A DNA stretch of 64,000 nucleotides from Candidatus Uhrbacteria bacterium (GTDB lineage Bacteria > Patescibacteriota > Patescibacteriia > UBA9934 > GWF2-40-263), in NCBI GenBank assembly GCA_016188495.1, contig JACPHU010000013.1, positions 5,498 through 69,497 of the forward strand. The letters run 5' to 3'. The notes under the pieces were generated by a model, which saw only the letters and a list, made by a program, of their open reading frames with translations, did no database searches and was not told the origin of the DNA. Made by a program: the position numbers and the translations under genes. Within the stretch, counting starts at the first letter, position 1. Each line of letters begins with the position of its first letter. Below are positions 1-64,000 of this stretch, piece after piece.

Positions 1-434
1 GGAGTCAGGCGCTGTGCCCGTTCTTCCGGAGTTTCTGTCGTGGCTTGTGTCCAGCCTCGATCGACAACAATGCCATTTCTGTGATCTAGAGCCACGATAA
101 CCCGATTTTTAGGAAACTGCTTGAGCAATTCCGGATCAGCGTTTGTACCGATGATAATGGACTGTGCACCTGCACGCAGGAAATCCAATCCTGTTTCTAC
201 GTCCCGAATTCCTCCTCCTACCCGCACATCCGCCACGCGACAGATGTGTTCAATGAGATATCGATTGTGTTTCTTGCCCATGGCGGCATCCAGATCCACG
301 ACAGCCACAGGTCCAAACCGATTAAACCGGCGAGCCAATTCGATCGGGTTTTCCTGTGAAGTGATCATTAGGTCACGTCCCTGCCGAAGCTGGACCGCTT
401 TTCCACCACGTAGATCAATACTTGGAATGATCAT
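1..434 (-). CDS. HisA/HisF-family (beta/alpha)8-barrel isomerase. Partial: the N-terminus is at 434 and the gene runs off the window start. Not in the ORF track because it is truncated.
   Basis: The reverse-strand translation from the ATG at 434 reads MIIPSIDLRGGKAVQLRQGRDL...VADVRVGGGIRDVETG...IIIGTNA...VALDHRNGIVVDRGW. This matches the HisA pattern IIPAIDLKDG...VGGGIRS...IIGT...GLDAKDG. Confidence 0.6.
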   Translation of the reverse strand, partial: MIIPSIDLRGGKAVQLRQGRDLMITSQENPIELARRFNRFGPVAVVDLDAAMGKKHNRYLIEHICRVADVRVGGGIRDVETGLDFLRAGAQSIIIGTNADPELLKQFPKNRVIVALDHRNGIVVDRGWTQATTETPEERAQRLT

Positions 435-470
435 GCTTGATCTCTCTTTCCTTTGTTTTGAATTGTAGAG

Positions 471-503
471 AACAAAAACCGTTCTTGCGGTTGGCAAGAA
501 CGG
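471..503 (-). terminator. Intrinsic terminator downstream of the radical-SAM operon
   Basis: A perfect 10-bp stem CCGTTCTTGC/GCAAGAACGG with a 5-nt loop. On the minus strand it is followed by TTTTTGTT. Confidence 0.6.
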
Positions 504-562
504 CTAAAATTAGATGAAATGTTAGAAAATGTCAATAGATTTCTCTGCGACCTTGTCTGACA

Positions 563-1480
563 TTATCTGAGAACGAATGATCCGAGACGATCATTGGACG
601 GGAAAGAGAATTGTCGTAACAAATAGTCCTGGAGTTTTCCTTGGCTAAATGCCATATGGAGTCTTCCGTATCGGCGTTTTTTCATTTCCATGATCAAGGG
701 AACGTCGCAAGCATCCCAAACGATTCGGTCTAGGACAGGATCGTATTCTTGTTTCAACGAATAACGAGATGAAACAAGTTCGGCTACCGTCTCCGATTTC
801 TCTGGTGGAACACCGTGATCAAATACCCATTGGGAGTAGGGGTTGTCGGGTTTTCCTGTCCGAGTGTTTATATTGAGAACTTTGAGTGTTAGTCGTACAA
901 GCCGATCTCCGAACGCATTCAGGTAACGATCAATTTCGTTTGGAAGATCAGGGAGGTTTTCCTCTATAAGCGTGATGTTCAATCCAAGACGCGCTTTGCG
1001 AAACGTCTCTGTCTTCGTGTAGTCGCGCTTATATCCGCGCATGGTCATGTCGCGTTTTGGATCAAACGCACCACGCGTAAGTTCCATGGTCCAGTCCCAG
1101 AACAACTCGAATTTTTTTGTGTCCCAAAAGAGGTTCCCCCCTGTTTGAAAGAGATATTCTTCGAAGTGTTGAGTTTTTAGGGTGTCGCGGATTTTTCGCA
1201 GATCCTCATATCCCAGGAAAGAAGGTTCACCATTCCCTGAGATAATTCCCATGTTGAAGCGAATGCCTGCCCGACGCGTGTGTTCCAAACAGCAGACAAG
1301 CTCTTCAAGCTGATCATCTCCGAACGGATAATTCGTCGCTTTTCCCGTGCACCAAGGGCAATGCAGGTCGCACGCCTGTTGGTTGGTGATCACGAGAAAC
1401 TTTTCGAATCGTCTCAAACCATCTTCGTCAAAGACAAGAGGAATATCCTCTATATCGCATCCCGAATCCGGATTCATCAT
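563..1480 (-). CDS. Radical SAM enzyme (paralog 1, 305 aa), family unresolved
   Basis: The CxxxCxxC cluster is ACDLHCPWC, about 37 aa from the N-terminus. It also has the Gly-rich SAM motif ISGNGEPS, then FQTGG and LKVLNINT. There is no second Cys cluster, so no SPASM domain. The ATG overlaps the stop of the upstream paralog by 4 nt (ATGA). Confidence 0.8.
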   Translation of the reverse strand: MMNPDSGCDIEDIPLVFDEDGLRRFEKFLVITNQQACDLHCPWCTGKATNYPFGDDQLEELVCCLEHTRRAGIRFNMGIISGNGEPSFLGYEDLRKIRDTLKTQHFEEYLFQTGGNLFWDTKKFELFWDWTMELTRGAFDPKRDMTMRGYKRDYTKTETFRKARLGLNITLIEENLPDLPNEIDRYLNAFGDRLVRLTLKVLNINTRTGKPDNPYSQWVFDHGVPPEKSETVAELVSSRYSLKQEYDPVLDRIVWDACDVPLIMEMKKRRYGRLHMAFSQGKLQDYLLRQFSFPSNDRLGSFVLR

Positions 1481-2475
1481 AGCGTTTCCTCTGCAGCCAT
1501 GGCGAAGATTCGCTCGCGTTCTTGGGAGGTTGGCACACGAATCGGCTGGAGCTGATAGTCAACCAGATCTCCGCCGTAATAGACGACGTTTGCCAGGCCG
1601 TACTTGGCCCGTCGGGCATAGAGCGTGATCGGGATTTGCCGACCGCTTGGCAGGGCAGGCCCGTTCCACACATACCGATCCAAGAACGGATCAAAATTTT
1701 CTTCCAGACGGCAAAATGTCTGATCCATTGTGCGGACGACCTGATCTCCTTCGGCTTTGAGAAGCCCGTTTCGGAGAATCCATTGGGATTGAGGATTTTT
1801 CACTTCAGATTCATCGAACGTGTTGATGTTCAGAATTTTGAGATTAAGCCCTGCAAGGATATCTCCAAAACGTTCGACATATCGGTCGATAATGCTCAGT
1901 ACATCGCGTACGTTGTCTTTGAGAAGAACGATATTGAACACGACCTTTGCGCTTTTGAACGCATCGGTTTGCGTATAGTTCCCCTTATAGACAAGACCCA
2001 TCATGTCTTCTTCATCATCAACACTCAGACGTGTGATCTCGAAGGTGAACTCGCGTCCAAAGAGGTCGAACACGCGATCAATGAAGAAAATAGCGCCGCC
2101 TGTCTGGAACCGGCGATAGCCGAACAGGTGGAGTTTCTGATCGAACACCTGTTTGAGGTAAGCCAACTCTTCTACTGGCACGAGCGATGGTTCGCCGTTG
2201 CCAGAAATGGTGAGGTATTCGAACCAAATCCCATTGCGTTGACACTCATCCAACCGAGCAGACATCAATTCCCATCGATCTTCAACCCGTGGCCAACGAG
2301 TGATCATTGCCGTACAAAATGGGCATTTTTTGTTGCACAGATACGGATTTTCTCCCGATGCAATGGTATCTTTTCGAAACCCGCTTGTGACGACCATGAA
2401 GGTCTTATAGATGAGTTTTTCAGTTTCTGGGCACACGGCATGAGGTTGCCCATCCAAAACGACAAGTTGTTTCAC
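1477..2475 (-). CDS. Radical SAM enzyme (paralog 2, about 333 aa from a GTG start; the ORF track extends it to 2688)
   Basis: CNKKCPFC, ISGNGEPS, FQTGG and LKILNINT align with the downstream paralog. The preferred start is GTG at 2475, which has an AAAGGGG Shine-Dalgarno sequence 5 nt upstream and a TTGACA-17-TATAAA promoter at 2522-2550. The extra 71 aa of the longer ORF are low-complexity and basic. Confidence 0.7.
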   Translation of the reverse strand: MKQLVVLDGQPHAVCPETEKLIYKTFMVVTSGFRKDTIASGENPYLCNKKCPFCTAMITRWPRVEDRWELMSARLDECQRNGIWFEYLTISGNGEPSLVPVEELAYLKQVFDQKLHLFGYRRFQTGGAIFFIDRVFDLFGREFTFEITRLSVDDEEDMMGLVYKGNYTQTDAFKSAKVVFNIVLLKDNVRDVLSIIDRYVERFGDILAGLNLKILNINTFDESEVKNPQSQWILRNGLLKAEGDQVVRTMDQTFCRLEENFDPFLDRYVWNGPALPSGRQIPITLYARRAKYGLANVVYYGGDLVDYQLQPIRVPTSQERERIFAMAAEETL

Positions 2476-2521
2476 GCTTTCCCCTTTCTTTTTTCGTTGT
2501 ACTGTCCGATTCGGACGAAGG

Positions 2522-2550
2522 TTTATATGAGTTTTTTGTATTTCTGTCAA
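2522..2550 (-). promoter_or_regulatory. Sigma70-like promoter for the radical-SAM operon
   Basis: On the minus strand, TTGACA (2550-2545), then a 17-nt spacer, then TATAAA (2527-2522). It lies about 50 nt upstream of the GTG start. Confidence 0.5.
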
Positions 2551-2565
2551 TGGCACGTGGTCGCT

Positions 2566-2597
2566 AAAATGAATAACCCCGCCGCAAGCGGACGGGG
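2566..2597 (-). terminator. Intrinsic terminator just upstream of the radical-SAM promoter
   Basis: On the minus strand, a GC-rich stem CCCCGTCCGC/GCGGCGGGG with one bulge and loop TTGC, followed by UUAUUCAUUUU. Confidence 0.5.
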
Positions 2598-2599
2598 TA

Positions 2600-2808
2600 T
2601 CACGCTTCATATTCCCTGAGCGGAGGTTCGTTCGACGAACCGGAGTCGAAGGGCTCATATGCAGCCTTCGACCGTTCGACAAGCTCACGACAGACAGGCT
2701 CAGGCAATAATACGCAGCCGTTCGATCTACTCACGACAGGCAAGCTGACGGGGTATTTACTCTGAGGGAATAAAAAACCCTCCAATGGTTTGAGATGTTT
2801 TGGAAGGT
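2600..2808 (-). repeat. GC-rich structured spacer with hairpins and direct repeats. Probably a degenerate relative of the palindromic element family at 9945 and 30431.
   Basis: There is a perfect hairpin GGTTCGT-TCG-ACGAACC at 2625-2641. Direct repeats ccgttcga...ctcacgacag...caggc occur at about 2670-2705 and 2713-2750. The motif gacggggtat is duplicated. Segments GCCCtTCGACTCCG and TCTGTCGT are shared with elements A and B. Confidence 0.45.
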
Positions 2809-3501
2809 TTATCGTAGGATGGGAGAAAAACGAGTGATCGAACAATTGTCGAGGAATTGTTGCTCTTCTGGTACGAGTGTATGACCGTCATGGATTTTGG
2901 AGAATAACCAGACGATCTGATAGGCAACTTCTGGTTCTTTTGCGAAGAACACTTGTTGGCCGAGTCGTGGGTTGTCCTTGAGCAAATGAAACATCTCACA
3001 CACGACCAGGATTTTTTTCGCTAATTCCTCCGAAGGATCAAGTAAAACCAAAGGAGGGAGAAATAGCTTCTTGTTTTTGTAGATGTTAATGCTGTGTAGA
3101 GCGGTTATCGCCTCTAGAAATGTGCCCATCCTGCCAGGAAGGCAGATGTAGGCAAAAGATCCGTCAATCAGCTTTTGAATTTTTTTGGACAATGTAGAGA
3201 CGATCTGTATGTTTCCGATCTCCATCGGTCCCCACATGTGCATTGCGTAACCGATAGGTTCCAGATTTTTTCGTTTCTGTTTTTGTGCCAGCTCGTACGC
3301 GGTTAGAGTTGCCACTTCCATTGTTCCAGCTTTTTGGCCTCCTGTTGCGATTCGAAAGCCGTTTTCTGTCAGACGGACCGTTATTTCTTTGGCAAGCACA
3401 CATGCTTCGCCCGTCTCATCAACAGCTGTGCCAAAGAGAGAAACAGTTTTCGGTTTTTTGCTCACGAGTTCTCCTGTTTTAGACAAATTGATAAAGGACA
3501 A
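2809..3501 (-). CDS. LOG-family (TIGR00730-like) Rossmann-fold nucleotide-binding or nucleotide N-glycosidase-like protein, divergent
   Basis: ICLPGRMGTFLEAITA matches the LOG PGGxGTxEE motif. TGGQKAGTM matches the GGGxxGxM region. Size is 230 aa. Confidence 0.55.
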   Translation of the reverse strand: MSFINLSKTGELVSKKPKTVSLFGTAVDETGEACVLAKEITVRLTENGFRIATGGQKAGTMEVATLTAYELAQKQKRKNLEPIGYAMHMWGPMEIGNIQIVSTLSKKIQKLIDGSFAYICLPGRMGTFLEAITALHSINIYKNKKLFLPPLVLLDPSEELAKKILVVCEMFHLLKDNPRLGQQVFFAKEPEVAYQIVWLFSKIHDGHTLVPEEQQFLDNCSITRFSPILR

Positions 3502-3547
3502 ACGACGGACGGTTAAAACTAGAGTTGTTTCCCCGATTTGTCAATGG

Positions 3548-3585
3548 TTTTCGGATTCGTTTTCGGATTCGTGTTTTCGGATTCG
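3548..3585. repeat. Three direct repeats of TTTTCGGATTCG upstream of the LOG gene
   Basis: Copies lie at 3548-3559, 3560-3571 and 3574-3585. They sit 47-85 nt upstream of the LOG ATG and just upstream of a possible TTGACA -35 box at 3539-3544 on the minus strand. Confidence 0.5.
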
Positions 3586-3607
3586 AAGCCTTGAGGAGTT
3601 CATGTGT

Positions 3608-4456
3608 TCATCGGGTTTTTATTTTTTGCAATTCGTAGGCTTTTAGAATATTCACTAAAAGCATCGCCACGGTCATAGGGCCTACGCCCCCTGGAACGGG
3701 CGTGATGGCGCTGATGATGTCTTTTACCGACTCCAAATCGACATCGCCCACAAGACCTTCTGGTGTTCGGGTGGTTCCTACATCGATCAAGATAGCATCT
3801 GGTTTCACAAAATCTTTTGTGATGAGTCCAGGAATGCCTTCTGCGACAATCAATAGATCGGCTTGTGTTGTTTTGTCTGCAAGATGTTTATCTTCTGCTT
3901 GAGTCACAGTTGTTTGAACACCTGATTCTTTTAAGAGAATTTCAAGAGGCTCAGCAAACAGGGGGGAGGACACGATCGTTGCATGGGGAGGAAGGGGTCC
4001 TGTTCCAACGGCTTCACGAATAAGGCGCATCACACCCAGGGCTACGGCAGAAATTAAAGATGGTTGGTGAGCTCTGAGTTTTTCGAGGTTAGCAGGATGA
4101 AATCCATCAACATCTTTGAGAGGATTGATGGCAAAAATAACGTTATTTGCATTTTGAGAGGGGAGAGGCAACTGCACTAAAATGCCATGGATATCATTTC
4201 GTCTATTAAGTTCTTGAATGTTATTGATGAGCGTTTGTTCGGGTTCCGTGGCCGGATACAAAAATAATTCAAAATGAATTCCTACCTCTTCGCAAGCCTT
4301 TCGTTTCAGCTGGACATAGATGTGCGATGCAGGATCATCTCCAACTAAAAGAATGGCCAGTCCAGGGGTGGAAGGCATCGTTTGGACACGGGCTTGGATT
4401 TTTTTTTGAATGCGCGCGGCAAGCGCTTTCCCGTTTAAAATATGAGACATAGACAA
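3608..4456 (-). CDS. folD: Bifunctional methylenetetrahydrofolate dehydrogenase/cyclohydrolase
   Basis: The N-terminus ILNGKALAARIQKKIQARV and overall FolD architecture are present, with VGDDPASHIYV. Confidence 0.9.
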   Translation of the reverse strand: MSMSHILNGKALAARIQKKIQARVQTMPSTPGLAILLVGDDPASHIYVQLKRKACEEVGIHFELFLYPATEPEQTLINNIQELNRRNDIHGILVQLPLPSQNANNVIFAINPLKDVDGFHPANLEKLRAHQPSLISAVALGVMRLIREAVGTGPLPPHATIVSSPLFAEPLEILLKESGVQTTVTQAEDKHLADKTTQADLLIVAEGIPGLITKDFVKPDAILIDVGTTRTPEGLVGDVDLESVKDIISAITPVPGGVGPMTVAMLLVNILKAYELQKIKTR

Positions 4457-4467
4457 CAGTAAAGATT

Positions 4468-4495
4468 ATTTTACACGAAAACCCTTTTTTTTCAA
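4468..4495 (-). promoter_or_regulatory. Sigma70-like promoter for folD with a very short leader
   Basis: On the minus strand, TTGAAA (4495-4490), a 16-nt spacer, then TAAAAT (4473-4468). The -10 box ends only about 11 nt before the folD ATG. Confidence 0.35.
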
Positions 4496-4527
4496 TTAAA
4501 AAATGCATCGTAAGATGCATCGTAGAG

Positions 4528-5484
4528 TTAGAATTTCGCCGAAATTCGTTGGCAGATACACCAACTATTTAGTTCTGTGAGTCTGGACTCATGGATGGTC
4601 AGGACTTCGTATGGCTCCTCCACGATCGTTTTGGGGACTACTGGATCGAACCGTTCAATGAGCGGACTGGCTCCATGCGGTCGATAGGGAACGATGCGCA
4701 GATGGACATATCCCAGCCGCTGGTTCATCCCAATAACGGGGGTCACGTCCCATGGTGTTTGAGTTTTCATGGCTGTGACAGTTCCGCCGACCTCGCCCTT
4801 CCACAGACGCGCCATTGAGATTCCGATAGAACCATCAGCGGTTTCCGCGTCTTTGAACAACCCGGTATGGACCATATCCTGCACAATTTTAGAGCGTCTG
4901 TGCAGCATGCTTCGCAGAAGGAGATATTGTTCTCGGAGAGGGGTTTCGGGATTTGCTACCATCGGTTGAACACGTTCCTGACGCAGCAAAAGACGATGGG
5001 TTTTGCTGGAGCCCGGACGGAAATAATACATCTCCTGGCTATTGACGTCGCCGATACACACAGCAACGACTTTCCCATTTACCACAAGTGCCGACATGGT
5101 TCCAATGCCATGAGACTGTTTTCGATCCAGTGCTGAAGTTCCATCGTAAGGATCGAAGACGAAGTAAATATCCATTCCCTCAAGTGCACAAGGAATATTA
5201 AGTTTGTGTTCCTCTCCGATGAGACCGAATCCGAAAGGTTTTACAAACTGTTCTGTTATGAGTTTCTGATACATGTCAGAAGCCGCAATATCTGCCTTGC
5301 TTACCTTATCGGGACTCCCGTCCTCCTTGAGTCCCTTTATCGTAAATTCGTTATGAAACTGGAATGCCGGAAATCCCATGATGACACGCCTTGCGCATTC
5401 CTTCATCAGGTTACCAATCTGAGAAGCCATCATCTCAACAAAGGCTTCCCCACCCATTACTTCCACGAGCCTTTTTGCATTCAT
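4528..5484 (-). CDS. Inositol monophosphatase-family phosphatase (SuhB/HisN-like)
   Basis: The metal-binding motif FDPYDGT (DPxDGT) is present, along with EEH and the IMPase fold pattern. The start is reset to the ATG at 5484 (MNAKRLVEV), which has an AAGGAG Shine-Dalgarno sequence 9 nt upstream. The ORF-track start at 5541 reads through that RBS. Confidence 0.75.
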   Translation of the reverse strand: MNAKRLVEVMGGEAFVEMMASQIGNLMKECARRVIMGFPAFQFHNEFTIKGLKEDGSPDKVSKADIAASDMYQKLITEQFVKPFGFGLIGEEHKLNIPCALEGMDIYFVFDPYDGTSALDRKQSHGIGTMSALVVNGKVVAVCIGDVNSQEMYYFRPGSSKTHRLLLRQERVQPMVANPETPLREQYLLLRSMLHRRSKIVQDMVHTGLFKDAETADGSIGISMARLWKGEVGGTVTAMKTQTPWDVTPVIGMNQRLGYVHLRIVPYRPHGASPLIERFDPVVPKTIVEEPYEVLTIHESRLTELNSWCICQRISAKF

Positions 5485-5561
5485 GAGTATTCGCTCCTTA
5501 TTTAGGGGGTTTTCAAGTAATGTGGAGACCAAAGATAGCATGTGATATGCTTTTTGTCAAT

Positions 5562-6158
5562 ATGAAACGACTTATTTTTGCTACGCACAACACAGGAAAA
5601 GTGAGAGAAATGCAGCAGCTTCTTTCTGATATGGATATTCATGTTCTTAGTGCTGAACAAGCGGGTATTTTGGAAGACGTAGAAGAGGATGGAGAGACCT
5701 TTGAACAAAATGCTTTAAAGAAAGCCCGATTTGTTGCCAGCAAAAGTCAGGAATGGTCTGTGGGTGATGACTCGGGTATTACCATTGATGCTCTGGGAGG
5801 ACGTCCAGGTATTTTTACGGCTCGTTGGGCTGGCGAAGGGGCAAGCGATGAACAATTGATTGATCATACGCTTGATCAGTTGAAGGAAGTACAAGAAAGG
5901 GATCGAGGAGCGTCTTTTTATTCTGTCATCGCACTAGTGTCTCCTCAAGGAGAAGAGTATCTTTTTGAGGGTGTTGTTGAAGGAGATGTTACTCTTGAGC
6001 CTCGTGGACAGCATCTTCCTAAGCTTCCTTATGATGTGATTTTTCAACCAAAGGGTTTTGAACAAACGTTTGGAGAGATGTCAGAACAGGAGAAAAATCA
6101 GTTAAGCCTTCGAGGAAGAGCGTTTGAAAAATTGAAACTTTTTTTGAGGACAAAATGA
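5562..6158 (+). CDS. rdgB: Non-canonical purine NTP pyrophosphatase (RdgB/Ham1)
   Basis: MKRLIFATHNTGKVREMQQLL matches the RdgB N-terminus. Length is about 198 aa. The start was trimmed from the ORF-track start at 5520 to the ATG at 5562. Confidence 0.85.
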   Translation: MKRLIFATHNTGKVREMQQLLSDMDIHVLSAEQAGILEDVEEDGETFEQNALKKARFVASKSQEWSVGDDSGITIDALGGRPGIFTARWAGEGASDEQLIDHTLDQLKEVQERDRGASFYSVIALVSPQGEEYLFEGVVEGDVTLEPRGQHLPKLPYDVIFQPKGFEQTFGEMSEQEKNQLSLRGRAFEKLKLFLRTK

Positions 6159-6162
6159 ATAT

Positions 6163-6190
6163 AAAAAAGAGAGCATAAGCTCTCTTTTTT
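6163..6190. terminator. Bidirectional intrinsic terminator between convergent rdgB and glyA
   Basis: Stem AAGAGAGC/GCTCTCTT with loop ATAA, flanked by an A-run on one side and a T-run on the other. Confidence 0.65.
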
Positions 6191-6194
6191 CTAT

Positions 6195-7436
6195 TTAGTA
6201 ATGAAGATCGGGATAAAGAGGGAAGTGGCTAGTGAGGTTTTTCACCTCTTCTGCGATTGCGATAAGTTTTGTGTTGTCATCCCAGTGAGTAATCGCTTCG
6301 TCGATCCAACGTCCGATTTGTTTCATTTCCTCCTCTTTCATTCCGCGGGTGGTCAGAGCCGGAGTTCCTAAACGGATACCGGATGGGTCCATCGGGGATC
6401 TTGTATCGTCTGGAATCATGTTTTTATTTACGGTGATTCCTGCTTTATCCAGAGCTGTTTCTGCTTGTTGACCCGTGACTCCTTTGGGGGTTACGTCTAC
6501 TAGCAAAAGATGGTTATCCGTTCCTCCGAACATCAGTTTATATCCTTTTTCTTGGAAAATCCCTTCAAGCACTTTTGCATTTTTCTTTATTTGTTGTGCG
6601 TATGTTTTGAATTCTGGGAGAGCGGCTTCTTTAAACGCTACGGCTTTGGCCGCAATGACGTTTTCGTGTGGACCTCCCTGAAGGCCTGGGAAGACAGCTT
6701 TATCAACGGCTTTTTTATGTTCTTCCTTGCACATGATCATTCCGCCTCGTGGACCTCGGAGCGTTTTGTGAGTGGTTGTTGAAACAAGATCAAACAGGGG
6801 AACCGGATTGTTCATTTCTCCTGCGGCGATCAGTCCTGCAATATGGGCGATATCCGCCATGGTTCGCGCACCTACTTCATCAGCAATCTTTTTGATGCGT
6901 GCATAATCGATCTCTCGAGAATACCCAGAATAACCAACCAAGATTAAGTGCGGTTTATGGGTATGGGCCATTTTTTCAATCTCATCGTAATCAATGATTC
7001 CCTCTGGAGTTGTCTTGTATCGGATAAAATTCCAGACTCCGGCGATAAACGTGACGGGATGGCCGTGAGTCAGGTGGCCTCCATGAGAAAGATCCATTCC
7101 GAGAATCGTTCCTCCGGGAGGAACCAGAGCCACATAAGAGGCAAGGTTCGCTGGGGCTCCCGAGAGCGGTTGGACATTGACATGTTCGGCGCCAAAGAGG
7201 TGTTTTGCTCGATCTATCGCCAGTTGTTCCACCACATCAATCTCCTGGCATCCGCCGTAATAGCGTTTGCCGGGGTAACCTTCGGAGTATTTATTTGTGG
7301 CGATGGATCCAAGCGCTTCCAACACCGCAGAGGAAACAAAATTTTCAGAAGGGATCATCTCAAGGCCGTTTTGTTGTCGTACAAGTTCTCGATTCAGAGC
7401 AGAAGAAAGATCCGGGTCAAAAGAAGAAAGTGTCAT
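6195..7436 (-). CDS. glyA: Serine hydroxymethyltransferase
   Basis: EMIPSENFVS, the PLP-lysine region and full-length GlyA (413 aa). Confidence 0.95.
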   Translation of the reverse strand: MTLSSFDPDLSSALNRELVRQQNGLEMIPSENFVSSAVLEALGSIATNKYSEGYPGKRYYGGCQEIDVVEQLAIDRAKHLFGAEHVNVQPLSGAPANLASYVALVPPGGTILGMDLSHGGHLTHGHPVTFIAGVWNFIRYKTTPEGIIDYDEIEKMAHTHKPHLILVGYSGYSREIDYARIKKIADEVGARTMADIAHIAGLIAAGEMNNPVPLFDLVSTTTHKTLRGPRGGMIMCKEEHKKAVDKAVFPGLQGGPHENVIAAKAVAFKEAALPEFKTYAQQIKKNAKVLEGIFQEKGYKLMFGGTDNHLLLVDVTPKGVTGQQAETALDKAGITVNKNMIPDDTRSPMDPSGIRLGTPALTTRGMKEEEMKQIGRWIDEAITHWDDNTKLIAIAEEVKNLTSHFPLYPDLHY

Positions 7437-7616
7437 ATCAGTTGTAAAACCAAAACATGAGTTAAAAAGGGTTCATGTGTGTCTTACAAGAAGATTATGA
7501 CATAGGTTTGATGTTAGACTCTTTTACTATGTTCGTATTCTACGAGACCTGAGCTGGATTGACAATCTGTCCAAAATAACGATTGAATTGAACTTCTTAT
7601 GATAAAATCATCTTGT

Positions 7617-8987
7617 ATGTTTCAATTTTATCGCCATGTTCATTTTGTGGGAATTGGAGGCATTGGGATGTCTGCCCTTGCAAAGTGGTTTATCCATGAA
7701 GGGATCAGGGTGAGTGGTTCTGATGTGTCTGCCAATACTATAACGGAGGATCTTCGTAAACGCGGAGTCAGATTTTTTTCAGGTCATGCCGTTTCCAATA
7801 TCGCCCAAGATGTTGATTTGCTTATCTACACCTCAGCGATTCCACAAGACAATACTGAACGACAGTATGCTCAAGAACGCGGTATTCCTCAGAAATCTTA
7901 TTTTGAAATGCTCGGAGAAATTTCTAAATCTTTTTCGACCATTGTCGTGACAGGCACCAACGGGAAAAGTACGACCACGGCCATGTTGGGACTTTTATTG
8001 GAAGCAGCCGGGTATGATCCAACCGTTCTTGTCGGCTCGCTTGTTCCGGGATTTCCCGATGGAAATCTTCGTTTGGGGAAAGGACGTTTTTTTGTGGTCG
8101 AAGGATGTGAATATCGCGCCAACATGATGAATCTGGAACCCGAGATGATCGTCCTTACGAATATCGAAGAAGACCATTTAGATTATTACCGTGACCTGGC
8201 TCATATTCAGGAGACGTTCCAGGCATTCGTACAAAAACTTCAAGGAAAGGGACTCGTGGTTTATAACGCCATGGATTCAGGAACCAAGCCTTTGCATTTT
8301 TTTCGAAGTGTTGGATATGGGTTGGAAAAAGAAACGGACTATGTTGCGCGACAGAGACGAGTTTCACAAGGCCTTCAACAAGTCAGCATCTATCGTCATG
8401 AGGCGCAGGAGATTTCTATGGGGGATTTAACATTGCAAATTCCAGGGACGTTTAATGTCATGAACGCCCTTGCCGCGATTTCTGCGGCCATGGAAATAGG
8501 AATTCCTTTTGAAACCTGTCGTCGAGTTTTGGAACAGTTCAAAGGCATTTGGCGTCGTTTTGAAAGGTTAGGTGTGTGGAAGGGGGCAGATATTCTGTCT
8601 GATTACGGCCATCATCCAAGTGCGATTGCTCAGACGATTGAGGCTGCGAGAGAATTTTTTCCAGGTCGAAGAATCATTTTGTGTTATCAACCTCATCAGC
8701 ATGACAGAACGAAAAAATTGTTTGATGAGTTTGTTCAGACGTTAGCCCTTGCCGACCATGCGATCGTCGTAGAGATTTATGATGTGGCAGGACGCAACGA
8801 AGTGCATGATGTGAGTTCGAAGGATCTCGTGTTGGCGATCAAGAAAAAAGATTCTGCAAAGGATATCGTCTATGCCGAAGATTTTATGGCAGCAGAACAA
8901 TTATTGCGGGATCATATTCAACCCAATGATGTTCTTCTCATGATGGGTGCTGGAGATATTGATTCGCTAGCAAGAAAACTCGTATGA
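7617..8987 (+). CDS. murC: UDP-N-acetylmuramate--L-alanine ligase
   Basis: HFVGIGGIGMSALA and the Mur ligase P-loop GTNGKSTT. The start is set at ATG 7617 (MFQFYRH) because the ORF-track start at 7599 would include an extended -10-like sequence TGATAAAAT. Confidence 0.85.
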   Translation: MFQFYRHVHFVGIGGIGMSALAKWFIHEGIRVSGSDVSANTITEDLRKRGVRFFSGHAVSNIAQDVDLLIYTSAIPQDNTERQYAQERGIPQKSYFEMLGEISKSFSTIVVTGTNGKSTTTAMLGLLLEAAGYDPTVLVGSLVPGFPDGNLRLGKGRFFVVEGCEYRANMMNLEPEMIVLTNIEEDHLDYYRDLAHIQETFQAFVQKLQGKGLVVYNAMDSGTKPLHFFRSVGYGLEKETDYVARQRRVSQGLQQVSIYRHEAQEISMGDLTLQIPGTFNVMNALAAISAAMEIGIPFETCRRVLEQFKGIWRRFERLGVWKGADILSDYGHHPSAIAQTIEAAREFFPGRRIILCYQPHQHDRTKKLFDEFVQTLALADHAIVVEIYDVAGRNEVHDVSSKDLVLAIKKKDSAKDIVYAEDFMAAEQLLRDHIQPNDVLLMMGAGDIDSLARKLV

Positions 8988-9946
8988 CTATTTCTCAACA
9001 GTTAACAAACATCGTCGGCAATCGAATGACAGAGAATGAACCCATGTCCAAGCATACGAATTTTCGTATTGGCGGTCCGGCAAAGTGGTTTGTCGAAGTA
9101 AGATCTCTTTCTGAACTTCAGGAAGTGTTGAACGTGGTTAAAAATCATCAACTCTCTTTTTTTGTGCTGGGAGGCGGATCCAATATTCTCGTGAGCGATC
9201 AGGGGTTTGACGGCGTTGTTGTGAAGATGGCGATGCGCACTTATGAAATTCAAGGAAATCGTGTCAGATCCGATGCTGGGGTTCTTGCGAGCGCTTTGGC
9301 ACGCGCGACGGCAACACACGGACTAAAAGGACTTGCGTGGGCAATTTCACTTCCTGGAACTGTTGGCGGGGGTGTGCGAGGGAACGCGGGTTGTTTTGGT
9401 GGCGAGATGAAAGATTGCCTTGTTAGTGCGGTGGTGCTTCGTGACGGAGAATTGATTGAACTCAAAAAAGAGGATTTAGCTTTTGGGTATCGTGAGTCTA
9501 TTATTAAGCACAGTCGCGATATTATCGTGTCTGCAACATTTGAGTTACAAGAAGGAGATCCCGTAGAATTGAAAATGGAATTAGACGATAAGCTTATGAA
9601 GCGTAAGAAGTCTCAACCATTGGACGCAGGATCTGCAGGATGTCTGTTTAAAAATTATGAGATAAAAAATGACGAAGAGGTGCAACGTCTTTCCTCTAAA
9701 CTCGATATACCTTCAGAGATGTGGTCAGCCCGGCGGATTTCCGCCGGCTGGCTCATCGACAATCTGGATCTTAAAGGTATGCAGATTGGTGGAGCAAAAA
9801 TCAGTGGACAACACGGAAATTTTGTCGTTAATACAGGTTCTGCTACGGCGGATGACGTAGTTCAATTAGTTGCCTTGGTAAAAACCCGTGCTCGCAATGA
9901 ATATGGTATTGTGTTGAAGGAGGAGGTTCAATACGTTGGCTTCTAA
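8984..9946 (+). CDS. murB: UDP-N-acetylenolpyruvoylglucosamine reductase
   Basis: NFRIGGPAKWF, VLGGGSNIL and the MurB C-terminal region. Its start overlaps the murC stop by 4 nt. Confidence 0.9.
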   Translation: MTISQQLTNIVGNRMTENEPMSKHTNFRIGGPAKWFVEVRSLSELQEVLNVVKNHQLSFFVLGGGSNILVSDQGFDGVVVKMAMRTYEIQGNRVRSDAGVLASALARATATHGLKGLAWAISLPGTVGGGVRGNAGCFGGEMKDCLVSAVVLRDGELIELKKEDLAFGYRESIIKHSRDIIVSATFELQEGDPVELKMELDDKLMKRKKSQPLDAGSAGCLFKNYEIKNDEEVQRLSSKLDIPSEMWSARRISAGWLIDNLDLKGMQIGGAKISGQHGNFVVNTGSATADDVVQLVALVKTRARNEYGIVLKEEVQYVGF

Positions 9947-10074
9947 AATTTTTCAAAAAATCGCGATCTTGCGGCTTACGGGCGCCCGTCGACTCCGCTC
10001 TCCCTATTGTGAATAGGGTTCGCGCAGCTCGACAGCCCGTGCACCGCAATCTCATCGATTTTTTGAAAAATTTT
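9945..10074 (+). repeat. Palindromic intercistronic element, copy A. About 130 nt, with 19-bp perfect terminal inverted repeats.
   Basis: AAAATTTTTCAAAAAATCG at 9945-9963 pairs perfectly with 10056-10074. An internal hairpin CCCTAT-TGTGA-ATAGGG lies at 10002-10018. Core segments CGATCTTGC, TCGACTC and GCAATCTCATCGA are shared with copy B in the same transcriptional orientation. Confidence 0.7.
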
Positions 10075-10116
10075 AATTAAATAAGAATTCTGAAAAGTGA
10101 TAATTTATTAGTGTTT

Positions 10117-10464
10117 ATGCGTATTACTTCAATAAAAGGAACGAACATGCTTCTTACTGATGCCATTAAATCTCGTGTGACTTCACAAGCCGTTGCATTG
10201 GAAAAGTTAACAAAAGGTTTTGAACCTGCGGCAGAATTACGAGTAGAAGTTGGAAAATCAACAAAACATCATGTTAAAGGACCTTTTTATCTTGCAGAAT
10301 TTCAACTCCACGTTCCAGGAACGGAATTAAGAGCGTCTGTTTTGGAAGAGGATTTATATCACGCGATCTCTCAGGCTCGAGATCAAATACGACGACAGCT
10401 CAAGGGATACAAAGATAAATTAAAAGAGAAGAGTCAAAAAAAAGAACGACCAGGTAAAAAATAA
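10117..10464 (+). CDS. hpf: Ribosome hibernation promoting factor / RaiA (YfiA) family
   Basis: MRITSIKGTN...LLTDAIKSRV...FYLAEFQLHVPG fits the HPF pattern. The start was trimmed to ATG 10117. Confidence 0.8.
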   Translation: MRITSIKGTNMLLTDAIKSRVTSQAVALEKLTKGFEPAAELRVEVGKSTKHHVKGPFYLAEFQLHVPGTELRASVLEEDLYHAISQARDQIRRQLKGYKDKLKEKSQKKERPGKK

Positions 10465-10530
10465 AGAAACCTCGTCGAGTTTTCTAGAGGTTTCTAAAAT
10501 CAAACGACGGGGGAAATCCCCGTCGTTTGA
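10465..10530 (+). other. Two strong hairpins between hpf and secA, with no U-tract after either
   Basis: AGAAACCTC...GAGGTTTCT at 10465-10495, and TCAAACGACGGGG-GAAAT-CCCCGTCGTTTGA, a 13-bp stem, at 10500-10530. Confidence 0.5.
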
Positions 10531-10564
10531 TTAATTCATCAAAAAAGAGGATAATCATGCCCGT

Positions 10565-13318
10565 ATGTCAAAGATTTTGAAGGTTCTTTTTGGGGACCCA
10601 AACAAGAAATTGCTTAACCAATTACAGAAAGAAGTTGAAAAAATAAATGCTTTTGAATCAAGCATTCAACCTCTTTCTGATGAAGCCCTAAAAGCAAAAA
10701 CACAGGAATTTAAGGTAAAACTTTCTCAAGGTGTTCTTTTGGACGACCTTCTTCATGAAGCGTTTGCTGTGGTACGCGAGACGGCTCGACGAACACTGGG
10801 GCAGCGCCATTATGATGTTCAGCTCATTGGGGGACTCGTGTTACATCGAGGTCAAATTGCTGAAATGCGTACAGGCGAAGGAAAAACATTAACTTCTACC
10901 TTGGCGTTATATACAAATGCCTTACGCGGACAAGGATGTCATCTTGTGACCGTAAACGACTATTTGGCCAGACGCGATGCGGTTTGGATGGGGCAAGTGT
11001 TTCATTTTCTTGGGCTCTCTGTCGCTTGCATTCAGCAAGATGGAGGGCTCTTGTATGACCCTTCTTTTAAACATAAAGAAGGCGGGGATGTTGAGCAAAA
11101 AGCAGATGAGGAACGTGATGAAACAGGGTCTTTTCATATTCGTGAAGATTATTTGCGTCCCTGCTCTCGTTCTGAGGCTTATGCCGCAGATATTACCTAC
11201 GGAACAAATAATCAATTCGGGTTTGATTATCTTCGTGACAACATGGCTCCTACGTTGGACCAGTGCGTAATGCGCGAACTACACTACGCGATTGTGGATG
11301 AAATCGATTCGATCTTGATTGATGAAGCGCGTACCCCTTTGATTATTTCTGCCGCGGCTGAGAAATCAAACGATCTTTACTATCGCTTTGCCCAAATCGT
11401 CAACGAACTCAACGAGAAAGAGCATTTTAATGTGGATGAAAAAATGCGAACCGCAACGTTGACCGAATCTGGGATCGAAAAAATTGAAAAAATGTTAGGC
11501 ATTGAAAATTTATACGCCATGGATCAAGGTCTCTATCAACGTTTTGCCGATACAGCTTTGCGCGCACGGGCAAACTATCAACGCGATGTCCATTACGTGG
11601 TTAAAAATGGAGAAGTGATTATCGTTGATGAATTTACCGGACGTTTAATGCCAGGTCGTCGATTTTCTGAAGGAATTCATCAAGCCATCGAAGCCAGAGA
11701 AGGCGTAGAGATAAAAAATGAAAGTCGAACCATGGCTACGATTACCTTCCAGAATTTATTTCGCATGTATCACAAATTGGGTGGAATGACAGGTACCGCT
11801 GCCACAGAAGCAGAGGAGTTTTCAAAAATTTATAATCTGGAAGTCGTAGAAATTCCAACCAACAAATCTGTGATCCGTGTGGATGCCCAAGATCGTGTTT
11901 ATAAAACAGAACTTGGTAAATTTTCCGCGCTTGTTAACGATATTCGAGAATATCAACAAAAAGGCCAGCCTGTATTGGTGGGAACAGTGAGTGTGGAAAA
12001 AAACGAACTTCTTTCCCAGTTGTTAACCAAGGCGGGGATTACTCACCAATTGCTCAACGCGAAGAACCATGTTCAAGAAGGGGAGATTATCGCACAGGCT
12101 GGACGCAAGGGGGCCGTTACCATTGCCACGAATATGGCAGGACGGGGAGTAGATATTAAGCTTGGAGGAAATCCTCCGGTCAAAGAAGAGGAAGACGAGG
12201 TAAAACGATTGGGGGGGCTTCATGTGATCGGAACTGAAAGACACGATTCACGCCGTATTGATAATCAGTTGCGGGGACGCTCCGGACGTCAAGGCGATCC
12301 TGGATATACGCAGTTCTATCTTTCTATGGAAGATGGATTGATGCGCATTTTCGGATCAGACCGTGCCAAAGGCATGATGGATCGATTAGGCATACCCGAC
12401 GACATGCCTATTGAAAATAGTTTTATTACTGGTTCTATTGAGAAAGCTCAAACGCGTGTGGAGGGCCATCATTTCGATGCACGTAAGCACCTGTTGGAAT
12501 ATGACGACGTGCTAAACAAACATCGCGAAGTGATTTACGCTCGTCGTCGAGAGATTTTAGAAACGTTTTCCAAAGAACCAGAAAAAATGCGAGACCGTAT
12601 TTTGGACGTGATTGAAGGTGAGATTGAACAGATTGTTCTTTTTCATTCTTCTGAAAATGGAACAGACGGAACGTGGAATCTTAAGGAGATTATTGAAACG
12701 GTTAATGCTATTGTCGCTTTGTCAGAAGAAGAAATGGCTGATTTTAAACAGATGGGTTTGACGATCAAACAAGACAAAGAGCACTTAGCACAGCTTCGTA
12801 CTCAAGTGATTGTAAAAATCATGGAAAGTATCCGAGCTCATTACGATGCTCTTTATGATGTATTTGAGGATCGTAAGAGTGTATATAACATTGAACGTGG
12901 AGTTCTTTTGCGGGCTATCGATATGCTTTGGGTAGATCACTTAGCAGCGATGGGAGCTCTTCGTACAGGCATTGGTTTGCAAGGATACGGACAACGCGAT
13001 CCATTGATTGAATACAAGAAAGAAGGCTTCAACATGTTTCAGCATTTGCTTGGATCGATTAACAACGAAGTCACCAACACCTTCTTTAAGTACGCCAAAC
13101 ATGCGGTGGACATGAAAGTTCAGGTTGATTTGGGCAAGTCCCTTTTTCAAAAAGCGGGTATTACCCTTCAAGGTCCAGCAAAGACCAGTAGTGGTGATAA
13201 GGAAAAATCCGTAACAATAACTACGGAACCTTCTCAATCAGACGAATCAAAAATTGGCCGTAACGATCCCTGTTTTTGTGGATCGGGAAAGAAGTATAAA
13301 AAGTGTCATGGGAAATAG
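10565..13318 (+). CDS. secA: Preprotein translocase ATPase SecA
   Basis: DEAD motor motifs, the HxxxGRxGRQGDPG region and a C-terminal zinc-binding CFCGSGKKYKKCHG. Confidence 0.95.
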   Translation: MSKILKVLFGDPNKKLLNQLQKEVEKINAFESSIQPLSDEALKAKTQEFKVKLSQGVLLDDLLHEAFAVVRETARRTLGQRHYDVQLIGGLVLHRGQIAEMRTGEGKTLTSTLALYTNALRGQGCHLVTVNDYLARRDAVWMGQVFHFLGLSVACIQQDGGLLYDPSFKHKEGGDVEQKADEERDETGSFHIREDYLRPCSRSEAYAADITYGTNNQFGFDYLRDNMAPTLDQCVMRELHYAIVDEIDSILIDEARTPLIISAAAEKSNDLYYRFAQIVNELNEKEHFNVDEKMRTATLTESGIEKIEKMLGIENLYAMDQGLYQRFADTALRARANYQRDVHYVVKNGEVIIVDEFTGRLMPGRRFSEGIHQAIEAREGVEIKNESRTMATITFQNLFRMYHKLGGMTGTAATEAEEFSKIYNLEVVEIPTNKSVIRVDAQDRVYKTELGKFSALVNDIREYQQKGQPVLVGTVSVEKNELLSQLLTKAGITHQLLNAKNHVQEGEIIAQAGRKGAVTIATNMAGRGVDIKLGGNPPVKEEEDEVKRLGGLHVIGTERHDSRRIDNQLRGRSGRQGDPGYTQFYLSMEDGLMRIFGSDRAKGMMDRLGIPDDMPIENSFITGSIEKAQTRVEGHHFDARKHLLEYDDVLNKHREVIYARRREILETFSKEPEKMRDRILDVIEGEIEQIVLFHSSENGTDGTWNLKEIIETVNAIVALSEEEMADFKQMGLTIKQDKEHLAQLRTQVIVKIMESIRAHYDALYDVFEDRKSVYNIERGVLLRAIDMLWVDHLAAMGALRTGIGLQGYGQRDPLIEYKKEGFNMFQHLLGSINNEVTNTFFKYAKHAVDMKVQVDLGKSLFQKAGITLQGPAKTSSGDKEKSVTITTEPSQSDESKIGRNDPCFCGSGKKYKKCHGK

Positions 13319-13326
13319 TGCTACAT

Positions 13327-13851
13327 ATGAACATTCGTGTCGGATCTCTAAATAAAATAAAAGTTGAAGCGGTGCGGGAGTTATTACAAGATTATCCTCA
13401 TCTTGCTTCTTTTACCGTGGAAGGTGTTTCTGTTGAATCTGCTGTATCTGCCCAACCAAAAACATTAGAGGAGACTATTCAAGGAGCGATGCATCGAGCT
13501 CAAGCTGTTTTTGAAAATTGTACCTACAGTTTTGGAATCGAGTCTGGACTCATGGCTGTTCCTTATACAAAGACCGGATTTATGGATGTGTGTGTTTGTG
13601 TCATTTATAACGGCAAAGATTATTATTTAGGCTTATCTTCTGCTTGGGAAGTTCCACAACCGGTTACCAGATTGATTATGGAAGAAGGACTAGATATGAA
13701 TGATGCGGCAATGAGAGCTGGATATACAACAAACTCCAATATTGGTTCTGATCAAGGTTTGATTGGAATCGTGACAAAAGGACGCCTGGATCGTAAGACA
13801 TATACAAAAGAGGCGATTCGTACTGCCTTGATTCATTTAGAAACATCCTAA
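13327..13851 (+). CDS. Inosine/xanthosine triphosphatase, YjjX family (DUF84)
   Basis: It aligns along its length with E. coli YjjX. VSVESAVSAQP matches VAVESGVPEQP, and GLIGIVTKGRLDRKTYTKEAIRTAL matches [25 protein letters not shown]. Confidence 0.75.
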   Translation: MNIRVGSLNKIKVEAVRELLQDYPHLASFTVEGVSVESAVSAQPKTLEETIQGAMHRAQAVFENCTYSFGIESGLMAVPYTKTGFMDVCVCVIYNGKDYYLGLSSAWEVPQPVTRLIMEEGLDMNDAAMRAGYTTNSNIGSDQGLIGIVTKGRLDRKTYTKEAIRTALIHLETS

Positions 13852-13867
13852 ATTTGTTTTCATTATT

Positions 13868-13890
13868 AACCGCCTTCGGGCGGTTTTGTG
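13868..13890 (+). terminator. Intrinsic terminator after the yjjX-like gene
   Basis: CCGCC-TTCG-GGCGG followed by TTTTGTG. Confidence 0.5.
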
Positions 13891-13904
13891 ATACGATTCT
13901 TTCT

Positions 13905-14369
13905 ATGAAAACTATCCTGACCCTTTGTCTTATTTATCAACATCCAAGAATTCTTCTTGGAATGAAGAAACGAGGATTTGGTGTTGGAAAATGGAATGGG
14001 TTTGGTGGAAAGGTATTGCCAACAGAAACAATAGAAGACTCTGTGCGAAGAGAAGTACAAGAAGAAGCGGGGATACGGGTTAAAGATTTAACTAAAGTAG
14101 GGATTTTAGATTTTATTTTTACCGATCGCACCGAAGTATTAGAGGTTCATGTTTTTAAATCTGAAGAATTTTTAGGGATAATAACAGAAAGTGAAGAGAT
14201 GAAACCTCAGTGGTTTCACATAAAGAACATTCCATTTGATGAAATGTGGTCAGATGATCGATTTTGGATGCCGCTTTTTTTGAGTGGAAAGAAATTTAAA
14301 GGTGTGTTTTCTTTTGGAGAGTCTGATACTCTTCTTGAACAAGAATTAGTTGAAGTTGAGGAATGGTAA
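13905..14369 (+). CDS. Nudix hydrolase (MutT-like)
   Basis: The Nudix box is GGKVLPTETIEDSVRREVQEEAGI. The start was trimmed to ATG 13905. Confidence 0.8.
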   Translation: MKTILTLCLIYQHPRILLGMKKRGFGVGKWNGFGGKVLPTETIEDSVRREVQEEAGIRVKDLTKVGILDFIFTDRTEVLEVHVFKSEEFLGIITESEEMKPQWFHIKNIPFDEMWSDDRFWMPLFLSGKKFKGVFSFGESDTLLEQELVEVEEW

Positions 14370-14400
14370 ATTTTTTCTGTGGCATTGAGAAAATGAAACT

Positions 14401-14616
14401 ATGTTTAAACTAGGAATATATAGGCATTATAAAGGAAACGAATACGAGGTGATCGGTGTTGCCACACACAGCGAAACATTGGAAGCATTGGTTGTCTACC
14501 GAGCTTTGTATGGCAATCACGGTTTATGGGTTCGTCCATTGAAGATGTTTGTTGAGACAGTGGAAATAGATGGAAAAATAAGGGACAGATTTGAATATAG
14601 AGGTGATCGTGTTTAA
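14401..14616 (+). CDS. DUF1653-like small protein
   Basis: YRHYKGNEYEVIGVATHSETLE...VVYRALYG fits the DUF1653 pattern. Confidence 0.55.
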   Translation: MFKLGIYRHYKGNEYEVIGVATHSETLEALVVYRALYGNHGLWVRPLKMFVETVEIDGKIRDRFEYRGDRV

Positions 14617-14636
14617 ACCAAATTTTTTCAATAAGT

Positions 14637-15260
14637 ATGTTCGAACACTCACGTGAAAATCATGAAATATCTCATCGTATTGATTGGAATACCGTTCTTA
14701 GACAATGGCAGGAGGGCGAGGAAAAACAATGGGAGCAACTTATTCGCGAACGCGGATTTTCTTCTTGGTGGGAGTGGCGTAAAAGTTATGTCAAAGAGTT
14801 AGATCTTGAACAACGTGAATGGCGTGAAGAGATAATAATGAAACCGCATGATGTCATTCCTGATCTGGTATTAGGGGGATTCCGTGGATGGAAGCAGTAC
14901 CGCCCTGCTGATAAGGACCTTGTTACGTTTAGAGAAATGGTTTCCCCTGTCGTTTCTGGAGAAGTTTCCTATGCCCAAACTTCTCGTGTGGACATGAGAA
15001 CAAATTCAAGAGTTATGAGTTTAGTTGGAAATCTTACGGATACCTCTCTTCTTGTTTTACGATCTTCTGATTTTTCTGTTGTTCTTGATGGAACACATCG
15101 TTGCGCGGCGACAGCTATCGAAGTCGTAGATACTTTTTTACAGCCTTCTTCGTTTGTTGCCCGATTGCGTACATGCCAATTTTCTGAATCAGAAAGAGAA
15201 TTACTCGAAGCCTTTGCTCGAGATCGTGAAATAGTGATTAAGAAAGAGAATAAAGCTTAA
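14637..15260 (+). CDS. Hypothetical protein with a Trp-rich N-terminus
   Basis: A 207-aa ORF in a same-strand run of genes. No recognised motif. Confidence 0.45.
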   Translation: MFEHSRENHEISHRIDWNTVLRQWQEGEEKQWEQLIRERGFSSWWEWRKSYVKELDLEQREWREEIIMKPHDVIPDLVLGGFRGWKQYRPADKDLVTFREMVSPVVSGEVSYAQTSRVDMRTNSRVMSLVGNLTDTSLLVLRSSDFSVVLDGTHRCAATAIEVVDTFLQPSSFVARLRTCQFSESERELLEAFARDREIVIKKENKA

Positions 15261-15335
15261 AGAAAAAATCGCCCTGTTGGGAAGGCGATTCACGTGAGAC
15301 TCTCCAGTATCAATATCCGTGATTGGGAAAAAATG

Positions 15336-15596
15336 TTATTTACGATTAAGTGCGAAGAATTTTTCTTCTTCCAAGAGCTGGACGAGCTGCTCTTGGGTGA
15401 TGTATTGATTCATTGTGCGCGTTCCGTTCTTGACCTCTTCCATGACTTTTTGAAGAATAACAATCTCTTCGTCATCTTTACACACATTTAAGTAAGCTTC
15501 TGCTTTATGATAGAAAGTAATCGAAGCAGCTGTCTTACCGATTTCCCACTCCATTCCTGGTGGTGGATTGGTGCCTGTAACGCGTTTGTGACCCAT
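15336..15596 (-). CDS. Hypothetical small protein (86 aa)
   Basis: It occupies an otherwise empty 380-nt gap between plus-strand genes. No recognised motif. Confidence 0.35.
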   Translation of the reverse strand: MGHKRVTGTNPPPGMEWEIGKTAASITFYHKAEAYLNVCKDDEEIVILQKVMEEVKNGTRTMNQYITQEQLVQLLEEEKFFALNRK

Positions 15597-15639
15597 GAGC
15601 TCACTCCCAAAATGTTAGGGGTTCATGTATTGAACGTGT

Positions 15640-16047
15640 ATGCACAGTAAAAAAACAAACGGAAAAAGTCAATTTATGCTATTGCGTCCTATTGATAAAC
15701 AGGGTTTGTTTCTTTGGTTTGTGTTTTCTTTTGTTTTTGCGCTTATTTTGAGATTCAGTTTTCATGTTCAAATATTTTTTTCTGTTTTGTTCGGTATTAA
15801 TGTTTCAACTTTTTTGGTGATGTTTATTGATAAGATTCAAGCGCAACAGTCAGGAGGACGTAGGTTATCTGAACGTTCGCTCTATTTCATGACTTTTTTG
15901 GGAGGATCCTTAGGCATGATTTGCGCGATGTACGTCTTGCGTCATAAAAATCGTAAATGGTCGTTTCAGGTGATTATTTGGTTACTCGTTTTTCTTCAAT
16001 TTTTGGCCCTTTTCTTTTTCTCTGCTCCTTCTATTCCTTCTTTTTAA
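15640..16047 (+). CDS. DUF1294-family membrane protein
   Basis: RRLSERSLYFMTFLGGSLGMICAMYVLRHKNRKWSFQVIIWLLV matches the conserved DUF1294 core (R.SE..L..L.GG..G....LRHK.RK..F). Several TM segments are present. Confidence 0.6.
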   Translation: MHSKKTNGKSQFMLLRPIDKQGLFLWFVFSFVFALILRFSFHVQIFFSVLFGINVSTFLVMFIDKIQAQQSGGRRLSERSLYFMTFLGGSLGMICAMYVLRHKNRKWSFQVIIWLLVFLQFLALFFFSAPSIPSF

Positions 16048-16122
16048 TTTTCTCTCACGTATTTGTCCACTTGCGATAGGGAGTAGAATCGCTTAAACTA
16101 GCGCCGATTTATCAACGTCTTT

Positions 16123-18180
16123 ATGCAAACCTGGAAATTAAAGAAGAAGGTTAAAAAAATAGAGAGAAAAACATGGAAAACAAGACTTGTTGCCGTGTTT
16201 CTTCTGGTCACAACCATTGCCATCGGTTTTTACGATTTTCCTGGAATCTGGAATCAAACAGGACAATATGTTCAGGCGAAAACAGGTTGGTTACCACCTA
16301 CTCTTACGGAAAAGTCATTTCGGTTAGGTCTTGATCTTCAAGGTGGAACGCACCTTGTCTATGAAGCCGATATGTCTGAAATTCCAGAAGAAGACCGTGT
16401 AGACGCTCTGCAGGGAGTTCGCGATGTGATTGAACGTCGAGTGAATGCGTTTGGTGTTTCAGAACCTGTTATTCAGACAACAACATCTGGAGGAACCTAT
16501 CGTCTTATCATAGATCTTGCTGGTGTGATGGACGTTTCACAAGCGATTACTCTTATTGGAGAAACTCCTGTATTGGAATTTAAAGAACCTGGACAGGAAG
16601 CCCAGCGTGATCCAACTCCAGAAGAGTTGAGTCAGCTTGAAACGGCTAATACGCAAGAACGAGCAAAGGCGCAGGAAGTTCTTACTCGAGCATTATCTGG
16701 AGAAGATTTTAATGCTCTTGTTTCAGAATTCAGTATTGATGAAAATAAAGAGGAGACTCAAGGAATCATTAAAGACATTACGGGAGATTCGTATTACAGC
16801 GAATATGCCGCATTAATCCAACAAAGAGGTGTTCAACCAGGACAACTCAACAGTAATTTGATTGAGGGGGATGACGGAATCAGTATTTTTAAATATACCG
16901 CTCCAGCAGAAGTGACAGAAATGTTGCTTTCTCACATCCTGATCTGTTTTGAAGGAAAGAAAGGGTGTGCCAGTCAAACACCGGCCTTGGACGCTTCTAT
17001 TCAAATAGGGAATCTTAAAGATCAAGCAACTCCGGAAAATTTTTCTGAATTGGCAAAAACCTATTCCACAGATCCGTCCGCTCTTTCTAACGGAGGGGAT
17101 CTTGGATGGGGAACCGCTACCGATTACGTTGCTTCTTTCAGTCTTGCAGCCGGAGCTCTTCCTGTGGGAGGAATTTCAGATGCTGTTGAGACAGAATACG
17201 GATATCACTTGATCTACAAAGCAGATCAGCGAACAGTGCCCGCCTACACGATTCAGCGTATTTTAATGCCTTTGACCGATATTTCAGATATCGTTCCTCC
17301 TCCTTCCGTTTGGGTCAATACGCAACTTTCTGGAAAAAATCTTGAACGTGCCGCTGTTGAATTTGATCCAAACTCAGGTCAACCCTATGTCGGTCTTACC
17401 TTTGATACAGAAGGAGGAGAACTTTTTGGAGCATTGACCGAGAGTCATGTAGGACAACCGATCGCGATCTTTTTAGATGGAGCCTCCATCTCAACTCCTC
17501 TTGTGCAGCAGGCTATTTATGGAGGACGTGCGGTGATTACAGGAGATTTTACCGTAGATGAAGCAAAGCTTCTTGCCCAACGTCTTAATGCCGGAGCTCT
17601 TCCTGTTCCTGTTGAGCTTTTATCTCAACAAACCGTTGGACCAACATTAGGGGCTATCTCTCTTGAAAAGAGTATTCATGCCGCTTTATTCGGATTTCTA
17701 TTGGTGGCTCTCTACATGATGATTGTTTATCGTCTACCAGGATTTATTTCTGTTGTGGCCTTAGTCTTGTTTGCCTTTCTAAACTTGTTGGCTTATCGCT
17801 TGTTTGGAGTGACGATTACTCTGGCTGGGATTGCTGGTCTGGTTCTTTCTTTGGGGGTAGCAGTGGATGCGAACGTTTTGATTATCGAACGGTTTAAAGA
17901 GGAATTTGCTTCTGGTCGAGATTTTCATTCATCTATCGATGAAGCATTTAAACGTGCATGGACGGCGATCAGAGATGGAAACATGACGACTCTTATTTCT
18001 TCGGTCATCTTGTATTGGTTTAGTTCCAGCTTTATTCGCGGTTTCGGTCTTACTCTTTCTTTGGGTGTCTTGCTGAGTATGTTTACCGCCATCATCGTAA
18101 CAAGAATTTATTTAACGACTGTTCTTGATTGGAAGGGTATTCGTAAACCATTTCTTTTTGGAATCAAAAAACGATCATAG
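16123..18180 (+). CDS. secD: Protein translocase subunit SecD with an inserted tandem parvulin (PpiC) PPIase-like region
   Basis: The SecD head and TM regions are present (LDLQGG, and a C-terminal 6-TM region with VDANVLIIER). Residues about 165-370 carry two parvulin-like modules. One reads SHILI...GGDLGW...GGISDAVETEYGYHLI. Confidence 0.85.
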   Translation: MQTWKLKKKVKKIERKTWKTRLVAVFLLVTTIAIGFYDFPGIWNQTGQYVQAKTGWLPPTLTEKSFRLGLDLQGGTHLVYEADMSEIPEEDRVDALQGVRDVIERRVNAFGVSEPVIQTTTSGGTYRLIIDLAGVMDVSQAITLIGETPVLEFKEPGQEAQRDPTPEELSQLETANTQERAKAQEVLTRALSGEDFNALVSEFSIDENKEETQGIIKDITGDSYYSEYAALIQQRGVQPGQLNSNLIEGDDGISIFKYTAPAEVTEMLLSHILICFEGKKGCASQTPALDASIQIGNLKDQATPENFSELAKTYSTDPSALSNGGDLGWGTATDYVASFSLAAGALPVGGISDAVETEYGYHLIYKADQRTVPAYTIQRILMPLTDISDIVPPPSVWVNTQLSGKNLERAAVEFDPNSGQPYVGLTFDTEGGELFGALTESHVGQPIAIFLDGASISTPLVQQAIYGGRAVITGDFTVDEAKLLAQRLNAGALPVPVELLSQQTVGPTLGAISLEKSIHAALFGFLLVALYMMIVYRLPGFISVVALVLFAFLNLLAYRLFGVTITLAGIAGLVLSLGVAVDANVLIIERFKEEFASGRDFHSSIDEAFKRAWTAIRDGNMTTLISSVILYWFSSSFIRGFGLTLSLGVLLSMFTAIIVTRIYLTTVLDWKGIRKPFLFGIKKRS

Positions 18181-18181
18181 T

Positions 18182-19072
18182 ATGAAGTTACACATCGTCG
18201 AACATCGAAATCGTTGGTTTCTTTTTTCCGGGGTTCTTATTTTAGGAAGTTTTTTAGCGCTTGGACTTTTTGGCTTGAAATTGGGTATTGATTTTACAGG
18301 AGGAAGTCTTATCGAAGTTCAAGCACAACAAGCGCTTAATTCAGAACAAATACGTTCTGAATTGGCAAATGGGGGATATAACGTCACAGTACAAATAACG
18401 GATAAGAACACTCTTCTTATCAGGACAAAAGATTTGAATAATGAGGAGCATGAAAAACTTCTTACCAGTCTTTCTGCCATTGTGGGTTCTGTAGACGAGC
18501 TGCGTTTTGATTCCATCGGTTCTGTCGTAGGGGGAGAATTGAGAAAAACAGCTGTAACGGGACTCATTTTAATTCTTGTTTTGATTGGATTGTATATTGC
18601 TTGGGCTTTTCGGAAAGTATCCGGACCGATCGCTTCCTGGAAATACGGAGTTTTGACCGTGTTAACAGCTTTTCATGACGTGATTGTTCCGTTGGGTGTT
18701 TTTGCCCTATTGGGTCACTTTATGGATTGGGAAATCGATATTACTTTTGTTGCAGCGATCCTCACCATTTTGGGTTATTCTATTAATGATACCGTTGTGG
18801 TATTTGATCGTACTCGAGAAAACTTAACGAAAAAAGTTGGAAATTCTTTTGAAGAAACTGTGGAATTAAGTATTGAACAAACGTTTGCTCGTTCTCTCAG
18901 TACGAGCATGACAACGCTGTTGGCTCTTTTCGCCATTTTTATTTTCGGAGGAGATACTACTAAACCTTTTGCTTTGGCTCTTATTATAGGAATTGCGGTA
19001 GGGGCCTATTCATCTATTTTCGTTGCGAGTCCTGCGTTGGTAGAGTGGGAATTGCGAAACAAAAAGAAATAA
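18182..19072 (+). CDS. secF: Protein translocase subunit SecF
   Basis: MKLHIVEHRNRWFLFSGVLIL, GIDFTGGSLIEV and the SecF 6-TM core. The start was trimmed to ATG 18182, right after the secD stop. Confidence 0.9.
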   Translation: MKLHIVEHRNRWFLFSGVLILGSFLALGLFGLKLGIDFTGGSLIEVQAQQALNSEQIRSELANGGYNVTVQITDKNTLLIRTKDLNNEEHEKLLTSLSAIVGSVDELRFDSIGSVVGGELRKTAVTGLILILVLIGLYIAWAFRKVSGPIASWKYGVLTVLTAFHDVIVPLGVFALLGHFMDWEIDITFVAAILTILGYSINDTVVVFDRTRENLTKKVGNSFEETVELSIEQTFARSLSTSMTTLLALFAIFIFGGDTTKPFALALIIGIAVGAYSSIFVASPALVEWELRNKKK

Positions 19073-19085
19073 ACAGTCCTCTTTC

Positions 19086-19114
19086 AAAAAACTGGGTTGC
19101 AACCCAGTTTTTTG
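19086..19114 (+). terminator. Intrinsic terminator after secF
   Basis: AAAAAACTGGGTTGC/AACCCAGTTTTTT, a perfect stem followed by a T-run. Confidence 0.7.
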
Positions 19115-19133
19115 ATATACTAGAAACTAACGT

Positions 19134-20696
19134 ATGCTTTCACTTTTTGCTATTCCTATTGTAAGCCAGGCGACAGGGTTTGCCTCAGGAACTTCTTCTT
19201 ATTTTTTACAACCTCTGGATGCTATTCTTTTTGATATTCTGATTTGGTTTGGTTGGATTCCTATCGTGATGACGTTAGGTTGGGGTTTTACACAGATGTG
19301 GTTAGATTACCGACGAGGACTTTATTCTGCAAAGTTGAAGTATATTCTTTTGGCGGTCGATGTTCCGACAATGACAGAACAAACACCAAAAGCTCTCGAG
19401 AATTTTTTTGCGTCTATTTACGGAACCAAATCTTCTATTACATGGAAGGAAAAGTGGATTGGAGGAAAGTTACATCCGGTTTTTTCTTTCGAAATTATTT
19501 CGACAGAAGGGTATATTCGTTTTCTTATTCGTACACAGGCACGTTTTCGAGATGTGATGGAAGCCGGTATTTATGCTCATTATCCAGACGCAGAAATTTC
19601 TGAAGTGGAAGATTACGCCAAATCATTTCCTAACGAATTTCCAAATGATGAGTATGAAATGTGGGGTGGGGAAATGACGTTTGATAAGCCTTCCATGTAC
19701 CCAATCCGAACCTATATTGATTTTGAGGATCGGATGACGCAAGAAATCAAAGATCCTTTAGGACTCACGTTGGAACAGTTGGCTAAAATGCGGCCAGGAG
19801 AACATTTTTGGATTCAAATTTTGGTTCAGCCTTCCAGTAACGATTGGGCAAAGGCGAGTGTCAAGCATGTTCGTAAAATTTACGGAGATGAAGATGCTCC
19901 TAAAAAGAGTCTTATTGCTTCAACATTTGAATCTGTTATCGCTTGGCCGACCGGTTTATTGAATGAAACGTTAGGAATCGATTTAAGCGGTTTATTGTCA
20001 TCCGGAACTCAGGTAAAGGAAGTAGATCCTTGGAAGACGTTTAAAATTACTCTTCCGCAAAAAGATGAAGCCGAGGCTATTTTGCGCAAAGCAACAAAAG
20101 TCGGTTATGGAGTGAAACTTCGTATTCTGTATGTTGCGCGAAAAAGCGTTTTTCAAAAAGTCGAACGAACAGGAATGGTGAAGGGAATTTTAAATCAGTA
20201 CAGCCATTTGAATTTTAATAAATTCGCTCTGTATATTCCTCAGGTTCCTAAGGATGATTATTTTTGGATGCGTTGGGAATATACCCAAAAACAACACCGC
20301 TTAATGACCGGTTATCAGAAACGAAGCTGGGGAATCGGTGCAAATCCTATCTGGTTGAATGTTGAAGAACTGGCAACTCTTTGGCACTTCCCAACCATTA
20401 CGATGAAAGCTCCGCTTGTGAAGAAGAGTGAGTCTAAACGCGGAGAGCCACCTGTTGGACTTCCTATCACCTTTTTAGAAGACACACTTCCAGGATTTAT
20501 TCCTCCTAAGACAGAGGAACAAAAACAGAATTATTTTCCTGAATTTGAAGAAGAATCGGAGAAAAAATTAGAACCAGAAAGCTCTTCAGAATCGACAGAT
20601 CCGTTTGAAGATCTTGTTCAACCAGTTCTTCCTCGTCAAACGTTTAAAAAATCTTTAGAAGATGATGATGTTGTTCCTCCGAATCTTCCTGTTTAG
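19134..20696 (+). CDS. Membrane-anchored hypothetical protein (520 aa). It has N-terminal TM helices, a large soluble domain and an acidic C-terminus.
   Basis: TM segments occur at about 1-60 aa. The motif NVEELATLWHFP is present. The 3' end is 29 nt upstream of the following VirD4-like ATPase gene. Confidence 0.6.
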   Translation: MLSLFAIPIVSQATGFASGTSSYFLQPLDAILFDILIWFGWIPIVMTLGWGFTQMWLDYRRGLYSAKLKYILLAVDVPTMTEQTPKALENFFASIYGTKSSITWKEKWIGGKLHPVFSFEIISTEGYIRFLIRTQARFRDVMEAGIYAHYPDAEISEVEDYAKSFPNEFPNDEYEMWGGEMTFDKPSMYPIRTYIDFEDRMTQEIKDPLGLTLEQLAKMRPGEHFWIQILVQPSSNDWAKASVKHVRKIYGDEDAPKKSLIASTFESVIAWPTGLLNETLGIDLSGLLSSGTQVKEVDPWKTFKITLPQKDEAEAILRKATKVGYGVKLRILYVARKSVFQKVERTGMVKGILNQYSHLNFNKFALYIPQVPKDDYFWMRWEYTQKQHRLMTGYQKRSWGIGANPIWLNVEELATLWHFPTITMKAPLVKKSESKRGEPPVGLPITFLEDTLPGFIPPKTEEQKQNYFPEFEEESEKKLEPESSSESTDPFEDLVQPVLPRQTFKKSLEDDDVVPPNLPV

Positions 20697-20725
20697 AGAT
20701 CTTTCGTTCATCTTTCAACAATCAC

Positions 20726-22885
20726 ATGTCTTACAATCACGACCATGAAAACGAAGTAAATTACTTCGCCAAGACCAATTTCCGAAATCAAATGACAAAA
20801 TTCGGAATTAAGACGGATGATCGTCGCCGACATGTCTATGTGATCGGAAAGACAGGTATGGGAAAAACGACCCTCCTGGAGAATTTTATTTTATCTGATA
20901 TTTACGCTGGGCACGGATGCTGTTATGTAGATCCTCATGGAGACACTGCTGAAAAATTGATCAATTACATTCCAAGTTGGAGACTCAATGACGTGGTGTA
21001 TTTCAATCCCGCGGACATGGATTATCCTGTTGGATTTAATATTCTTGAAGCGGTAAGCGAACGTCATAAACATCTTGTCGCCTCAGGAATGATGGGGGTC
21101 TTTCAAAAAATATGGGAAAACATGTGGTCTTCACGCATGGAGTATATTTTAAATAACACCATTCTTGCTCTCTTGGATAATCCTGGACAGACACTGCTTG
21201 GAATTAACCGAATGCTTTCTGACGCTGATTTTCGAAAACGTATTATCGGAAACGTCAAAGATCCTGTGGTTCGTCAGTTTTGGTTAAAGGAGTTTGCTTC
21301 TTATAACGATAAGTATGCCCAGGAAGCCGTAGCTCCTATTCAAAATAAGATCGGACAATTCCTTTCAGCGACCGTTATTAGAAATATCGTTGCCCAAGTC
21401 AAGTCTTCTATTAATGTTCGGGAAATCATGGATAGCGAGAAAATTTTTATTATCAATCTTTCGAAAGGACGTATCGGTGAAGATAATTCTCGGTTATTGG
21501 GAGGACTTCTTATTACGAAAATTCAGTTATCAGCGATGGAACGTGTTGATACGCCAGAAAAAGAACGAAAAGATTTTTACTTATACGTCGACGAATTTCA
21601 AAATTTTGCCGTTGAATCTTTCGCGAGTATTTTATCTGAGGCTCGTAAGTACCGTTTGTGTCTAACCATGGCGCATCAATATATTGCCCAATTAACAGAA
21701 GAGGTGCGCGATGCGGTGTTTGGAAACGTTGGTACTATCATTACGTTTCGTGTTGGTTCCCCCGACGCTGTTTTTATGGAGGCAGAGTTCATGCCACGGT
21801 TTACTCCAGAAGACATTATTAATCTTCCAAAGTTTAACGTTTATCTCAAACTGCTTATTGAAGGGGTTACGAGTCAGCCTTTTTCTGCCATGACGCTTTC
21901 GCCTATTGCTCAAGTGACCCATTCCGAAGAAAAAGTCATCAAGATTTCTCGTGAGCGTTATGCCAAACCTAGAGCTGAAATCGAAGAGAAGATTCTGCAA
22001 TGGAGCGGTATGGAGAATACGGATATGGAGACGCTTTTGAAAGAGGCTGAACAGAAGAAAAAAGACCAGAAAGAAAGTAAGAAACCACGATTTGAATATA
22101 AGTGTTCTCGTTGCGGTAAAGATGTTGTATTACCTGTTGAACTCGATCGATCTCGACCTATTTATTGTGATGACTGTATTGCTATTGTTCGGGATGAGCG
22201 CAAAACTGGTAAAAAACCTTTTGTTAAACCACCTTTTCCTCCTAAGCCTTCGGAAGGACAATCGGTTGAAAAGCTTCCTGAGGAGCCTTCTATCACGTTA
22301 AGCACGCTGCGAAAGCCTTCTATTTCGGCTCCGGTTTCGGTTCCTAAATCCGTCGTCGTGCCTTCAAGAACACCTGCACCTGCAACACCTGCACCTGCAA
22401 CACCTGCACCTGCAACACCTGCACCTGCAACACCTGCACCTGCAACACCTGCACCTGCAACACCTGCACCTGCAACACCTGCACCTGCAACACCTGCACC
22501 TGCACAACGTTCTTCAGTGGCAAGTCATTCATACACGTGTTCTGATTGTACACGCACGTTTAGCGCCGGAGTGAAACTTGATCCTAGTCGTTCGTTGTAC
22601 TGCCAAGAGTGTTTAGAAAAAATTCGCGCGAAGCGTAAAGAACATCCTGTTGAAAAAAAACAAGAAGCCAATCACCCAAGGCTTGTTACCAGTTCGGTGG
22701 TCCAAAGTAGCTTATCGCAACAGACCGATGACGTTACAAAAAAGAAACGTAAACGTAAAAGAAAAAATAAACAGACAGAGACTGTGCCTTCTGTTCATAC
22801 AGAGTCGATGTCTCCTAAAAAACCTGAACCTCCTCAAGAAAAATTGGGAACGCTAAAAACAGGACAAACCGTTCATTTTGATTAA
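20726..22885 (+). CDS. TraD/VirD4/FtsK-HerA-superfamily P-loop ATPase (type IV secretion coupling-protein-like). It has a C-terminal double zinc ribbon and a (TPAPA)9 linker.
   Basis: Walker A is VIGKTGMGKTT. DPHGD follows. Walker B is LYVDEFQNF. LTMAHQ is also present. The C-terminus has CSRCGK...RPIYCDDC and CSDCTR...RSLYCQEC, both YacG-like CxxC...YCxxC ribbons, separated by nine TPAPA repeats. Confidence 0.7.
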   Translation: MSYNHDHENEVNYFAKTNFRNQMTKFGIKTDDRRRHVYVIGKTGMGKTTLLENFILSDIYAGHGCCYVDPHGDTAEKLINYIPSWRLNDVVYFNPADMDYPVGFNILEAVSERHKHLVASGMMGVFQKIWENMWSSRMEYILNNTILALLDNPGQTLLGINRMLSDADFRKRIIGNVKDPVVRQFWLKEFASYNDKYAQEAVAPIQNKIGQFLSATVIRNIVAQVKSSINVREIMDSEKIFIINLSKGRIGEDNSRLLGGLLITKIQLSAMERVDTPEKERKDFYLYVDEFQNFAVESFASILSEARKYRLCLTMAHQYIAQLTEEVRDAVFGNVGTIITFRVGSPDAVFMEAEFMPRFTPEDIINLPKFNVYLKLLIEGVTSQPFSAMTLSPIAQVTHSEEKVIKISRERYAKPRAEIEEKILQWSGMENTDMETLLKEAEQKKKDQKESKKPRFEYKCSRCGKDVVLPVELDRSRPIYCDDCIAIVRDERKTGKKPFVKPPFPPKPSEGQSVEKLPEEPSITLSTLRKPSISAPVSVPKSVVVPSRTPAPATPAPATPAPATPAPATPAPATPAPATPAPATPAPATPAPAQRSSVASHSYTCSDCTRTFSAGVKLDPSRSLYCQECLEKIRAKRKEHPVEKKQEANHPRLVTSSVVQSSLSQQTDDVTKKKRKRKRKNKQTETVPSVHTESMSPKKPEPPQEKLGTLKTGQTVHFD
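22370..22504 (+). repeat. Perfect 9 x 15-nt tandem repeat (ACACCTGCACCTGCA) encoding (TPAPA)9
   Basis: It is read in frame inside the ATPase gene. It also creates the spurious antisense ORF at 22344-22553. Confidence 0.9.
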
Positions 22886-22887
22886 GT

Positions 22888-23688
22888 ATGAATGTTTTTC
22901 AAGCGTTCGTTCTGGGTCTTGTCCAAGGTATTGGAGAGTTTCTTCCGATTTCTAGTTCCGGTTTTCTGATTCTTGTTCCAAAACTGTTTGGTTGGCAGGT
23001 TCAAAGTTTGGCCTTTGACGCTTTTTTGCATATTGCCACGCTCACCGCCACCATCGCGGCATTGTGGCCCGAGGTGAACATCATGTTGCGAGCATTATTT
23101 TTATCCAAAAAACAAGATGAAACCTCGCAACAGTGGCGCAATCTCATCTTATGGATTGTCTGCGCGTTTATTCCTGTGGCTCTTTTTGGATTGATCTTTC
23201 AACATTTCATTGAAGATTATTTCCGTTCCGAAAAAACCGTTGCCATTTCTTTGATTGTCTGGGGAATTGTTTTGTATATTGCCGATAGGCGAGCCAATCA
23301 AAAAATAGATTCCGTAACCCGCGTAGGATTATCTCGTGCGTTTATCATCGGTTGTGCTCAAGTCATCGCCCTTATTCCAGGAACATCGCGTTCTGGAATT
23401 ACCATTACGGCAGGATTATTTTCAGGTCTTTCTCGCGAATCTGCTGCTCGGTTTTCTTTTCTGCTTGCTATTCCTACGGTAGCAGCAGCAGGATTGTTTA
23501 AGTTAGGAGATGTTATTGAAGGTGGGGCAGTCATAGGATGGGTTCCTCTTGTTGTTGGTTTTTTAACAGCGACGATTAGCGGATTTCTTACGGTTCGTTT
23601 TCTTTTACAATTTTTAAAACGTTCTACTTTTAGCGAGTTTGCTCTTTTTCGTATTTTCATTGGAGTGTTTATTCTTCTTTTGATTTAA
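22888..23688 (+). CDS. uppP: Undecaprenyl-diphosphatase
   Basis: The BacA/UppP motifs FLPISSSG and SRSGITITAGL, with 8 TM segments. Confidence 0.9.
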   Translation: MNVFQAFVLGLVQGIGEFLPISSSGFLILVPKLFGWQVQSLAFDAFLHIATLTATIAALWPEVNIMLRALFLSKKQDETSQQWRNLILWIVCAFIPVALFGLIFQHFIEDYFRSEKTVAISLIVWGIVLYIADRRANQKIDSVTRVGLSRAFIIGCAQVIALIPGTSRSGITITAGLFSGLSRESAARFSFLLAIPTVAAAGLFKLGDVIEGGAVIGWVPLVVGFLTATISGFLTVRFLLQFLKRSTFSEFALFRIFIGVFILLLI

Positions 23689-23695
23689 ATGGTGT

Positions 23696-25024
23696 ATGAA
23701 CCCCTACGAAATTCGAGATTCCATTCATAAACATATTGGGTTTAATGCATTTGAACGGGGGATTATCGATCACCCGTTTTTTCAACGATTGCGTTTTATC
23801 TCGCAATTAGGATTTATAGAAGCGTATGTTTATCCGGGAGCCTGTCATGATCGCTTTACCCACGCACTTGGCGCCATGCATGTCGCCGGCCGATTATGGG
23901 GCAGAATAATCGCGTCTACAGATCTTTTTACAAACAGATTATCCAAAGAGGAACTGGAGGCGCTAAGACAACGTGTGCGTTTGGCCGGCTTATTACACGA
24001 CATTGGACATGGTCCGTTTTCTCATGCTTCCGAAGTCATTTTTCCTTCGTTGACGTCATTGCCTCTTGATTGGTCTTGGTGGTATGAAATGCCTGTTAGT
24101 CGCCAAGCCGTTCACGAAGATTATAGCGTTTTGTTAATCCAAACGCTTGCACAGGAGCATCTTTTGGAACAAACGATGGCTCAAGATATTTGTTCTTTAA
24201 TCCATTCCGGTGTTCAGCCATCCTCCGCATTAAGGACGATAGAAAAAAAGATTCCGAGTTTGCAAAAAGTGCTTAAGGGCTTGATTTCAGGAGAGGTGGA
24301 TTGCGATCGCATGGATTATCTCTTGCGAGACGGGTATTACTGCGGAGTCGCTTACGGCCAGTACGATATAGACTGGTTGATTTCTTCCATGGGGGTGCAG
24401 GAGTATCGAGGGGAATTGGTTTTTACTCTTTCAGAAAACGGTGTCCGGGCGTTTGAGGATTTTCTTTTGGCTCGCTATCACATGATCGACCAGGTGTATT
24501 GCCATAAAACCAAGATGGGACTTACGCACTATTTGGAACAAGCTATTTTGCTGGGTGAGATAAGCTTGAACATTCCAACAGATCCGTATGCGTACGCAGC
24601 TCTTCATGATGGAGCTGTGATTGAACAATTATTTGAGGCCAGCAAAAATGAAACGAATTATTATTCTTTTCATTTAATGCACCGTCTGCCTGCCAAGAGG
24701 ATTTTGCGTTTGCATGAAAAAGTTGAACCTAAGGATCAACAGACATTAGAAAAATTACAGCACATCTGTGATCGTTCAGGTATCCGTTGGTTCACACATT
24801 CCATTGAAAAGGAATTAACTCATTTGGGTGAGGATATAAAGAAAACTCAGGAAATTTTTGTAAAGAAACATCGTGTAAGTGGACACGAATTGGTTCCCAT
24901 TTTCGAATATTCGGATTTAGTGAAAAAATACAATGAAAAGCTTCAAATCACCGATTTTTTCGTTTATAGGGAAGATCTCGTTCTTTTTGAGGAACAGTTA
25001 AAAAATAATCCTGATATCTCTTGA
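23696..25024 (+). CDS. HD-domain dNTP triphosphohydrolase-like protein (SAMHD1/Dgt-related)
   Basis: HDRFTHALGAMHVAGRL...LAGLLHDIGHGPFSH...DCDRMDYLLRDGYYCGVAYG. This is the H..RF.HSLGV / HDxGHGPFSH / DxDRxDYxxRD pattern of the dNTPase family. Confidence 0.75.
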   Translation: MNPYEIRDSIHKHIGFNAFERGIIDHPFFQRLRFISQLGFIEAYVYPGACHDRFTHALGAMHVAGRLWGRIIASTDLFTNRLSKEELEALRQRVRLAGLLHDIGHGPFSHASEVIFPSLTSLPLDWSWWYEMPVSRQAVHEDYSVLLIQTLAQEHLLEQTMAQDICSLIHSGVQPSSALRTIEKKIPSLQKVLKGLISGEVDCDRMDYLLRDGYYCGVAYGQYDIDWLISSMGVQEYRGELVFTLSENGVRAFEDFLLARYHMIDQVYCHKTKMGLTHYLEQAILLGEISLNIPTDPYAYAALHDGAVIEQLFEASKNETNYYSFHLMHRLPAKRILRLHEKVEPKDQQTLEKLQHICDRSGIRWFTHSIEKELTHLGEDIKKTQEIFVKKHRVSGHELVPIFEYSDLVKKYNEKLQITDFFVYREDLVLFEEQLKNNPDIS

Positions 25025-25056
25025 TTTTTCTTTCTTTTTTGCTATTCTTTTTTCTT

Positions 25057-26145
25057 ATGCCAAAAAAGAAGGTGCTTCTTGGAATGTCCGGGGGAGTGGA
25101 TTCAAGTGTTTCCGCTGGTTTGTTGTTGGAGAGTGGATATGAGGTGATAGGAGCCTTCATGAAGAATTGGTCAGGTTCGGTGTGTGGGCCAAGACAGACA
25201 GATACGGGTGAGGTTGGGGAGATGTTTCAGGAATGCGGTTGGAAAGATGAACGCCGAGATGCGGCTCGCGTTGCGGCTAAATTAGATATTCCCTTTGTCA
25301 CGTTCGACTTCGAGAAAGACTATCGTAGAGATGTCGTTGAATATCTGTTTCGTGAATTTGAAGCAGGAAGGACGCCTAATCCGGATGTGATGTGTAATAA
25401 ATATATTAAGTTTGAACGTTTTATTGAGGAAGCCGACCGACTGGGATGTGAATATGTGGCCACAGGACATTATGCCAGAGAACGAAAGGGTCTTTTATAT
25501 ACAGCAGCGGATTCAAACAAAGATCAAACCTATTTTCTTTGGGCGATTAATCCAAAGGTTGTTTCTCGGATTCTGTTTCCCATAGGAGAGATGATTAAAC
25601 CAGAGGTTCGAAAAAAAGCGGAGGAATTTGGACTTGAAGTTGCACACAAAAAAGACTCAACAGGAATTTGTTTTGTGGGTGAAGTTGATATGCGTACCTT
25701 TCTTCAGGAACGTCTCCCAAAAGATCCAGGTCACGTAATTACTCTGGAAGGGGAAAAGATCGGCACACATGAGGGAGTTTCTTTTTATACGATCGGACAA
25801 CGCCATGGTCTGAGTATCGGAGGAGGGACTCCTTACTATGTGGTTGAAAAGCGTCCCCAGACAAAAGAACTTGTCGTTTCAAGTAATTTTCATCCTGCGC
25901 TTTTTAAGACCCAGCTCACAGCAACACAATTAAATTGGTTTGAAAAACCGATATCTCCTTTTCGATGTTTCGCTCGTATCCGCCATCGTCAACCGTTACA
26001 ACCATGTCAGATCGAATTGATTCCTATCGGTGGAGTAGAAGGTGTTTCCGTTTTATTTGATGAACCTCAACGAGCTGTAACCCCAGGTCAATCTATTGTT
26101 TTTTACGATGGGGATAAAGTATTAGGTGGGGGAATTATAGAATAA
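25057..26145 (+). CDS. mnmA: tRNA-specific 2-thiouridylase
   Basis: The PP-loop VLLGMSGGVDSSV and full MnmA architecture. The start was trimmed to ATG 25057 (MPKKKVLLGM). Confidence 0.9.
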   Translation: MPKKKVLLGMSGGVDSSVSAGLLLESGYEVIGAFMKNWSGSVCGPRQTDTGEVGEMFQECGWKDERRDAARVAAKLDIPFVTFDFEKDYRRDVVEYLFREFEAGRTPNPDVMCNKYIKFERFIEEADRLGCEYVATGHYARERKGLLYTAADSNKDQTYFLWAINPKVVSRILFPIGEMIKPEVRKKAEEFGLEVAHKKDSTGICFVGEVDMRTFLQERLPKDPGHVITLEGEKIGTHEGVSFYTIGQRHGLSIGGGTPYYVVEKRPQTKELVVSSNFHPALFKTQLTATQLNWFEKPISPFRCFARIRHRQPLQPCQIELIPIGGVEGVSVLFDEPQRAVTPGQSIVFYDGDKVLGGGIIE

Positions 26146-26183
26146 CGTAAGTCAAACGCTCGTGTGGATAGACGAAAAAATGA

Positions 26184-26210
26184 AAAAATCACCCATAAAT
26201 TGGGTGATTT
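26184..26210. terminator. Bidirectional terminator between convergent mnmA and the HAD hydrolase gene
   Basis: AATCACCCA-TAAAT-TGGGTGATT, flanked by an A-run and a T-run. Confidence 0.55.
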
Positions 26211-26222
26211 GCGTTTTATGCG

Positions 26223-27104
26223 TTATACATTTAGCAGATTCAGAAACGGGATCAACGAATCGCTGGCAAGGATAAGTGTGATCCGATCCCACATAGATGC
26301 GAGATTTCCTTCTCGAAAATCAGCGAGCTTACGATCCAGTTCGTTGGGAGGCACGATCAGGACATTGAAACTGTCCGTTCCCATCATGTGGACATCAACG
26401 ACCGAGTCGCCCATGACCAGCAGATTTTCTCCGTCAATTTTTCCTACCTCACGAAATCGTTCTACAGCACACTTCTTTGTGTGACTGGCAACCAGATTGA
26501 TATGGCATCCATGAACCCGGTTCTCTTCATTAAACTTTAAACGAGAAGCAGCGACTGACGTGGGATGAACCTGATGGTGTTCAACCCAATCTTGGATCAG
26601 CTGTTCTATTCCGAAGGTGATAATAACTCGCTTTTCCATCGCTTGCAGAAGTTCAAGTGCCCCTTCTCTTGGGTGGAGTGTTTTTGCCACCTCTGCGATT
26701 TGAGCGCGGGTGATACGAGCTTCGCTGTAAAGTCGAATGGTTTCGGCGATCCAAGCGCCGTCCATCACCTTCAAATTTTCAGGATAGAATCCTCCATGGA
26801 ACCAATCTGGATCTTCCAGGTCGACGAGATCCGGTCGGATGGGTTGTTCGTGTTTTTGTTTCCAATAGATAGCCCGATTTTCCTCATCTTGCGCTGCCAG
26901 AGAGGGGGGCATGAGCGTAGAAGTCGCCTTCCATTGGCTGCCTGGAATCAAGGTTCCGTCAAAATCGAAGGCTCCATGATAAATGCGTCGTGCACGCTCA
27001 AAGAGTTTATGGAGAGGGATTCGGCTGATGAGAGGCGTATCGCCGCACTCGACCATTTTTAGAGCATTTGATAACGAATAGGCACAGACTATTTTTTCGA
27101 TCAT
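26223..27104 (-). CDS. HAD-superfamily hydrolase (HAD-IB / phosphoserine phosphatase-like)
   Basis: HAD motif I is FDFDGTL. A downstream GDSVVDVHM aspartate motif is also present. Confidence 0.7.
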   Translation of the reverse strand: MIEKIVCAYSLSNALKMVECGDTPLISRIPLHKLFERARRIYHGAFDFDGTLIPGSQWKATSTLMPPSLAAQDEENRAIYWKQKHEQPIRPDLVDLEDPDWFHGGFYPENLKVMDGAWIAETIRLYSEARITRAQIAEVAKTLHPREGALELLQAMEKRVIITFGIEQLIQDWVEHHQVHPTSVAASRLKFNEENRVHGCHINLVASHTKKCAVERFREVGKIDGENLLVMGDSVVDVHMMGTDSFNVLIVPPNELDRKLADFREGNLASMWDRITLILASDSLIPFLNLLNV

Positions 27105-27163
27105 GGTTTTCTCCTGTTCTGTGTTGATGTGAAATGAGCAAGGTCAGATTTTAGCAGTTTTTT

Positions 27164-27778
27164 TCAATAAGTCAATGCATTCGTCCATTGGTAAAAGTCT
27201 GCAGAATCTCCCGCCATCAAATTGACATCAAGGGACTCGTGGGAGACAGGAGGTGTTTCGTGGATTGAATAAGGAGCCGACTGTGTGAAACGTTCCTTTG
27301 TTTGGCGTAAATGCGTTTCTACAGAATTCATAAGCGGGATCACATGGATTGTTTCAAGAAAATCGTAATTGATGAAGGAAGCCATTGCGTCAGAAAGGAC
27401 ATGCTCTGTGTTGTTTGTTTTAATTATTAAAGGAGTTTGTGCGGATGTTTTTGCCAAGATCCTTCCTTTGATGAGTCGGATGATCAGTTCGTCTTTGTAT
27501 AGTCGTTCTAATTCGATAGAAGTATTTTTTGAAAGCCAGATGATTGTCTGAGCTTGATCTGCTTGTGCAAGCTCTTCACCTATGTTTAGTTGAATAAAAC
27601 CCTCCACTGTTTCAACTAAAGATCCTCGCTGTAAACCTTCTCCAAATCCATACCCAGCGTCTTCACCAGCTCCAGCGGTGATACGAACGGGGAGTTCTTT
27701 AGGAAGTGAAAAACGTTGGACAATGAGTAATCCAACGACAAAGCAGAATAATATGACTGTAAGGATTTTGAGAGACAT
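27164..27778 (-). CDS. Hypothetical N-terminally membrane-anchored protein
   Basis: A signal or anchor sequence MSLKILTVILFCFVVGLLIV. No recognised catalytic motif. Confidence 0.45.
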   Translation of the reverse strand: MSLKILTVILFCFVVGLLIVQRFSLPKELPVRITAGAGEDAGYGFGEGLQRGSLVETVEGFIQLNIGEELAQADQAQTIIWLSKNTSIELERLYKDELIIRLIKGRILAKTSAQTPLIIKTNNTEHVLSDAMASFINYDFLETIHVIPLMNSVETHLRQTKERFTQSAPYSIHETPPVSHESLDVNLMAGDSADFYQWTNALTY

Positions 27779-27818
27779 GTTAAAATTTTAGCATCTAATT
27801 ACCTACGATTCTAGCAGT

Positions 27819-28085
27819 ATGCTTTATTTTTACTACGGAGAAGAATGTCCGCATTGTCACCACATGATGCCTCTTATTGATAAATTGATTGAAGAAGGAA
27901 AAGAAATCCAAAAAAAGGAAACCTGGCATAGTGAAGAAAATGCTCAACATTTTGAAAAAGCAGATAACGGTAAATGCGGTGGAGTCCCATTTTTTCTCAA
28001 TACGGATTCAGGCCAATCGATTTGTGGCGCTACCACAGAGGAACGTGTGAGAGCATGGGCGAACGGAGAAACACTTAGCCAATAG
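27819..28085 (+). CDS. Thioredoxin/glutaredoxin-fold small protein (CPHC active site)
   Basis: YYGEECPHCHHMMP and GGVPFF are typical of thioredoxin-fold thiol-disulfide oxidoreductases. Confidence 0.6.
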   Translation: MLYFYYGEECPHCHHMMPLIDKLIEEGKEIQKKETWHSEENAQHFEKADNGKCGGVPFFLNTDSGQSICGATTEERVRAWANGETLSQ

Positions 28086-28088
28086 TGT

Positions 28089-29054
28089 ATGAAACTCTTG
28101 CGGAGACAGATTGCTCTAGGATTCTTTAGTCTCTTGTTCCTAGGTTCGGGCTGTCTTTCTCCAGATGTTTCAAATCTGACGCCAGAGCAAGCGGCTTCCA
28201 ACCTTTCTTTTTCTGTTGGGGATACCTTTGTTTTAAGGCCAACTGTGTTGGGATTGGGTGGTTCCGTTGTTGAATGGTCGGGTGCGGATGAGCAGATACG
28301 TACGGTCACTCTGACCGATTGGATTCCCAATCAGAAAGTACATGTAACGTGGGAGAGTTTAGTGACGGTTGAAACGTCTGAGTCTCAAGTAGCAAGAGAA
28401 GCGTATGATGCTCAGTATTCTCAATCTCCTGTGGGAGTTGAAATTCCTGAGGCTCCTGAACCCGTTTATGAACAACGTTCTCAAACGGGAACCATTGCTT
28501 CACAATCATTAGCAACGGCTACCACACTAAAACTTGCCCAACAGTGGCCTGTCGGTGATGGGGGAATGGTCGAAGAATCCCTTGTATGGCTTTCTCCTTC
28601 CCAATATAGTGAACTTATTAATACCCGATCGACAAAAGTGAGTTTGGGTTTATTTGATGAATCTTTAACCAGAATTGAAGACACTACCGCGCAAGCAAAG
28701 TCTTTTGTTGATCGAATCAGTGGTTTCTTCTCATTGTTTACGGGTGATGATTCGTCTGTGAATAATGAGTCAACAGTACCTACAATAAAAAATGCTACAA
28801 CGATAGAAGCGAATCCTTCTTGGGGAGTTTATTCTTTAGACGTGGATGGTGTGAGAACAAAGGTAAGAGTGGTTGAAGCCAAGAATTCCTTTGCCAGTTA
28901 TAAAATCCTCGCGAATCCAGAGAATCCTATTATTTTAGAAATTCAACTCACTCCTCTTTCTCAGGGAAACCTTAAATTTTTGAGTAAAGAAGGACTAGCA
29001 AAAGGATTCAGCGGATATGAAATTTCACAGATCAATCTAAAAACGGGCGAATAG
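28089..29054 (+). CDS. Putative lipoprotein, hypothetical
   Basis: A signal peptide with the lipobox LGSGC. The rest is Ser/Thr-rich and unrecognised. Confidence 0.55.
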   Translation: MKLLRRQIALGFFSLLFLGSGCLSPDVSNLTPEQAASNLSFSVGDTFVLRPTVLGLGGSVVEWSGADEQIRTVTLTDWIPNQKVHVTWESLVTVETSESQVAREAYDAQYSQSPVGVEIPEAPEPVYEQRSQTGTIASQSLATATTLKLAQQWPVGDGGMVEESLVWLSPSQYSELINTRSTKVSLGLFDESLTRIEDTTAQAKSFVDRISGFFSLFTGDDSSVNNESTVPTIKNATTIEANPSWGVYSLDVDGVRTKVRVVEAKNSFASYKILANPENPIILEIQLTPLSQGNLKFLSKEGLAKGFSGYEISQINLKTGE

Positions 29055-29063
29055 CCCGTTTTT
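29039..29063 (+). terminator. Intrinsic terminator overlapping the lipoprotein stop codon
   Basis: AAAAACGGGC-GAATA-GCCCGTTTTT. Confidence 0.65.
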
Positions 29064-29078
29064 AGTGATTTCGAACTA

Positions 29079-29107
29079 TTGACTTTTTCCATAAAATTGT
29101 TTATGAT
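29079..29107 (+). promoter_or_regulatory. Sigma70-like promoter for the 110-aa gene
   Basis: TTGACT (29079-29084), a 17-nt spacer, then TATGAT (29102-29107). An AAGGAG RBS lies before ATG 29163. Confidence 0.55.
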
Positions 29108-29162
29108 CCATCGTCTTTAGTGAAAGACTTCATGGTAATAATCTCACAAAAGGAGAAAATTC

Positions 29163-29495
29163 ATGTCCGTTACCTTAAGGGAGTTTCTTGAAGTAGAGCT
29201 TCAAAAGAATCAAGATTCATTTGAAAACATCGAAGCGCTGGCCATTAGCAATAAGTATCAGTGTGATGGAATCAGATGTCTTGCAGACTCAGAAGAAATC
29301 AAAAAAGTTTTAGATGAGGAACACTATGATTTTCCTAGTATTCCTCGGTTTGTCATGTGGACTACAAAACGAATTTATTTCCTTACGATTCACAATGCGG
29401 GACCAGCATATGATGGCGATGAATGTCAGTTTGAGCACGAAATAAGTAGTATTTCTAGAAATCCCTCAGCAGAATTGATTCAGTCTGAGTACTGA
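29163..29495 (+). CDS. Hypothetical protein (110 aa)
   Basis: It has its own promoter, a strong RBS and a downstream terminator. No recognised motif. Confidence 0.5.
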   Translation: MSVTLREFLEVELQKNQDSFENIEALAISNKYQCDGIRCLADSEEIKKVLDEEHYDFPSIPRFVMWTTKRIYFLTIHNAGPAYDGDECQFEHEISSISRNPSAELIQSEY

Positions 29496-29508
29496 ACTCA
29501 AATCATCG

Positions 29509-29543
29509 AAACCTCGGCACTTACGGTGTCCGAGGTTTTTTTA
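29509..29543. terminator. Intrinsic terminator between the convergent 110-aa gene and era
   Basis: CCTCGGCAC-TTAC-GGTGTCCGAGG followed by TTTTTTT. Confidence 0.65.
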
Positions 29544-29558
29544 CATACGTTCGTTTTT

Positions 29559-30410
29559 TTATCCGAATTTTGCCATCCAATGCTTGTCCACTTCTACCGT
29601 GAGATCAAGAAAGACTTTTGTATTAAGAACAGCTTCCAGTTCGTGGCGGGTCGATTGACCGATTTCCCGAATGCCGCGACCGCCCTGACCGATGATCATG
29701 CGTTTATAGCGATCGTCATTTGTAAAGATGGTTCCCGCGATATAGATCATTCCATTGGGTCGTTCTTCTACCTCGCTTACCTCTACGTGGGTACTGTAGG
29801 GGACTTCCTGACGCAAACGCAGAAAGAGTTTTTCTCGAATCAGTTCTGCCAACCATACCTTATTTGGCATGTTTGTAAGCTGGTGTTCTGGGTAGTAATA
29901 CTCACCTTCGGGCATCAGCTCAAACAGTTTTTTAACAAGATGATTGATGTTGGTTTCTCGCAAGGCTGAGACTTCAAACGTGGCTGTATACTCTGGTGAA
30001 AGATCGCGATAGAAATCAAGAAACGGTTTTATTTTGGCATCTATTTTATTGATGACCAAAATTTTTGGCTTTTGCAAAGAGGCAATGGTACGCATGACTT
30101 CGCGCTCTTCTTGTCCGATTTCACGCGTTGGATCTACTACGTATACAATCACATCAACATCGTTGAGTGACGCTCGGACAGATTCTGCAAGTTTTTTAGA
30201 TAAAAGATCCTTTTCTCCTTTAAGAACTCCTGGAGTATCCACGAAGACCATTTGCCCTTCCTCGCGTGTGATAATCCCTTGGATAGGAAGACGCGTGGTT
30301 TGCGGTTTTGGGGTAGTAATGGCAATTTTTGAACCAACGATCGTGTTCATGAGGGTTGATTTACCCACGTTTGAACGACCGATCATCACGACGAAACCAG
30401 ATTTTGGCAT
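29559..30410 (-). CDS. era: GTPase Era
   Basis: G1 GRSNVGKSTL, G3 DTPG, NKID and a C-terminal KH domain. Confidence 0.9.
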   Translation of the reverse strand: MPKSGFVVMIGRSNVGKSTLMNTIVGSKIAITTPKPQTTRLPIQGIITREEGQMVFVDTPGVLKGEKDLLSKKLAESVRASLNDVDVIVYVVDPTREIGQEEREVMRTIASLQKPKILVINKIDAKIKPFLDFYRDLSPEYTATFEVSALRETNINHLVKKLFELMPEGEYYYPEHQLTNMPNKVWLAELIREKLFLRLRQEVPYSTHVEVSEVEERPNGMIYIAGTIFTNDDRYKRMIIGQGGRGIREIGQSTRHELEAVLNTKVFLDLTVEVDKHWMAKFG

Positions 30411-30430
30411 AGAATAGAGGTAATCAGATT

Positions 30431-30559
30431 AGGAATTGTCGTCTTATTCGATGAGATTGCCTTGAATGGGGCGATCGACGACAGAGCCGTACTCACAGTA
30501 CGGTGACGAGTCGATGGGGCCCCATGAAAGGCAAGATCGCGAATGAGACGACAATTCCT
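30431..30559 (-). repeat. Palindromic intercistronic element, copy B. 129 nt, with 14-bp perfect terminal inverted repeats. It lies between the rumA-like stop and the era start.
   Basis: AGGAATTGTCGTCT at 30431-30444 pairs perfectly with 30546-30559. An internal hairpin CCGTAC-TCACA-GTACGG lies at 30487-30503; its loop reads TGTGA on the transcribed strand. The core is shared with copy A in the same orientation relative to transcription. Confidence 0.7.
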
Positions 30560-30560
30560 T

Positions 30561-31691
30561 TTACTTAAGAAGTAAAGAAGAGACTAGTTCAACATGAGGA
30601 GTATGTGGAAACAGATCAATCGCGCGCATGGCTTCCACGGTATAGTATTGCTGTAATTGTATCATTTCTCGCGCAAAGTTTTTGTAGTTACAGGAAATAT
30701 AGACAATGTGTTTTGGTTTAACCTGGAGAATATCCTCTAGAGCCTTATCATGCATTCCGCTGCGAGGAGGATCAAGAATAACGACATCACCACTAAGATT
30801 TTTCCAATCAAATTCTTCCGTCTTGGCATCATGATACTGGATGGTTCTATCATTAATTTCGGCATTTATCCGAGCATCTCTGATGGCATCCTTGCTCATT
30901 TCTACCCCGATGCATTCTTTGGCTTTTTCCGCTAACGCGATAGAAAAGAATCCTGATCCGCAATATAAATCTAAGAGCGTTTTTTGATGCATGTCACCAC
31001 AAAACGCAGTAACGGTTTCAAGAAGGAGCTTAGCTCCATGGGGATTTGTCTGAAAGAATGCGTTTGGACTTATACGATAGGTCGATGATCCGATGCGTTC
31101 TTCTATAAATCCTGGACCCGAGATCGTTTGTAGAACGTCTCCAAAACTGATATCCGTGATCGTACTGTTTTGAGACCAAATGAGTGTTGTCGCAAGAGAT
31201 TCTTTGGCCAGATGGGCAAGAGACTCTTGAAGAAAAGAAGATTCTTGCTCATGTTGTGGGACCGAAGTGATCACGTTGATCATCGTTTCTCCTAAGGTTG
31301 TCGATCGGATCACAGCGTAGCGTAAAAGACCTTGATGACTTTTGCGATCATAATAAGAGAGTCCGGAGGATTTCACCCATGTTCGTACGATGTGGAACAG
31401 ATCCTCGATTTTTTTATCAGCCAAAAAACAGGTGTGTCCATCAATCACTTTCCACCATTTTCCTTTTTCCCGCATTCCTACACGACCTTCGAAATCGATC
31501 ACAAAGTCCATGCGATTCCGGTAATGTTCTGTGATAGGAGATGGTAAAATGGTTTCACACAACAGATCCACATTTTTTATCTTGAAAGATCCATTGATAT
31601 CTGAAACTTTTTGAAGAAGCTGTTTCTGGTAGGGAATATGAGACCAAGAACAAGATCCACAAATGTCTTTATTTGAGCAAAGAGATGACAT
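30561..31691 (-). CDS. RNA (uracil-5-)-methyltransferase, RumA/RlmD-TrmA family
   Basis: An N-terminal Cys cluster CGSCSWSH. A class I SAM fold with LDLYCGSGFF, DPPRSG and a C-terminal catalytic Cys region. Confidence 0.8.
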   Translation of the reverse strand: MSSLCSNKDICGSCSWSHIPYQKQLLQKVSDINGSFKIKNVDLLCETILPSPITEHYRNRMDFVIDFEGRVGMREKGKWWKVIDGHTCFLADKKIEDLFHIVRTWVKSSGLSYYDRKSHQGLLRYAVIRSTTLGETMINVITSVPQHEQESSFLQESLAHLAKESLATTLIWSQNSTITDISFGDVLQTISGPGFIEERIGSSTYRISPNAFFQTNPHGAKLLLETVTAFCGDMHQKTLLDLYCGSGFFSIALAEKAKECIGVEMSKDAIRDARINAEINDRTIQYHDAKTEEFDWKNLSGDVVILDPPRSGMHDKALEDILQVKPKHIVYISCNYKNFAREMIQLQQYYTVEAMRAIDLFPHTPHVELVSSLLLK

Positions 31692-31744
31692 AACAGCACA
31701 ATGCTACGCTTCTTCACCCTTTTTTTCAAGAGTTTATTCATTCT

Positions 31745-32194
31745 ATGATTGTTATTGCACATAATATTCGCTCTTTGCATAATGTTGGATCCATTTTTCG
31801 ATCTTGCGATGCGTTTGCTGTTGAAAAATTATATTTAACAGGTTTTACCGGTGTTCCTCCTAGAAAAGAGATCGCAAAAGTCTCATTAGGATCCGAACAT
31901 CGAGTGTCTTGGGAAGCGGTTTTAGAAATCCGGTCATTATTACAGACCTTAAAACAGCAAGGGTTTTGTGTGGTCGCCTTAGACAATACTCATGCGAGCA
32001 TGCCTATTCAGACATTTAAAACGGATAAGCCTTTGGCTCTTCTTCTGGGTAACGAAGTAGACGGGGTTGAAAAAGACCTTTTAGCTGCGTGTGACCAACA
32101 GGTTGAGATTTTGATGCCTGGCGAAAAACAATCACTCAATGTGTCGGTCGCAACAGGGATCGCTCTGTTTGCTCTCACACAAGAAGGACGGTAA
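31745..32194 (+). CDS. SpoU-class RNA 2'-O-methyltransferase, TrmL-like (about 150 aa)
   Basis: The SPOUT knot motifs LLLGNE..G and the size, which is typical of TrmL (YibK). Confidence 0.75.
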   Translation: MIVIAHNIRSLHNVGSIFRSCDAFAVEKLYLTGFTGVPPRKEIAKVSLGSEHRVSWEAVLEIRSLLQTLKQQGFCVVALDNTHASMPIQTFKTDKPLALLLGNEVDGVEKDLLAACDQQVEILMPGEKQSLNVSVATGIALFALTQEGR

Positions 32195-32204
32195 AATAGA
32201 ATAA

Positions 32205-32930
32205 ATGTTAACGATTATTATCCCCACAAAAAATGAAGAGTCGTATCTTCCACGACTTCTCGAGTCTATTAGTAAACAGACACGACAACCTGTTGAGGTT
32301 ATTGTTTCCGATGCGCAATCAACAGACACCACACGAGAAATCGCCCGTTCTTTTGGCGCACGCGTGGTTGAAGGCGGAGCGATTTCTTTTGGAAGAAATG
32401 CCGGAGCGTCGTATGCGCACACAGAGCTTCTCTTATTTTTAGATGCTGACGTAGAACTGCGTGACCCGCAATTTTTGGAAAAAGGCGTGGAAGAAATGCT
32501 GCAGAGAAAATTAGATTTGGCCACATGCGATGTGTTTCCGCTTTCTGACGCGTTTATCGATCATGTCATGCATAAAGCCTATAACACGTATGCCCGCGCG
32601 TGGGGTTCTCTTTTTCCGCATGCTCCTGGTTTTTGCATGTTTGCACGTAAACAACTTCATGATCGTATTCAGGGTTTTGATGAAAAAATTACCTTTTGTG
32701 AAGATCATGACTACGCGCGCCGTGCGTGCGTTGTGGGAAAATTTGGTCTTCTTAAATCCACAAAAATCCCTGTTTCTATTCGAAGATTGGATCGAGATGG
32801 TCGAATGAACATTGCGATAAAGTACATGCTCGCTGAATTTCACCTCGCATTTATTGGTCCTATACGACACAACCGGTTCCACTATACGTTTGGCTATGAC
32901 AAGCTAAAAGATAAAAAACAAAGACGTTGA
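32205..32930 (+). CDS. Family 2 glycosyltransferase
   Basis: IIIPTKNEE...VIVSDAQSTD...DAD, the GT-A fold DxD pattern. Confidence 0.8.
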   Translation: MLTIIIPTKNEESYLPRLLESISKQTRQPVEVIVSDAQSTDTTREIARSFGARVVEGGAISFGRNAGASYAHTELLLFLDADVELRDPQFLEKGVEEMLQRKLDLATCDVFPLSDAFIDHVMHKAYNTYARAWGSLFPHAPGFCMFARKQLHDRIQGFDEKITFCEDHDYARRACVVGKFGLLKSTKIPVSIRRLDRDGRMNIAIKYMLAEFHLAFIGPIRHNRFHYTFGYDKLKDKKQRR

Positions 32931-32936
32931 AATCGT

Positions 32937-33854
32937 ATGGGAATACAGGTTGTAGAATCAAAAGGCGTGAGTTGGCATCATATCAATCAGGTGGATGATC
33001 ATGATCTTGAGCAGCTTCAAGAACGTTTTAAGTTTAATCATCTTGATTATGATGATATCCGTGCGGAATCACCCATTTCTAAAATGGATATCTATAAACA
33101 TTATCTTTTTTTTGTTTTTCATATTCCAGCCATTGATAAAGAATCAGAACATTTGTACGGGGAAGAATTGTATATTTTTTTGAGTGCTGAAAGTTTGGTC
33201 ACGATAACGCATATCCCCATTCCTGTTTTAGAAGCTTTTTTTGAAAGAATGCAACGAAGTAACAAGTTTCGATCCATCGTGCTAGGCAAGGGTACACCTT
33301 TTGCTATGCATAAAATTTTAGCAGAAGTGTTTCATGAAGGCCTTTCTTTGCTTGGGGATTTGACCAAGGAAGTTCACAGACTTGAAGAGGCAATTGAGCA
33401 CAGACATGACAAACGTTTGACCGTGGATTTGGGTCATGTACGAAGAAATGTTCTCTTTTTACGTCATGTAATTGATCCACAAAGAACAATTGTGGCAAGC
33501 TTATCCAATATAAAACGGTCTTTTATTTCTGAGGACATGGCTATTTACTTTGATGATGTACACGACGTGCTGGATACGATTTGGCTTTCTTCGGATAATT
33601 TGAAACTTATTATTGATGGTTTATTTGATATGAACGAGGCTCTTCTTTCACATAAAACCAATGAGGTCGTGACCATTTTGACCCTTGTATCTGCCGCATT
33701 AATGGTACCCACACTCATTGCTGGTTTTTACGGAATGAATGTTCCGTGGCTGCCTTATGTTGAAAATGCAAAAATCGTTTCGTTATTTTATGCCGTTGGA
33801 TTTTTTGGAATGCTTCTTATTGTTTTGATCATTATCAAAAGACCTCGTTCCTAA
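32937..33854 (+). CDS. corA: Magnesium/cobalt transporter CorA
   Basis: A GMN motif (FYGMNV) followed by two C-terminal TM helices. Confidence 0.85.
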   Translation: MGIQVVESKGVSWHHINQVDDHDLEQLQERFKFNHLDYDDIRAESPISKMDIYKHYLFFVFHIPAIDKESEHLYGEELYIFLSAESLVTITHIPIPVLEAFFERMQRSNKFRSIVLGKGTPFAMHKILAEVFHEGLSLLGDLTKEVHRLEEAIEHRHDKRLTVDLGHVRRNVLFLRHVIDPQRTIVASLSNIKRSFISEDMAIYFDDVHDVLDTIWLSSDNLKLIIDGLFDMNEALLSHKTNEVVTILTLVSAALMVPTLIAGFYGMNVPWLPYVENAKIVSLFYAVGFFGMLLIVLIIIKRPRS

Positions 33855-33860
33855 TAATGT

Positions 33861-34418
33861 ATGGAGATACCTGTTGTCGTACAACACAGACATGTTCATC
33901 TTTGTGAGCATGATGCTCAAATTCTTTTTGGGACGGATAACCTCACCTCATCACGGATGATTGACCAAAGAGATCAGTACATCTTTTCGCGCAAGGTGAG
34001 TCTTCATGGATCCAAAGGTTCTTTCGAAGATGTGTGTGTCATCGGTCCTGTACGAGATCAGACGCAAGTGGAAATTTCTTCCAGTGATGCCTATGCGATC
34101 GGACTCCTTGCGCCATTGCGGGTTTCAGGTGATTTAGAGCGATCCGGTACCGTTCTTCTTAAGACAGATTTAGGAGAAATTCGTGCCAAATCAAGTACAA
34201 TTATCCCTATGCGTCATTTGCATCTCCCGCTTTCTCTTGCAGAGGAATTAGGACTTTCTCATCATGATACCGTCTCTCTTACCCTAAAAGAGTATCCGGA
34301 GATCGTCTTTGACCATGTCGTTATCAGAATTCATCCAGCCTTTCTTCCTGCCTTTCATCTGACTAAAGATGAGGCCGCATCAGAGTGGATACAGACAGGT
34401 GATCACGTTATTTTATGA
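33861..34418 (+). CDS. pduL: Phosphate propanoyltransferase / phosphotransacylase PduL
   Basis: QHRHVHL...LFG, LHGSKGSFEDVCVIGPVRDQTQVEIS and a second RHLHL half-site, as in PduL. Confidence 0.75.
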   Translation: MEIPVVVQHRHVHLCEHDAQILFGTDNLTSSRMIDQRDQYIFSRKVSLHGSKGSFEDVCVIGPVRDQTQVEISSSDAYAIGLLAPLRVSGDLERSGTVLLKTDLGEIRAKSSTIIPMRHLHLPLSLAEELGLSHHDTVSLTLKEYPEIVFDHVVIRIHPAFLPAFHLTKDEAASEWIQTGDHVIL

Positions 34419-35629
34419 AACGTTATTTCTTTTTTTCTCTCCTCGTTTTCTTTTTTCCTGTTGTGGCTTACGCTGCTGTGGATTTAGGCATAAGTCAGGG
34501 GGATATTCATTTTTCAAAAGAAACCTTTGTTGCAGGTGATGCGATTCGTATTTATGCAACCGTTCATAACGTTGGAGATCAAGATGTTTCCGGGTATGTG
34601 AGTTTTTACCAGGGTGCATCTTTGATCGGACAACCTCAGGCCATTTCGTTATTAAAAAATGGAAACCCTGAGGAAGTTTATGTAGATTTTATTGTTCCTG
34701 TTTCTGAATTCAATATCATGGCGCAAGTCGGGGGTACAGATCCCGAAGATAGTAATTCATCCAATAACACGGCGATCACCGGAAAAATTACGCCTATCAT
34801 CGATTCCGACCATGACGGCATAGATGAAAAAAATGATAACTGTCCTACGATGGCTAACGAAACACAGATTGATTCCGATAAGGATGGCCAGGGAGACGCT
34901 TGCGATCAGGACGATGACGGAGACGGCTTATCTGATGAAGTAGAAAAAGAACTTGGAACAGATACGACGCAAGTCGATTCCGATGGGGATGGAGTAAACG
35001 ATCCTCAGGATGCTTATCCTACAGATAAAGAAAAGACGGTTATTGAAACTCCACAGGAAGAAACAAAAGAAACGATTGATTCTTCAACGGTTTCCGATAC
35101 AAAAGAGACATTTCAACAAATTGTCACGAAAGTTGCTCAAACTATTCGTGAAACTTCAGATACCCAGTCTGATCCGTCGTCCTCTCTTGATGATCAAGAA
35201 CATGAAGAAACTTTATTAGACACAGATACGCTTTCTAAAAATGAGGTCACGATAAACGAAGTAAGCATTTCTCCCAATACGGTTTTTCGATCTCGGAGAG
35301 AATCCTGGAATACCTTTACATTTGAAGTCCTCGCTCCGCCGAACGATTCCACGATTTATGTTTGGGATTTTGGCGATGGAGTAAATTCATCAAAGTCATT
35401 TGTTAGCCATACGTACAATTCTCCGGGAGCTTTTACTGTTTCTTTAACCATGACCGATGCTTCAGGCGTTGTTTCTACGGATTCAACAACGGTTTTTGTC
35501 CCATTTTTTAGCCTTTCAAATCGTTTAGTGGTCGTTTCACTTGGGCTTTTGAGTCTTTTATTAATAATCGCTCTCGTTTTCTTCTTTTCTTTAGGAAGAA
35601 AACGTTTTAAAGAATCGTCGCATGTTTAG
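34415..35629 (+). CDS. Secreted protein with thrombospondin type-3-like Ca-binding Asp repeats and a PKD domain. Has a C-terminal TM anchor.
   Basis: A signal peptide. Repeated DSDxDGxxDxxD motifs. WDFGDG...HTY...GAFTVSLTMTD fits the PKD pattern. A hydrophobic C-terminus. Confidence 0.65.
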   Translation: MKRYFFFSLLVFFFPVVAYAAVDLGISQGDIHFSKETFVAGDAIRIYATVHNVGDQDVSGYVSFYQGASLIGQPQAISLLKNGNPEEVYVDFIVPVSEFNIMAQVGGTDPEDSNSSNNTAITGKITPIIDSDHDGIDEKNDNCPTMANETQIDSDKDGQGDACDQDDDGDGLSDEVEKELGTDTTQVDSDGDGVNDPQDAYPTDKEKTVIETPQEETKETIDSSTVSDTKETFQQIVTKVAQTIRETSDTQSDPSSSLDDQEHEETLLDTDTLSKNEVTINEVSISPNTVFRSRRESWNTFTFEVLAPPNDSTIYVWDFGDGVNSSKSFVSHTYNSPGAFTVSLTMTDASGVVSTDSTTVFVPFFSLSNRLVVVSLGLLSLLLIIALVFFFSLGRKRFKESSHV

Positions 35630-37229
35630 TTTTTTTCAAAAAGAATCGAAAACGATTATCGGAGCAGCAACGATTGTCGGCATTTTATCATTGGCCAGTC
35701 GTTTAGTTGGTTTTGTTCGCGATAGAATTCTTGCTGGTACATTTGGAGCGGGGGATACGTTAGACGTCTACTATGCCGCATTTAAAATTCCTGACCTCTT
35801 GTTTAATTTGATCGTTGTGGGTGCGTTGTCTGCAAGTTTTATTCCTCTTTTCCTTTCCCATTACCATAAACCTTTACAAAGACAGCAAGCCTGGGATTTT
35901 ACCAATAATGCTATTCATCTGATAGGAAGCATTATTCTTCTTTTCTCTCTTGTTCTTATTTTTTTTGCGACTCCTCTGGCACATCTGATTGCACCAGGAT
36001 TTGAAGAATTCAAGCAAGTCAAAGTGGTTCTGTTCATGCGGATCATGTTTTTAGGACAAATTTTTTTAGCGGTTTCACTCATCTACGGATCCGTGTTACA
36101 AAGTTTAAAACATTTTTTTATTTACTCTCTCGCCCCTCTTTTTTATAACGCGGGTATTATTATAGGAGCACTCTGGTTAGAACCTGTTTTTGGTTCGGTC
36201 GGTCTTGCTTGGGGGGTTGTGTTGGGAACGTTTTTTCATTTATGCACGCAAATCATTGGAATGCGTGGTACAGGTTATGCATACCGTTTTGTTCTTGATC
36301 CTCGTTCAAAAGACATGCGGGAAATGGTAAGGCTCATGGGTCCACGGACGATTGGTCTGGCAGTGAATCAGTTGATGTTTATGATTTTGACGATTATGGC
36401 ATCGATGTTTGTGGCCGGTAGCCTCACGATCTTTCAATTTGCTTACAATATTCAATTTTTTGCGGTAGGAATTTTTGGCGTCTCTTTTGCTATCGCTGTG
36501 TTTCCTACGTTATCGGAATTTGTAGAAAAAAAAGAATTGTCTAAATTTATTGAAACAATTGCTAGGACAACAGGTCAATTATTTTATCTTCTTATTCCCA
36601 TGACTCTTTTATTTTTAATTTTTCGTGCACAGATTGTACGTGTGGTGGTTGGGGCAGGGGCGTTTGATTGGTCAGCCACAGTGTTAACCGCTAACACGTT
36701 GGCTTTTTTTGCCCTCACCTTTATTCCTCAATCTCTTGTATTTTTGCTCGCCCGTGCTTTTTATGCTCTGCATGACACCATTACTCCTCTCACTATTGCT
36801 GTTGTCTCTGCCTTTGTGGGTATATTAAGTGCTTTTCTTTTTCGTGAAAGTTTTGGAGTGATTTCTTTGGCGATCGCTTATTCTATTTCATCGCTGGTAA
36901 ATGCTTTGCTTCTTTGGATCTCCTTAAGACAACGAGTAGGAACATTACAAGAATCCGTTATTTTGAGTTCGTTGTTAAAAATGACAACTTGTGGTCTTTT
37001 TGCCGCGGTCATTATGCAGTTTCTCAAACCTATCGTTGTTTCGTTTATTCCACTGGAAACGTTTATCGGGGTTTTTCTTCAAGCGTTTTTAGCTGGTGGA
37101 GCAGGTTTGTTGGCTTATTTTATTTTAGGAATGTTTTTAGGAATTGAAGAACAAAAAAGATTTATTGATGCATTGAGACGTCATGCAGTGCGCCAGGCTA
37201 AACCAACGGAAGTTACTCTTGACCATTAA
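35622..37229 (+). CDS. murJ: Lipid II flippase MurJ (MviN)
   Basis: The N-terminus LVGFVRDRILAGTFGAGDTLDVYYAAFKIPD and 14 TM segments. Confidence 0.85.
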   Translation: MFSFFQKESKTIIGAATIVGILSLASRLVGFVRDRILAGTFGAGDTLDVYYAAFKIPDLLFNLIVVGALSASFIPLFLSHYHKPLQRQQAWDFTNNAIHLIGSIILLFSLVLIFFATPLAHLIAPGFEEFKQVKVVLFMRIMFLGQIFLAVSLIYGSVLQSLKHFFIYSLAPLFYNAGIIIGALWLEPVFGSVGLAWGVVLGTFFHLCTQIIGMRGTGYAYRFVLDPRSKDMREMVRLMGPRTIGLAVNQLMFMILTIMASMFVAGSLTIFQFAYNIQFFAVGIFGVSFAIAVFPTLSEFVEKKELSKFIETIARTTGQLFYLLIPMTLLFLIFRAQIVRVVVGAGAFDWSATVLTANTLAFFALTFIPQSLVFLLARAFYALHDTITPLTIAVVSAFVGILSAFLFRESFGVISLAIAYSISSLVNALLLWISLRQRVGTLQESVILSSLLKMTTCGLFAAVIMQFLKPIVVSFIPLETFIGVFLQAFLAGGAGLLAYFILGMFLGIEEQKRFIDALRRHAVRQAKPTEVTLDH

Positions 37230-37268
37230 TTGGACGATAAAAAAAGGCTTTTGTAGAATGTTAGCGCT

Positions 37269-39164
37269 ATGAATATCCACGAAATTAGATCCGAATACCT
37301 TCGTTTTTTTAAAGAAAAAGGACACGCGATCCTTCCTTCCTCGTCTTTGGTTCCAAATAATGACCCCACAACGCTCTTTACAGGGTCCGGTATGCAGCCG
37401 ATGATTTCTTTTTTATTAGGAGAAAAACATCCACAAGGCAATCGGCTCGCTGATTCTCAAAAATGTTTTCGATCCCAGGATATTGATGAGGTGGGGGACA
37501 ATCGTCACACAACTTTTTTTGAAATGCTTGGTAATTGGTCGCTAGGGGATTATTTTAAACAGGAACAGATCCCTTGGATGTTTGATTTTTTAATGGGTAT
37601 CGGACTTGACCCTAAAAAATTGTATATTACCTGTTTTATCGGAGATGCTCAGTTTAATATTCCAAAAGACGTGGAGGCGGGGGAATTGTGGAAAAAACAG
37701 TTTGCCCGTGTTGGAATTGAAGCAGTGGATGCAGAAATAGGTTCTGAACAAGCTGGCTATGAGCGAGGAATGAAACTTGGGGAACGGATTTTTTATTATG
37801 ATGGAAAAAAGAATTGGTGGAATCGTGGAAAAACGGGTCCTACAACAACGATAGTAGGCGATCCTTGCGGCCCTGATTCTGAGATGTTTTATGATTTTGG
37901 AACCCCTCATGATCCTAAATGGGGTAAGGAATGCCATCCAAACTGTGATTGTGGGCGATTTATGGAGATTGGAAACAATGTATTCATGGCTTACTTAAAA
38001 AAGAGTGAAGATACTTTTGTTCCTTTGAATGCTCCTAATATTGATCATGGATCCGGTTTAGAACGCATTGCTGCAGCCGTTAATAATAATCCGGATGTAT
38101 TTGCTTTGGATGTATTTCAACCATTCTTTGCCCAAGTCAAAAATAATTTTGGATGGGACTATGAACACGCTACAGAAGACCAGAAACATACGTTACGCAT
38201 CATTGCCGATCATGTTCGAGCAACGGTCTTTTTGATCGGAGATGGAGTTTTACCATCCAATAAAGATCAAGGATATTTTGTTCGTCGTTTGATGCGACGA
38301 GCTATTTTTCGTGCCTGGCAGTTTTCAGATGGCGCTTCTCATCTTTATCAATCAGTAGAGACGTTTACTACGGCTTATAAAGAGACTTATCCTGATCTGG
38401 CGTTGAAAACAAAGGAAATCCAAAACGTATTTGAACAAGAAGAAGCCAAATTTCGCCGAACAGTAGAGAAAGGATATCGAGAGCTTCGTTCCATTGCCGA
38501 AAAGACAAAAACTTTCACAGGTAAAAATGCTTTTGATCTCTATCAATCTTACGGATTTCCCCTTGAACTCACTATTGAAGAATTACAACGATCTTTTGGA
38601 ATTACAGTGGATGTAGAGCAATTTCAAACAGAATTTAAGAAACATCAGGATCTTTCTCGAGCGGGTTCTGAACAAAAATTCGCTGGTGGTCTTGCGGATC
38701 ATTCGGAAGCCACAACACGTCTACATACCGCTACACACCTTCTTCATCAAACTCTTCGTATGGTCCTTGGAACCCATGTCGAACAAAAAGGATCCAATAT
38801 TACTCCAGAACGTCTTCGTTTCGACTTTTCTCATTCTGAAAAAATGACAGAAGAACAACTTCACGAAGTTGAACGCATGATCAACGAGATCATTTCAAAA
38901 AATCTTCCCGTACATTATGAAATACTGACCTTAGATGAAGCTAAAAAACGTGGAGCTATAGGTTTATTTGAAGATAAATATGCTCAATTAGATGGTCAAA
39001 TTAAAGTTTATTTTATCGGTGAAGAGGTTCTTGGCAATTATTTTAGTAAAGAAGTTTGTGGGGGACCTCATGTGGAAAGAACCGGAATGTTAGGATCTTT
39101 TAAAATCATGAAAGAAGAATCAGCCGCAAGCGGTATTCGAAGAATTAAAGCCGTTCTTGAATAA
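37269..39164 (+). CDS. alaS: Alanine--tRNA ligase (631 aa; ends after the editing domain and lacks C-Ala)
   Basis: The N-terminal class II core FFKEKGHAILPSSSLVPNNDPTTLFTGSGM. The editing-domain metal motif CGGPHV. It terminates at IRRIKAVLE. Confidence 0.9.
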   Translation: MNIHEIRSEYLRFFKEKGHAILPSSSLVPNNDPTTLFTGSGMQPMISFLLGEKHPQGNRLADSQKCFRSQDIDEVGDNRHTTFFEMLGNWSLGDYFKQEQIPWMFDFLMGIGLDPKKLYITCFIGDAQFNIPKDVEAGELWKKQFARVGIEAVDAEIGSEQAGYERGMKLGERIFYYDGKKNWWNRGKTGPTTTIVGDPCGPDSEMFYDFGTPHDPKWGKECHPNCDCGRFMEIGNNVFMAYLKKSEDTFVPLNAPNIDHGSGLERIAAAVNNNPDVFALDVFQPFFAQVKNNFGWDYEHATEDQKHTLRIIADHVRATVFLIGDGVLPSNKDQGYFVRRLMRRAIFRAWQFSDGASHLYQSVETFTTAYKETYPDLALKTKEIQNVFEQEEAKFRRTVEKGYRELRSIAEKTKTFTGKNAFDLYQSYGFPLELTIEELQRSFGITVDVEQFQTEFKKHQDLSRAGSEQKFAGGLADHSEATTRLHTATHLLHQTLRMVLGTHVEQKGSNITPERLRFDFSHSEKMTEEQLHEVERMINEIISKNLPVHYEILTLDEAKKRGAIGLFEDKYAQLDGQIKVYFIGEEVLGNYFSKEVCGGPHVERTGMLGSFKIMKEESAASGIRRIKAVLE

Positions 39165-39218
39165 AAAATACTTAAAAATTAGATTAAAAAACACTTTTGG
39201 TTATCCACGGAAGCATTC

Positions 39219-39247
39219 TTGACAATAGATCTGTTGATGAGTACAAT
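39219..39247 (+). promoter_or_regulatory. Sigma70 promoter of the infA-rpmJ-rpsM-rpsK-rpsD-rpoA-rplQ operon
   Basis: TTGACA (39219-39224), a 17-nt spacer, then TACAAT (39242-39247). Confidence 0.6.
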
Positions 39248-39329
39248 ACCGGCGCATTAAATTTCACTGATTTCTTGTCATTTTTGTCCATAGGTGTTAG
39301 CATTGTTTCGTTATTTCATTATGGAAAAG

Positions 39330-39542
39330 ATGACCAAAGATTTCATTGAGATGCGGGGCACGGTAGAAGAACTTCTACCTGCTGCAAACTTCAAAATAAA
39401 ATTAGAAAATGGACAGCTTATTACGGGACATTTATCTGGAAAAATGAGAAAGTTTCGAATCAGAATTCTTCCAGGTGATGATGTAAAGGTAGAAATCAGT
39501 CCGTACGATCTTACAAAAGGTCGAGTTGTATATAGATTTTAG
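39330..39542 (+). CDS. infA: Translation initiation factor IF-1
   Basis: [70 protein letters not shown] aligns end to end with E. coli IF-1. The start was trimmed to ATG 39330. Confidence 0.9.
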
Positions 39543-39578
39543 CAAACGTCATCGATCGTTTCGATGGCGTTTATAATT

Positions 39579-39692
39579 ATGAAAGTACGAGCTTCAGCAA
39601 AAAAGATTTGTCGCGATTGTAAGGTCACTCGACGAGAAGGTCGTGTGGTTGTTCTTTGTAAGAATCCTCGTCATAAACAACGACAAGGTTAA
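39579..39692 (+). CDS. rpmJ: 50S ribosomal protein L36. Missed by the ORF track because it is too short.
   Basis: The translation is [37 protein letters not shown], the classic L36 zinc ribbon. Confidence 0.9.
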
Positions 39693-39701
39693 ACTTTAAC
39701 T

Positions 39702-40088
39702 ATGGCACGTATAGCAGGAGTCACAATTCCGTCAGACAAGCGTATCGTTATTGCTCTAACGTATATTTATGGCGTAGGACTTACCACGTCGAAAAAAATC
39801 CTTTCTCAAGCAGAAGTCGATGAAAATATTCGTACAAAAGATTTGAATGACGATCAAGTGAATAATATCAGAGTTCTTCTTGAAAAAAATTATCGACTTG
39901 AAGGAGATCTTCGACGAGATAAAATTTCCAACATTAAACGCCTCAAGGAGATCAACTCTTATAGAGGAAGTCGTCATGCCAAGAATCTTCCTGCGAGAGG
40001 TCAACGTACCAAATCAAATTCTCGTACCGTTAGAGGAAACGTTCGACGTACAACAGGAAGCGGTCGACGAACTCTTACAAAGACCTAA
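39702..40088 (+). CDS. rpsM: 30S ribosomal protein S13
   Basis: [26 protein letters not shown]. Confidence 0.95.
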
Positions 40089-40091
40089 ACT

Positions 40092-40490
40092 ATGACAGTA
40101 CAGACGAAAACAAAGACTCGAACAAAGAAAAAGGTGACCCATCAAATTTCACAGGGTTGTGCTTATATTCAAGCAACATATAACAATACAATCATTACTC
40201 TTACGGATTTAAATGGAAATACGTTGGGTTGGTCCAGTGCAGGAAATTGTGGTTTTAAAGGACCAAAAAAATCGACTCCTTACGCTGCCAGTATTGTTGT
40301 AAAAACTGTTGCTGATCGAGTTAAAGAAATTGGACTTCGAGAATTGAACGTTTATGTAAAAGGAGTGGGTACAGGACGTGATTCTGCGATTAGAGCACTT
40401 AATGCTAATGGATTCCAAGTACTTTCATTAAAAGATACCACACCACTACCTCATAACGGTTGTCGTCAATCCAAACCACGACGCGTCTAA
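40092..40490 (+). CDS. rpsK: 30S ribosomal protein S11
   Basis: YIQATYNNTIITLTDLNGNTLGWSSAG...TPLPHNGCR. Confidence 0.95.
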   Translation: MTVQTKTKTRTKKKVTHQISQGCAYIQATYNNTIITLTDLNGNTLGWSSAGNCGFKGPKKSTPYAASIVVKTVADRVKEIGLRELNVYVKGVGTGRDSAIRALNANGFQVLSLKDTTPLPHNGCRQSKPRRV

Positions 40491-40493
40491 GAT

Positions 40494-41108
40494 ATGGCAA
40501 AACAGCGAACACCAATTGTAAAACTTTCACGCCGACTCGGTATTGTTTTGGGTAAAGAAAAATATGTTCGACGTCGAGCATATCCTCCAGGAGTTCATGG
40601 ACCAAAACAAGCTAAAAATAGATCCAGACTTTCCGCGTTTGGAGAACAGTTGAGAGAAAAACAAAAAGCCAAGGCTATTTACGGTATTCTTGAAAAACAG
40701 TTTTCTGGTTATTTTGAAAAAGCATCTCGTAAAGAGGGAAATACAGCAGAAAGTCTTGTGCGTTTATTAGAGCTTCGACTTGATAACGTTGTTTATCGTC
40801 TCGGTTGGGCTAGAACTCGAAGACAGGCACGACAAATAGTTAATCACGGTTTTATTTTAGTGAATGGAAGTTCCGTAGATATCCCTTCTTATAGTGTATC
40901 TATGGGTGATGAATTAGCTATTAAGCCTTCTAAAGTTGAGAAAGGTATTATAAAGATGATCCCTGAGGCGGTGAATTTAGGCACGTTGCCAAGATGGATT
41001 GCTCGTGATGAAAAGGCTGTCACAGGAAAAATTACATCAATTCCTGAGGGGGAGGACCTTGATCAAGGTTTTGACCCAACACTCATCGTCGAGTTCTACT
41101 CACGATAA
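40494..41108 (+). CDS. rpsD: 30S ribosomal protein S4
   Basis: MAKQRTPIVKLSRRLG...RLDNVVYRLGWARTRRQARQIVNHG, which includes the S4 domain. Confidence 0.95.
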   Translation: MAKQRTPIVKLSRRLGIVLGKEKYVRRRAYPPGVHGPKQAKNRSRLSAFGEQLREKQKAKAIYGILEKQFSGYFEKASRKEGNTAESLVRLLELRLDNVVYRLGWARTRRQARQIVNHGFILVNGSSVDIPSYSVSMGDELAIKPSKVEKGIIKMIPEAVNLGTLPRWIARDEKAVTGKITSIPEGEDLDQGFDPTLIVEFYSR

Positions 41109-41123
41109 TCATCTATATTTTGT

Positions 41124-41864
41124 ATGGAGAATATTCTTCTTCCATCACGTATCCAATATCAAGACGCTGAACGTCCAAACGAAGGTATTTTAACTGTGGA
41201 ACCTTGTTTTCACGGATATGGTACAACGTTAGGAAATGCTCTTAGACGAGTCTTGCTCTCATCTCTTCCAGGTGCTGCAGTAACAGCAGTAAAAATCAAA
41301 GGGGTAAATCATGAATTTCAGTCTGTAAAAGGTATTAAAGAAGATGCTCTTGAGATTATCTTAAATCTCAAATCATTGCGTATGAAGTGTTTTTCTGATG
41401 AACCGGTTAAATTAAATTTAACTTTTAGTGGTTCAAAAGTTGTAACTGCTGCTGACATTACACCAAATGCTGATGTAGAAATTATTAATTCTGACTTGGT
41501 TATTGCTACTGTTACTGAAGACAAAGCAAATCTAGAAATGGAGTTAACAGTCAGAAGAGGACGTGGATATAGCACAAGCGAAGAACGTGTAGATGAAAAT
41601 AGAGAATTGGGAACCATTGCTATTGATGCATTATTCTCACCTGTAAGAAATGTAGGTTATCGTGTTGAAGATACTCGTGTGGGCGAAATTACAAACTATG
41701 ATAAGCTCATCATGAATATCGAAACAGATGGGTCTATTTCACCTAAAGAGGCTGTTCAAGAATCTGCAAAAATTTTGATTGACTATTTTTCAATCTTGAT
41801 AAATAATGCCAATCCTTCCTCAGCATTGGAATCGTTTGAAACAGATCAAAAAGGTGCGTTTTAG
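41124..41864 (+). CDS. rpoA: DNA-directed RNA polymerase alpha subunit, N-terminal domain only (246 aa; no recognisable alpha-CTD)
   Basis: The alpha-NTD dimerisation and assembly region (TVEPCFHGYGTTLGNALRRVLLSSLPGAAV). The ORF stops about 80-90 aa short of a full-length alpha subunit. The next gene, rplQ, starts 20 nt later. Confidence 0.85.
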   Translation: MENILLPSRIQYQDAERPNEGILTVEPCFHGYGTTLGNALRRVLLSSLPGAAVTAVKIKGVNHEFQSVKGIKEDALEIILNLKSLRMKCFSDEPVKLNLTFSGSKVVTAADITPNADVEIINSDLVIATVTEDKANLEMELTVRRGRGYSTSEERVDENRELGTIAIDALFSPVRNVGYRVEDTRVGEITNYDKLIMNIETDGSISPKEAVQESAKILIDYFSILINNANPSSALESFETDQKGAF

Positions 41865-41883
41865 AAAGGGATAGAAATATTTT

Positions 41884-42234
41884 ATGCGTCATAGAAAAAA
41901 AGGAAAAATTTTAGGTAGAGTAAAGGCATCGCGAGAAGCTTTGCTTAGAAATCTTGCGGCAAATATTATACTTTACGAAAAAATTACGACAACGGAAGCA
42001 AAAGCAAAAGCCGTTAAACCTTTTGTTGAAAAAGCTATTACTTCTGGAAAAGTAGCTTCACTTACTTCTCGACGTAAGTTAATGAGTTTTTTTTATACCG
42101 AACATCCAGTAAAGAAAATTATTGAAGTCCTTGGTCCTCGTTATTTGAAACGACCTGGTGGATACACTCGTATCATTAAATTAGGTCACAGAAAAAATGA
42201 TGGGGCTGACATGGTTCAAATAGAACTTGTATAG
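41884..42234 (+). CDS. rplQ: 50S ribosomal protein L17
   Basis: MRHRKKGKILGRVKASREALLRNLA. Confidence 0.95.
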   Translation: MRHRKKGKILGRVKASREALLRNLAANIILYEKITTTEAKAKAVKPFVEKAITSGKVASLTSRRKLMSFFYTEHPVKKIIEVLGPRYLKRPGGYTRIIKLGHRKNDGADMVQIELV

Positions 42235-42237
42235 TAT

Positions 42238-42597
42238 ATGACAGTTATGCAGAGGGAAATTCAAACAATTGATGCACAAGGAAAATCTCCAGGTCGTCTT
42301 GCCTCAGAGATCGCTCGTTTTCTTATTGGAAAACATAAACCTACCTACACCCCTCATATTGATGACGGTGATCACGTGCAAGTAATCAATGCGGCAAAAA
42401 TGACTGTTACTGCGAAAAAACTTGATCAAAAAGTTTATACGCATCATACAGAATTTGCTCATGGTTTACGTCAGGAATCTATGGCTAAAGTTTGGTCTAT
42501 AGATCCATCTGAAGTTCTTCGAAGAGCTGTTTCACGAATGCTTCCGAAAAATAAACACCGCAACGAGAGATTAAAACGTCTTCTTGTAACGAACTAG
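42238..42597 (+). CDS. rplM: 50S ribosomal protein L13
   Basis: IDAQGKSPGRLASEIARFLIGKHKPTYTPHIDDGDHVQVINA. Confidence 0.9.
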   Translation: MTVMQREIQTIDAQGKSPGRLASEIARFLIGKHKPTYTPHIDDGDHVQVINAAKMTVTAKKLDQKVYTHHTEFAHGLRQESMAKVWSIDPSEVLRRAVSRMLPKNKHRNERLKRLLVTN

Positions 42598-42603
42598 ACT
42601 GAT

Positions 42604-43011
42604 ATGACAAGTAGTAACCAGACTAAATATATTGAAGCTCTTGGACGTCGTAAGGCTGCCGTTGCGCGTGTGAGACTTTATTCAGGCGGAACAGGATCTA
42701 TTAAGGTTAACGATCGTCTTTTGAAAGAGTACTTGCCTGTTGAAATAATGCAACAATCAGTTGTCTCTCCCTTGCGAGAAACTGGTATGGAAAATGTATT
42801 TGATATCACCGTTCATGTAACAGGTGGTGGTATCCATGGACAGGCAGACAGTATCAGACTCGGAATTGCTCGTGCTCTTATTGATTTCAATCCAGAATTT
42901 AGAAGCTCTCTTAAAAAAGTTGGATTTCTTACCAGAGATGCTAGAATAAAAGAACGAAAGAAGTACGGAAAGAAATCAGCTCGTCGTTCGCCACAATGGT
43001 CAAAACGTTAG
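42604..43011 (+). CDS. rpsI: 30S ribosomal protein S9
   Basis: GRRKAAVARVRL...GGGIHGQADSIRLGIARAL...KKYGKKSARRSPQWSKR. Confidence 0.95.
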   Translation: MTSSNQTKYIEALGRRKAAVARVRLYSGGTGSIKVNDRLLKEYLPVEIMQQSVVSPLRETGMENVFDITVHVTGGGIHGQADSIRLGIARALIDFNPEFRSSLKKVGFLTRDARIKERKKYGKKSARRSPQWSKR

Positions 43012-43039
43012 AAAGTGGCTTGCACAATTGGAAATTTTT

Positions 43040-43067
43040 AAAACACCCATTCACAATGGGTGTTTTT
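43040..43067 (+). terminator. Intrinsic terminator after rpsI
   Basis: ACACCCATT-CAC-AATGGGTGT followed by TTTTTGTT. Confidence 0.7.
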
Positions 43068-43137
43068 GTTATTTAAGTATTTTTTAAAAAATACCAGTCC
43101 TTTTTTAAAAAGAAGAAATTGACTATAATGCGACCGT

Positions 43138-44574
43138 GTGACGAATAAAGTTGCCAGAAATACGCTCTACTTAACAGGTGCTTCTATTGGACAAAAGATC
43201 ATCGCTTTTATCTATTTTTTATTTTTAGCAAGAATAATGATGCCGGAACAAACAGGACAGTATTTTCTTGCTATTTCGATTACATCTATTTTTTCTGTTA
43301 TTGCCGATTTTGGTATCACATCTGTTATTACTCGAGAAATCGCTAAAGACGAAATGCAAGCAAGATCTCTTGTTTCTAATGCTATTAGTTTAAAAATCAT
43401 ACTTACGATTACGGCTGTTGCGGTGACATTAATCGCAAGTTATTTTTTACATTACGGTTCAACCATTCAATTTTTAATTTTTTTAGCTTCTCTTGTCCTT
43501 GTTCTGGATGCTTTTCAAGTTTTCTTTTACGGAATTCTTAGAGGATTCCAGTCTTTAGAATTTGAATCTTTAGGTGTTTTTGTTGGCATGCTTACCACAG
43601 CCTTATTCGGTGGTTTTATTCTTTGGTTTTATCCATCTTTACCCCTTTTGGTGGTTGCTTTAGTCTTAGGAAGTTTTGTGAACGTGATTGTTTCTTTGAT
43701 TCATGTTGCTAGACATATGGGTTGGAACGTTCTGATTCCATCATTAAACAAGAAGGATTTATCTTGGCTTTTAAAAGCAGCTTTTCCTTTCGCTTTGGCA
43801 GCTATTTTTGTAAAGATTTATTCCTATGTAGATACTATTTTTATTTCTAAATTTCTTGACCCTGCTTCTTTGGGATTTTATGCAATTGCTTATAAGTTTA
43901 CTTATGCTTTCCAATTTCTTCCAATGGCCTTTGTAGCCGCTCTTTATCCGGGTATGAGTGCTCTGGTTGATAAAGATCCGAACGCTTTAGAAGCAGTGTT
44001 ATCTCGCTCTATGTGGTATGTGGCTGTTATTTCAGCCCCTATCGTTTTTGGTCTTTATGCTATTGCTTCTGAGGTCGTTCAGCTTGCCGGTCCTGAATAT
44101 GTGTCAGCGACCGTTGTTCTTCAGGTTCTTATTTTTGTTCTCATTCCTATTTTTTTAGATTTTCCCATAGGTTCGTTACTTAATGCATCAAATCGTCAAT
44201 CTATTAAAACGACAATTATGGGAGTAACCATGATCATAAACGTTTTTCTCAATGCTATTCTTATTCCTCGCATCGGAATTATAGGAGCTGCTTATGCGTC
44301 TTTATTTAGCTTTCTTTTTATGTTTTTGGTGGGATTTTATTTCATTCGATCTGTTATTCCCAATTTTTCTCACTGGGGATTGTTAAAAACACTTCTACCT
44401 ATTTATACGAGCGGAATTATCATGTTGATGGCCGTTCTCATTTTAAAACCAATTCTTGGTTGGATCTTTGTTATTCCAGTAGGTGGAGTTATTTACCTTT
44501 TCTTTTTATTATTTTTAGGGGTTTTTACAGAAAGTGATAAGTCTTTTTTCAAATTTAAACGTCATCGTGTATGA
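43138..44574 (+). CDS. Polysaccharide/oligosaccharide flippase (Wzx-like, MOP superfamily)
   Basis: About 12 TM segments. The N-terminus KVARNTLYLTGASIGQKIIAFIYFLFLAR is Wzx-like. The start is GTG at 43138, only 8 nt after a TATAAT hexamer. Confidence 0.8.
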   Translation: MTNKVARNTLYLTGASIGQKIIAFIYFLFLARIMMPEQTGQYFLAISITSIFSVIADFGITSVITREIAKDEMQARSLVSNAISLKIILTITAVAVTLIASYFLHYGSTIQFLIFLASLVLVLDAFQVFFYGILRGFQSLEFESLGVFVGMLTTALFGGFILWFYPSLPLLVVALVLGSFVNVIVSLIHVARHMGWNVLIPSLNKKDLSWLLKAAFPFALAAIFVKIYSYVDTIFISKFLDPASLGFYAIAYKFTYAFQFLPMAFVAALYPGMSALVDKDPNALEAVLSRSMWYVAVISAPIVFGLYAIASEVVQLAGPEYVSATVVLQVLIFVLIPIFLDFPIGSLLNASNRQSIKTTIMGVTMIINVFLNAILIPRIGIIGAAYASLFSFLFMFLVGFYFIRSVIPNFSHWGLLKTLLPIYTSGIIMLMAVLILKPILGWIFVIPVGGVIYLFFLLFLGVFTESDKSFFKFKRHRV

Positions 44575-45668
44575 GTCAAAAAAAGATGTTACTCATCACG
44601 CCAGATTTTCCACCTCACAAAGGTGGCGTTGCAACGTATCTTTCTACATTCGCTTTTTATTTCAAAGAAAAAATAGAAATTTTGACCCAAACTGACCCTC
44701 AATCCCATTTTTTTGATGTGGGAGTTGAATATCCGGTTTATCGAAAATCTTTGTTTTTTAAATGGATATGGCCACACTGGTTGAAGATGGTGATGTATCT
44801 TTTTCTTTATCGTCACGATTACCGGCTTATTTTAGTCAGTCATCTTTTGCCTGTTGGCACTGCAGCTTTATTAGCCAAAAAACTAACAAAAATTCCTTAC
44901 GTTGTTTTTATTCATGGAATGGATTTACGCCTAGCTAATACATCGTGGAAAAAACATTATTTGAGTGCTGAAGTACTCAGGGAAGCTCAACTCGTGGTTG
45001 CAAATTCAAAAGCTCTTGCAAAAGAAATAACAAACATTTACAGGATATCAAATGTACTTGTTTTATATCCTTGTCTTTTCCCACAAAAAGATAACATTTC
45101 AGTCGTTGTGAAGAATGAGTCTGTTTTTACGTTACTTACAGTTAGCCGTCTTGTGCAACGCAAGGGGCACATTCCCGTTCTTCATGCACTTGCTAACCTT
45201 AAAAATTCCGGAAAGCTTTCACATTTTCTGTACCATATCGTTGGTCATGGTCCTATGGAGCCGATACTTAAATCCCTCGTTTTAGAATTAGGTTTGGAAA
45301 AACAAGTTGTTTTTCATGGAAATGTCAGTGATGATGATCGTGGAAGTTTCTATACATCTGCCGATATATTTATTATGCCTGTTTCTCTAGATCCTGTTGA
45401 TAAAGAGGGATTCGGTCTTGTCTTTATAGAAGCGGCTCAAGCGGGACTTCCTTCTCTTTCTACAAATATTGAAGGAGTGAACGAGGCTATTATTGATGGG
45501 GAAACGGGTATTCTTCTTCCGGATCAAAATGAACAGGTTCTTGCAGAGGCCATTTTTACCCTTTACTCAAACCGATCTTTACGCCAAAGATTATCTGACA
45601 ATGCCCGCAGACACGCACAAACATTTTTGTTTGATGTTCAAATGAAAAAAATCGAGCCCTACTTATGA
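44571..45668 (+). CDS. Family 4 glycosyltransferase
   Basis: The GT-B C-terminal motif EGFGLVFIEAAQAGLPSLSTNIEGVNEAIIDGETG. Confidence 0.85.
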   Translation: MSQKKMLLITPDFPPHKGGVATYLSTFAFYFKEKIEILTQTDPQSHFFDVGVEYPVYRKSLFFKWIWPHWLKMVMYLFLYRHDYRLILVSHLLPVGTAALLAKKLTKIPYVVFIHGMDLRLANTSWKKHYLSAEVLREAQLVVANSKALAKEITNIYRISNVLVLYPCLFPQKDNISVVVKNESVFTLLTVSRLVQRKGHIPVLHALANLKNSGKLSHFLYHIVGHGPMEPILKSLVLELGLEKQVVFHGNVSDDDRGSFYTSADIFIMPVSLDPVDKEGFGLVFIEAAQAGLPSLSTNIEGVNEAIIDGETGILLPDQNEQVLAEAIFTLYSNRSLRQRLSDNARRHAQTFLFDVQMKKIEPYL

Positions 45669-46369
45669 GTCGACTCTCTGTTATTATTCCAACCTATCAA
45701 CATGCGATGACACTCTCTCGTTGTTTAGATGCGATTTTTCTTCAATCTCGTTTACCGGAAGAAATTATCATTGTCGATGACGGATCTACCGATGGAACAA
45801 GGAAATTGTTAGATCCTTATATGGATCGTGTTCAATATGTTTTTCAAAAAAATCAAGGAGCTCCCGTAGCGCGCAATAACGGTTTCCATCTTTCTACAGG
45901 CGATCTTGTGATTTTTTGTGATGCGGATGCGATTCTTGAACCTGTCATGTTCGAGGTGCTAGAAAGCGCATTAAACAACCATCCTGAGGCATCATGGGCT
46001 TATTCAAGTTTTTATTGGGGGCAGAAATTATTTCGTGGCAAATCTTTTGCTGTAGAGTCTCTGAAAGAACACAATTATATTCACACAACATCACTTATTC
46101 GCAGACAAGACTTTCCCGGGTTTGATCCTTCTCTCAAACGATTTCAGGATTGGGATTTATGGCTTACGATGTCTGAACAGGGGAAAAAGGGGATTTTTGT
46201 TGATCAAACATTATTTCAAATTTTGATTGAAAAAAAACGTTCTGCCTACTCTACATGGCTTCCAAAATTGGCTTATAAAATTCCATGGAAGAAATTTGGT
46301 TGGGAACCCGAATCTATTCGAAAACATGAAATGGCTAAAAAGATTATTGTTGAGAAACATGCATTATGA
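45665..46369 (+). CDS. Family 2 glycosyltransferase
   Basis: SVIIPTYQH...IIIVDDGSTDGT...DAD. Confidence 0.8.
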   Translation: MSRLSVIIPTYQHAMTLSRCLDAIFLQSRLPEEIIIVDDGSTDGTRKLLDPYMDRVQYVFQKNQGAPVARNNGFHLSTGDLVIFCDADAILEPVMFEVLESALNNHPEASWAYSSFYWGQKLFRGKSFAVESLKEHNYIHTTSLIRRQDFPGFDPSLKRFQDWDLWLTMSEQGKKGIFVDQTLFQILIEKKRSAYSTWLPKLAYKIPWKKFGWEPESIRKHEMAKKIIVEKHAL

Positions 46370-47211
46370 TTTCTGTTGTAACGGTTAATTATAAAACAAT
46401 GGATTATACGCTTCGCATGCTTGAATCTTTGTTTTTACATCATTCAAAAGAAGACGTAGAAGTTTTTGTTGTAGAAAATGCCTCTGGAGATTCAGTGACC
46501 CAACTTATAGAGCAATTTCCACAGGTTCATTTGATTCAAACACAGACAAATCTGGGATTTGCGGGTGGGTGTAATCAGGCGATGAAACAAGCAACCGGGG
46601 ATTTTATCGTTCTCGTCAATCCTGATATTCTTTTTGATAATGATGCTCTTTTTCAAATAGCAGAAAAGATGAAACATTCTTCTGACGTAGGAATAGGCGG
46701 CATTTCTTTGAAGAATATTGATGGAACGCAACAAGCGTGCGTGTGGTCTTTTCCTCAGCCGCTCGATCAATGTTTATTACTTTTTAAAATTCCACATCTG
46801 CTTCCAAATACAAAATCATTGAAACGATGGCTCATGAAAGACTTCGATTATCGTCAATCATCTGACGTGGATCAGGTCATGGGGGCTTTTTTCTGTATAA
46901 GACGTCAAGTGATTGAAGAAATAGGCATGTTGGATGACGGATTTTTTATGTGGTATGAGGAAGTAGATTTTTGTCAAAGGGCAAAAAAAGCTGGATGGCG
47001 TATTCGTTATTATGCTGATATTCAAACAAGACATAAAAAAGGAGCGAGTTTTGACCAAATAAGAACCATGAAAAAACAATCCATGCTTCGTCGCAGTATT
47101 AGGCGTTATATGTTTAAACATTATGGAGTAAGTACTGGAATCGTTTTTTTGATCCTCGAACCTTTCTTTTGGATGGCGAGTCTTTTAGCCTCCGTTATTA
47201 AACCTCAGTGA
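46366..47211 (+). CDS. Family 2 glycosyltransferase
   Basis: ISVVTVNYKT...VVENASGD...NPD...GGF, the GT-A pattern. Confidence 0.8.
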   Translation: MISVVTVNYKTMDYTLRMLESLFLHHSKEDVEVFVVENASGDSVTQLIEQFPQVHLIQTQTNLGFAGGCNQAMKQATGDFIVLVNPDILFDNDALFQIAEKMKHSSDVGIGGISLKNIDGTQQACVWSFPQPLDQCLLLFKIPHLLPNTKSLKRWLMKDFDYRQSSDVDQVMGAFFCIRRQVIEEIGMLDDGFFMWYEEVDFCQRAKKAGWRIRYYADIQTRHKKGASFDQIRTMKKQSMLRRSIRRYMFKHYGVSTGIVFLILEPFFWMASLLASVIKPQ

Positions 47212-47212
47212 T

Positions 47213-48754
47213 ATGTCTCAATTTTTTGGAAATACATTCCGTAATAGTCTTTTATTGATGGCTGGTCTTTATCTACTTGGGTTCATTGGCTATTACACCG
47301 ATTTTTCTGCCATCATCCTCCTTTTTGTTGGAATTGCCTCTGCTATTTTTGCCTATAAAAAATTAGATCAAGCGTTGTACCTTCCTTTTATTGAACTCTT
47401 TTCTAATCCTCATGGAGCTTTAGTGGTTGTACAACTTGGGGGATTTACTCTTTCTCTGCGCATGGTTCTTTTTGTTGGAATCATGTTGGGGTGGGGGATA
47501 GGTTGGTTAAAGAAAACATATAAGCCAAATCTTCAAGACGGAAGAGCACAGATTTTTTCTTTAACAATGATCGGAGTGTTTATAGGATTTATTCTAGGCA
47601 TATTCTCTCGAAATCTGGGTGCGGTTTTTTCAGATGGAAATGCCTATTTATATTTATTTTATCTCCTGCCAATTCTTTCTGTTGAATGGAATACTCGGCA
47701 CAGACATGATTTTTTACAGATCCTCACAGCAGGGGCTTTGTGGGTTTCCTTTGTTTCCTTTGTTCTTTTATATCTCTATACACATTTTAGCGAAACGATT
47801 TTAAAAATGGTTTATGTTTTTTTTCGAGACCTACGTATCGCGGAGATCACTCCTGTGGGTATCGGTGTTTATCGCATTTTTATTCAATCGCAAGTTTTTA
47901 CGATTATTTTTGGTCTGATTCTTTTGTGTTTAGCTATTGTCCAAAAAAAGAGAAAAATTTTTATTGCTCTAGGGGCTATTGTGGTAAGTATTGTTTTGTT
48001 GGCCCTTTCGAGAAGTTTTTGGGTAGGTTTTTTCCCAGCATTCCTTTTTCTATTGATTGTTCTTTGGAAAAAGCATAAGCCTACGATCGGATCTCTTTTC
48101 CGTTTTGCTTCTCATTCCAGTTTGACTGTTTTATTAGGAGTTTTTCTTCTTGTGTCCATTGTGTTTTTTCCTATTCCTCCACAATCTCTTTCAAGTTTAT
48201 CTCTGGTTGATTCTTTTAAAGATCGAACAACGGATTCTCAAGATGCAGGAATTTCTAGTCGGTGGAAACTCCTTACACCCATGCTCAACGAAATCGTGAG
48301 TAATCCGTTTCTTGGTCATGGATTTGGAAAATCTGTGACGTTTGAGACGGATGACCCTCGCGTACGAGCGATTAATCCCGATGGCGTGTGGACAACGACC
48401 TCTATGGAATGGGGTTGGTTTGAGTTATGGATCAAAATGGGAATTTTGGGACCTGTTGGTTTTCTTTATCTAGGCTATCAATTAGCCAAACGCCTTTGGG
48501 TTTATACTTCCACACCGCAAGCATGGTTAGGGTATGGGTTGATTGCAGGACTTATCTTTATCTTTGGAACTCACTTTTTTTCACCCTATTTAAATCATCC
48601 CATCGGCTTAGGGTATTTGTTATTTTTGATTCCATTTTTATCTGTAGAAAAAAAGGTTTTAGATTCCGTTGTTCTCTCTAACGAAGGACTTTTTTTAACC
48701 AATCAAGTTCCTCATACGATTGTTGTGACCCAAGCTCAGTCTCGTGTCGATTGA
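47213..48754 (+). CDS. Polytopic membrane protein, O-antigen ligase/polymerase (Wzy)-like
   Basis: More than 10 TM helices and a large periplasmic loop. It sits directly downstream of the flippase and GT genes. Confidence 0.5.
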   Translation: MSQFFGNTFRNSLLLMAGLYLLGFIGYYTDFSAIILLFVGIASAIFAYKKLDQALYLPFIELFSNPHGALVVVQLGGFTLSLRMVLFVGIMLGWGIGWLKKTYKPNLQDGRAQIFSLTMIGVFIGFILGIFSRNLGAVFSDGNAYLYLFYLLPILSVEWNTRHRHDFLQILTAGALWVSFVSFVLLYLYTHFSETILKMVYVFFRDLRIAEITPVGIGVYRIFIQSQVFTIIFGLILLCLAIVQKKRKIFIALGAIVVSIVLLALSRSFWVGFFPAFLFLLIVLWKKHKPTIGSLFRFASHSSLTVLLGVFLLVSIVFFPIPPQSLSSLSLVDSFKDRTTDSQDAGISSRWKLLTPMLNEIVSNPFLGHGFGKSVTFETDDPRVRAINPDGVWTTTSMEWGWFELWIKMGILGPVGFLYLGYQLAKRLWVYTSTPQAWLGYGLIAGLIFIFGTHFFSPYLNHPIGLGYLLFLIPFLSVEKKVLDSVVLSNEGLFLTNQVPHTIVVTQAQSRVD

Positions 48755-48861
48755 CCATTGCTTCAAATATAGGTATACTCGACTTCCATGCTGGATATTT
48801 CGCAAAGTAAAGTAAAAATATTCAGTATTTCTTTTTGTAACAGATTGACAGAAAGGATGGC

Positions 48862-49560
48862 ATGAATCGTCGTTATCGTTCTTTGGTGATCGCGCACCGA
48901 GAAGCTCTCGGTGATTGGTTCAAAATGGCATCGGATCTGGCGCATATTTTGGATCACGAGGTTACACAGGTCAAACGAGTGGGAAATCAGTGGGTGGGGC
49001 CGCTTCCTCAACGATTTCGGGCATTCACAAAGCTTCATAGAATTTTTTTGAATGCCAAGATCGATTCACCCTTAACTCCTGAGGACGGATTTTCGACCCT
49101 GGTCTCTCTTCACATCAATCTTCCTCCTCAGCACAATCTCAGTGCGCCGACCCACCGATTGACAAAAGTGGTGATTGTCGATGATGCCCCTGACGAGCTT
49201 ATCGATTCGGCATTGGTGCTGATCGGGGTGCCTAACATCCAGTTAGGATTTTTCCACTACGACTACTACAACAACCTGCGCAAAACACCGAATCAGTCGC
49301 TGGAAGAGAAACTTCAAATCTTGGCCACAAGAATTCTTTCCCACGATCCGGACGTCATTCTCATGGATCATTCTTTGGGAGATATTGAGGGACCATCCCT
49401 GGTAGAGGAAATTAAAAAACAGCTCGATCATGAGAAAGGGTTGGTTTTCATCGCCAATACAGGAGGTCATCCTCATGCTCTTCTGGAGGTTGGATGTTCA
49501 GGTAATTTTCGAAAAGGTCGTCAACCAGACGTCTTTTTTCAGACGGTAGTTAATCTGTAA
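48862..49560 (+). CDS. Protein with a C-terminal CheY-like receiver (REC) domain and an unrecognised N-terminal domain
   Basis: KVVIVDDAPDE...DVILMDHSLGDIEG...LVFIANTGG fits the receiver-domain acidic pocket and phospho-Asp pattern. Confidence 0.5.
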   Translation: MNRRYRSLVIAHREALGDWFKMASDLAHILDHEVTQVKRVGNQWVGPLPQRFRAFTKLHRIFLNAKIDSPLTPEDGFSTLVSLHINLPPQHNLSAPTHRLTKVVIVDDAPDELIDSALVLIGVPNIQLGFFHYDYYNNLRKTPNQSLEEKLQILATRILSHDPDVILMDHSLGDIEGPSLVEEIKKQLDHEKGLVFIANTGGHPHALLEVGCSGNFRKGRQPDVFFQTVVNL

Positions 49561-49578
49561 CCCCGTCTGTTCTCACTG

Positions 49579-49608
49579 CCCGCATAGATGTCTTTCTTGC
49601 GGGTTTTT
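49579..49608 (+). terminator. Intrinsic terminator after the REC-domain gene
   Basis: CCCGCA with a 13-nt loop, then TGCGGG followed by TTTTT. Confidence 0.5.
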
Positions 49609-50560
49609 ATTTTAGTACAGCTCCTTCGATTTCTTTATATCCTTGAATAAACGCACCGCTTTCCATTTGAGGTTTTCCTTCCAATTGAAGTTCTTGTATT
49701 TCAATGGTTCCATCTAAACAATCTACCAATAGCCGATCTTTTTTAAGAGAGACGGTTCCTGGAGAAAGATCGGCTCGATAGTCGGTCGCTTGCAACTTAA
49801 GAAATTTAATGCGCACAGGAGGTTGGCCTTGAATACGTTCCCATAGACTCCAAGTTCCCGGCCAAGGATTGTAGGCACGATGTTTGCGCTCTATGTCTTC
49901 CATACGGCTTTCCCAGATAACATGTCCGTCTTCTTTATCCAATAAACGCGTCATCGTGGCTTTCGATTCGTCTTGAATAAGCGGAATGATTTCATTTTTA
50001 ATAAATCGTTTTAATGTAGAGAGAAGAAGCCTTGGGCCTATTGCATGCACTTTTTGTACAAGAGAAGCATAGGTTTCCTCCGCATCCAAAGTAATCACTT
50101 CTGAAGCAAGTAGAGGACCGGTATCGGTTCCTTCATCTAGCAACATAATCGTCACGCCTGTTTGAGGAACTCCTTGGGCAATAGCCCATTGCAGGGGACT
50201 GGGACCACGGTATTGTGGAAGGAGAGACGGATGCACGTTCAAGCATCCTTTTGATGGAATTTCCAAAATATTTTTTGGGATGATTTTTCCATAAGCCACA
50301 ACAATAAAAAGATCGGCATTTAAGGCGCGTAATTCTTTTTCGATCTCTGGATTTGTTTTGAGCGAGGAAGGCTGAAGCACGGGGATCTTTTTTTCTTCCG
50401 CTATCATTTTTACAGGAGGAGGATTCAGTTGAGCACCCCTTCCTGAAGGTTTATCTGGCTGTGTGACCACGCACGCAACCTCAATCTCAGAATCTAAAAT
50501 GAGTTCCTTTAAAAAAGGGACGGAAAAATCAGGTGTACCAAAGAAAACAATTTTAGTCAT
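49607..50560 (-). CDS. fmt: Methionyl-tRNA formyltransferase
   Basis: MTKIVFFGTPDFSVPFLKEL, the SLLPQYRG motif and a C-terminal domain. Confidence 0.9.
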   Translation of the reverse strand: MTKIVFFGTPDFSVPFLKELILDSEIEVACVVTQPDKPSGRGAQLNPPPVKMIAEEKKIPVLQPSSLKTNPEIEKELRALNADLFIVVAYGKIIPKNILEIPSKGCLNVHPSLLPQYRGPSPLQWAIAQGVPQTGVTIMLLDEGTDTGPLLASEVITLDAEETYASLVQKVHAIGPRLLLSTLKRFIKNEIIPLIQDESKATMTRLLDKEDGHVIWESRMEDIERKHRAYNPWPGTWSLWERIQGQPPVRIKFLKLQATDYRADLSPGTVSLKKDRLLVDCLDGTIEIQELQLEGKPQMESGAFIQGYKEIEGAVLK

Positions 50561-50590
50561 AGAAAAAACCCGATGAGACGGGTTTATTTT

Positions 50591-51064
50591 TTATAAACGA
50601 GGAGGGTTGGTATAGCGGACAACTTTATCAATAAACAAGATACCTTCTAGATGGTCTGTCTCATGTTGCAACACAACAGAAAGAAGACCTTCTCCTTTTA
50701 TCAAAACGGGATTACCTCGTCGATCAAGAGCTTCTACTTCAATCTGTTTATGTCTTTGAACGATTCCATACACACCCGGAATAGAAAGACACCCTTCTTC
50801 AAAATCAATCATGGTCGGAGATCGAAACGTAATATGTGGATTGATGAGTGCCACAGATTCGTGACCGTCATCTACAATAATAATTTGCTCGTGGATTCCA
50901 ATCTGCACAGCGGCGATCCCGATCCCGTTTTCAATCTTCATGGTTTCTATAAGATCATCAATAAGCGTCTGAATACGCGCAGAAGGAATATCTTCGAGAG
51001 CCACTTTTTTTGAAGGTTTTCTCAATGTTTCATTTGGATTTTTGAGGACAGGGCGGTTGGTCAT
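50591..51064 (-). CDS. def: Peptide deformylase
   Basis: The three Def motifs GIGIAAVQIG, EGCLSIPG and HETDHLEG. Confidence 0.9.
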   Translation of the reverse strand: MTNRPVLKNPNETLRKPSKKVALEDIPSARIQTLIDDLIETMKIENGIGIAAVQIGIHEQIIIVDDGHESVALINPHITFRSPTMIDFEEGCLSIPGVYGIVQRHKQIEVEALDRRGNPVLIKGEGLLSVVLQHETDHLEGILFIDKVVRYTNPPRL

Positions 51065-51091
51065 ATTTTTGTATGAAAGAGACCAAATGTA

Positions 51092-52924
51092 TCAAGAAAA
51101 AAGGTTTGTGTCAATGATATACCGATCTGAAAGAGCTGTGAATATGGGAGAAAACAAATGAAAGGATATTTCAGGCAGTCCGCACTCAATGAATCCGTAT
51201 CCTTTTTGGTTCCATTGTAAAGAATGCAGAACGATTTCAGGAATAGCCGAAAGTTCATCTGAAAGATGTTTTAAGGCGATTTCTGCTTTACGCCGTTCAT
51301 CCTCCTTGTAAAGAATGCGGCACCAACGATAAAAAGGAGGGAGAAAATACCGTTGTCGCGCTTGGAGTTCTTCTTGGATCAGCTTAAAAGGATTTTCCAT
51401 GACCCCTGTGACCAGATCAGGACTGGCTGTTTGGATGATATACGGCGCTCGTGCTCCAAAGGCAAGCCATGCCCATTGCCAGCTTTGGCGAAAGAGTTCT
51501 TCAATGGCCGTAGGGCTGCTATCGTAAAGTGGGGCATCTACATTCAAGTGGACCACCAAACCGATCCCAGTTTTTTTAAACGGGTCAAAGACGGTTTCGT
51601 AATAGTAGGTTGTTACGAGAAGAATATCGGCTGTATCTGCGGTATAAGGATGTTCTTTATCCACGATCGTAATTTGTGCAGACGGAAAGATCGTTGAAAG
51701 TTCTTTGGCCACTCGCTCATTTCCATATCCGATAGGAATTAAATCCATGCTTGTGCAAGAAGGGCAGCGAAGAGGTTTACCTTCCTTATATCGACAGCGT
51801 GCGCATTCAAGCGTGTGAGAAAAGGCCGTGAGTGAAGTGCTACATGTAGGACACAAAAATCGATACGCACATTCACGACAACGTATTTCTTTCGATTTAC
51901 CCTTTTTGTTATAAATACACAAAACTTGCTTGCCTTGTGAAAGCGTTTGGGACATAGCCTCACTGGCGGTATAACTGACGATTTGCGCAGAAGAAGCGGC
52001 TTTTTCTTGATTGACATTTACGACAGAAATAGACGGATATAATCCCCATGTCAGGCATTCGATTTCGTGAAAGCGTGTCAGTGTTGAACAAGAGGGGCTG
52101 ACATCCAAACAAAAAAGAGTAGAGGCAAATTTTTCTTGGAATTTCCAAACAAGTTCTCTCACATCATAGCGAGGATTGCGATCATGCTGTTTATGATTTT
52201 TTTCTCCTGATTTTAATAGAAAGATTGTGGTAATACTGGAATCGATCGTGAGTAACGCGGTACGGGTTCCTAATAAGATTCCTGTAGAGGCTTTTCGAAA
52301 GGCACTCCACGCCTGATAGCGTTCATTATTGGTTTCCTCCCCGCTGATAATGTACGGCTGTTGTCCTGTGAGGTGGCAACGAAGCAGTTGGATATCTCGC
52401 AGTGTAGGAACCAGAATGAGTATTTTTTGATTCGGTTTTTGTTGGAGATACCCTAAGATGACGGCCGCCGCTCGACGAATATCTGGAGTTTGAACAAAAG
52501 CTTTTCCACGTTCGCTTAAACGGCGTACCACACGCACCACATGTTCGGCCTCTGAATTGGGAAGGGTCAGAGGTAGCCAGGATAAGGCGACTGGACTGCC
52601 TTGCCCGATACGTTTAGGAGGAAGAGGTAGAGCAGCATAAAGGAGAGAAGAAACAGATTGGGCAAGGTCTTGGGCCGTAGACTCAAAAAAAGAGAGTTCT
52701 TCCTCTCTTAAATGTACATCTTGCTGTACATCCAACAGCGTTTTTAATGTAATCCCTCTTGGGGGTTTATCTTTGACACCTCGAACGATTCCCCAGATTC
52801 GTTTGTTTCGATAGGGGATAGAGACAAGATTTCCTCGAGAGACTTTTAAAAATTCAGGAATTAAATAATCAAACGTTTTTTTGTTTCTTGGCAGACGGAT
52901 CAGCGGATACACTTCAGCAATCAT
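51092..52924 (-). CDS. priA: Primosomal protein N' (PriA helicase)
   Basis: An N-terminal 3'-DNA binding region, helicase motifs and the Cys-rich zinc region CRECAYRFLCPTCSTSLT...CARCRYKEGKPLRCPSC. Confidence 0.9.
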   Translation of the reverse strand: MIAEVYPLIRLPRNKKTFDYLIPEFLKVSRGNLVSIPYRNKRIWGIVRGVKDKPPRGITLKTLLDVQQDVHLREEELSFFESTAQDLAQSVSSLLYAALPLPPKRIGQGSPVALSWLPLTLPNSEAEHVVRVVRRLSERGKAFVQTPDIRRAAAVILGYLQQKPNQKILILVPTLRDIQLLRCHLTGQQPYIISGEETNNERYQAWSAFRKASTGILLGTRTALLTIDSSITTIFLLKSGEKNHKQHDRNPRYDVRELVWKFQEKFASTLFCLDVSPSCSTLTRFHEIECLTWGLYPSISVVNVNQEKAASSAQIVSYTASEAMSQTLSQGKQVLCIYNKKGKSKEIRCRECAYRFLCPTCSTSLTAFSHTLECARCRYKEGKPLRCPSCTSMDLIPIGYGNERVAKELSTIFPSAQITIVDKEHPYTADTADILLVTTYYYETVFDPFKKTGIGLVVHLNVDAPLYDSSPTAIEELFRQSWQWAWLAFGARAPYIIQTASPDLVTGVMENPFKLIQEELQARQRYFLPPFYRWCRILYKEDERRKAEIALKHLSDELSAIPEIVLHSLQWNQKGYGFIECGLPEISFHLFSPIFTALSDRYIIDTNLFS

Positions 52925-52928
52925 AATG

Positions 52929-53723
52929 CTATACGGACAGATGAAATTGAACCACCAGGTATCCTACCCCAAAAGGTGCTTCATAAGAGAGAATTTCTGG
53001 ACGAATATGCTTGTGTTCAAAAATACCCAAAAGAATGAGTAACTGTTGGTAAAGACATTCTTCTGATTTTTGTACAAGTTCTTCAGGCATAGATAACAAG
53101 GACGCGATGGAATGTCCTTTGATCGCTTCAAGCAGCTTATCCGTATACTCTTGTCCTTCAGGACGAAATCCTAAGGGGGCATCAGAAGAAAGGCAGTGTG
53201 AAAGATCTCCTGAAGCAATGACCGCGATACGTTTGGTCGTATTTTCAAAAACTTCTTTGAGGACCGTGCCAAAACGGACATGATCTTTTCTAGAAAGTCT
53301 ACTGAAGGTAACGGGAACAACATGTATGCGAGGAAGATGTTGAGTCAGAAGATAGGTAGGAACGCCTGTTCCATAATCAAGAAAAACGTTTGAATCTAGG
53401 GTAAACGGAATTTGGTGTTCTTCCATGATTCGACCAATCGTGGTGGAGAGTTCCAGGTCCGTTTTAAGTGTTCTGTGAGTGGTGAGATCTCCAAAATCCT
53501 TCAAATCGATTTGATACTCGTCGTGAAGATTAAGCGAAAAAGCTTTTTCGTGTTGCGTTGCATGAGAAGAAAGGATCACGAGCGTATCAGGCGAAGAGGC
53601 ATACAACTCTTGGGCAAGGTGCGTCAGTGTTTGGACGGTTGTTTTTAATTTATCCGTATTTTCTTTTCCCACGCTAGGAATCAGTAAGGGTGTGTGTGGG
53701 GTAATGGCAGCAAAACAAATCAT
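52929..53723 (-). CDS. MEMO1/LigB-superfamily (class III extradiol dioxygenase-like) protein
   Basis: AITPHTPLLIPSVG matches the IAPHAGYxYCG region. VILSSHATQHE matches ILGPSHH. VIASGDLSHCLS matches SSDFCHWG. This is the same three-block arrangement as MEMO1. Confidence 0.55.
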   Translation of the reverse strand: MICFAAITPHTPLLIPSVGKENTDKLKTTVQTLTHLAQELYASSPDTLVILSSHATQHEKAFSLNLHDEYQIDLKDFGDLTTHRTLKTDLELSTTIGRIMEEHQIPFTLDSNVFLDYGTGVPTYLLTQHLPRIHVVPVTFSRLSRKDHVRFGTVLKEVFENTTKRIAVIASGDLSHCLSSDAPLGFRPEGQEYTDKLLEAIKGHSIASLLSMPEELVQKSEECLYQQLLILLGIFEHKHIRPEILSYEAPFGVGYLVVQFHLSV

Positions 53724-53726
53724 AGG

Positions 53727-55148
53727 TTAACGTGAAGCAATAATGATCTCTTGCGCATCATCTTGAGGTTCTGTTTCCAAAAGAAGAAGATCTCCCAAAG
53801 GATGCTCTAAGACGGCACGTTCTGTTGTCCAGACAACCTGACTCCAATCCCATCCAAAACTATTGAAGGTCAATTCATTGGCGATAGGATGCCTTACCCC
53901 CTCAGAGATGACAAAAATATCACGCGAACCTTGTGCGGCAATAAGGGTTCCATCTTGGAAACGAACAGGTTCTGCACGTTCAAATGCCTCCAACTCTTCT
54001 GGAGCTACAACGGTTATTGAGTCATGAGGGAAACGGTTTTTTAATATTTCACGTGAAAGAATCGGATATTTTTTTCCATCCTTCACCGAGAAGACTCCTC
54101 CTGTAGATTTGTCTTGAAGCAAGACTCCTGCAGGATTTGCAGAAGAAACAGTCAACGGTTCACCTTCTGTATAAGGAACCAGATCCTCCCATGTCACATC
54201 CGTGATTTCTTCTGAGGAAAATCCAAGAGACCTGAGAGCTTGCTGTGAGGCAAACCCCCGTCTTGTGTCGTCTACAATCAGATAGACGGTTCCTCCTGGA
54301 GATCGCAGTAGAGAATAATTTGGAAAGCTAATCGCAAGCCCTATCGGATATTTTTCAAGCGTAGAAGGACTCACAGAAATAACCGTTTCAGGATTGAACC
54401 TCGAATAAAACGCTGTACGCGAGGTAATCGGTCTGCGTGTATTGTGTTGAATCAACCAGATACCTCCCGTTTCTTTGTCTTGAAGAAGACTGCCTGTTAA
54501 ATAATCGTAGTTAAACCAGCGGTTCCAAATACGGGCGAAATTTTCATTTCCATGAAGATGGGGAGTGTAGGTATAAAGAGAAGCGGTCGCATTGTTAGCC
54601 GGAATAACCGTTGTTCCGTCGATGATAGACTCAATTCCTGGACCTATTCCTGTTTGGGTGTAACCTCTTGATTCGAGATCGGATAAATAAGAATCGCGAA
54701 TACGTTGTCCGGCATAATATAATTGATTTCCAAAACCTTTGTATTTTTGAATGATAGGATCTGATTTGGAACAGCTATCGCATACGGCATAGCCCATCGC
54801 CCAATCGAGTTGATTTTGGGTTGGATCAGGATCTTCGACCAGACTTTGTTCACGCTGAAGAAGAACCAAGAGGAAACGTGGACTTAATTCAAATGTCTGA
54901 GACACATCCCAAATGATTTTTGCGGCACTTTGTTCAATTCCGTCTTTGTCTGTTGTGCTATAAGAAGCGAGGCTTCCGCGAGTTAAAAAGCCTTGTATGT
55001 CCTCAAGTGACATACTCGAAACATCCAACATTTCTGTATCTGAAATAAGATATTCCGGATCCACAGCAAAATTTTCCATTGCGTAAGCTGTTGCCACGGG
55101 TTCTCCCGCAAAAATAAACAAAAAGAAAATAAAAAACAGTCGTTTCAT
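53727..55148 (-). CDS. Secreted hypothetical protein with internal repeats
   Basis: A signal peptide. There are two copies of an LLQDKxTGG[IV][WF]...[RK]xPI module. Confidence 0.5.
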   Translation of the reverse strand: MKRLFFIFFLFIFAGEPVATAYAMENFAVDPEYLISDTEMLDVSSMSLEDIQGFLTRGSLASYSTTDKDGIEQSAAKIIWDVSQTFELSPRFLLVLLQREQSLVEDPDPTQNQLDWAMGYAVCDSCSKSDPIIQKYKGFGNQLYYAGQRIRDSYLSDLESRGYTQTGIGPGIESIIDGTTVIPANNATASLYTYTPHLHGNENFARIWNRWFNYDYLTGSLLQDKETGGIWLIQHNTRRPITSRTAFYSRFNPETVISVSPSTLEKYPIGLAISFPNYSLLRSPGGTVYLIVDDTRRGFASQQALRSLGFSSEEITDVTWEDLVPYTEGEPLTVSSANPAGVLLQDKSTGGVFSVKDGKKYPILSREILKNRFPHDSITVVAPEELEAFERAEPVRFQDGTLIAAQGSRDIFVISEGVRHPIANELTFNSFGWDWSQVVWTTERAVLEHPLGDLLLLETEPQDDAQEIIIASR

Positions 55149-55199
55149 AGCAAGAAGATTATATCGCGATACAGCCTCTAGAGGAAGAAGTGGGTTTTT

Positions 55200-57863
55200 C
55201 TATTTTTCTTTCGTGTTCTTTTTTGTTTTTAATGTAATTTCATTGTCTTTGGTACCTATGACTACTTCCGTTTCCTCTTTAATTTCCCCAGAAACGATTT
55301 TCATGGAAAGGGGATCCAGGATCATAGATTGAATGACTCGTTTGAGAGGTCTGGCACCGTAAGATGGATCGTATCCACGAGCAGCAAGAAGTTTCTTTGC
55401 AGAGTCTGAAATTTTGAGAGTCATGTTGCGCTGGTGTTTGAGGCGTGCACTGACAAGATCGAGTTGAAGTTCAACGATCGCTTCGATTTGTGTTTCTTTA
55501 AGAGAATGGAACATGATGATGTCGTCAATACGGTTGAGAAATTCTGGGCGGAAGTGTTCTTTGAGCATTCCCATGACGTGTTCGCGTGTTTCGTCTTCTT
55601 CAGAGCGTTCCTGTTGTGTATCTTCAAAGCCCATTTCAGATTTGGTCTGGCCGCTATTGAGAATAAATTCAGATCCAATGTTGCTTGTCATGATGATGAT
55701 CGTATTTTTGAAATTCACCTTTCGGCCTTTCGCATCTGTCAGATGTCCATCATCAAGAATCTGAAGCAGAATATTGAAGGTGTCAGGATGAGCTTTTTCA
55801 ATTTCATCGAAAAGTAAAACTGAATAAGGCTTACGGCGGACCATTTCTGTCAGTTGACCTCCTTCATCATATCCAACGTATCCAGGCGGGGAACCGATGA
55901 TTTTGGAAACGGCATGTTTTTCCATGTATTCGGACATGTCTAATCGAATCAACGCAGACTCTTCATTAAACATGAACGTCGCCAGTGCGCGAGCAAGTTC
56001 TGTTTTTCCAACCCCTGTGGGTCCGAGGAAAATAAACGATCCGATAGGCCGTTTTTCTTCGCCAATACCGGCACGAGACCGACGCAGAGCGTTAGAAACG
56101 GCCGTGATTGCTTCCTCTTGACCCACGACTCGTTTGGAAAGCTCTGTTTCCATGCGGGCAAGTTTTTCCATTTCAGATTCCAGCATTTTGGAAACAGGAA
56201 TATGCGTCCATCGCGAGACCACCGTTGCGATGTCTTCTTCACCAACGACTTCTTTCAAGAGTCCTCGTTCTTTTTGAAGAGCAGATAATTCCTGTTCTGC
56301 TTTACGCAGTGCTTTTTCTTTTTCAGGAATACGGGCATAACGAATTTCTGCCACTTTTTCCAGATCTCCTCGGCGCTCCTCTACCTCAGCACTGGCACGA
56401 AGCTGGTCAACAAGCGATTTAATTTCCTGAATTTCGGTAATTTTTGTTTTTTCATTTTGCCAACGACCCTCGAGTCCTGTGGTTTGTTCGCGCAAATCAG
56501 CTATTTGTTTTTCAATTTCGGAAAGGCGCAGTTTGGATTCCTTATCATCTTCTTTTTGAAGCGCGCGCTGTTCGATTTCAAGGCGCATCAGGTCTCGTTT
56601 GAGAACATCTAACTCTTCTGGCATGGAATCGATCTGCATACGCAACATCGAACCAGCTTCATCAATGAGATCAACAGCCTTGTCAGGAAGATTTCGGTCA
56701 GTAATATAGCGATAGGATAGTTCAGAGGCGGCAACAATGGCCGGGTCTGAAATTCGAACGCCGTGGTGGACTTCATATTTTTCCTTGATTCCACGCAAAA
56801 TAGCAATCGTATCTTGAACAGAAGGTTCTTCTACAATCACCGGCTGGAATCGGCGTTCCAGTGCAGGATCTTTTTCAATATACTTTTGGTATTCTTTTAA
56901 GGTTGTGGCTCCCACGGCTCGCAAATCTCCACGCGCCAGTGCTGGCTTGAGCATATTTGAGGCGTCTAACGATCCACCTTCCGTTGTCCCTGTTCCCACA
57001 AGCGTGTGGAGCTCATCAATAAAAAGAATGACTCTTCCTTGAGAAGCTTCAATTTCTTTAATAACGGCTTTAAGACGGTCTTCGAATTCGCCGCGATACT
57101 TGGTTCCAGCCACCATCGAACCCACGTCCAATGCCACCACGGATTTATTCTTTAATAGTTCCGGAACATCTCCTGAAGCAATCCGCTGGGCGAGACCTTC
57201 GATAATAGCGGTTTTTCCTACACCAGCTTCTCCGATTAACACAGGATTATTTTTTGTTCGTCGCGAAAGAACTTGCATGACCCGTCGAATTTCTGTATCT
57301 CTGCCAATAATCGGATCGAGCTTTCCGTTACGAGCCTCTTGAGTAAGGTCTTTGCCGTATTTTTCTAGAGCTTGATAGCGAGTTTCTGGTTGTGCAGAAT
57401 CCACTCGCTGGGTTCCGCGAATTTCTTTCAAGGCACTCATGGCCGTTTCCTCGTTAAGCTCGTAGCCGGCTAAAAGACGGGCAATGGCTTTGTTTCCAAG
57501 AAGTCCAAGAAATAAATGCTCTGTGGAAATAAATTCATCAGAAAAGGCTTTTGATTTTTTTTCAGCCAACGTCAAGACATTTGCCATCTGCTGGCTCATG
57601 TAAATTTGTGCGAGCCCGCCCGGCGGTATCGCAGGACCAGGCGAAGAGGGAAGGGATTCAAGAATGGAATCAACTTCTCCGCGAAGACGCGCACGATGAG
57701 GAGTGATTTTATCCACGAGAGCTCCTACCACACCATCTTCTTGCTGCAAAAGCGCCATCAGAAGATGGATCGGCTCCAACGCGTGTTGGCCGTGTTCCAC
57801 AGCAATAGCATGAGCCATTTGCAAGGCTTCTTGTGATTTATGAGTAAAGTTATTTGGCATCAT
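55200..57863 (-). CDS. clpB: Chaperone ClpB
   Basis: A Clp N-domain, two AAA+ modules (GEAGVGKTA and GPTGVGKTE) and a long coiled-coil middle domain. 887 aa. Confidence 0.95.
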
Positions 57864-57872
57864 AAATAGAAA

Positions 57873-57899
57873 TTAGCACTCTTAAGTGTAGAGTGCTAA
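57873..57899. promoter_or_regulatory. CIRCE operator (HrcA binding site) immediately upstream of clpB
   Basis: TTAGCACTC-N9-GAGTGCTAA is an exact match to the CIRCE consensus. It sits inside an 18-bp perfect inverted repeat (57864-57881 and 57891-57908). The left arm abuts the clpB ATG at 57863. Confidence 0.85.
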
Positions 57900-57913
57900 T
57901 TTCTATTTGTCAA
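57885..57913 (-). promoter_or_regulatory. Sigma70-like promoter overlapping CIRCE
   Basis: On the minus strand, TTGACA (57913-57908), a 17-nt spacer, then TACACT (57890-57885), which lies within the CIRCE spacer. Confidence 0.45.
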
Positions 57914-57966
57914 CCTGTGGAAAACTTCATTTTTTGCTATAATACGTTCTAATTATTGGCTATTTT

Positions 57967-58779
57967 ATGATCCATGAGTTATTTGGGGTAAAGGTTGATG
58001 ATCTTTCCTTTGCGGACCTGCAGGCTTTGTTCCAGTCATGGATTCAGTCTGATTCAGGTCATATTATCGTGACACCTAACGCAGAATTTCTTCTGATTGC
58101 CAGAAAAGACAGTGATTTTAAACGTCTTTTAAATAAAAGCGATCTTGCGTTAGCGGATTCTGTGAGTCTGCGTTATGCCGTCGCTGCTCTTACGCCTCGT
58201 AATCTTCTGTACCGATATCCGGGAGTAGATGTATTAGATTACCTGTGTCATTTATCCCAAAAAGAAAACGTTCGAACATTGTTTGTCGGAGGCAATCCCG
58301 GGGCTGCGCTTGGTGCTGCTGTAAAGATGAGGGAGCGTTTTCCCGATCTAGATGTTCAAGCGATTGACCCCGGCATTATTCCATTGAGAGAGAAAGACGT
58401 TTTGGTTCCTCAAGAGTTTATTGAACAAATAAACGTTCTGAAGCCTACGATCGTTGCAGTAGGACTTGGACAAGTAAAGCAAGAGCGTTTCATGTTTCAG
58501 CTTAAAGAGCTGTGTCCTTCCGTACGCATTTGGATTGGTGTAGGTGGAGCCTTTGAAATGATTTCTTCCCAAAAGCCGCGTGCTCCAAAGTATGTTTCTC
58601 AAGTAGGTTTTGAATGGTTATGGCGGCTTTTCATTGAGCCAAAACGTTGGCGCCGTATCATGAACGCCGTTGTTGTCTTTCCAAGTCTTGTTGTCTACAG
58701 TACCCTACGGTCAGGAACTTTTATTCAGGCCTTTTTACGTGTCTTTTCAGAAATATGGAAACAAATTCGTCAGGTATGA
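57967..58779 (+). CDS. WecB/TagA/CpsF-family (GT26) glycosyltransferase
   Basis: IIVTPNAEFLLIARKD, ADSVSL and the C-terminal EWLWRL motif of the TagA/WecG family. Confidence 0.8.
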   Translation: MIHELFGVKVDDLSFADLQALFQSWIQSDSGHIIVTPNAEFLLIARKDSDFKRLLNKSDLALADSVSLRYAVAALTPRNLLYRYPGVDVLDYLCHLSQKENVRTLFVGGNPGAALGAAVKMRERFPDLDVQAIDPGIIPLREKDVLVPQEFIEQINVLKPTIVAVGLGQVKQERFMFQLKELCPSVRIWIGVGGAFEMISSQKPRAPKYVSQVGFEWLWRLFIEPKRWRRIMNAVVVFPSLVVYSTLRSGTFIQAFLRVFSEIWKQIRQV

Positions 58780-60242
58780 CTATTAAAACTCGTTTCGCCC
58801 CTTCACCAACCGGTTATCTTCATGTCGGATCTCTCCGAACAGCTTTATATAGCTATTTGTTTGCCAAAAAACACAACGGTGTTTTTCTTATTCGGATTGA
58901 AGACACAGATCGCGAACGTTATGTTGAAGGCTCTGTTGAAGCCCTTATTCATGTTCTTAATAAGGTCGGGTTAACTTATGATGAAGGTCCTGTTTTACAA
59001 GATGGACACTTAACTGAAAAAGGGGATTACGGACCTTATACTCAATCAAAACGTTTGGAGATTTATCAACAATATGCCCAGCAACTTTTAGAACAAGGCA
59101 GTGCGTATCGTTGTTTTTGTTCAAAGGAACGTTTAGAAAAATTGCGTTCTGATCAGCAGCTTGCCAAACTTCCTACAAAATACGATCGAACCTGTGTTGG
59201 ATTAGACTCAAAAGAAATTCAAACTCGTCTAGACAAGCAAGAACCCTTCGTCATTCGTTTGATGATTCCAGAAGGGGAGACTACGTTTAAAGACGAAATT
59301 CGTGGAATGATTACGATTCAAAATAGTGAAATAGACGATCAGGTTCTTTTAAAAACGGATGGATTTCCAACCTATCATCTAGCTGTTGTGATTGATGACC
59401 ATCTCATGGGAATTACTCATGTTATTCGTGCCGAAGAATGGATTTCTAGCGCTCCAAAACATGTTTTGCTTTATAAGCTTTTTGGATTTCCTTTGCCGTC
59501 TTTCGCCCATCTTCCTCTTATTTTAAATCCGGATAAATCAAAACTTTCAAAACGACAGGGAGATGTAGCGGTTGAGGATTATCTTAAAAAAGGCTATCTC
59601 CCAGAAGCCCTCATTAATTTTGTGGCTCTTTTGGGATTTAACCCTTCGGGAGACAGAGAAATTTATCGCATGGCTGAATTGATTGACTCTTTTGATTTGA
59701 CTCGTGTGAATAAAAGCGGAGCCGTTTTTGATCTTACGAAGTTGAATTGGATGAATAAGCAATATATCCGTTCGATAGAACCAAAAAGACTCATGGATCT
59801 TGCCGCACCGTTTTTTGATGAAACGCTGAATTTTTCTCTTGATCAAAAAGAAAGAATTCTTGAAGTAGAAAAAGAGCGTCTGACAACATTGCAAGATCTT
59901 TCTCCACAGACGCACGTTTACCATACCATTCCTGAATTTGATAAAGAATTACTTATTTGGAAAAAAGCAGATCAACAAGATGCCCTTCATCATTTACAAC
60001 AACTGGAAATGACGTTTCGCAATGCCGATGAACACATTTTTACTGACCGGGCATTGATCGAAGACCTCATAAAGAAGTATATTGAAGTAAACCAATATCA
60101 GAACGGAAACGTGCTGTGGCCATTGCGGGTCGCCTTATCAGGTCAAGCACAATCAGCAGGACCATTTGAATTAGTCTGGGTTCTAGGAAAGAAAGAATCG
60201 ATGAAACGCGTTCAACAAGCGATCGAAAAAATACTCTCATGA
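58776..60242 (+). CDS. gltX: Glutamate--tRNA ligase
   Basis: RFAPSPTGYLHVGSLRTAL (the HIGH region), a KLSKR-type KMSKS motif and a class I anticodon-binding C-terminus. The start was trimmed to ATG 58776, overlapping the upstream stop by 4 nt. Confidence 0.9.
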   Translation: MTIKTRFAPSPTGYLHVGSLRTALYSYLFAKKHNGVFLIRIEDTDRERYVEGSVEALIHVLNKVGLTYDEGPVLQDGHLTEKGDYGPYTQSKRLEIYQQYAQQLLEQGSAYRCFCSKERLEKLRSDQQLAKLPTKYDRTCVGLDSKEIQTRLDKQEPFVIRLMIPEGETTFKDEIRGMITIQNSEIDDQVLLKTDGFPTYHLAVVIDDHLMGITHVIRAEEWISSAPKHVLLYKLFGFPLPSFAHLPLILNPDKSKLSKRQGDVAVEDYLKKGYLPEALINFVALLGFNPSGDREIYRMAELIDSFDLTRVNKSGAVFDLTKLNWMNKQYIRSIEPKRLMDLAAPFFDETLNFSLDQKERILEVEKERLTTLQDLSPQTHVYHTIPEFDKELLIWKKADQQDALHHLQQLEMTFRNADEHIFTDRALIEDLIKKYIEVNQYQNGNVLWPLRVALSGQAQSAGPFELVWVLGKKESMKRVQQAIEKILS

Positions 60243-61438
60243 AATATTTAAGATTTTTTACAGGGATTTTCATTCTTTCCGTTCTCTTGTTTGGAGGGAT
60301 GAATTTTGTTTTGGCACAGACAAGCGTTTCAGATGATATTAATGTTCTTAATCAAGAAATTGAGTTTAAGCAGCGTTCTATCGATCAGTTAAATCGTCAG
60401 ATTGAAGAATATCGAAAAAAAATAGAACAGAAACAAGCGCAATCGAGTTCGTTGCTTAATGAAATTGATCTCATTGAAAACCGCATTGCCAAAACCAAAC
60501 TTGATATTGAATCCGCGCAATCTCAAATTGATTTAGTGAATACTCAAATTGCTCTTATCGAGCGTGAAATTCATGAACTAGAACAAACGCTTGAAAAAGA
60601 CCGAGAATTAATTTCTACCATCCTTCTAGAAGTTCAGATTCAGGATCATTCTCTTCCATTCCAGCTTCTGTTTAGTACAGATTCTTTTTCAGAATTTTTT
60701 GATGATCTAGAGCATCTTGAGTCTTTAAGTACGGATTTAAAAAAAGCGGTTGATACGGCTCGTTCTTCAAAAGAAGAATATCTTAATAAAAGAGAAAATG
60801 AACAGGGGAAAAAAGATCAGCTTGTTTCCTTAAGCCTGTTACTAGAAAAAGAACAACGGCACCTTAATGAAGTCGTTGGGGCAAAAGAAACACTTTTAAG
60901 TACAACCCAAGCTTCAGAATCTGCGTTTAAGGCACTGTTGAGTGATGTAAAACAAGAGCAGACGTATGTAAATCAGCAAATTGCCATTCTTCAAGATGAA
61001 ATAGAAGGCAAGTTAAACGAACATGATTCAATAGGGGATAGCTCTGTGCTTTCTTGGCCATTGGATCCAACAGTAAGAGGTATTTCAACGTATTTTCATG
61101 ATCCAACGTATCCATTTAGAAATTTATTTGAGCATTCAGGTCTTGATCTTCCAGCACCTACAGGAACACCTGTAGGTTCAGCGGCACCAGGATATGTTGC
61201 GTGGACAAAAGTAGGGAGTTTATATGGAAATTACGTCATGGTAATTCATTCCAACGGTTTTGCGACACTTTACGCCCATCTTTCACGCATTGATGTGGTT
61301 CCGGATCAGTTTGTTGCACGTGGGGATCAAATAGGGGCCGTGGGCAGTACGGGATTTTCAACAGGGCCTCACCTTCATTTTGAAGTTCGAAAAAATGGTA
61401 TCCCAACAGATCCGATTACTCATCTCATATCATATTAG
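60239..61438 (+). CDS. M23-family metallopeptidase with an N-terminal coiled coil (EnvC-like)
   Basis: A signal or anchor sequence, long coiled coils, and the C-terminal LytM motifs HxxxD and HLHFE (GPHLHFEVRKNG). Confidence 0.8.
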   Translation: MKYLRFFTGIFILSVLLFGGMNFVLAQTSVSDDINVLNQEIEFKQRSIDQLNRQIEEYRKKIEQKQAQSSSLLNEIDLIENRIAKTKLDIESAQSQIDLVNTQIALIEREIHELEQTLEKDRELISTILLEVQIQDHSLPFQLLFSTDSFSEFFDDLEHLESLSTDLKKAVDTARSSKEEYLNKRENEQGKKDQLVSLSLLLEKEQRHLNEVVGAKETLLSTTQASESAFKALLSDVKQEQTYVNQQIAILQDEIEGKLNEHDSIGDSSVLSWPLDPTVRGISTYFHDPTYPFRNLFEHSGLDLPAPTGTPVGSAAPGYVAWTKVGSLYGNYVMVIHSNGFATLYAHLSRIDVVPDQFVARGDQIGAVGSTGFSTGPHLHFEVRKNGIPTDPITHLISY

Positions 61439-61441
61439 CGT

Positions 61442-61645
61442 ATGACGCTTGTTCTCATATTAAAAATTTTTGGTTGGTTCTTTACTCTTGTTCCGCTCGT
61501 AACTTTTTTTGCGATCAGTATTACCATGATTAAAGGAGCTGGAGAAGATGATCCATCAGTTCAATCATTGTCATTGATTGGATTAACGATTTTCCTTATG
61601 GGGATCATAACACTGCTCATTACGTATCTTACCGATCTGTTCTAA
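61442..61645 (+). CDS. Small two-TM membrane protein, hypothetical
   Basis: A 67-aa ORF with two hydrophobic helices, translationally adjacent to the M23 peptidase gene. Confidence 0.4.
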   Translation: MTLVLILKIFGWFFTLVPLVTFFAISITMIKGAGEDDPSVQSLSLIGLTIFLMGIITLLITYLTDLF

Positions 61646-61798
61646 AGTAAAGATTATTAGTAGAACAAAAAAGAGGGTGTTGTAGTATAGTGTGGGGAAG
61701 AATAAAGCAATCTGTTGTGTCGTACAATATACCTTATACGACATTAGGCTTATAAACCTCTTTAAAAACTAGTACGTTTGTAGCGTTGGGTTGAAGTC

Positions 61799-62632
61799 CT
61801 ATTTAAAATAAACCCTATCCCCAAAACGTAGATCGATGTATTCTAGACGATCAAGATTGGCTGCTTGGTCATCTAGAATGATTTCAAGGTTACGATATTG
61901 AGTTTCAATATTACCTCCAGTGTCAAAGAGGATTCCAAATCCATTCGTTGTGACCACCTGCATCCACTTCCCTGCCAGACGATCAATTTCAATGTGTGTA
62001 TAGGTGAGGCTTCTTTTTGCAAGAAATTCCAAAAAAAGGAAGGTATGAGTAATCTCTTCTGTTTTGAGTACTTGAGAACCAATAGTAACGGAAGCATTAT
62101 TTTTATCTTTAAAATGAGGGAGGTCTTCTGATGGAAGCGTACTCTCTTTTTCTTGTTCACGAACAATAATCCCCTCAAGATCTACGACGTAGCTCTTCCC
62201 TGCTGTTTCCCAAATGAGATTGGAAGTTCTCTCTTCTAATAAAAGTGTGAGTGTTTTTTTGTTTACATTTATGGAGATCGAGGCAAGAGAAAACTGTTTC
62301 ATGATCAAATTTTCTAAATCTTCTGTTGAAAAAAGAAACGTATTTGAAGTGGAGAAAAAGAAAAAAACAGGTGTTTGTAGATATTCAGTAATGGTTTTTT
62401 CTAAATTTGTTCTATCGACATATTCTATTCCCTGTATTTCAACTCTATTAATTAAAAAAGTGTTGCTTCTCAAAAAGTAGAGGCTCATTCCTCCTATGAA
62501 CGAGATGCAGGAAACAACGATCAAAATTGATTTCCAAGGAAGAGACCTTTTCTCCTGTAAATGAGGGTTCTTATAGTTTCGAGAACGATACGTCCTTTGT
62601 TGAGTTTTTTTAAAAAAATCTCTTCGAGACAT
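61799..62632 (-). CDS. ftsQ: Cell division protein FtsQ/DivIB-like (POTRA domain)
   Basis: A basic N-terminus, one TM helix, the POTRA start INRVEIQG and the C-terminal ...IDLRFGDRVYFK. Confidence 0.65.
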   Translation of the reverse strand: MSRRDFFKKTQQRTYRSRNYKNPHLQEKRSLPWKSILIVVSCISFIGGMSLYFLRSNTFLINRVEIQGIEYVDRTNLEKTITEYLQTPVFFFFSTSNTFLFSTEDLENLIMKQFSLASISINVNKKTLTLLLEERTSNLIWETAGKSYVVDLEGIIVREQEKESTLPSEDLPHFKDKNNASVTIGSQVLKTEEITHTFLFLEFLAKRSLTYTHIEIDRLAGKWMQVVTTNGFGILFDTGGNIETQYRNLEIILDDQAANLDRLEYIDLRFGDRVYFK

Positions 62633-62635
62633 ACG

Positions 62636-63778
62636 TTAAGCAATAACGATTCTGGGTAAAAGAGGATTAATACGCGTGACAACTTCATAGGAAATCGTCT
62701 CTATTTTAGCAGCAATATCATCAGAAGAAATCTTTTGCCGTCCATCTGTCCCTAATAAGATGACCTCCTCTTCTTTTTCTGGTTGTGGAACCTGTGACAC
62801 ATCCACCATCATCATGTTCATGCAGATACGACCAAGAACTTTACAACGATATCCTTTTATCAGTACTTCTCCTATAGAAGAGAGCGCACGATCGTATCCA
62901 TCCCAATACCCAATAGGAAGAACGGCAACACGACCATTTCGTTTCATTGTTTCCGTAAGCCCGTAACCTATGGGGGTGCCCATGCGCAATGATTTGATTT
63001 GAGCTATTCGTGTTTTCCAGGTAAGGACGGGTTGCAAGTCGCAAGAAAAACCTTGGTTTCTTACCGTGTGTTCAACCAGTTCAGAAGGCCATATTCCATA
63101 GAGAGAAATCCCTGCTCGGACCAAAGTTTGATGTGTTTGCGGGTAAAGAATCATTGCTGCTGAACACGCGCAGTGTCTCCAGACAGGATCGATTCCATAG
63201 CGCTCTAATTGCGAAATACTTTCTTGAAAGAGAGCAAATTGGGAACCGGCGTACTCTGGATCGGATGTATCTTCAATATTAGCAAAGTGTGTTGAAACTC
63301 CCATGACTTTTACCGCTTCTGATCGTTGAAGAATTCGGATGATATCTTCTAAATCTTCTACAAGGATTCCTTGACGAGAAGTACCTGTTTCTATTTTAAG
63401 ATGTATAGGAAATGGTCGTGCCGAAGCTTTTCCTATGCACTGAGCTTGTTCAATCCCCTCTTTGTCATAGAGCGTTAAGTGGATATTGGCCCTGAGAGCG
63501 TCTTTAAACCTATCAAAGAGCGTGTAACCCAAAACAAGAATCAAAGCGCTTGGAAAATATTCTCGAAGCGTCAGCGCATCATCAATGTCGTCAACGGCAA
63601 AAGCATCGACACCTGAACGGGATGCAATTTGGGTTATTTCTTTTAATCCGTGTCCGTAAGCATTTCCTTTTACTACCGCACAAAAACGAGCGTTGGAATC
63701 AAGCAATGTATTGAGTGACTTAATATTGTTCGTTAAAGCTCGTTCACTGAGTTCGACCCATGTTCGATAGCGTTGCAT
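62636..63778 (-). CDS. alr: Alanine racemase
   Basis: The PLP-lysine motif AVVKGNAYGHG and the C-terminal beta-domain. Confidence 0.9.
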   Translation of the reverse strand: MQRYRTWVELSERALTNNIKSLNTLLDSNARFCAVVKGNAYGHGLKEITQIASRSGVDAFAVDDIDDALTLREYFPSALILVLGYTLFDRFKDALRANIHLTLYDKEGIEQAQCIGKASARPFPIHLKIETGTSRQGILVEDLEDIIRILQRSEAVKVMGVSTHFANIEDTSDPEYAGSQFALFQESISQLERYGIDPVWRHCACSAAMILYPQTHQTLVRAGISLYGIWPSELVEHTVRNQGFSCDLQPVLTWKTRIAQIKSLRMGTPIGYGLTETMKRNGRVAVLPIGYWDGYDRALSSIGEVLIKGYRCKVLGRICMNMMMVDVSQVPQPEKEEEVILLGTDGRQKISSDDIAAKIETISYEVVTRINPLLPRIVIA

Positions 63779-64000
63779 GTGATGAAGTAGTTTAAAATAT
63801 CTTTATTGGCTGAAAGAATTTCATAATGAACAACTTCAGCAAAAGTCGTCCACACAGAGGAATAAGCCTTTTCAGGTTCAAGAATCACATCCCCCTGCCC
63901 TACATAACAATGGAAACAATGTAGATGAACACGCAAAATTTTTTCTTCAAGATCCCAGTCATGTTGATGAAGAAGAAAAAAAGTAGTGTGTAAAACTGAC
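63733..64000 (-). CDS. Hypothetical protein, partial. The 5' end lies beyond the window end, and the frame is open to position 64000.
   Basis: The reading frame ...LHQHDWDLEEKILRVHLHCFHCYVGQGDVILEPEKAYS... continues without a stop to the window edge. It overlaps the alr start by 46 nt. Confidence 0.3.
   Translation of the reverse strand, partial: SVLHTTFFLLHQHDWDLEEKILRVHLHCFHCYVGQGDVILEPEKAYSSVWTTFAEVVHYEILSANKDILNYFITCNAIEHGSNSVNEL

Follow-up and report, generated by a model that had tools for sequence, protein, structure and literature searches.

Which machine, if any, is encoded by two adjoining + strand genes that lie between secDF and uppP in Candidatus Uhrbacteria bacterium? The window analysed, meaning the whole stretch of DNA, comprises 64,000 nt (GCA_016188495.1, contig JACPHU010000013.1, positions 5,498-69,497, forward strand). 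The initial annotation had read the two genes as a split coupling protein, with a membrane stalk and a separate motor, belonging to the chromosomal core.

Gene layout and conservation

The ORF listing contains both reading frames with the annotated positions and lengths:

16123-18180, + strand: secD (Pfam), carrying an inserted parvulin PPIase domain
18182-19072, + strand: secF (Pfam), like secD a conserved upstream neighbour
19134..20696, + strand: protein 1 gene, 520 aa
20726..22885, + strand: protein 2 gene, 719 aa

The genes follow each other tightly on the same strand, with gaps of 61 bp (secF to protein 1), 29 bp (protein 1 to protein 2) and 2 bp (protein 2 to uppP). The flanking genes encode SecD, SecF, UppP/BacA, an HD protein and MnmA according to Pfam, secA is found 6 kb upstream of the pair within the window, the remaining genes are all housekeeping genes and the GC content is level throughout. 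No VirB4, relaxase, integrase, pilin or other type IV secretion system (T4SS) gene was found within the 64-kb window, in agreement with the initial annotation, which had noted that VirB4, pilin and relaxase genes were missing nearby. Nor was a tRNA boundary for the pair found within the window, or an adjoining competence gene in the window and the recurrent neighbour clusters. The 30 most recurrent neighbour clusters from 80 loci, identified only partly, include no T4SS-like family.

The position of the pair is syntenic across 80 species. The location beside secDF recurs in most relatives: secF immediately precedes the pair in 36 of the 80 loci and is no more than a few kb upstream in another 23; in 21 loci there is no secF in the available flank and the pair is still intact. 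Many loci have an extra gene between secF and the protein 1 gene, and in about 22 a DNA-binding gene with Sigma70_r4 and HARE-HTH is directly upstream. The protein 2 gene directly follows the DUF8128 gene (protein 1) in 72 of 73 species loci. The identity of the ATPase core across lineages is 60-91%, to be compared with 42-72% for SecD. The split ATPases are one slowly evolving clade, and the two genes are passed on together, forming a unit of the chromosomal core. The housekeeping surroundings and the synteny thus uphold the earlier view that the pair is not part of a mobile element.

Architecture of the two proteins

Protein 1 is a DUF8128 (PF26449) protein, an annotation precomputed on the identical protein P0121, and its profile match covers positions 53-287 of PHROG 5156. 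It has the following features:

19212..19283, + strand: transmembrane helix, aa 27-50 (hydropathy; long model helix 28-67)
19341..20423, + strand: DUF8128 globular domain, aa ~70-430, ~360 aa (AlphaFold pLDDT mostly >90)
20367..20393, + strand: ELATLWHFP motif, aa 412-420, at the end of the DUF8128 domain (alignment)
20424..20693, + strand: disordered C-terminal tail, aa 431-520 (pLDDT <50)
20676-20693, + strand: conserved PPNLPV peptide at the terminus

The transmembrane helix is the only hydrophobic segment, and residues in or near it are close to invariant (G40, W41, I42, P43, I44, W50, G51 and W56). Its predicted topology is N-out/C-in with a cytoplasmic DUF8128 domain, because R59, R60, K67 and K69 follow the helix and the positive-inside rule applies. 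The alignment of 70 homologs has 66 invariant columns, including E412, A414, W417, H418, F419 and P420 in the ELATLWHFP motif (the initial annotation had pointed out ATLWHFP, residues 414-420), and P515, L518 and P519 near the terminus are almost invariant. The conserved terminus suggests that the tail with PPNLPV is a putative tether to protein 2. When the DUF8128 model was compared with PDB by Foldseek, the top 13 matches were all TrwK/VirB4 (E 3e-4 to 3e-3, TM ~0.3), and in BFVD it matched phage G gp156 (5e-16) and the VirB4-type gp155 (1e-6). No profile-level sequence likeness to the VirB4 N-domain was found; the resemblance of the modelled fold to that domain, seen by Foldseek, is weak. 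The proposed stalk is accordingly a membrane anchor, as annotated, but it also carries a domain of some 360 residues that the term does not cover.

Protein 2 is a soluble VirD4/TrwB-type P-loop ATPase with intact catalytic motifs and no transmembrane segment by hydropathy; in NCBI the identical protein bears the name 'type IV secretion system DNA-binding domain-containing protein'. Its features are:

20726..22015, + strand: ATPase core, aa 1-430 (Pfam, PHROG, Foldseek)
20846-20869, + strand: Walker A GKTGMGKT, aa 41-48 (motif)
aa 69-73: DPHGD (motif found)
aa ~112-236: all-alpha insertion (helices between strands in the predicted model)
21584-21607, + strand: Walker B YVDEFQNF, aa 287-294 (motif)
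aa 315-318: MAHQ (motif found)
22103..22177, + strand: zinc ribbon 1, aa 460-484, CxxC-x17-CxxC, with a basic helix after it (pLDDT 86-90)
22369..22504, + strand: (TPAPA)9 linker (TRF: perfect 15-bp tandem repeat, 9.1 copies, 100% match)
22538..22612, + strand: zinc ribbon 2, aa 605-629, CxxC-x17-CxxC (pLDDT 91-96)
22739..22765, + strand: basic run KKKRKRKRK, aa 672-680 (motif)
22844..22882, + strand: conserved C-terminal peptide LGTLKTGQTVHFD, aa 707-719

All motifs quoted in the initial annotation are thus present, and its assignment of the ATPase to the TraD/VirD4/TrwB type holds. Protein 2 scores above the gathering cut-off for the three Pfam models TrwB_AAD_bind (1.3e-11, residues 27-343), T4SS-DNA_transf and TraG-D_C, and the core corresponds to PHROG 5156 positions 405-808 (5e-62). 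The predicted model is of moderate confidence (pLDDT 63.5); its best Foldseek matches are Cagβ (8dol), TrwB (1e9r) and DotL (6sz9), the seven best structural matches are all Cagβ/VirD4, TrwB or DotL, and VirB4 is far weaker. VirB4 HMMs were not matched, and NCBIfam equivalog scores were far under cut-off. The HerA identity that had also been proposed for protein 2 was rejected, with no HerA structure among the fold matches. Across 66 homologs there is no variation in Walker A, Walker B or the AHQ motif, and little or none in the four cysteines of ribbon 1; this conservation, with the invariant columns of protein 1, shows that the motifs are not due to chance.

The non-ATPase tail comprises about 290 aa rather than the 250 first estimated, with ribbons, basic runs and a conserved terminal peptide. 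Two ribbons are indeed present, although they are not of the YacG or TraR/DksA type. Both have 13 residues before RxxY, instead of 10-12, and the CxxC-x17-CxxC spacing that defines TIGR04272/PF23477 (for ribbon 1, PF23477 30.3 bits, cut-off 27; TIGR04272 35.5 bits, cut-off 36). The double arrangement is not general. One ribbon is typical, at least one is found in 56 of 65 orthologs and the other nine have none, while ribbon 2 is confined to near relatives among the Uhrbacteria, seen at 7 of 65 species loci and in most of the 30 best matches. None of the 29 closest relatives has the TPAPA array, which is therefore a recent expansion, private to this genome, within a disordered spacer that varies. 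Since the ribbon tail is limited to the split lineage and missing in some of its orthologs, it is not indispensable. The basic run has the majority consensus KRKRxRKKK, and the net charge over residues 671-710 is +9. At the extreme C-terminus most orthologs, ribbon-less ones included, have 'G-T-L-K-x-G-Q-x-I-K-F-D/E', with G708, G713 and F718 near-invariant, which suggests that LGTLKTGQTVHFD is a putative partner-docking motif.

Fused homologs and known systems

PHROG 5156 covers both proteins, and single chains of 725-995 aa that join DUF8128 to TrwB_AAD_bind are common both in Patescibacteria and in Bacillus phages. Residues 71-472 of protein 1 and 6-414 of protein 2 are collinear with one such homolog, P0335; the protein 1 part corresponds to its residues 6-326, and the ATPase core of protein 2 is 47% identical to residues 311-722. 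P0335 keeps the ELATLWHFP motif as ELASLWHPP, and PANLPI, the equivalent of PPNLPV, stands directly before its ATPase domain. The existence of fused homologs and this collinearity make the pair a true gene fission, in line with the split coupling-type protein originally proposed. The split ATPases are monophyletic, with a median identity of 67% compared with 44% among fused forms. The gene neighbours of fused proteins connect the wider family with conjugation-type machinery: P0335 adjoins a PrgI/VirB4 cluster near dnaA, phage G gp156 adjoins the VirB4-type gp155 and SPO1 gp27.4 adjoins a Replic_Relax protein. The two phage proteins have the same DUF8128 and ATPase modules as the pair, with 20-28% identity in the ATPase, but they are fused, phage-borne and without an N-terminal transmembrane helix or zinc ribbon.

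The pair resembles type IV coupling proteins, T4CPs (VirD4, TrwB, TraD, Cagβ, DotL), in its P-loop nucleotide-binding domain with an all-alpha insertion, supported by Pfam and structure matches. A long C-terminal extension is found in a comparable position in TraD and DotL, whose tails bind substrate or adaptor. Unlike T4CPs, the ATPase chain has no transmembrane domain and the anchor is provided in trans by a one-helix DUF8128 protein, a domain of ~360 aa that canonical T4CPs lack; the relaxase or MPF neighbour is absent, and the tail has zinc ribbons. The layout, with an N-domain ahead of a TrwB-like ATPase domain, is shared with VirB4 (TrwK of R388), but the motor domain is T4CP-like. Both ribbons have the exact cysteine spacing of the TIGR04272/PF23477 domain and match it by HMM; for small Methanosarcina mazei proteins with this domain, zinc binding has been shown (PMC12704099). 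There the domain is a stand-alone small protein, whereas here one or two copies are attached to a large ATPase.

Orphan T4CP homologues in Patescibacteria have been reported before, which the initial annotation did not know. According to the available part of that study (Quinonero-Coronel et al. 2025, PMC12102498), there are 5,713 VirD4-like homologues spread over 2,918 of the 3,035 Patescibacteria genomes, only 148 of these homologues near virB4, and T4CP homologues are commoner than VirB4 (96% vs 80% of genomes) and suspected of exaptation. The ATPase of the pair is one of these homologues, which are chromosomal, number about two per genome and are rarely near virB4.

Possible functions of the pair

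On balance, the two genes probably encode one machine that works as a membrane-tethered translocation motor. It would be a version, divided by gene fission, of the DUF8128-T4CP ATPase, the coupling-protein homologue typical of Patescibacteria. Protein 1 would tether protein 2 to the cytoplasmic membrane through the ELATLWHFP region and PPNLPV on the disordered tail, in place of the covalent linker of fused proteins. Protein 2 would form a TrwB-like hexameric ring, and its disordered tail, with ribbon(s), basic helices or runs and terminal peptide, may be a recruitment arm for substrate or adaptor comparable to the tails of TraD and DotL. ATP hydrolysis would drive a polymer to a channel in the membrane, and the most plausible polymer is nucleic acid or a nucleoprotein. 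The best candidate for this channel would be the MPF-FATA-like T4SS that most Patescibacteria encode at another place on the chromosome; alternatively, exaptation may have led the split lineage to a channel independent of T4SS. The conserved transmembrane helix, ELATLWHFP, the PPNLPV terminus, the terminal peptide of protein 2 and the zinc-binding M. mazei relatives speak for tether and arm. The window without T4SS genes, the wider spread of T4CP homologues than of VirB4, the ribbon-less orthologs and the report that in Southlakia the T4CP homologue is non-essential and the T4SS essential (available part of PMC12102498) count against this explanation.

An unlikely alternative is that the split lineage was exapted as a T4SS-independent motor for uptake or export of nucleic acid, moving host-derived RNA or DNA across the cytoplasmic membrane via ComEC or another channel, with zinc ribbons and basic tail as a putative grip on the polymer. 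Its near-universal distribution, wider than VirB4 and rarely near virB4 in the available part of PMC12102498, agrees with such a role, as do the slow, housekeeping-like evolution of the split clade, the tail specific to this lineage, the recurrent upstream gene with Sigma70_r4 and HARE-HTH, and the uptake of host RNA by a cultivated patescibacterium (preprint 10.64898/2026.06.21.733656). However, nucleic-acid binding by the ribbon is putative, orthologs without it exist, no competence gene was found adjoining the pair, ComEC is dispensable in Southlakia (reviewed in PMC12857230) and known T4CPs push substrates outward.

An accessory role in the Sec pathway, where the motor acts with SecDF/SecA on protein or membrane-protein substrates, is improbable. 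It would explain the conserved secDF linkage and the tight same-strand arrangement with secA nearby, but the pair is intact in loci without secF in the available flank, another gene often intervenes and gene order may simply change slowly in small genomes. T4CP-type ATPases are also not known to act with Sec. That the pair is an FtsK-like pump for chromosomal DNA at division is very improbable. In its favour are the membrane tether, the membership of the ATPase in the FtsK-HerA superfamily, the core chromosomal gene and a possibly DNA-binding tail, but the FtsK_SpoIIIE match reaches 15.5 bits where the cut-off is 24 and covers the P-loop only, which rules out an ordinary FtsK/SpoIIIE. There is no FtsK structure in the fold matches, FtsK_gamma is absent among the Pfam matches listed and the multi-pass N-terminal domain is missing. 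The NCBI name and a PADLOC mad8 match (2.2e-18) could suggest that protein 2 serves a conjugative or integrative element as its coupling protein, or that it belongs to an anti-phage defence system (MADS mad8-like or HerA-like). This is extremely improbable and effectively refuted by the genomic context described above, with a syntenic position in dozens of species; other MADS genes are absent and the split form was found on no viral contig.

The ATPase had been counted before with the orphan coupling-protein homologues, which the available part of PMC12102498 treats as one HMM-defined class. No description of split and fused lineages, DUF8128, the secDF linkage, the zinc-ribbon tail or phage homologs was found there, and the DUF8128 membrane partner, the zinc-ribbon tail and the core-gene behaviour are in this respect new. 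The pair, which occurs across Patescibacteria, is a split motor resembling type IV coupling proteins; it is encoded on the chromosome and strongly conserved.

The gene pair and its chromosomal setting

Two consecutive genes between secDF and uppP encode a DUF8128 membrane protein (protein 1) and an ATPase (protein 2). The open reading frames (ORFs), their coordinates and lengths and every motif quoted in the initial annotation were found as described there, and Pfam confirmed the flanks: the neighbours are SecD with an inserted parvulin-type PPIase domain, SecF, UppP/BacA, an HD-domain protein and MnmA.

Genes of the pair and Sec genes upstream (window positions)
10565-13318, same strand as secD: secA, 2.8 kb ahead of secD; its C-terminus carries a SEC-C zinc motif
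16123-18180: SecD, with a PPIC/parvulin-type rotamase domain (residues ~263-369) inserted before the P1 head subdomain of SecD
19134-20696, + strand: protein 1, ORF of 520 amino acids
20726-22885, + strand: protein 2, ORF of 719 amino acids

The gene for SecF ends 61 bp before that for protein 1, a gap of 29 bp separates the two genes of the pair, and the following gene begins 2 bp after the ATPase. No terminator-like sites were found between secF, the two genes and uppP, and a promoter and terminator scan gave a site count not above that of shuffled sequence, so the operon structure is suggested by spacing alone. Because secA lies 2.8 kb before secD on the same strand, secA, secD and secF are all placed within 9 kb, upstream of the ATPase pair. 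The SecD ortholog at another locus (L087) has the same rotamase insertion, which would put a foldase within the periplasmic domain of SecDF.

The window ORFs scanned with Pfam are housekeeping genes (folD, glyA, murC, murB, secA, secDF, uppP, mnmA, era, murJ, alaS, rpoA, a polysaccharide cluster, fmt, priA, clpB, gltX and alr). VirB4, VirB6, relaxase, integrase and pilin families are all missing from the ORFs scanned (a set without several small ORFs), in line with the statement that no VirB4, pilin or relaxase gene is nearby; the genetic company of a type IV coupling protein, a relaxase or VirB4-type mating-pair-formation genes, is lacking there. There are no tRNA genes or Rfam families in the window and the GC content is level along it. 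The housekeeping setting and a synteny conserved in 80 loci bear out the proposal that the pair is chromosomal core, and a coupling protein belonging to a mobile element was rejected on these grounds.

Two other features of the window can be recorded. An ORF with PKD and thrombospondin type 3 repeat domains (34415-35629), adjoining murJ, is probably a surface or adhesion protein. Seven ORFs of 204-473 amino acids have no Pfam match (E <= 1e-3 or 1e-5); they are located at 563-3501 (- strand), 14637-15260, 27164-29054 and 53727-55148.

The ATPase and its zinc-ribbon tail

Protein 2 scores above the cut-off of three Pfam models for type IV coupling proteins (T4CP): PF10412 (TrwB_AAD_bind; 44.5 bits, cut-off 20.5), PF12696 (TraG-D_C; 25.7, cut-off 22) and PF02534 (T4SS-DNA_transf; 24.4, cut-off 20.1). 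PF10412 and PF02534 are two of the four families named in the initial annotation; the other two failed, PF01935 (DUF87) with 16.4 bits against 23.2 and PF12846 (AAA_10) by not being among the matches listed. The named T4CP equivalogs of NCBIfam are far below cut-off (conju_CD1115 42.5 against 250, SXT_TraD 39.4 against 366, TraD_Ftype 16.3 against 521). Walker A and Walker B are invariant among the homologs aligned, and the catalytic motifs are intact. In the AlphaFold model, which is of moderate confidence (mean pLDDT 63.5, ribbons 86-96), the seven best PDB matches by Foldseek are Cagβ/VirD4, TrwB and DotL (E 1e-4 to 1e-3). The model also places eight helices (residues 112-236) between the strands of Walker A and Walker B, a predicted counterpart of the all-alpha domain of TrwB. 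Since three T4CP models are passed, the fold matches are Cagβ, TrwB and DotL, and an all-alpha insertion is present, the motor is of the coupling-protein type.

Other assignments of the ATPase fit less well. FtsK/SpoIIIE (PF01580) reaches 15.5 bits against 24 and covers residues 29-60, the P-loop, only; protein 2 has no transmembrane segment, where FtsK has a multi-pass N-terminal domain, the gamma domain of FtsK is not among the Pfam matches listed, and neither FtsK nor HerA structures are among the fold matches. The score of PF01935 likewise speaks against HerA. VirB4 is rejected because its profiles are unmatched (TIGR00929 15 bits against 643) and VirB4 structures match the model at E about 0.15. 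A defence ATPase would agree with a match to mad8 (64.9 bits), which is generic. The MADS system is an eight-gene mad operon with a methyltransferase; here only mad8 matches, and the neighbours are secDF, uppP, the HD-domain gene and mnmA, so that partner genes are absent for MADS as for a HerA-type defence system.

The C-terminal tail of the ATPase contains the following elements.

Elements of the tail of protein 2
Protein residues 460-484: ribbon 1, exact CxxC-x17-CxxC spacing
Protein residues 605-629: ribbon 2, exact CxxC-x17-CxxC spacing
Window 22369-22504: (TPAPA)9 spacer, a perfect tandem repeat of 15 bp x 9.1
Window 22844-22882: peptide ~L-K-x-G-Q-x-I-K-F-D/E at the extreme C-terminus

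The ribbons had been likened to YacG and to TraR/DksA. The C4 zinc finger of TraR/DksA does have the same cysteine spacing. The likeness to either family was not upheld by profiles: PF03884 (YacG) and PF01258 (zf-dskA_traR) are not among the families listed at E <= 1, the two matches outside the listing having E > 0.4. Instead, PF23477 (zf_Tbcl_2) matches two stretches (30.3 bits, cut-off 27), and TIGR04272 (CxxC-x17-CxxC) is borderline with 35.5 against 36. Members of the CxxC-x17-CxxC family in Methanosarcina mazei have been shown by experiment to bind zinc (PMC12704099).

Among 65 complete orthologs, 49 have one ribbon, seven have two and nine have none, and those with two are close Uhrbacteria only. 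Of 120 matches to a fused query, a single one (P0343) has a ribbon, and DUF8128 is missing from the Pfam record of this protein. The TPAPA array is private to the source genome. Its absence from the 29 closest homologs points to a recent slippage-type expansion in a disordered linker, or conceivably to an assembly effect. The C-terminal peptide is found in most orthologs, with a variant that ends in FPW. It is kept even where the ribbon is lacking, which suggests a putative docking motif for a partner.

The DUF8128 partner, fused relatives and gene fission

Protein 1 belongs to DUF8128 (PF26449), which is precomputed on an identical database protein (P0121) and on nearly all homologs listed; the local Pfam release is older than this model and gives no match. 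No mention of DUF8128 or PF26449 was found in a literature search. The only hydrophobic segment of the pair is residues 27-50 of this protein, so a soluble motor is paired with a partner bearing one predicted transmembrane segment. Type IV coupling proteins, by contrast, have an N-terminal transmembrane domain in the ATPase chain itself. Residues G40, W41, I42, P43, I44, W50, G51 and W56 are conserved inside the transmembrane helix, suggesting a specific partner within the membrane rather than a passive anchor.

In the structural model of protein 1 (pLDDT above 90 over most of residues 40-420), one long helix at the N-terminus is followed by a globular alpha/beta domain, and the chain is disordered beyond about residue 430. 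Its 13 best PDB matches by Foldseek are all TrwK/VirB4 chains of the R388 type IV secretion system (T4SS), with E 3e-4 to 3e-3, a probability of about 1 and a TM-score of only about 0.3. In a viral structure library fused phage proteins are best (gp156, 5e-16), and gp155 of phage G, a VirB4-type ATPase by Pfam (P-loop_TraG, AAA_10), is found at 1e-6. Comparison by hhalign of the DUF8128 profile with this gp155 and with two ORFs of a patescibacterial T4SS cluster (locus L086) gave probabilities below 1%. The modelled resemblance to the N-terminal domain of VirB4 is thus a structural lead, homology being undemonstrated because the profile comparisons are without signal. It is conceivable, though improbable, that the family, with its VirB4-like N-domain and T4CP-type motor, has kept a stage that lay between VirB4 and coupling proteins.

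The two proteins match one single family, PHROG 5156 (824 positions), protein 1 at 53-287 and protein 2 at 405-808. Searches with the fused gp156 of Bacillus phage G show that single-chain proteins with DUF8128 and TrwB_AAD_bind (725-995 amino acids) are common within Patescibacteria too, in Berkelbacteria, Falkowbacteria, Saccharibacteria and Gottesmanbacteria. Alignment to one of these, P0335, is collinear: residues 71-472 of protein 1 correspond to 6-326 and residues 6-414 of protein 2 to 311-722, the latter with 47% identity. P0335 has "PANLPI" about ten residues ahead of the ATPase domain, and the disordered tail of protein 1 ends in "PPNLPV", which is nearly invariant. These alignments place the split point in the linker of the fused protein, and the pair is a true gene fission with two modules collinear with the fused proteins. 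A sequencing frameshift is excluded since the two-gene form recurs in dozens of species (72 loci) and protein 1 has its own conserved tail and terminus. The proposed split coupling-type protein, membrane part plus motor, agrees with this collinearity and with the T4CP-like Pfam and fold matches.

The fused relatives occur in different surroundings. Two (L084, L085) are set among housekeeping genes. A third, at L086, is divergent from an adjoining PrgI/VirB4 cluster near dnaA. In Bacillus phage G, a jumbo phage, the VirB4-type gp155 adjoins the fused DUF8128 and T4CP-like gp156 (L001:3196-7338). In SPO1 (gp27.9-gp27.3, L002:2774-8284) the fused gp27.4 adjoins the Replic_Relax protein gp27.3, and the actin-like partition protein gp27.9 is encoded about 1 kb upstream. 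The two phage sets are conjugation-like modules in lytic Bacillus phages; together with L086 they repeatedly link the family to conjugation-type modules. A pattern scan of IMG/VR viral contigs brought up no relative of the split form.

In the T4SS cluster of L086 (4963-9872, - strand, near dnaA/dnaN on a 996-kb patescibacterial contig) VirB4 is called as two adjacent ORFs of 231 and 387 amino acids. Each matches AAA_10/P-loop_TraG, and a frameshift, a misassembly or a real gene split could explain the two calls.

Distribution and possible function

With one genome scanned for each GTDB species, a split-type DUF8128 relative turned up in at least 586 species. Where a title names a lineage, it is always a patescibacterial one; many other titles are generic ("bacterium", "uncultured bacterium"), and the label "uncultured Gammaproteobacteria" was taken as a placeholder. 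An exhaustive search gave about 1,870 DUF8128 clusters at 50% identity, the best 150 of which are all stand-alone proteins.

Among the 80 best loci of the scan, an ATPase gene was found in 73, and in 72 of these it comes straight after DUF8128; at L048 it is 7.3 kb away, and at L081 there is none within 5.6 kb. Conservation beside secDF is seen in most loci: secF is immediately upstream in 36 of the 80 and within a few kb in 23, and the other 21 lack it in the flank available. About 22 of the 80, from among the more distant loci (L050-L082; for example L066:8695-9795), have a conserved gene with Sigma70_r4 and HARE-HTH domains (~370-400 amino acids) that separates secF from DUF8128 or, if secF is absent, comes just before DUF8128. 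Its product, which is not encoded in the window, may be a putative DNA-binding partner or regulator of the pair. Clustering of all neighbouring ORFs in the 80 loci gave no other recurrent partner, and no T4SS-like family could be recognised in the 30 clusters that recur most often, which were annotated in part.

The two genes are co-inherited and strongly constrained. Identity across lineages is 60-91% for the ATPase core, 42-72% for SecD and 34-67% for DUF8128. Neighbour joining groups the split ATPases in a single clade of their own. Pairwise identity has a median of 67% among them and of 44% among the fused forms, a contrast in rate that is no more than indicative, because the two samples were gathered differently.

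Passages of Quinonero-Coronel et al. 2025 (PMC12102498) report 5,713 VirD4-like T4CP homologues in 2,918 of 3,035 Patescibacteria genomes, 148 of them near virB4, and VirB4 itself in 2,417 genomes. According to the same passages, the T4CP homologue of Southlakia is not essential, other T4SS genes are, and exaptation of such homologues "cannot be ruled out". About two copies per genome, as these figures indicate, fits a split and a fused lineage. Passages of PMC12102498 and of a 2025 T4SS review were found to say nothing of DUF8128, the two-gene split, linkage to secDF, the ribbons or homologs in phages.

The tails of TraD and DotL recruit substrate or adaptor proteins, and the tail of protein 2 can be modelled on them. 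By the positive-inside rule, protein 1 would be oriented N-out/C-in, which places DUF8128 in the cytoplasm. It would hold the ATPase, probably a TrwB-like hexamer, at the membrane through its ELATLWHFP region and the PPNLPV tail peptide. The disordered tail of the ATPase, with ribbon, basic helix, basic runs and terminal peptide, would recruit the substrate or an adaptor, and ATP hydrolysis would drive the polymer toward a channel.

As the channel, a T4SS encoded elsewhere on the chromosome is favoured, on the strength of the links of the wider family to conjugation-type modules. The patescibacterial T4SS is reportedly essential in the one genetically tractable species. A serious rival to a T4SS channel is that the split lineage works in T4SS-independent nucleic-acid transport, considering that it is independent of virB4, is more widespread than VirB4 and has a tail of its own. 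Sec-linked export, to which the position behind secF might point, is less likely, as are FtsK-like DNA pumping, given the P-loop match only, and a role in a mobile element or in defence, given the conserved housekeeping synteny and the missing partner genes. It is improbable, though conceivable, that the split pair is a cytoplasmic-membrane motor importing host nucleic acid, in which a tethered hexamer with ribbon and basic tails would capture host RNA or DNA arriving via a T4SS pilus or another conduit and the coupling-type ATPase would run inward. Uptake of host RNA by a cultivated patescibacterium, described in a 2026 preprint (10.64898/2026.06.21.733656), is context for this import reading and not evidence on the locus itself.

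The class of the ATPase, annotation included, was already known. New are the definition of the pair as a two-gene unit, the DUF8128 partner of the ATPase and the predicted VirB4-like fold of that partner, a split clade that evolves slowly and bears zinc-ribbon tails, and the relatives in phages. Patescibacteria account for much of bacterial diversity, and for nucleotides and lipids they depend on host cells. For the passage of macromolecules across their membrane, the locus gives a concrete and testable candidate component: near-universal, with a motor core more conserved than SecD, a dedicated DUF8128 membrane partner and a lineage-specific, putative zinc-ribbon recruitment arm. What was formerly lumped as "orphan T4CP homologues" is now two lineages, a slowly evolving split one and a faster-evolving fused one, the difference in rate being indicative. 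Uncharacterised genes in jumbo and SPO1-like phages of Bacillus are now tied to both lineages, which should sharpen annotation and guide experiments.

Follow-up and report, generated by a model that had tools for sequence, protein, structure and literature searches.

A palindromic MITE family with IS5-type ends in Candidatus Uhrbacteria and a recent insertion at a rumA-era junction

Introduction

Bacterial MITEs derived from IS5-type insertion sequences are short, non-coding, multi-copy elements with terminal inverted repeats, short target-site duplications, and a variable interior. MITEAba12 is reportedly a possible example, and the Tourist/PIF-Harbinger elements, with their TAA duplications, offer a eukaryotic parallel. 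In the ISfinder scheme, the IS5, IS427, and IS1031 groups combine a duplication of 2-4 bp with ends that start with GA or GG. The palindromic element described here, termed element B, and the family to which it belongs share all of these MITE features, and the consensus ends of the family are identical to those of an element that encodes an IS5-family DDE transposase. The family differs from IS5-derived MITEs in that the whole element is one long hairpin with covarying stems, conservation is higher in the asymmetric subterminal loop than in the terminal repeats, CPR bacteria serve as hosts, and the ends of B itself are off consensus.

Several other groups of small repeats invite comparison. 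The Correia/NEMIS elements of Neisseria, ERIC, and RUP are likewise about 100-155 bp long, carry long terminal inverted repeats, lie next to genes or within operons, and are transcribed as hairpins. Their sequences, however, are unrelated to those of the B family, their duplication is TA, and their hosts belong to other phyla; Correia/NEMIS and ERIC are not known to have a transposase, and RUP is linked to an IS630-type enzyme. B differs from Correia/NEMIS (conserved 26-bp terminal repeat, TA duplication, Neisseria host) in its duplication and its host and, as compared by description, in its ends. RNase III is said to cleave Correia hairpins, a result credited to De Gregorio et al. that serves as a model for a possible effect on era. 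REP/REPIN sequences with their RAYT partners are also intergenic hairpin repeats with conserved imperfections, often at stop codons, but they have no target duplications, bear a GTAG head, and flank a RAYT gene, and the B family shows none of these traits. Finally, Acido-Lenti-1 (RF01687), from Acidobacteria and Lentisphaerae rather than CPR bacteria, is listed as a probable sRNA, with no function given (Weinberg et al. 2010, PMC2864571). It resembles the B family in being a covarying hairpin motif and in occurring within elements bounded by family-type ends, but its core sequence and structure are different, and RF01687 gave no match to B even at E <= 10. Overall, B is none of Correia, ERIC, RUP, REPIN, or any Rfam family.

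The genomes of CPR bacteria (Patescibacteria) are tiny, streamlined, and generally thought to be repeat-poor. A literature search covering MITEs in CPR or Uhrbacteria, Uhrbacteria repeats, and this terminal repeat found no description. Here, we follow up an earlier note on element B in a 64-kb window of DNA from a Candidatus Uhrbacteria (CPR) bacterium, i.e., the whole stretch of DNA that was analysed. We conclude that B is probably a copy of a fully palindromic, non-coding MITE of ~130 nt that is widespread in Candidatus Uhrbacteria, a family for which we propose IS5-type trans-mobilisation.

Element B and its sibling copy in the window

Element B is 129 nt long, has no coding capacity, and lies wholly between two ORFs (Table 1). 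Its GC content is 52%, compared to ~42% in the surrounding region. Both flanking genes are on the minus strand, and this strand is predicted to fold into one long hairpin with a minimum free energy of -68.1 kcal/mol; dinucleotide shuffles give -31.2 +/- 3.4 kcal/mol (z = -10.9), and none of 200 folds as stably. The perfect terminal arms measure 14-17 bp, and the near-continuous pairing of the predicted stem exceeds 20 bp, long enough for an RNase III substrate. On the plus strand, the arms read AGGAATTGTCGTCT at 30431-30444 and AGACGACAATTCCT at 30546-30559, and the apical hairpin reads CCGTAC-TCACA-GTACGG at 30487-30503.

The earlier note, made from the sequence alone, had placed the terminal arms and the apical hairpin at these positions, and both are found there. 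It had also listed a set of nested palindromes; these are present, one of them matching at 7/8 positions rather than perfectly (ttgcctt/aaggcaa). The extent that it gave, 30431-30559, has the correct length of 129 nt but is one base off the extent defined by the empty site (30432-30560); by chance, the T in the right-hand TAA lengthens the palindrome and causes this offset. The spacer to the era start (ATG at 30410) is 20-21 nt, as it had claimed.

B was further claimed to belong to the same palindromic family as a second element, A, and this relationship is borne out by shared motifs and by covariance-model scores of 104.7 bits for B and 119.9 bits for A. The region of A (about 9944-10075) folds likewise (-62.7 kcal/mol, z = -8.6). 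When A on the plus strand is aligned to B on the minus strand, the common motifs are TCGCGATCTTGC, TCGACTC, the loop TGTGA, and GCAATCTCATCGA; the outer stems are unrelated in sequence, each being perfectly paired. Both copies are co-oriented with their flanking genes and start at a stop codon, the left TAA of A being the stop codon of ORF 8984-9946. The TAA...TAA arrangement around A as well as B suggests that TAA stop codons are the target of the copies in this genome. No third copy and no solo ends were found in the 64-kb window by the covariance model or by motif and end searches. Two adjacent small hairpins (GAAACCTCGTCGAGTTTTCTAGAGGTTTC, then AAATCAAACGACGGGGAAATCCCCGTCGTTTGATT) lie at 10466-10533, 3' of ORF 10111-10464, and the minus-strand reading of the first (GAAACCTCTAGAAAACTCG) is similar to a MITE end that has collapsed.

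Table 1. Positions of element B, its parts, its neighbours, and related features. Numbers refer to the window unless a locus is named.
Feature	Position	Strand	Remarks and basis
MITE copy B proper	30432..30560	-	129 nt, single long imperfect hairpin; fold, family model R1 (104.7 bits), boundaries from the empty site in L235 and L107
B 5' terminal arm AAGGAATTGTCGTCTCAT	30543..30560	-	pairs with 30432-30447; sequence differs from family consensus GAGACCTCTGCAAAAC
B 3' terminal arm ATAAGACGACAATTCC	30432..30447	-	
B 5' subterminal motif TCGCGATCTTGC	30531..30542	-	5' side of the invariant asymmetric internal loop; contains GATC
B 3' subterminal motif GCAATCTCATCGA	30448..30460	-	3' side of the asymmetric internal loop
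B apical hairpin CCGTAC-TGTGA-GTACGG	30487..30503	-	module variable and dispensable across the family
B target-site duplication TAA, left copy	30561..30563	-	stop codon of the rumA-like gene; empty site in L235
B target-site duplication TAA, right copy	30429..30431	-	now 18 nt upstream of the era ATG; empty/filled comparison
Upstream gene: RlmD/RumA-family 23S rRNA methyltransferase, 376 aa	30561..31691	-	TIGR00479, 217 bits vs cutoff 184
Downstream gene: GTPase Era, 283 aa	29559..30410	-	NF000908, 314 bits; start codon conserved in all relatives
Sibling copy A	9947..10073	+	same family as B; TAA at 9944-9946 and 10074-10076 on its flanks
MITE copies that carry the GC-rich mini-hairpin	L028:2557-2720, L028:5933-6097, L067:1175-1340, L153:12724-12941, L188:3053-3214, L219:3232-3400		

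Insertion history at the rumA-era junction

A groundwater contig with a 99% identical Era protein (L235) carries the empty site, CTTCTTAAG-TAA-TCTGATTACC (right flank TCTGATTACCTCT). The window has the filled allele, CTTCTTAAG-TAA-[129 nt]-TAA-TCTGATTACCTCT, with flanks identical to those of L235. The same empty site is present in a second relative (L107; Era 96% identical), and in five further relatives (80-83%) the two genes are separated by 2-61 nt without the element. Synteny from the rumA-like gene to era is kept in every relative examined (n = 7), the junction is empty in 7/7, and the family model returned 0 copies when run over 57 kb of the relatives' junction loci. The named closest Era relatives (80-83% identity) are all Candidatus Uhrbacteria. 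With L235 and L107 showing the same flanks around a single TAA, and the other five relatives also lacking the element, these comparisons show that B inserted precisely at the TAA that ends the rumA-like gene and duplicated it, and that this recent event is polymorphic among near-identical strains. The left TAA continues to terminate the rumA-like gene, and era is still preceded by the right TAA followed by its original spacer of 18 nt.

A survey of orthologous rumA-era junctions had been suggested in the earlier note as a check on mobility, and the seven empty relatives supply that evidence. The same comparison is at odds with two functional readings of the element. B does not behave as a conserved 5'-UTR regulator of era, being a recent insertion that is absent from near-identical strains, at a junction where the genes of relatives lie 2-61 nt apart. 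Likewise, the analogy to the rnc-era hairpin of E. coli fails, as in this case a rumA-like methyltransferase gene precedes era and the hairpin arrived by insertion.

The Logan assemblies of SRR12113419 (L001:1-96) and SRR12113418 (L234:2632-2679) both end inside B. The two contigs encode identical Era and RumA-like proteins and overlap only at the central CATGGGGCCCCATC, one breaking from each side. These assemblies are fragmented by palindromic MITEs.

A dispersed family with a covarying structure

One genome per species was searched for the two non-palindromic motifs, spaced as observed, and many matches of 91-95 nt were obtained, nearly all in Uhrbacteria or Patescibacteria MAGs; the other matches are longer, lie in unrelated phyla, and look like chance. 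Within about 50 Uhrbacteria loci, we recognise 52 pattern-matching and about 9 diverged copies, and at least nine can occur in a single MAG, JACRJW01 and JAHFIQ01 being among the high-copy MAGs. The prospect, raised in the earlier note, that the element is unique to this window does not hold, with at least 60 family copies in Uhrbacteria MAGs. A covariance model built from the 52 aligned copies recovered additional copies that the search pattern had missed, and more occur in JGI metagenomes.

Target-site duplications were scored with element ends anchored at a fixed distance from the core, and flanks mismatched between copies served as the control. This procedure replaced a palindrome-extension heuristic for element ends, which overshot. 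A direct repeat of at least 3 nt lies exactly at both ends in 24 of the 52 copies (46%), compared to 3% in the control. Duplications range from 3 to 6 nt with a mode of 4 (15 copies); that of B is 3 nt (TAA). In summary, B has the defining features of a bacterial MITE, i.e., a short non-coding sequence, terminal repeats, a duplication with a corresponding empty site, and dispersed copies.

The consensus structure of the family contains 47 pairs, with 90.8% of cells paired versus 34-45% when partners are slid by 1-3 columns. Both sides have changed in 36 of the 47 pairs, and the observed values were reached by 0/500 shuffles. Hence the covariation support on which the earlier note had made its reading depend is present; hairpin pairing is conserved, with abundant compensatory changes. 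The outer stem is 16-19 bp long and 95% paired, and it varies freely yet stays paired (GAGACCTCTGCAAAAC, GGGACTGTTCCCGAAT, GGAACTATTTCCAAAT, AAAGCCGGCGGTAACC, GGAATTGTCGTCTCAT in B, and others). An asymmetric internal loop, 5' GCGATCT / 3' ATCTCATC, is invariant and is kept even in diverged copies outside the search pattern.

The interior is built of modules: the apex is missing from copies of 77-86 nt, and between one and three additional hairpins are present in copies of 162-218 nt. A variable interior enclosed by conserved ends and subterminal motifs is the ordinary layout of a MITE. One of the additional hairpins, a recurrent GC-rich mini-hairpin (CCCGCCCGA...TCGGGCGGG), occupies the same place on the 3' arm of diverged copies from different genomes (Table 1) and may represent either an optional arm or a site-specific insertion nested in the element.

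Many copies are associated with stop codons, about 25 of the 61 lying within 5 nt of one at one end. In several copies, the stop is a TGA made of a flanking T and the GA of the element; canonical GAGACC ends restore a TGA stop after any T. Where the target is duplicated, the original stop (TAA or TGA) was hit, as in L007, where GAG-AAG-T runs into the GA of the element, the duplication is GAAGT, and AA follows. In compact genomes, insertions at stop codons are probably those that survive. A solo end-like sequence (GGGACCTCTGCAAAAGTCGG) with no partner arm also lies directly after a stop codon at L019:3069-3087 (minus strand), and it is followed by a gene-free stretch of ~340 nt up to the next MITE copy.

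Ends shared with an IS5-type insertion sequence

The consensus end of typical copies is GAGACCTCTGCAAAA(S)TCG, where S is C or G. Metagenomes were scanned for this end with something other than the family core after it, which yielded >120 loci. At three of these (L182, L189, and L221), the same 19-nt end, with a matching inverted end, bounds elements of ~1155-1157 bp that encode an IS5-family DDE transposase (NF033581; 255, 164, and 257 bits, respectively, vs a cutoff of 140). Pfam identifies DUF772 and DDE_Tnp_1 in this protein, and the same IS5-family transposase gene is present in L175 and L226. Its relatives on annotated plasmids are all <40% identical and are annotated as 'IS5 family transposase'. 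On the strength of these matches, we interpret the family as a MITE family whose ends are common to an IS5-type insertion sequence. The family ends GAGACC, GGGACT, GGAACT, and GGAATT, together with the duplications of 3-5 bp, fit the features of the IS5, IS427, and IS1031 groups.

The two kinds of element have only their 16-19-nt ends in common, the conserved subterminal motifs of the MITE being absent from the full-length insertion sequence. The full-length copies lie on contigs of 58-63% GC and not on the Uhrbacteria loci examined, and tblastn searches of the window and of about 490 kb from Uhrbacteria loci found no IS5-type transposase. The ends of B (GGAATTGTCGTCTC) differ from the consensus that ties the family to IS5-type elements, as do those of A (AATTTTTCAAAAAA); neither is GAGACC, and the ends of A and B share with the consensus only G-R-R-A-Y-Y over the first six bases. 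Ends of the B type were found neither elsewhere in the window nor in the 233 loci examined. As B moved very recently, this lineage must contain a copy that served as its source and an enzyme able to move it.

Proposed mobilisation and alternative explanations

We propose that the family is trans-mobilised: an IS5-type transposase would cut its terminal inverted repeats, and copies would move by cut-and-paste with a staggered target cut of 3-5 bp. The invariant subterminal motifs (left TCGCGATCTTGC, right GCAATCTCATCGA) would be needed for propagation, e.g., as binding sites for the transposase or a host factor, and the loop motifs would be kept since only copies retaining them propagate. The interior would be dispensable, modular filler. 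Complementarity between the arms would be kept at the DNA level, with no need for RNA-level selection; candidate causes are that both ends must fit one transposase and/or that quasi-palindromes undergo template-switch correction, a mechanism known from E. coli genetics. In the rumA-era transcript, B would form a very stable stem-loop (-68 kcal/mol) between the cistrons that may alter coupling or make an RNase III substrate. By analogy to Correia elements, an effect on era expression or on rumA-era coupling, or RNase III cleavage of the transcript, is plausible as a by-product.

Several points count against this explanation: the off-consensus ends of B and A, the lack of an IS5-type transposase in the Uhrbacteria DNA examined, the restriction of the resemblance to the full-length insertion sequence to its ends, and the duplication of 3 nt at B where the family mode is 4. 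Moreover, a freely varying outer stem combined with an invariant asymmetric loop is the reverse of the usual MITE pattern. The loop (5' GCGAUCU / 3' AUCUCAUC as RNA), flanked by covarying stems and optional arms, might be a structure-specific recognition module, such that the elements are propagated, or exapted by their hosts, via folded ssDNA or RNA, and the IS5-type ends are one of several vehicles. If true, the module could be, e.g., a protein-binding hairpin that insulates or processes operon transcripts. We consider this explanation unlikely.

It is also conceivable, at a low probability, that B acts chiefly in cis as a structured RNA, whether by regulating era from between the cistrons, by providing an RNase III processing site, or by stabilising the mRNA. 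On this view, selection would act on its fold, and its repetition would reflect repeated recruitment. The great stability of the hairpin and the compensatory changes in 36/47 pairs, with 0/500 shuffles as good, are in keeping with such a role; the invariant asymmetric loop with optional arms at a fixed position resembles structured-RNA architecture, and both window copies run with their flanking genes from a stop codon. However, the junction is empty in the relative with a 99% identical Era and in six more, and target-site duplications are present. The pairing statistics are also unfavourable to this role. Pairs in the family are 89% Watson-Crick with few wobbles (G-T 2%), and the gene-sense orientation shows no G-T enrichment (48 G-T cells vs 81 A-C cells), such that RNA-level selection, as judged by G-U versus A-C asymmetry, received no support and was set aside. 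Orientation relative to transcription is just 19:10 in tandem-gene contexts (co-oriented vs anti, from crude ORF calls; p = 0.14), 15 copies lie between convergent genes, and antisense copies also occur. Rfam at the gathering threshold gave 0 matches in the window, and a permissive scan of B returned a plant miRNA hairpin as its best hit, at 31 bits vs a threshold of 90. Neither a sigma-70-like promoter nor an intrinsic terminator was predicted around B (0 terminator-like sites in 30300-30700). Together, the few wobbles, the weak orientation bias, and the lack of an Rfam, promoter, or terminator match argue against the view that the structure exists to serve a strand-specific RNA function. The evidence favours maintenance at the DNA level.

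Variable but paired stems with invariant mismatched loops are what structure-specific HUH enzymes select, and B could in principle be a REP/REPIN-like element moved as an ssDNA hairpin by an HUH transposase (Y1, RAYT/IS200-like) that recognises an imperfect hairpin and its irregularities. Y1_Tnp genes (PF01797, E = 4e-13 and 2e-11) do occur near copies, at a distance of 93 nt in L103 and 1.2 kb in L019. Nevertheless, HUH transposition proceeds without target duplications, yet 46% of copies and B itself (TAA) have them, and the single TAA in the empty site of B contradicts pre-existing flanking repeats. The Y1 genes carry unrelated inverted repeats of their own (29-32 nt, GGGGTCAGGTCT...), the elements have no GTAG-type REP head, and their ends match IS5-type DDE elements. 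We therefore regard this explanation as very improbable, and the IS200-like Y1 transposase was rejected as the mobiliser given its own inverted repeats and a chemistry that gives no duplications. In a search for an autonomous partner among about 50 Uhrbacteria loci (solo terminal repeats, multi-copy ORFs), this unrelated transposase was the only candidate found.

The Y1_Tnp genes themselves belong to IS-like units at L019:474-1421 and L103:4495-5416, each with an IS200-like gene (PF01797) for a protein of 285-303 aa. The inverted repeats of these units are near-perfect and begin GGGGTCAGGTCT, and the units are 55% identical between MAGs; the one in L103 is the unit that lies 93 nt from a MITE copy.

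Finally, an intrinsic, possibly bidirectional, terminator between rumA and era would account for a stable GC-rich hairpin right after a stop codon, but it is extremely unlikely given that no U-tract follows the stem on either strand, no terminator-like sites were detected, the genes of relatives lie 2-61 nt apart without a hairpin (implying co-transcription), and a 129-nt stem is far larger than terminator hairpins.

These elements matter in several respects. A CPR lineage holds a MITE family that attains at least nine copies in single MAGs and is still moving between near-identical groundwater strains. The elements enter stop codons within operons of core genes (rumA-era) and leave both ORFs intact, which shows how compact genomes tolerate them. 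Palindromic MITEs also break short-read assemblies, are useful as presence/absence markers at the strain level, and can be mistaken for regulatory RNAs.

Other elements with the same ends and further repeats

In loci from soil, peat, and sediment metagenomes (L114-L233), at least five or six further families of short elements, with unrelated cores, are bounded by the same 19-nt end. These families measure 99, 120-122, 128-130, 140, 145-167, and 248-303 nt. Many of the elements have flanks such as CTGAAG or CCTTCA, a possible target preference, and one (L132) has a 5-nt duplication, TTTCA.

Inverted-repeat elements of ~257 nt with GAGACCTCTGCAAAAGTCG ends carry one RF01687 motif per arm (L174:141-397, L184, and L201, all JGI metagenome contigs). 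The motifs score 44.6, 43.4, and 40.9 bits vs a gathering threshold of 37 and start about 9 nt inside the end. In the published seed alignment of Acido-Lenti-1, the printed flanking sequence includes ...AAAGGUCUC, the end of this terminal repeat (PMC2864571). Based on these matches, the Acido-Lenti-1 'probable sRNA' may be the subterminal part of an IS5-type MITE, i.e., part of a transposon.

Two other repeats occur in the window. A 29-nt direct repeat (CCGTTCGACAAGCTCACGACAGACAGGCT and CCGTTCGATCTACTCACGACAGGCAAGCT) lies at 2672-2746, its starts 46 nt apart. At 22339-22534, a 15-nt tandem repeat, AACACCTGCACCTGC, is present in about 10 mostly perfect copies; if coding on the minus strand, it would specify a repeated short Ala/Gly-rich peptide unit, as translated by eye.
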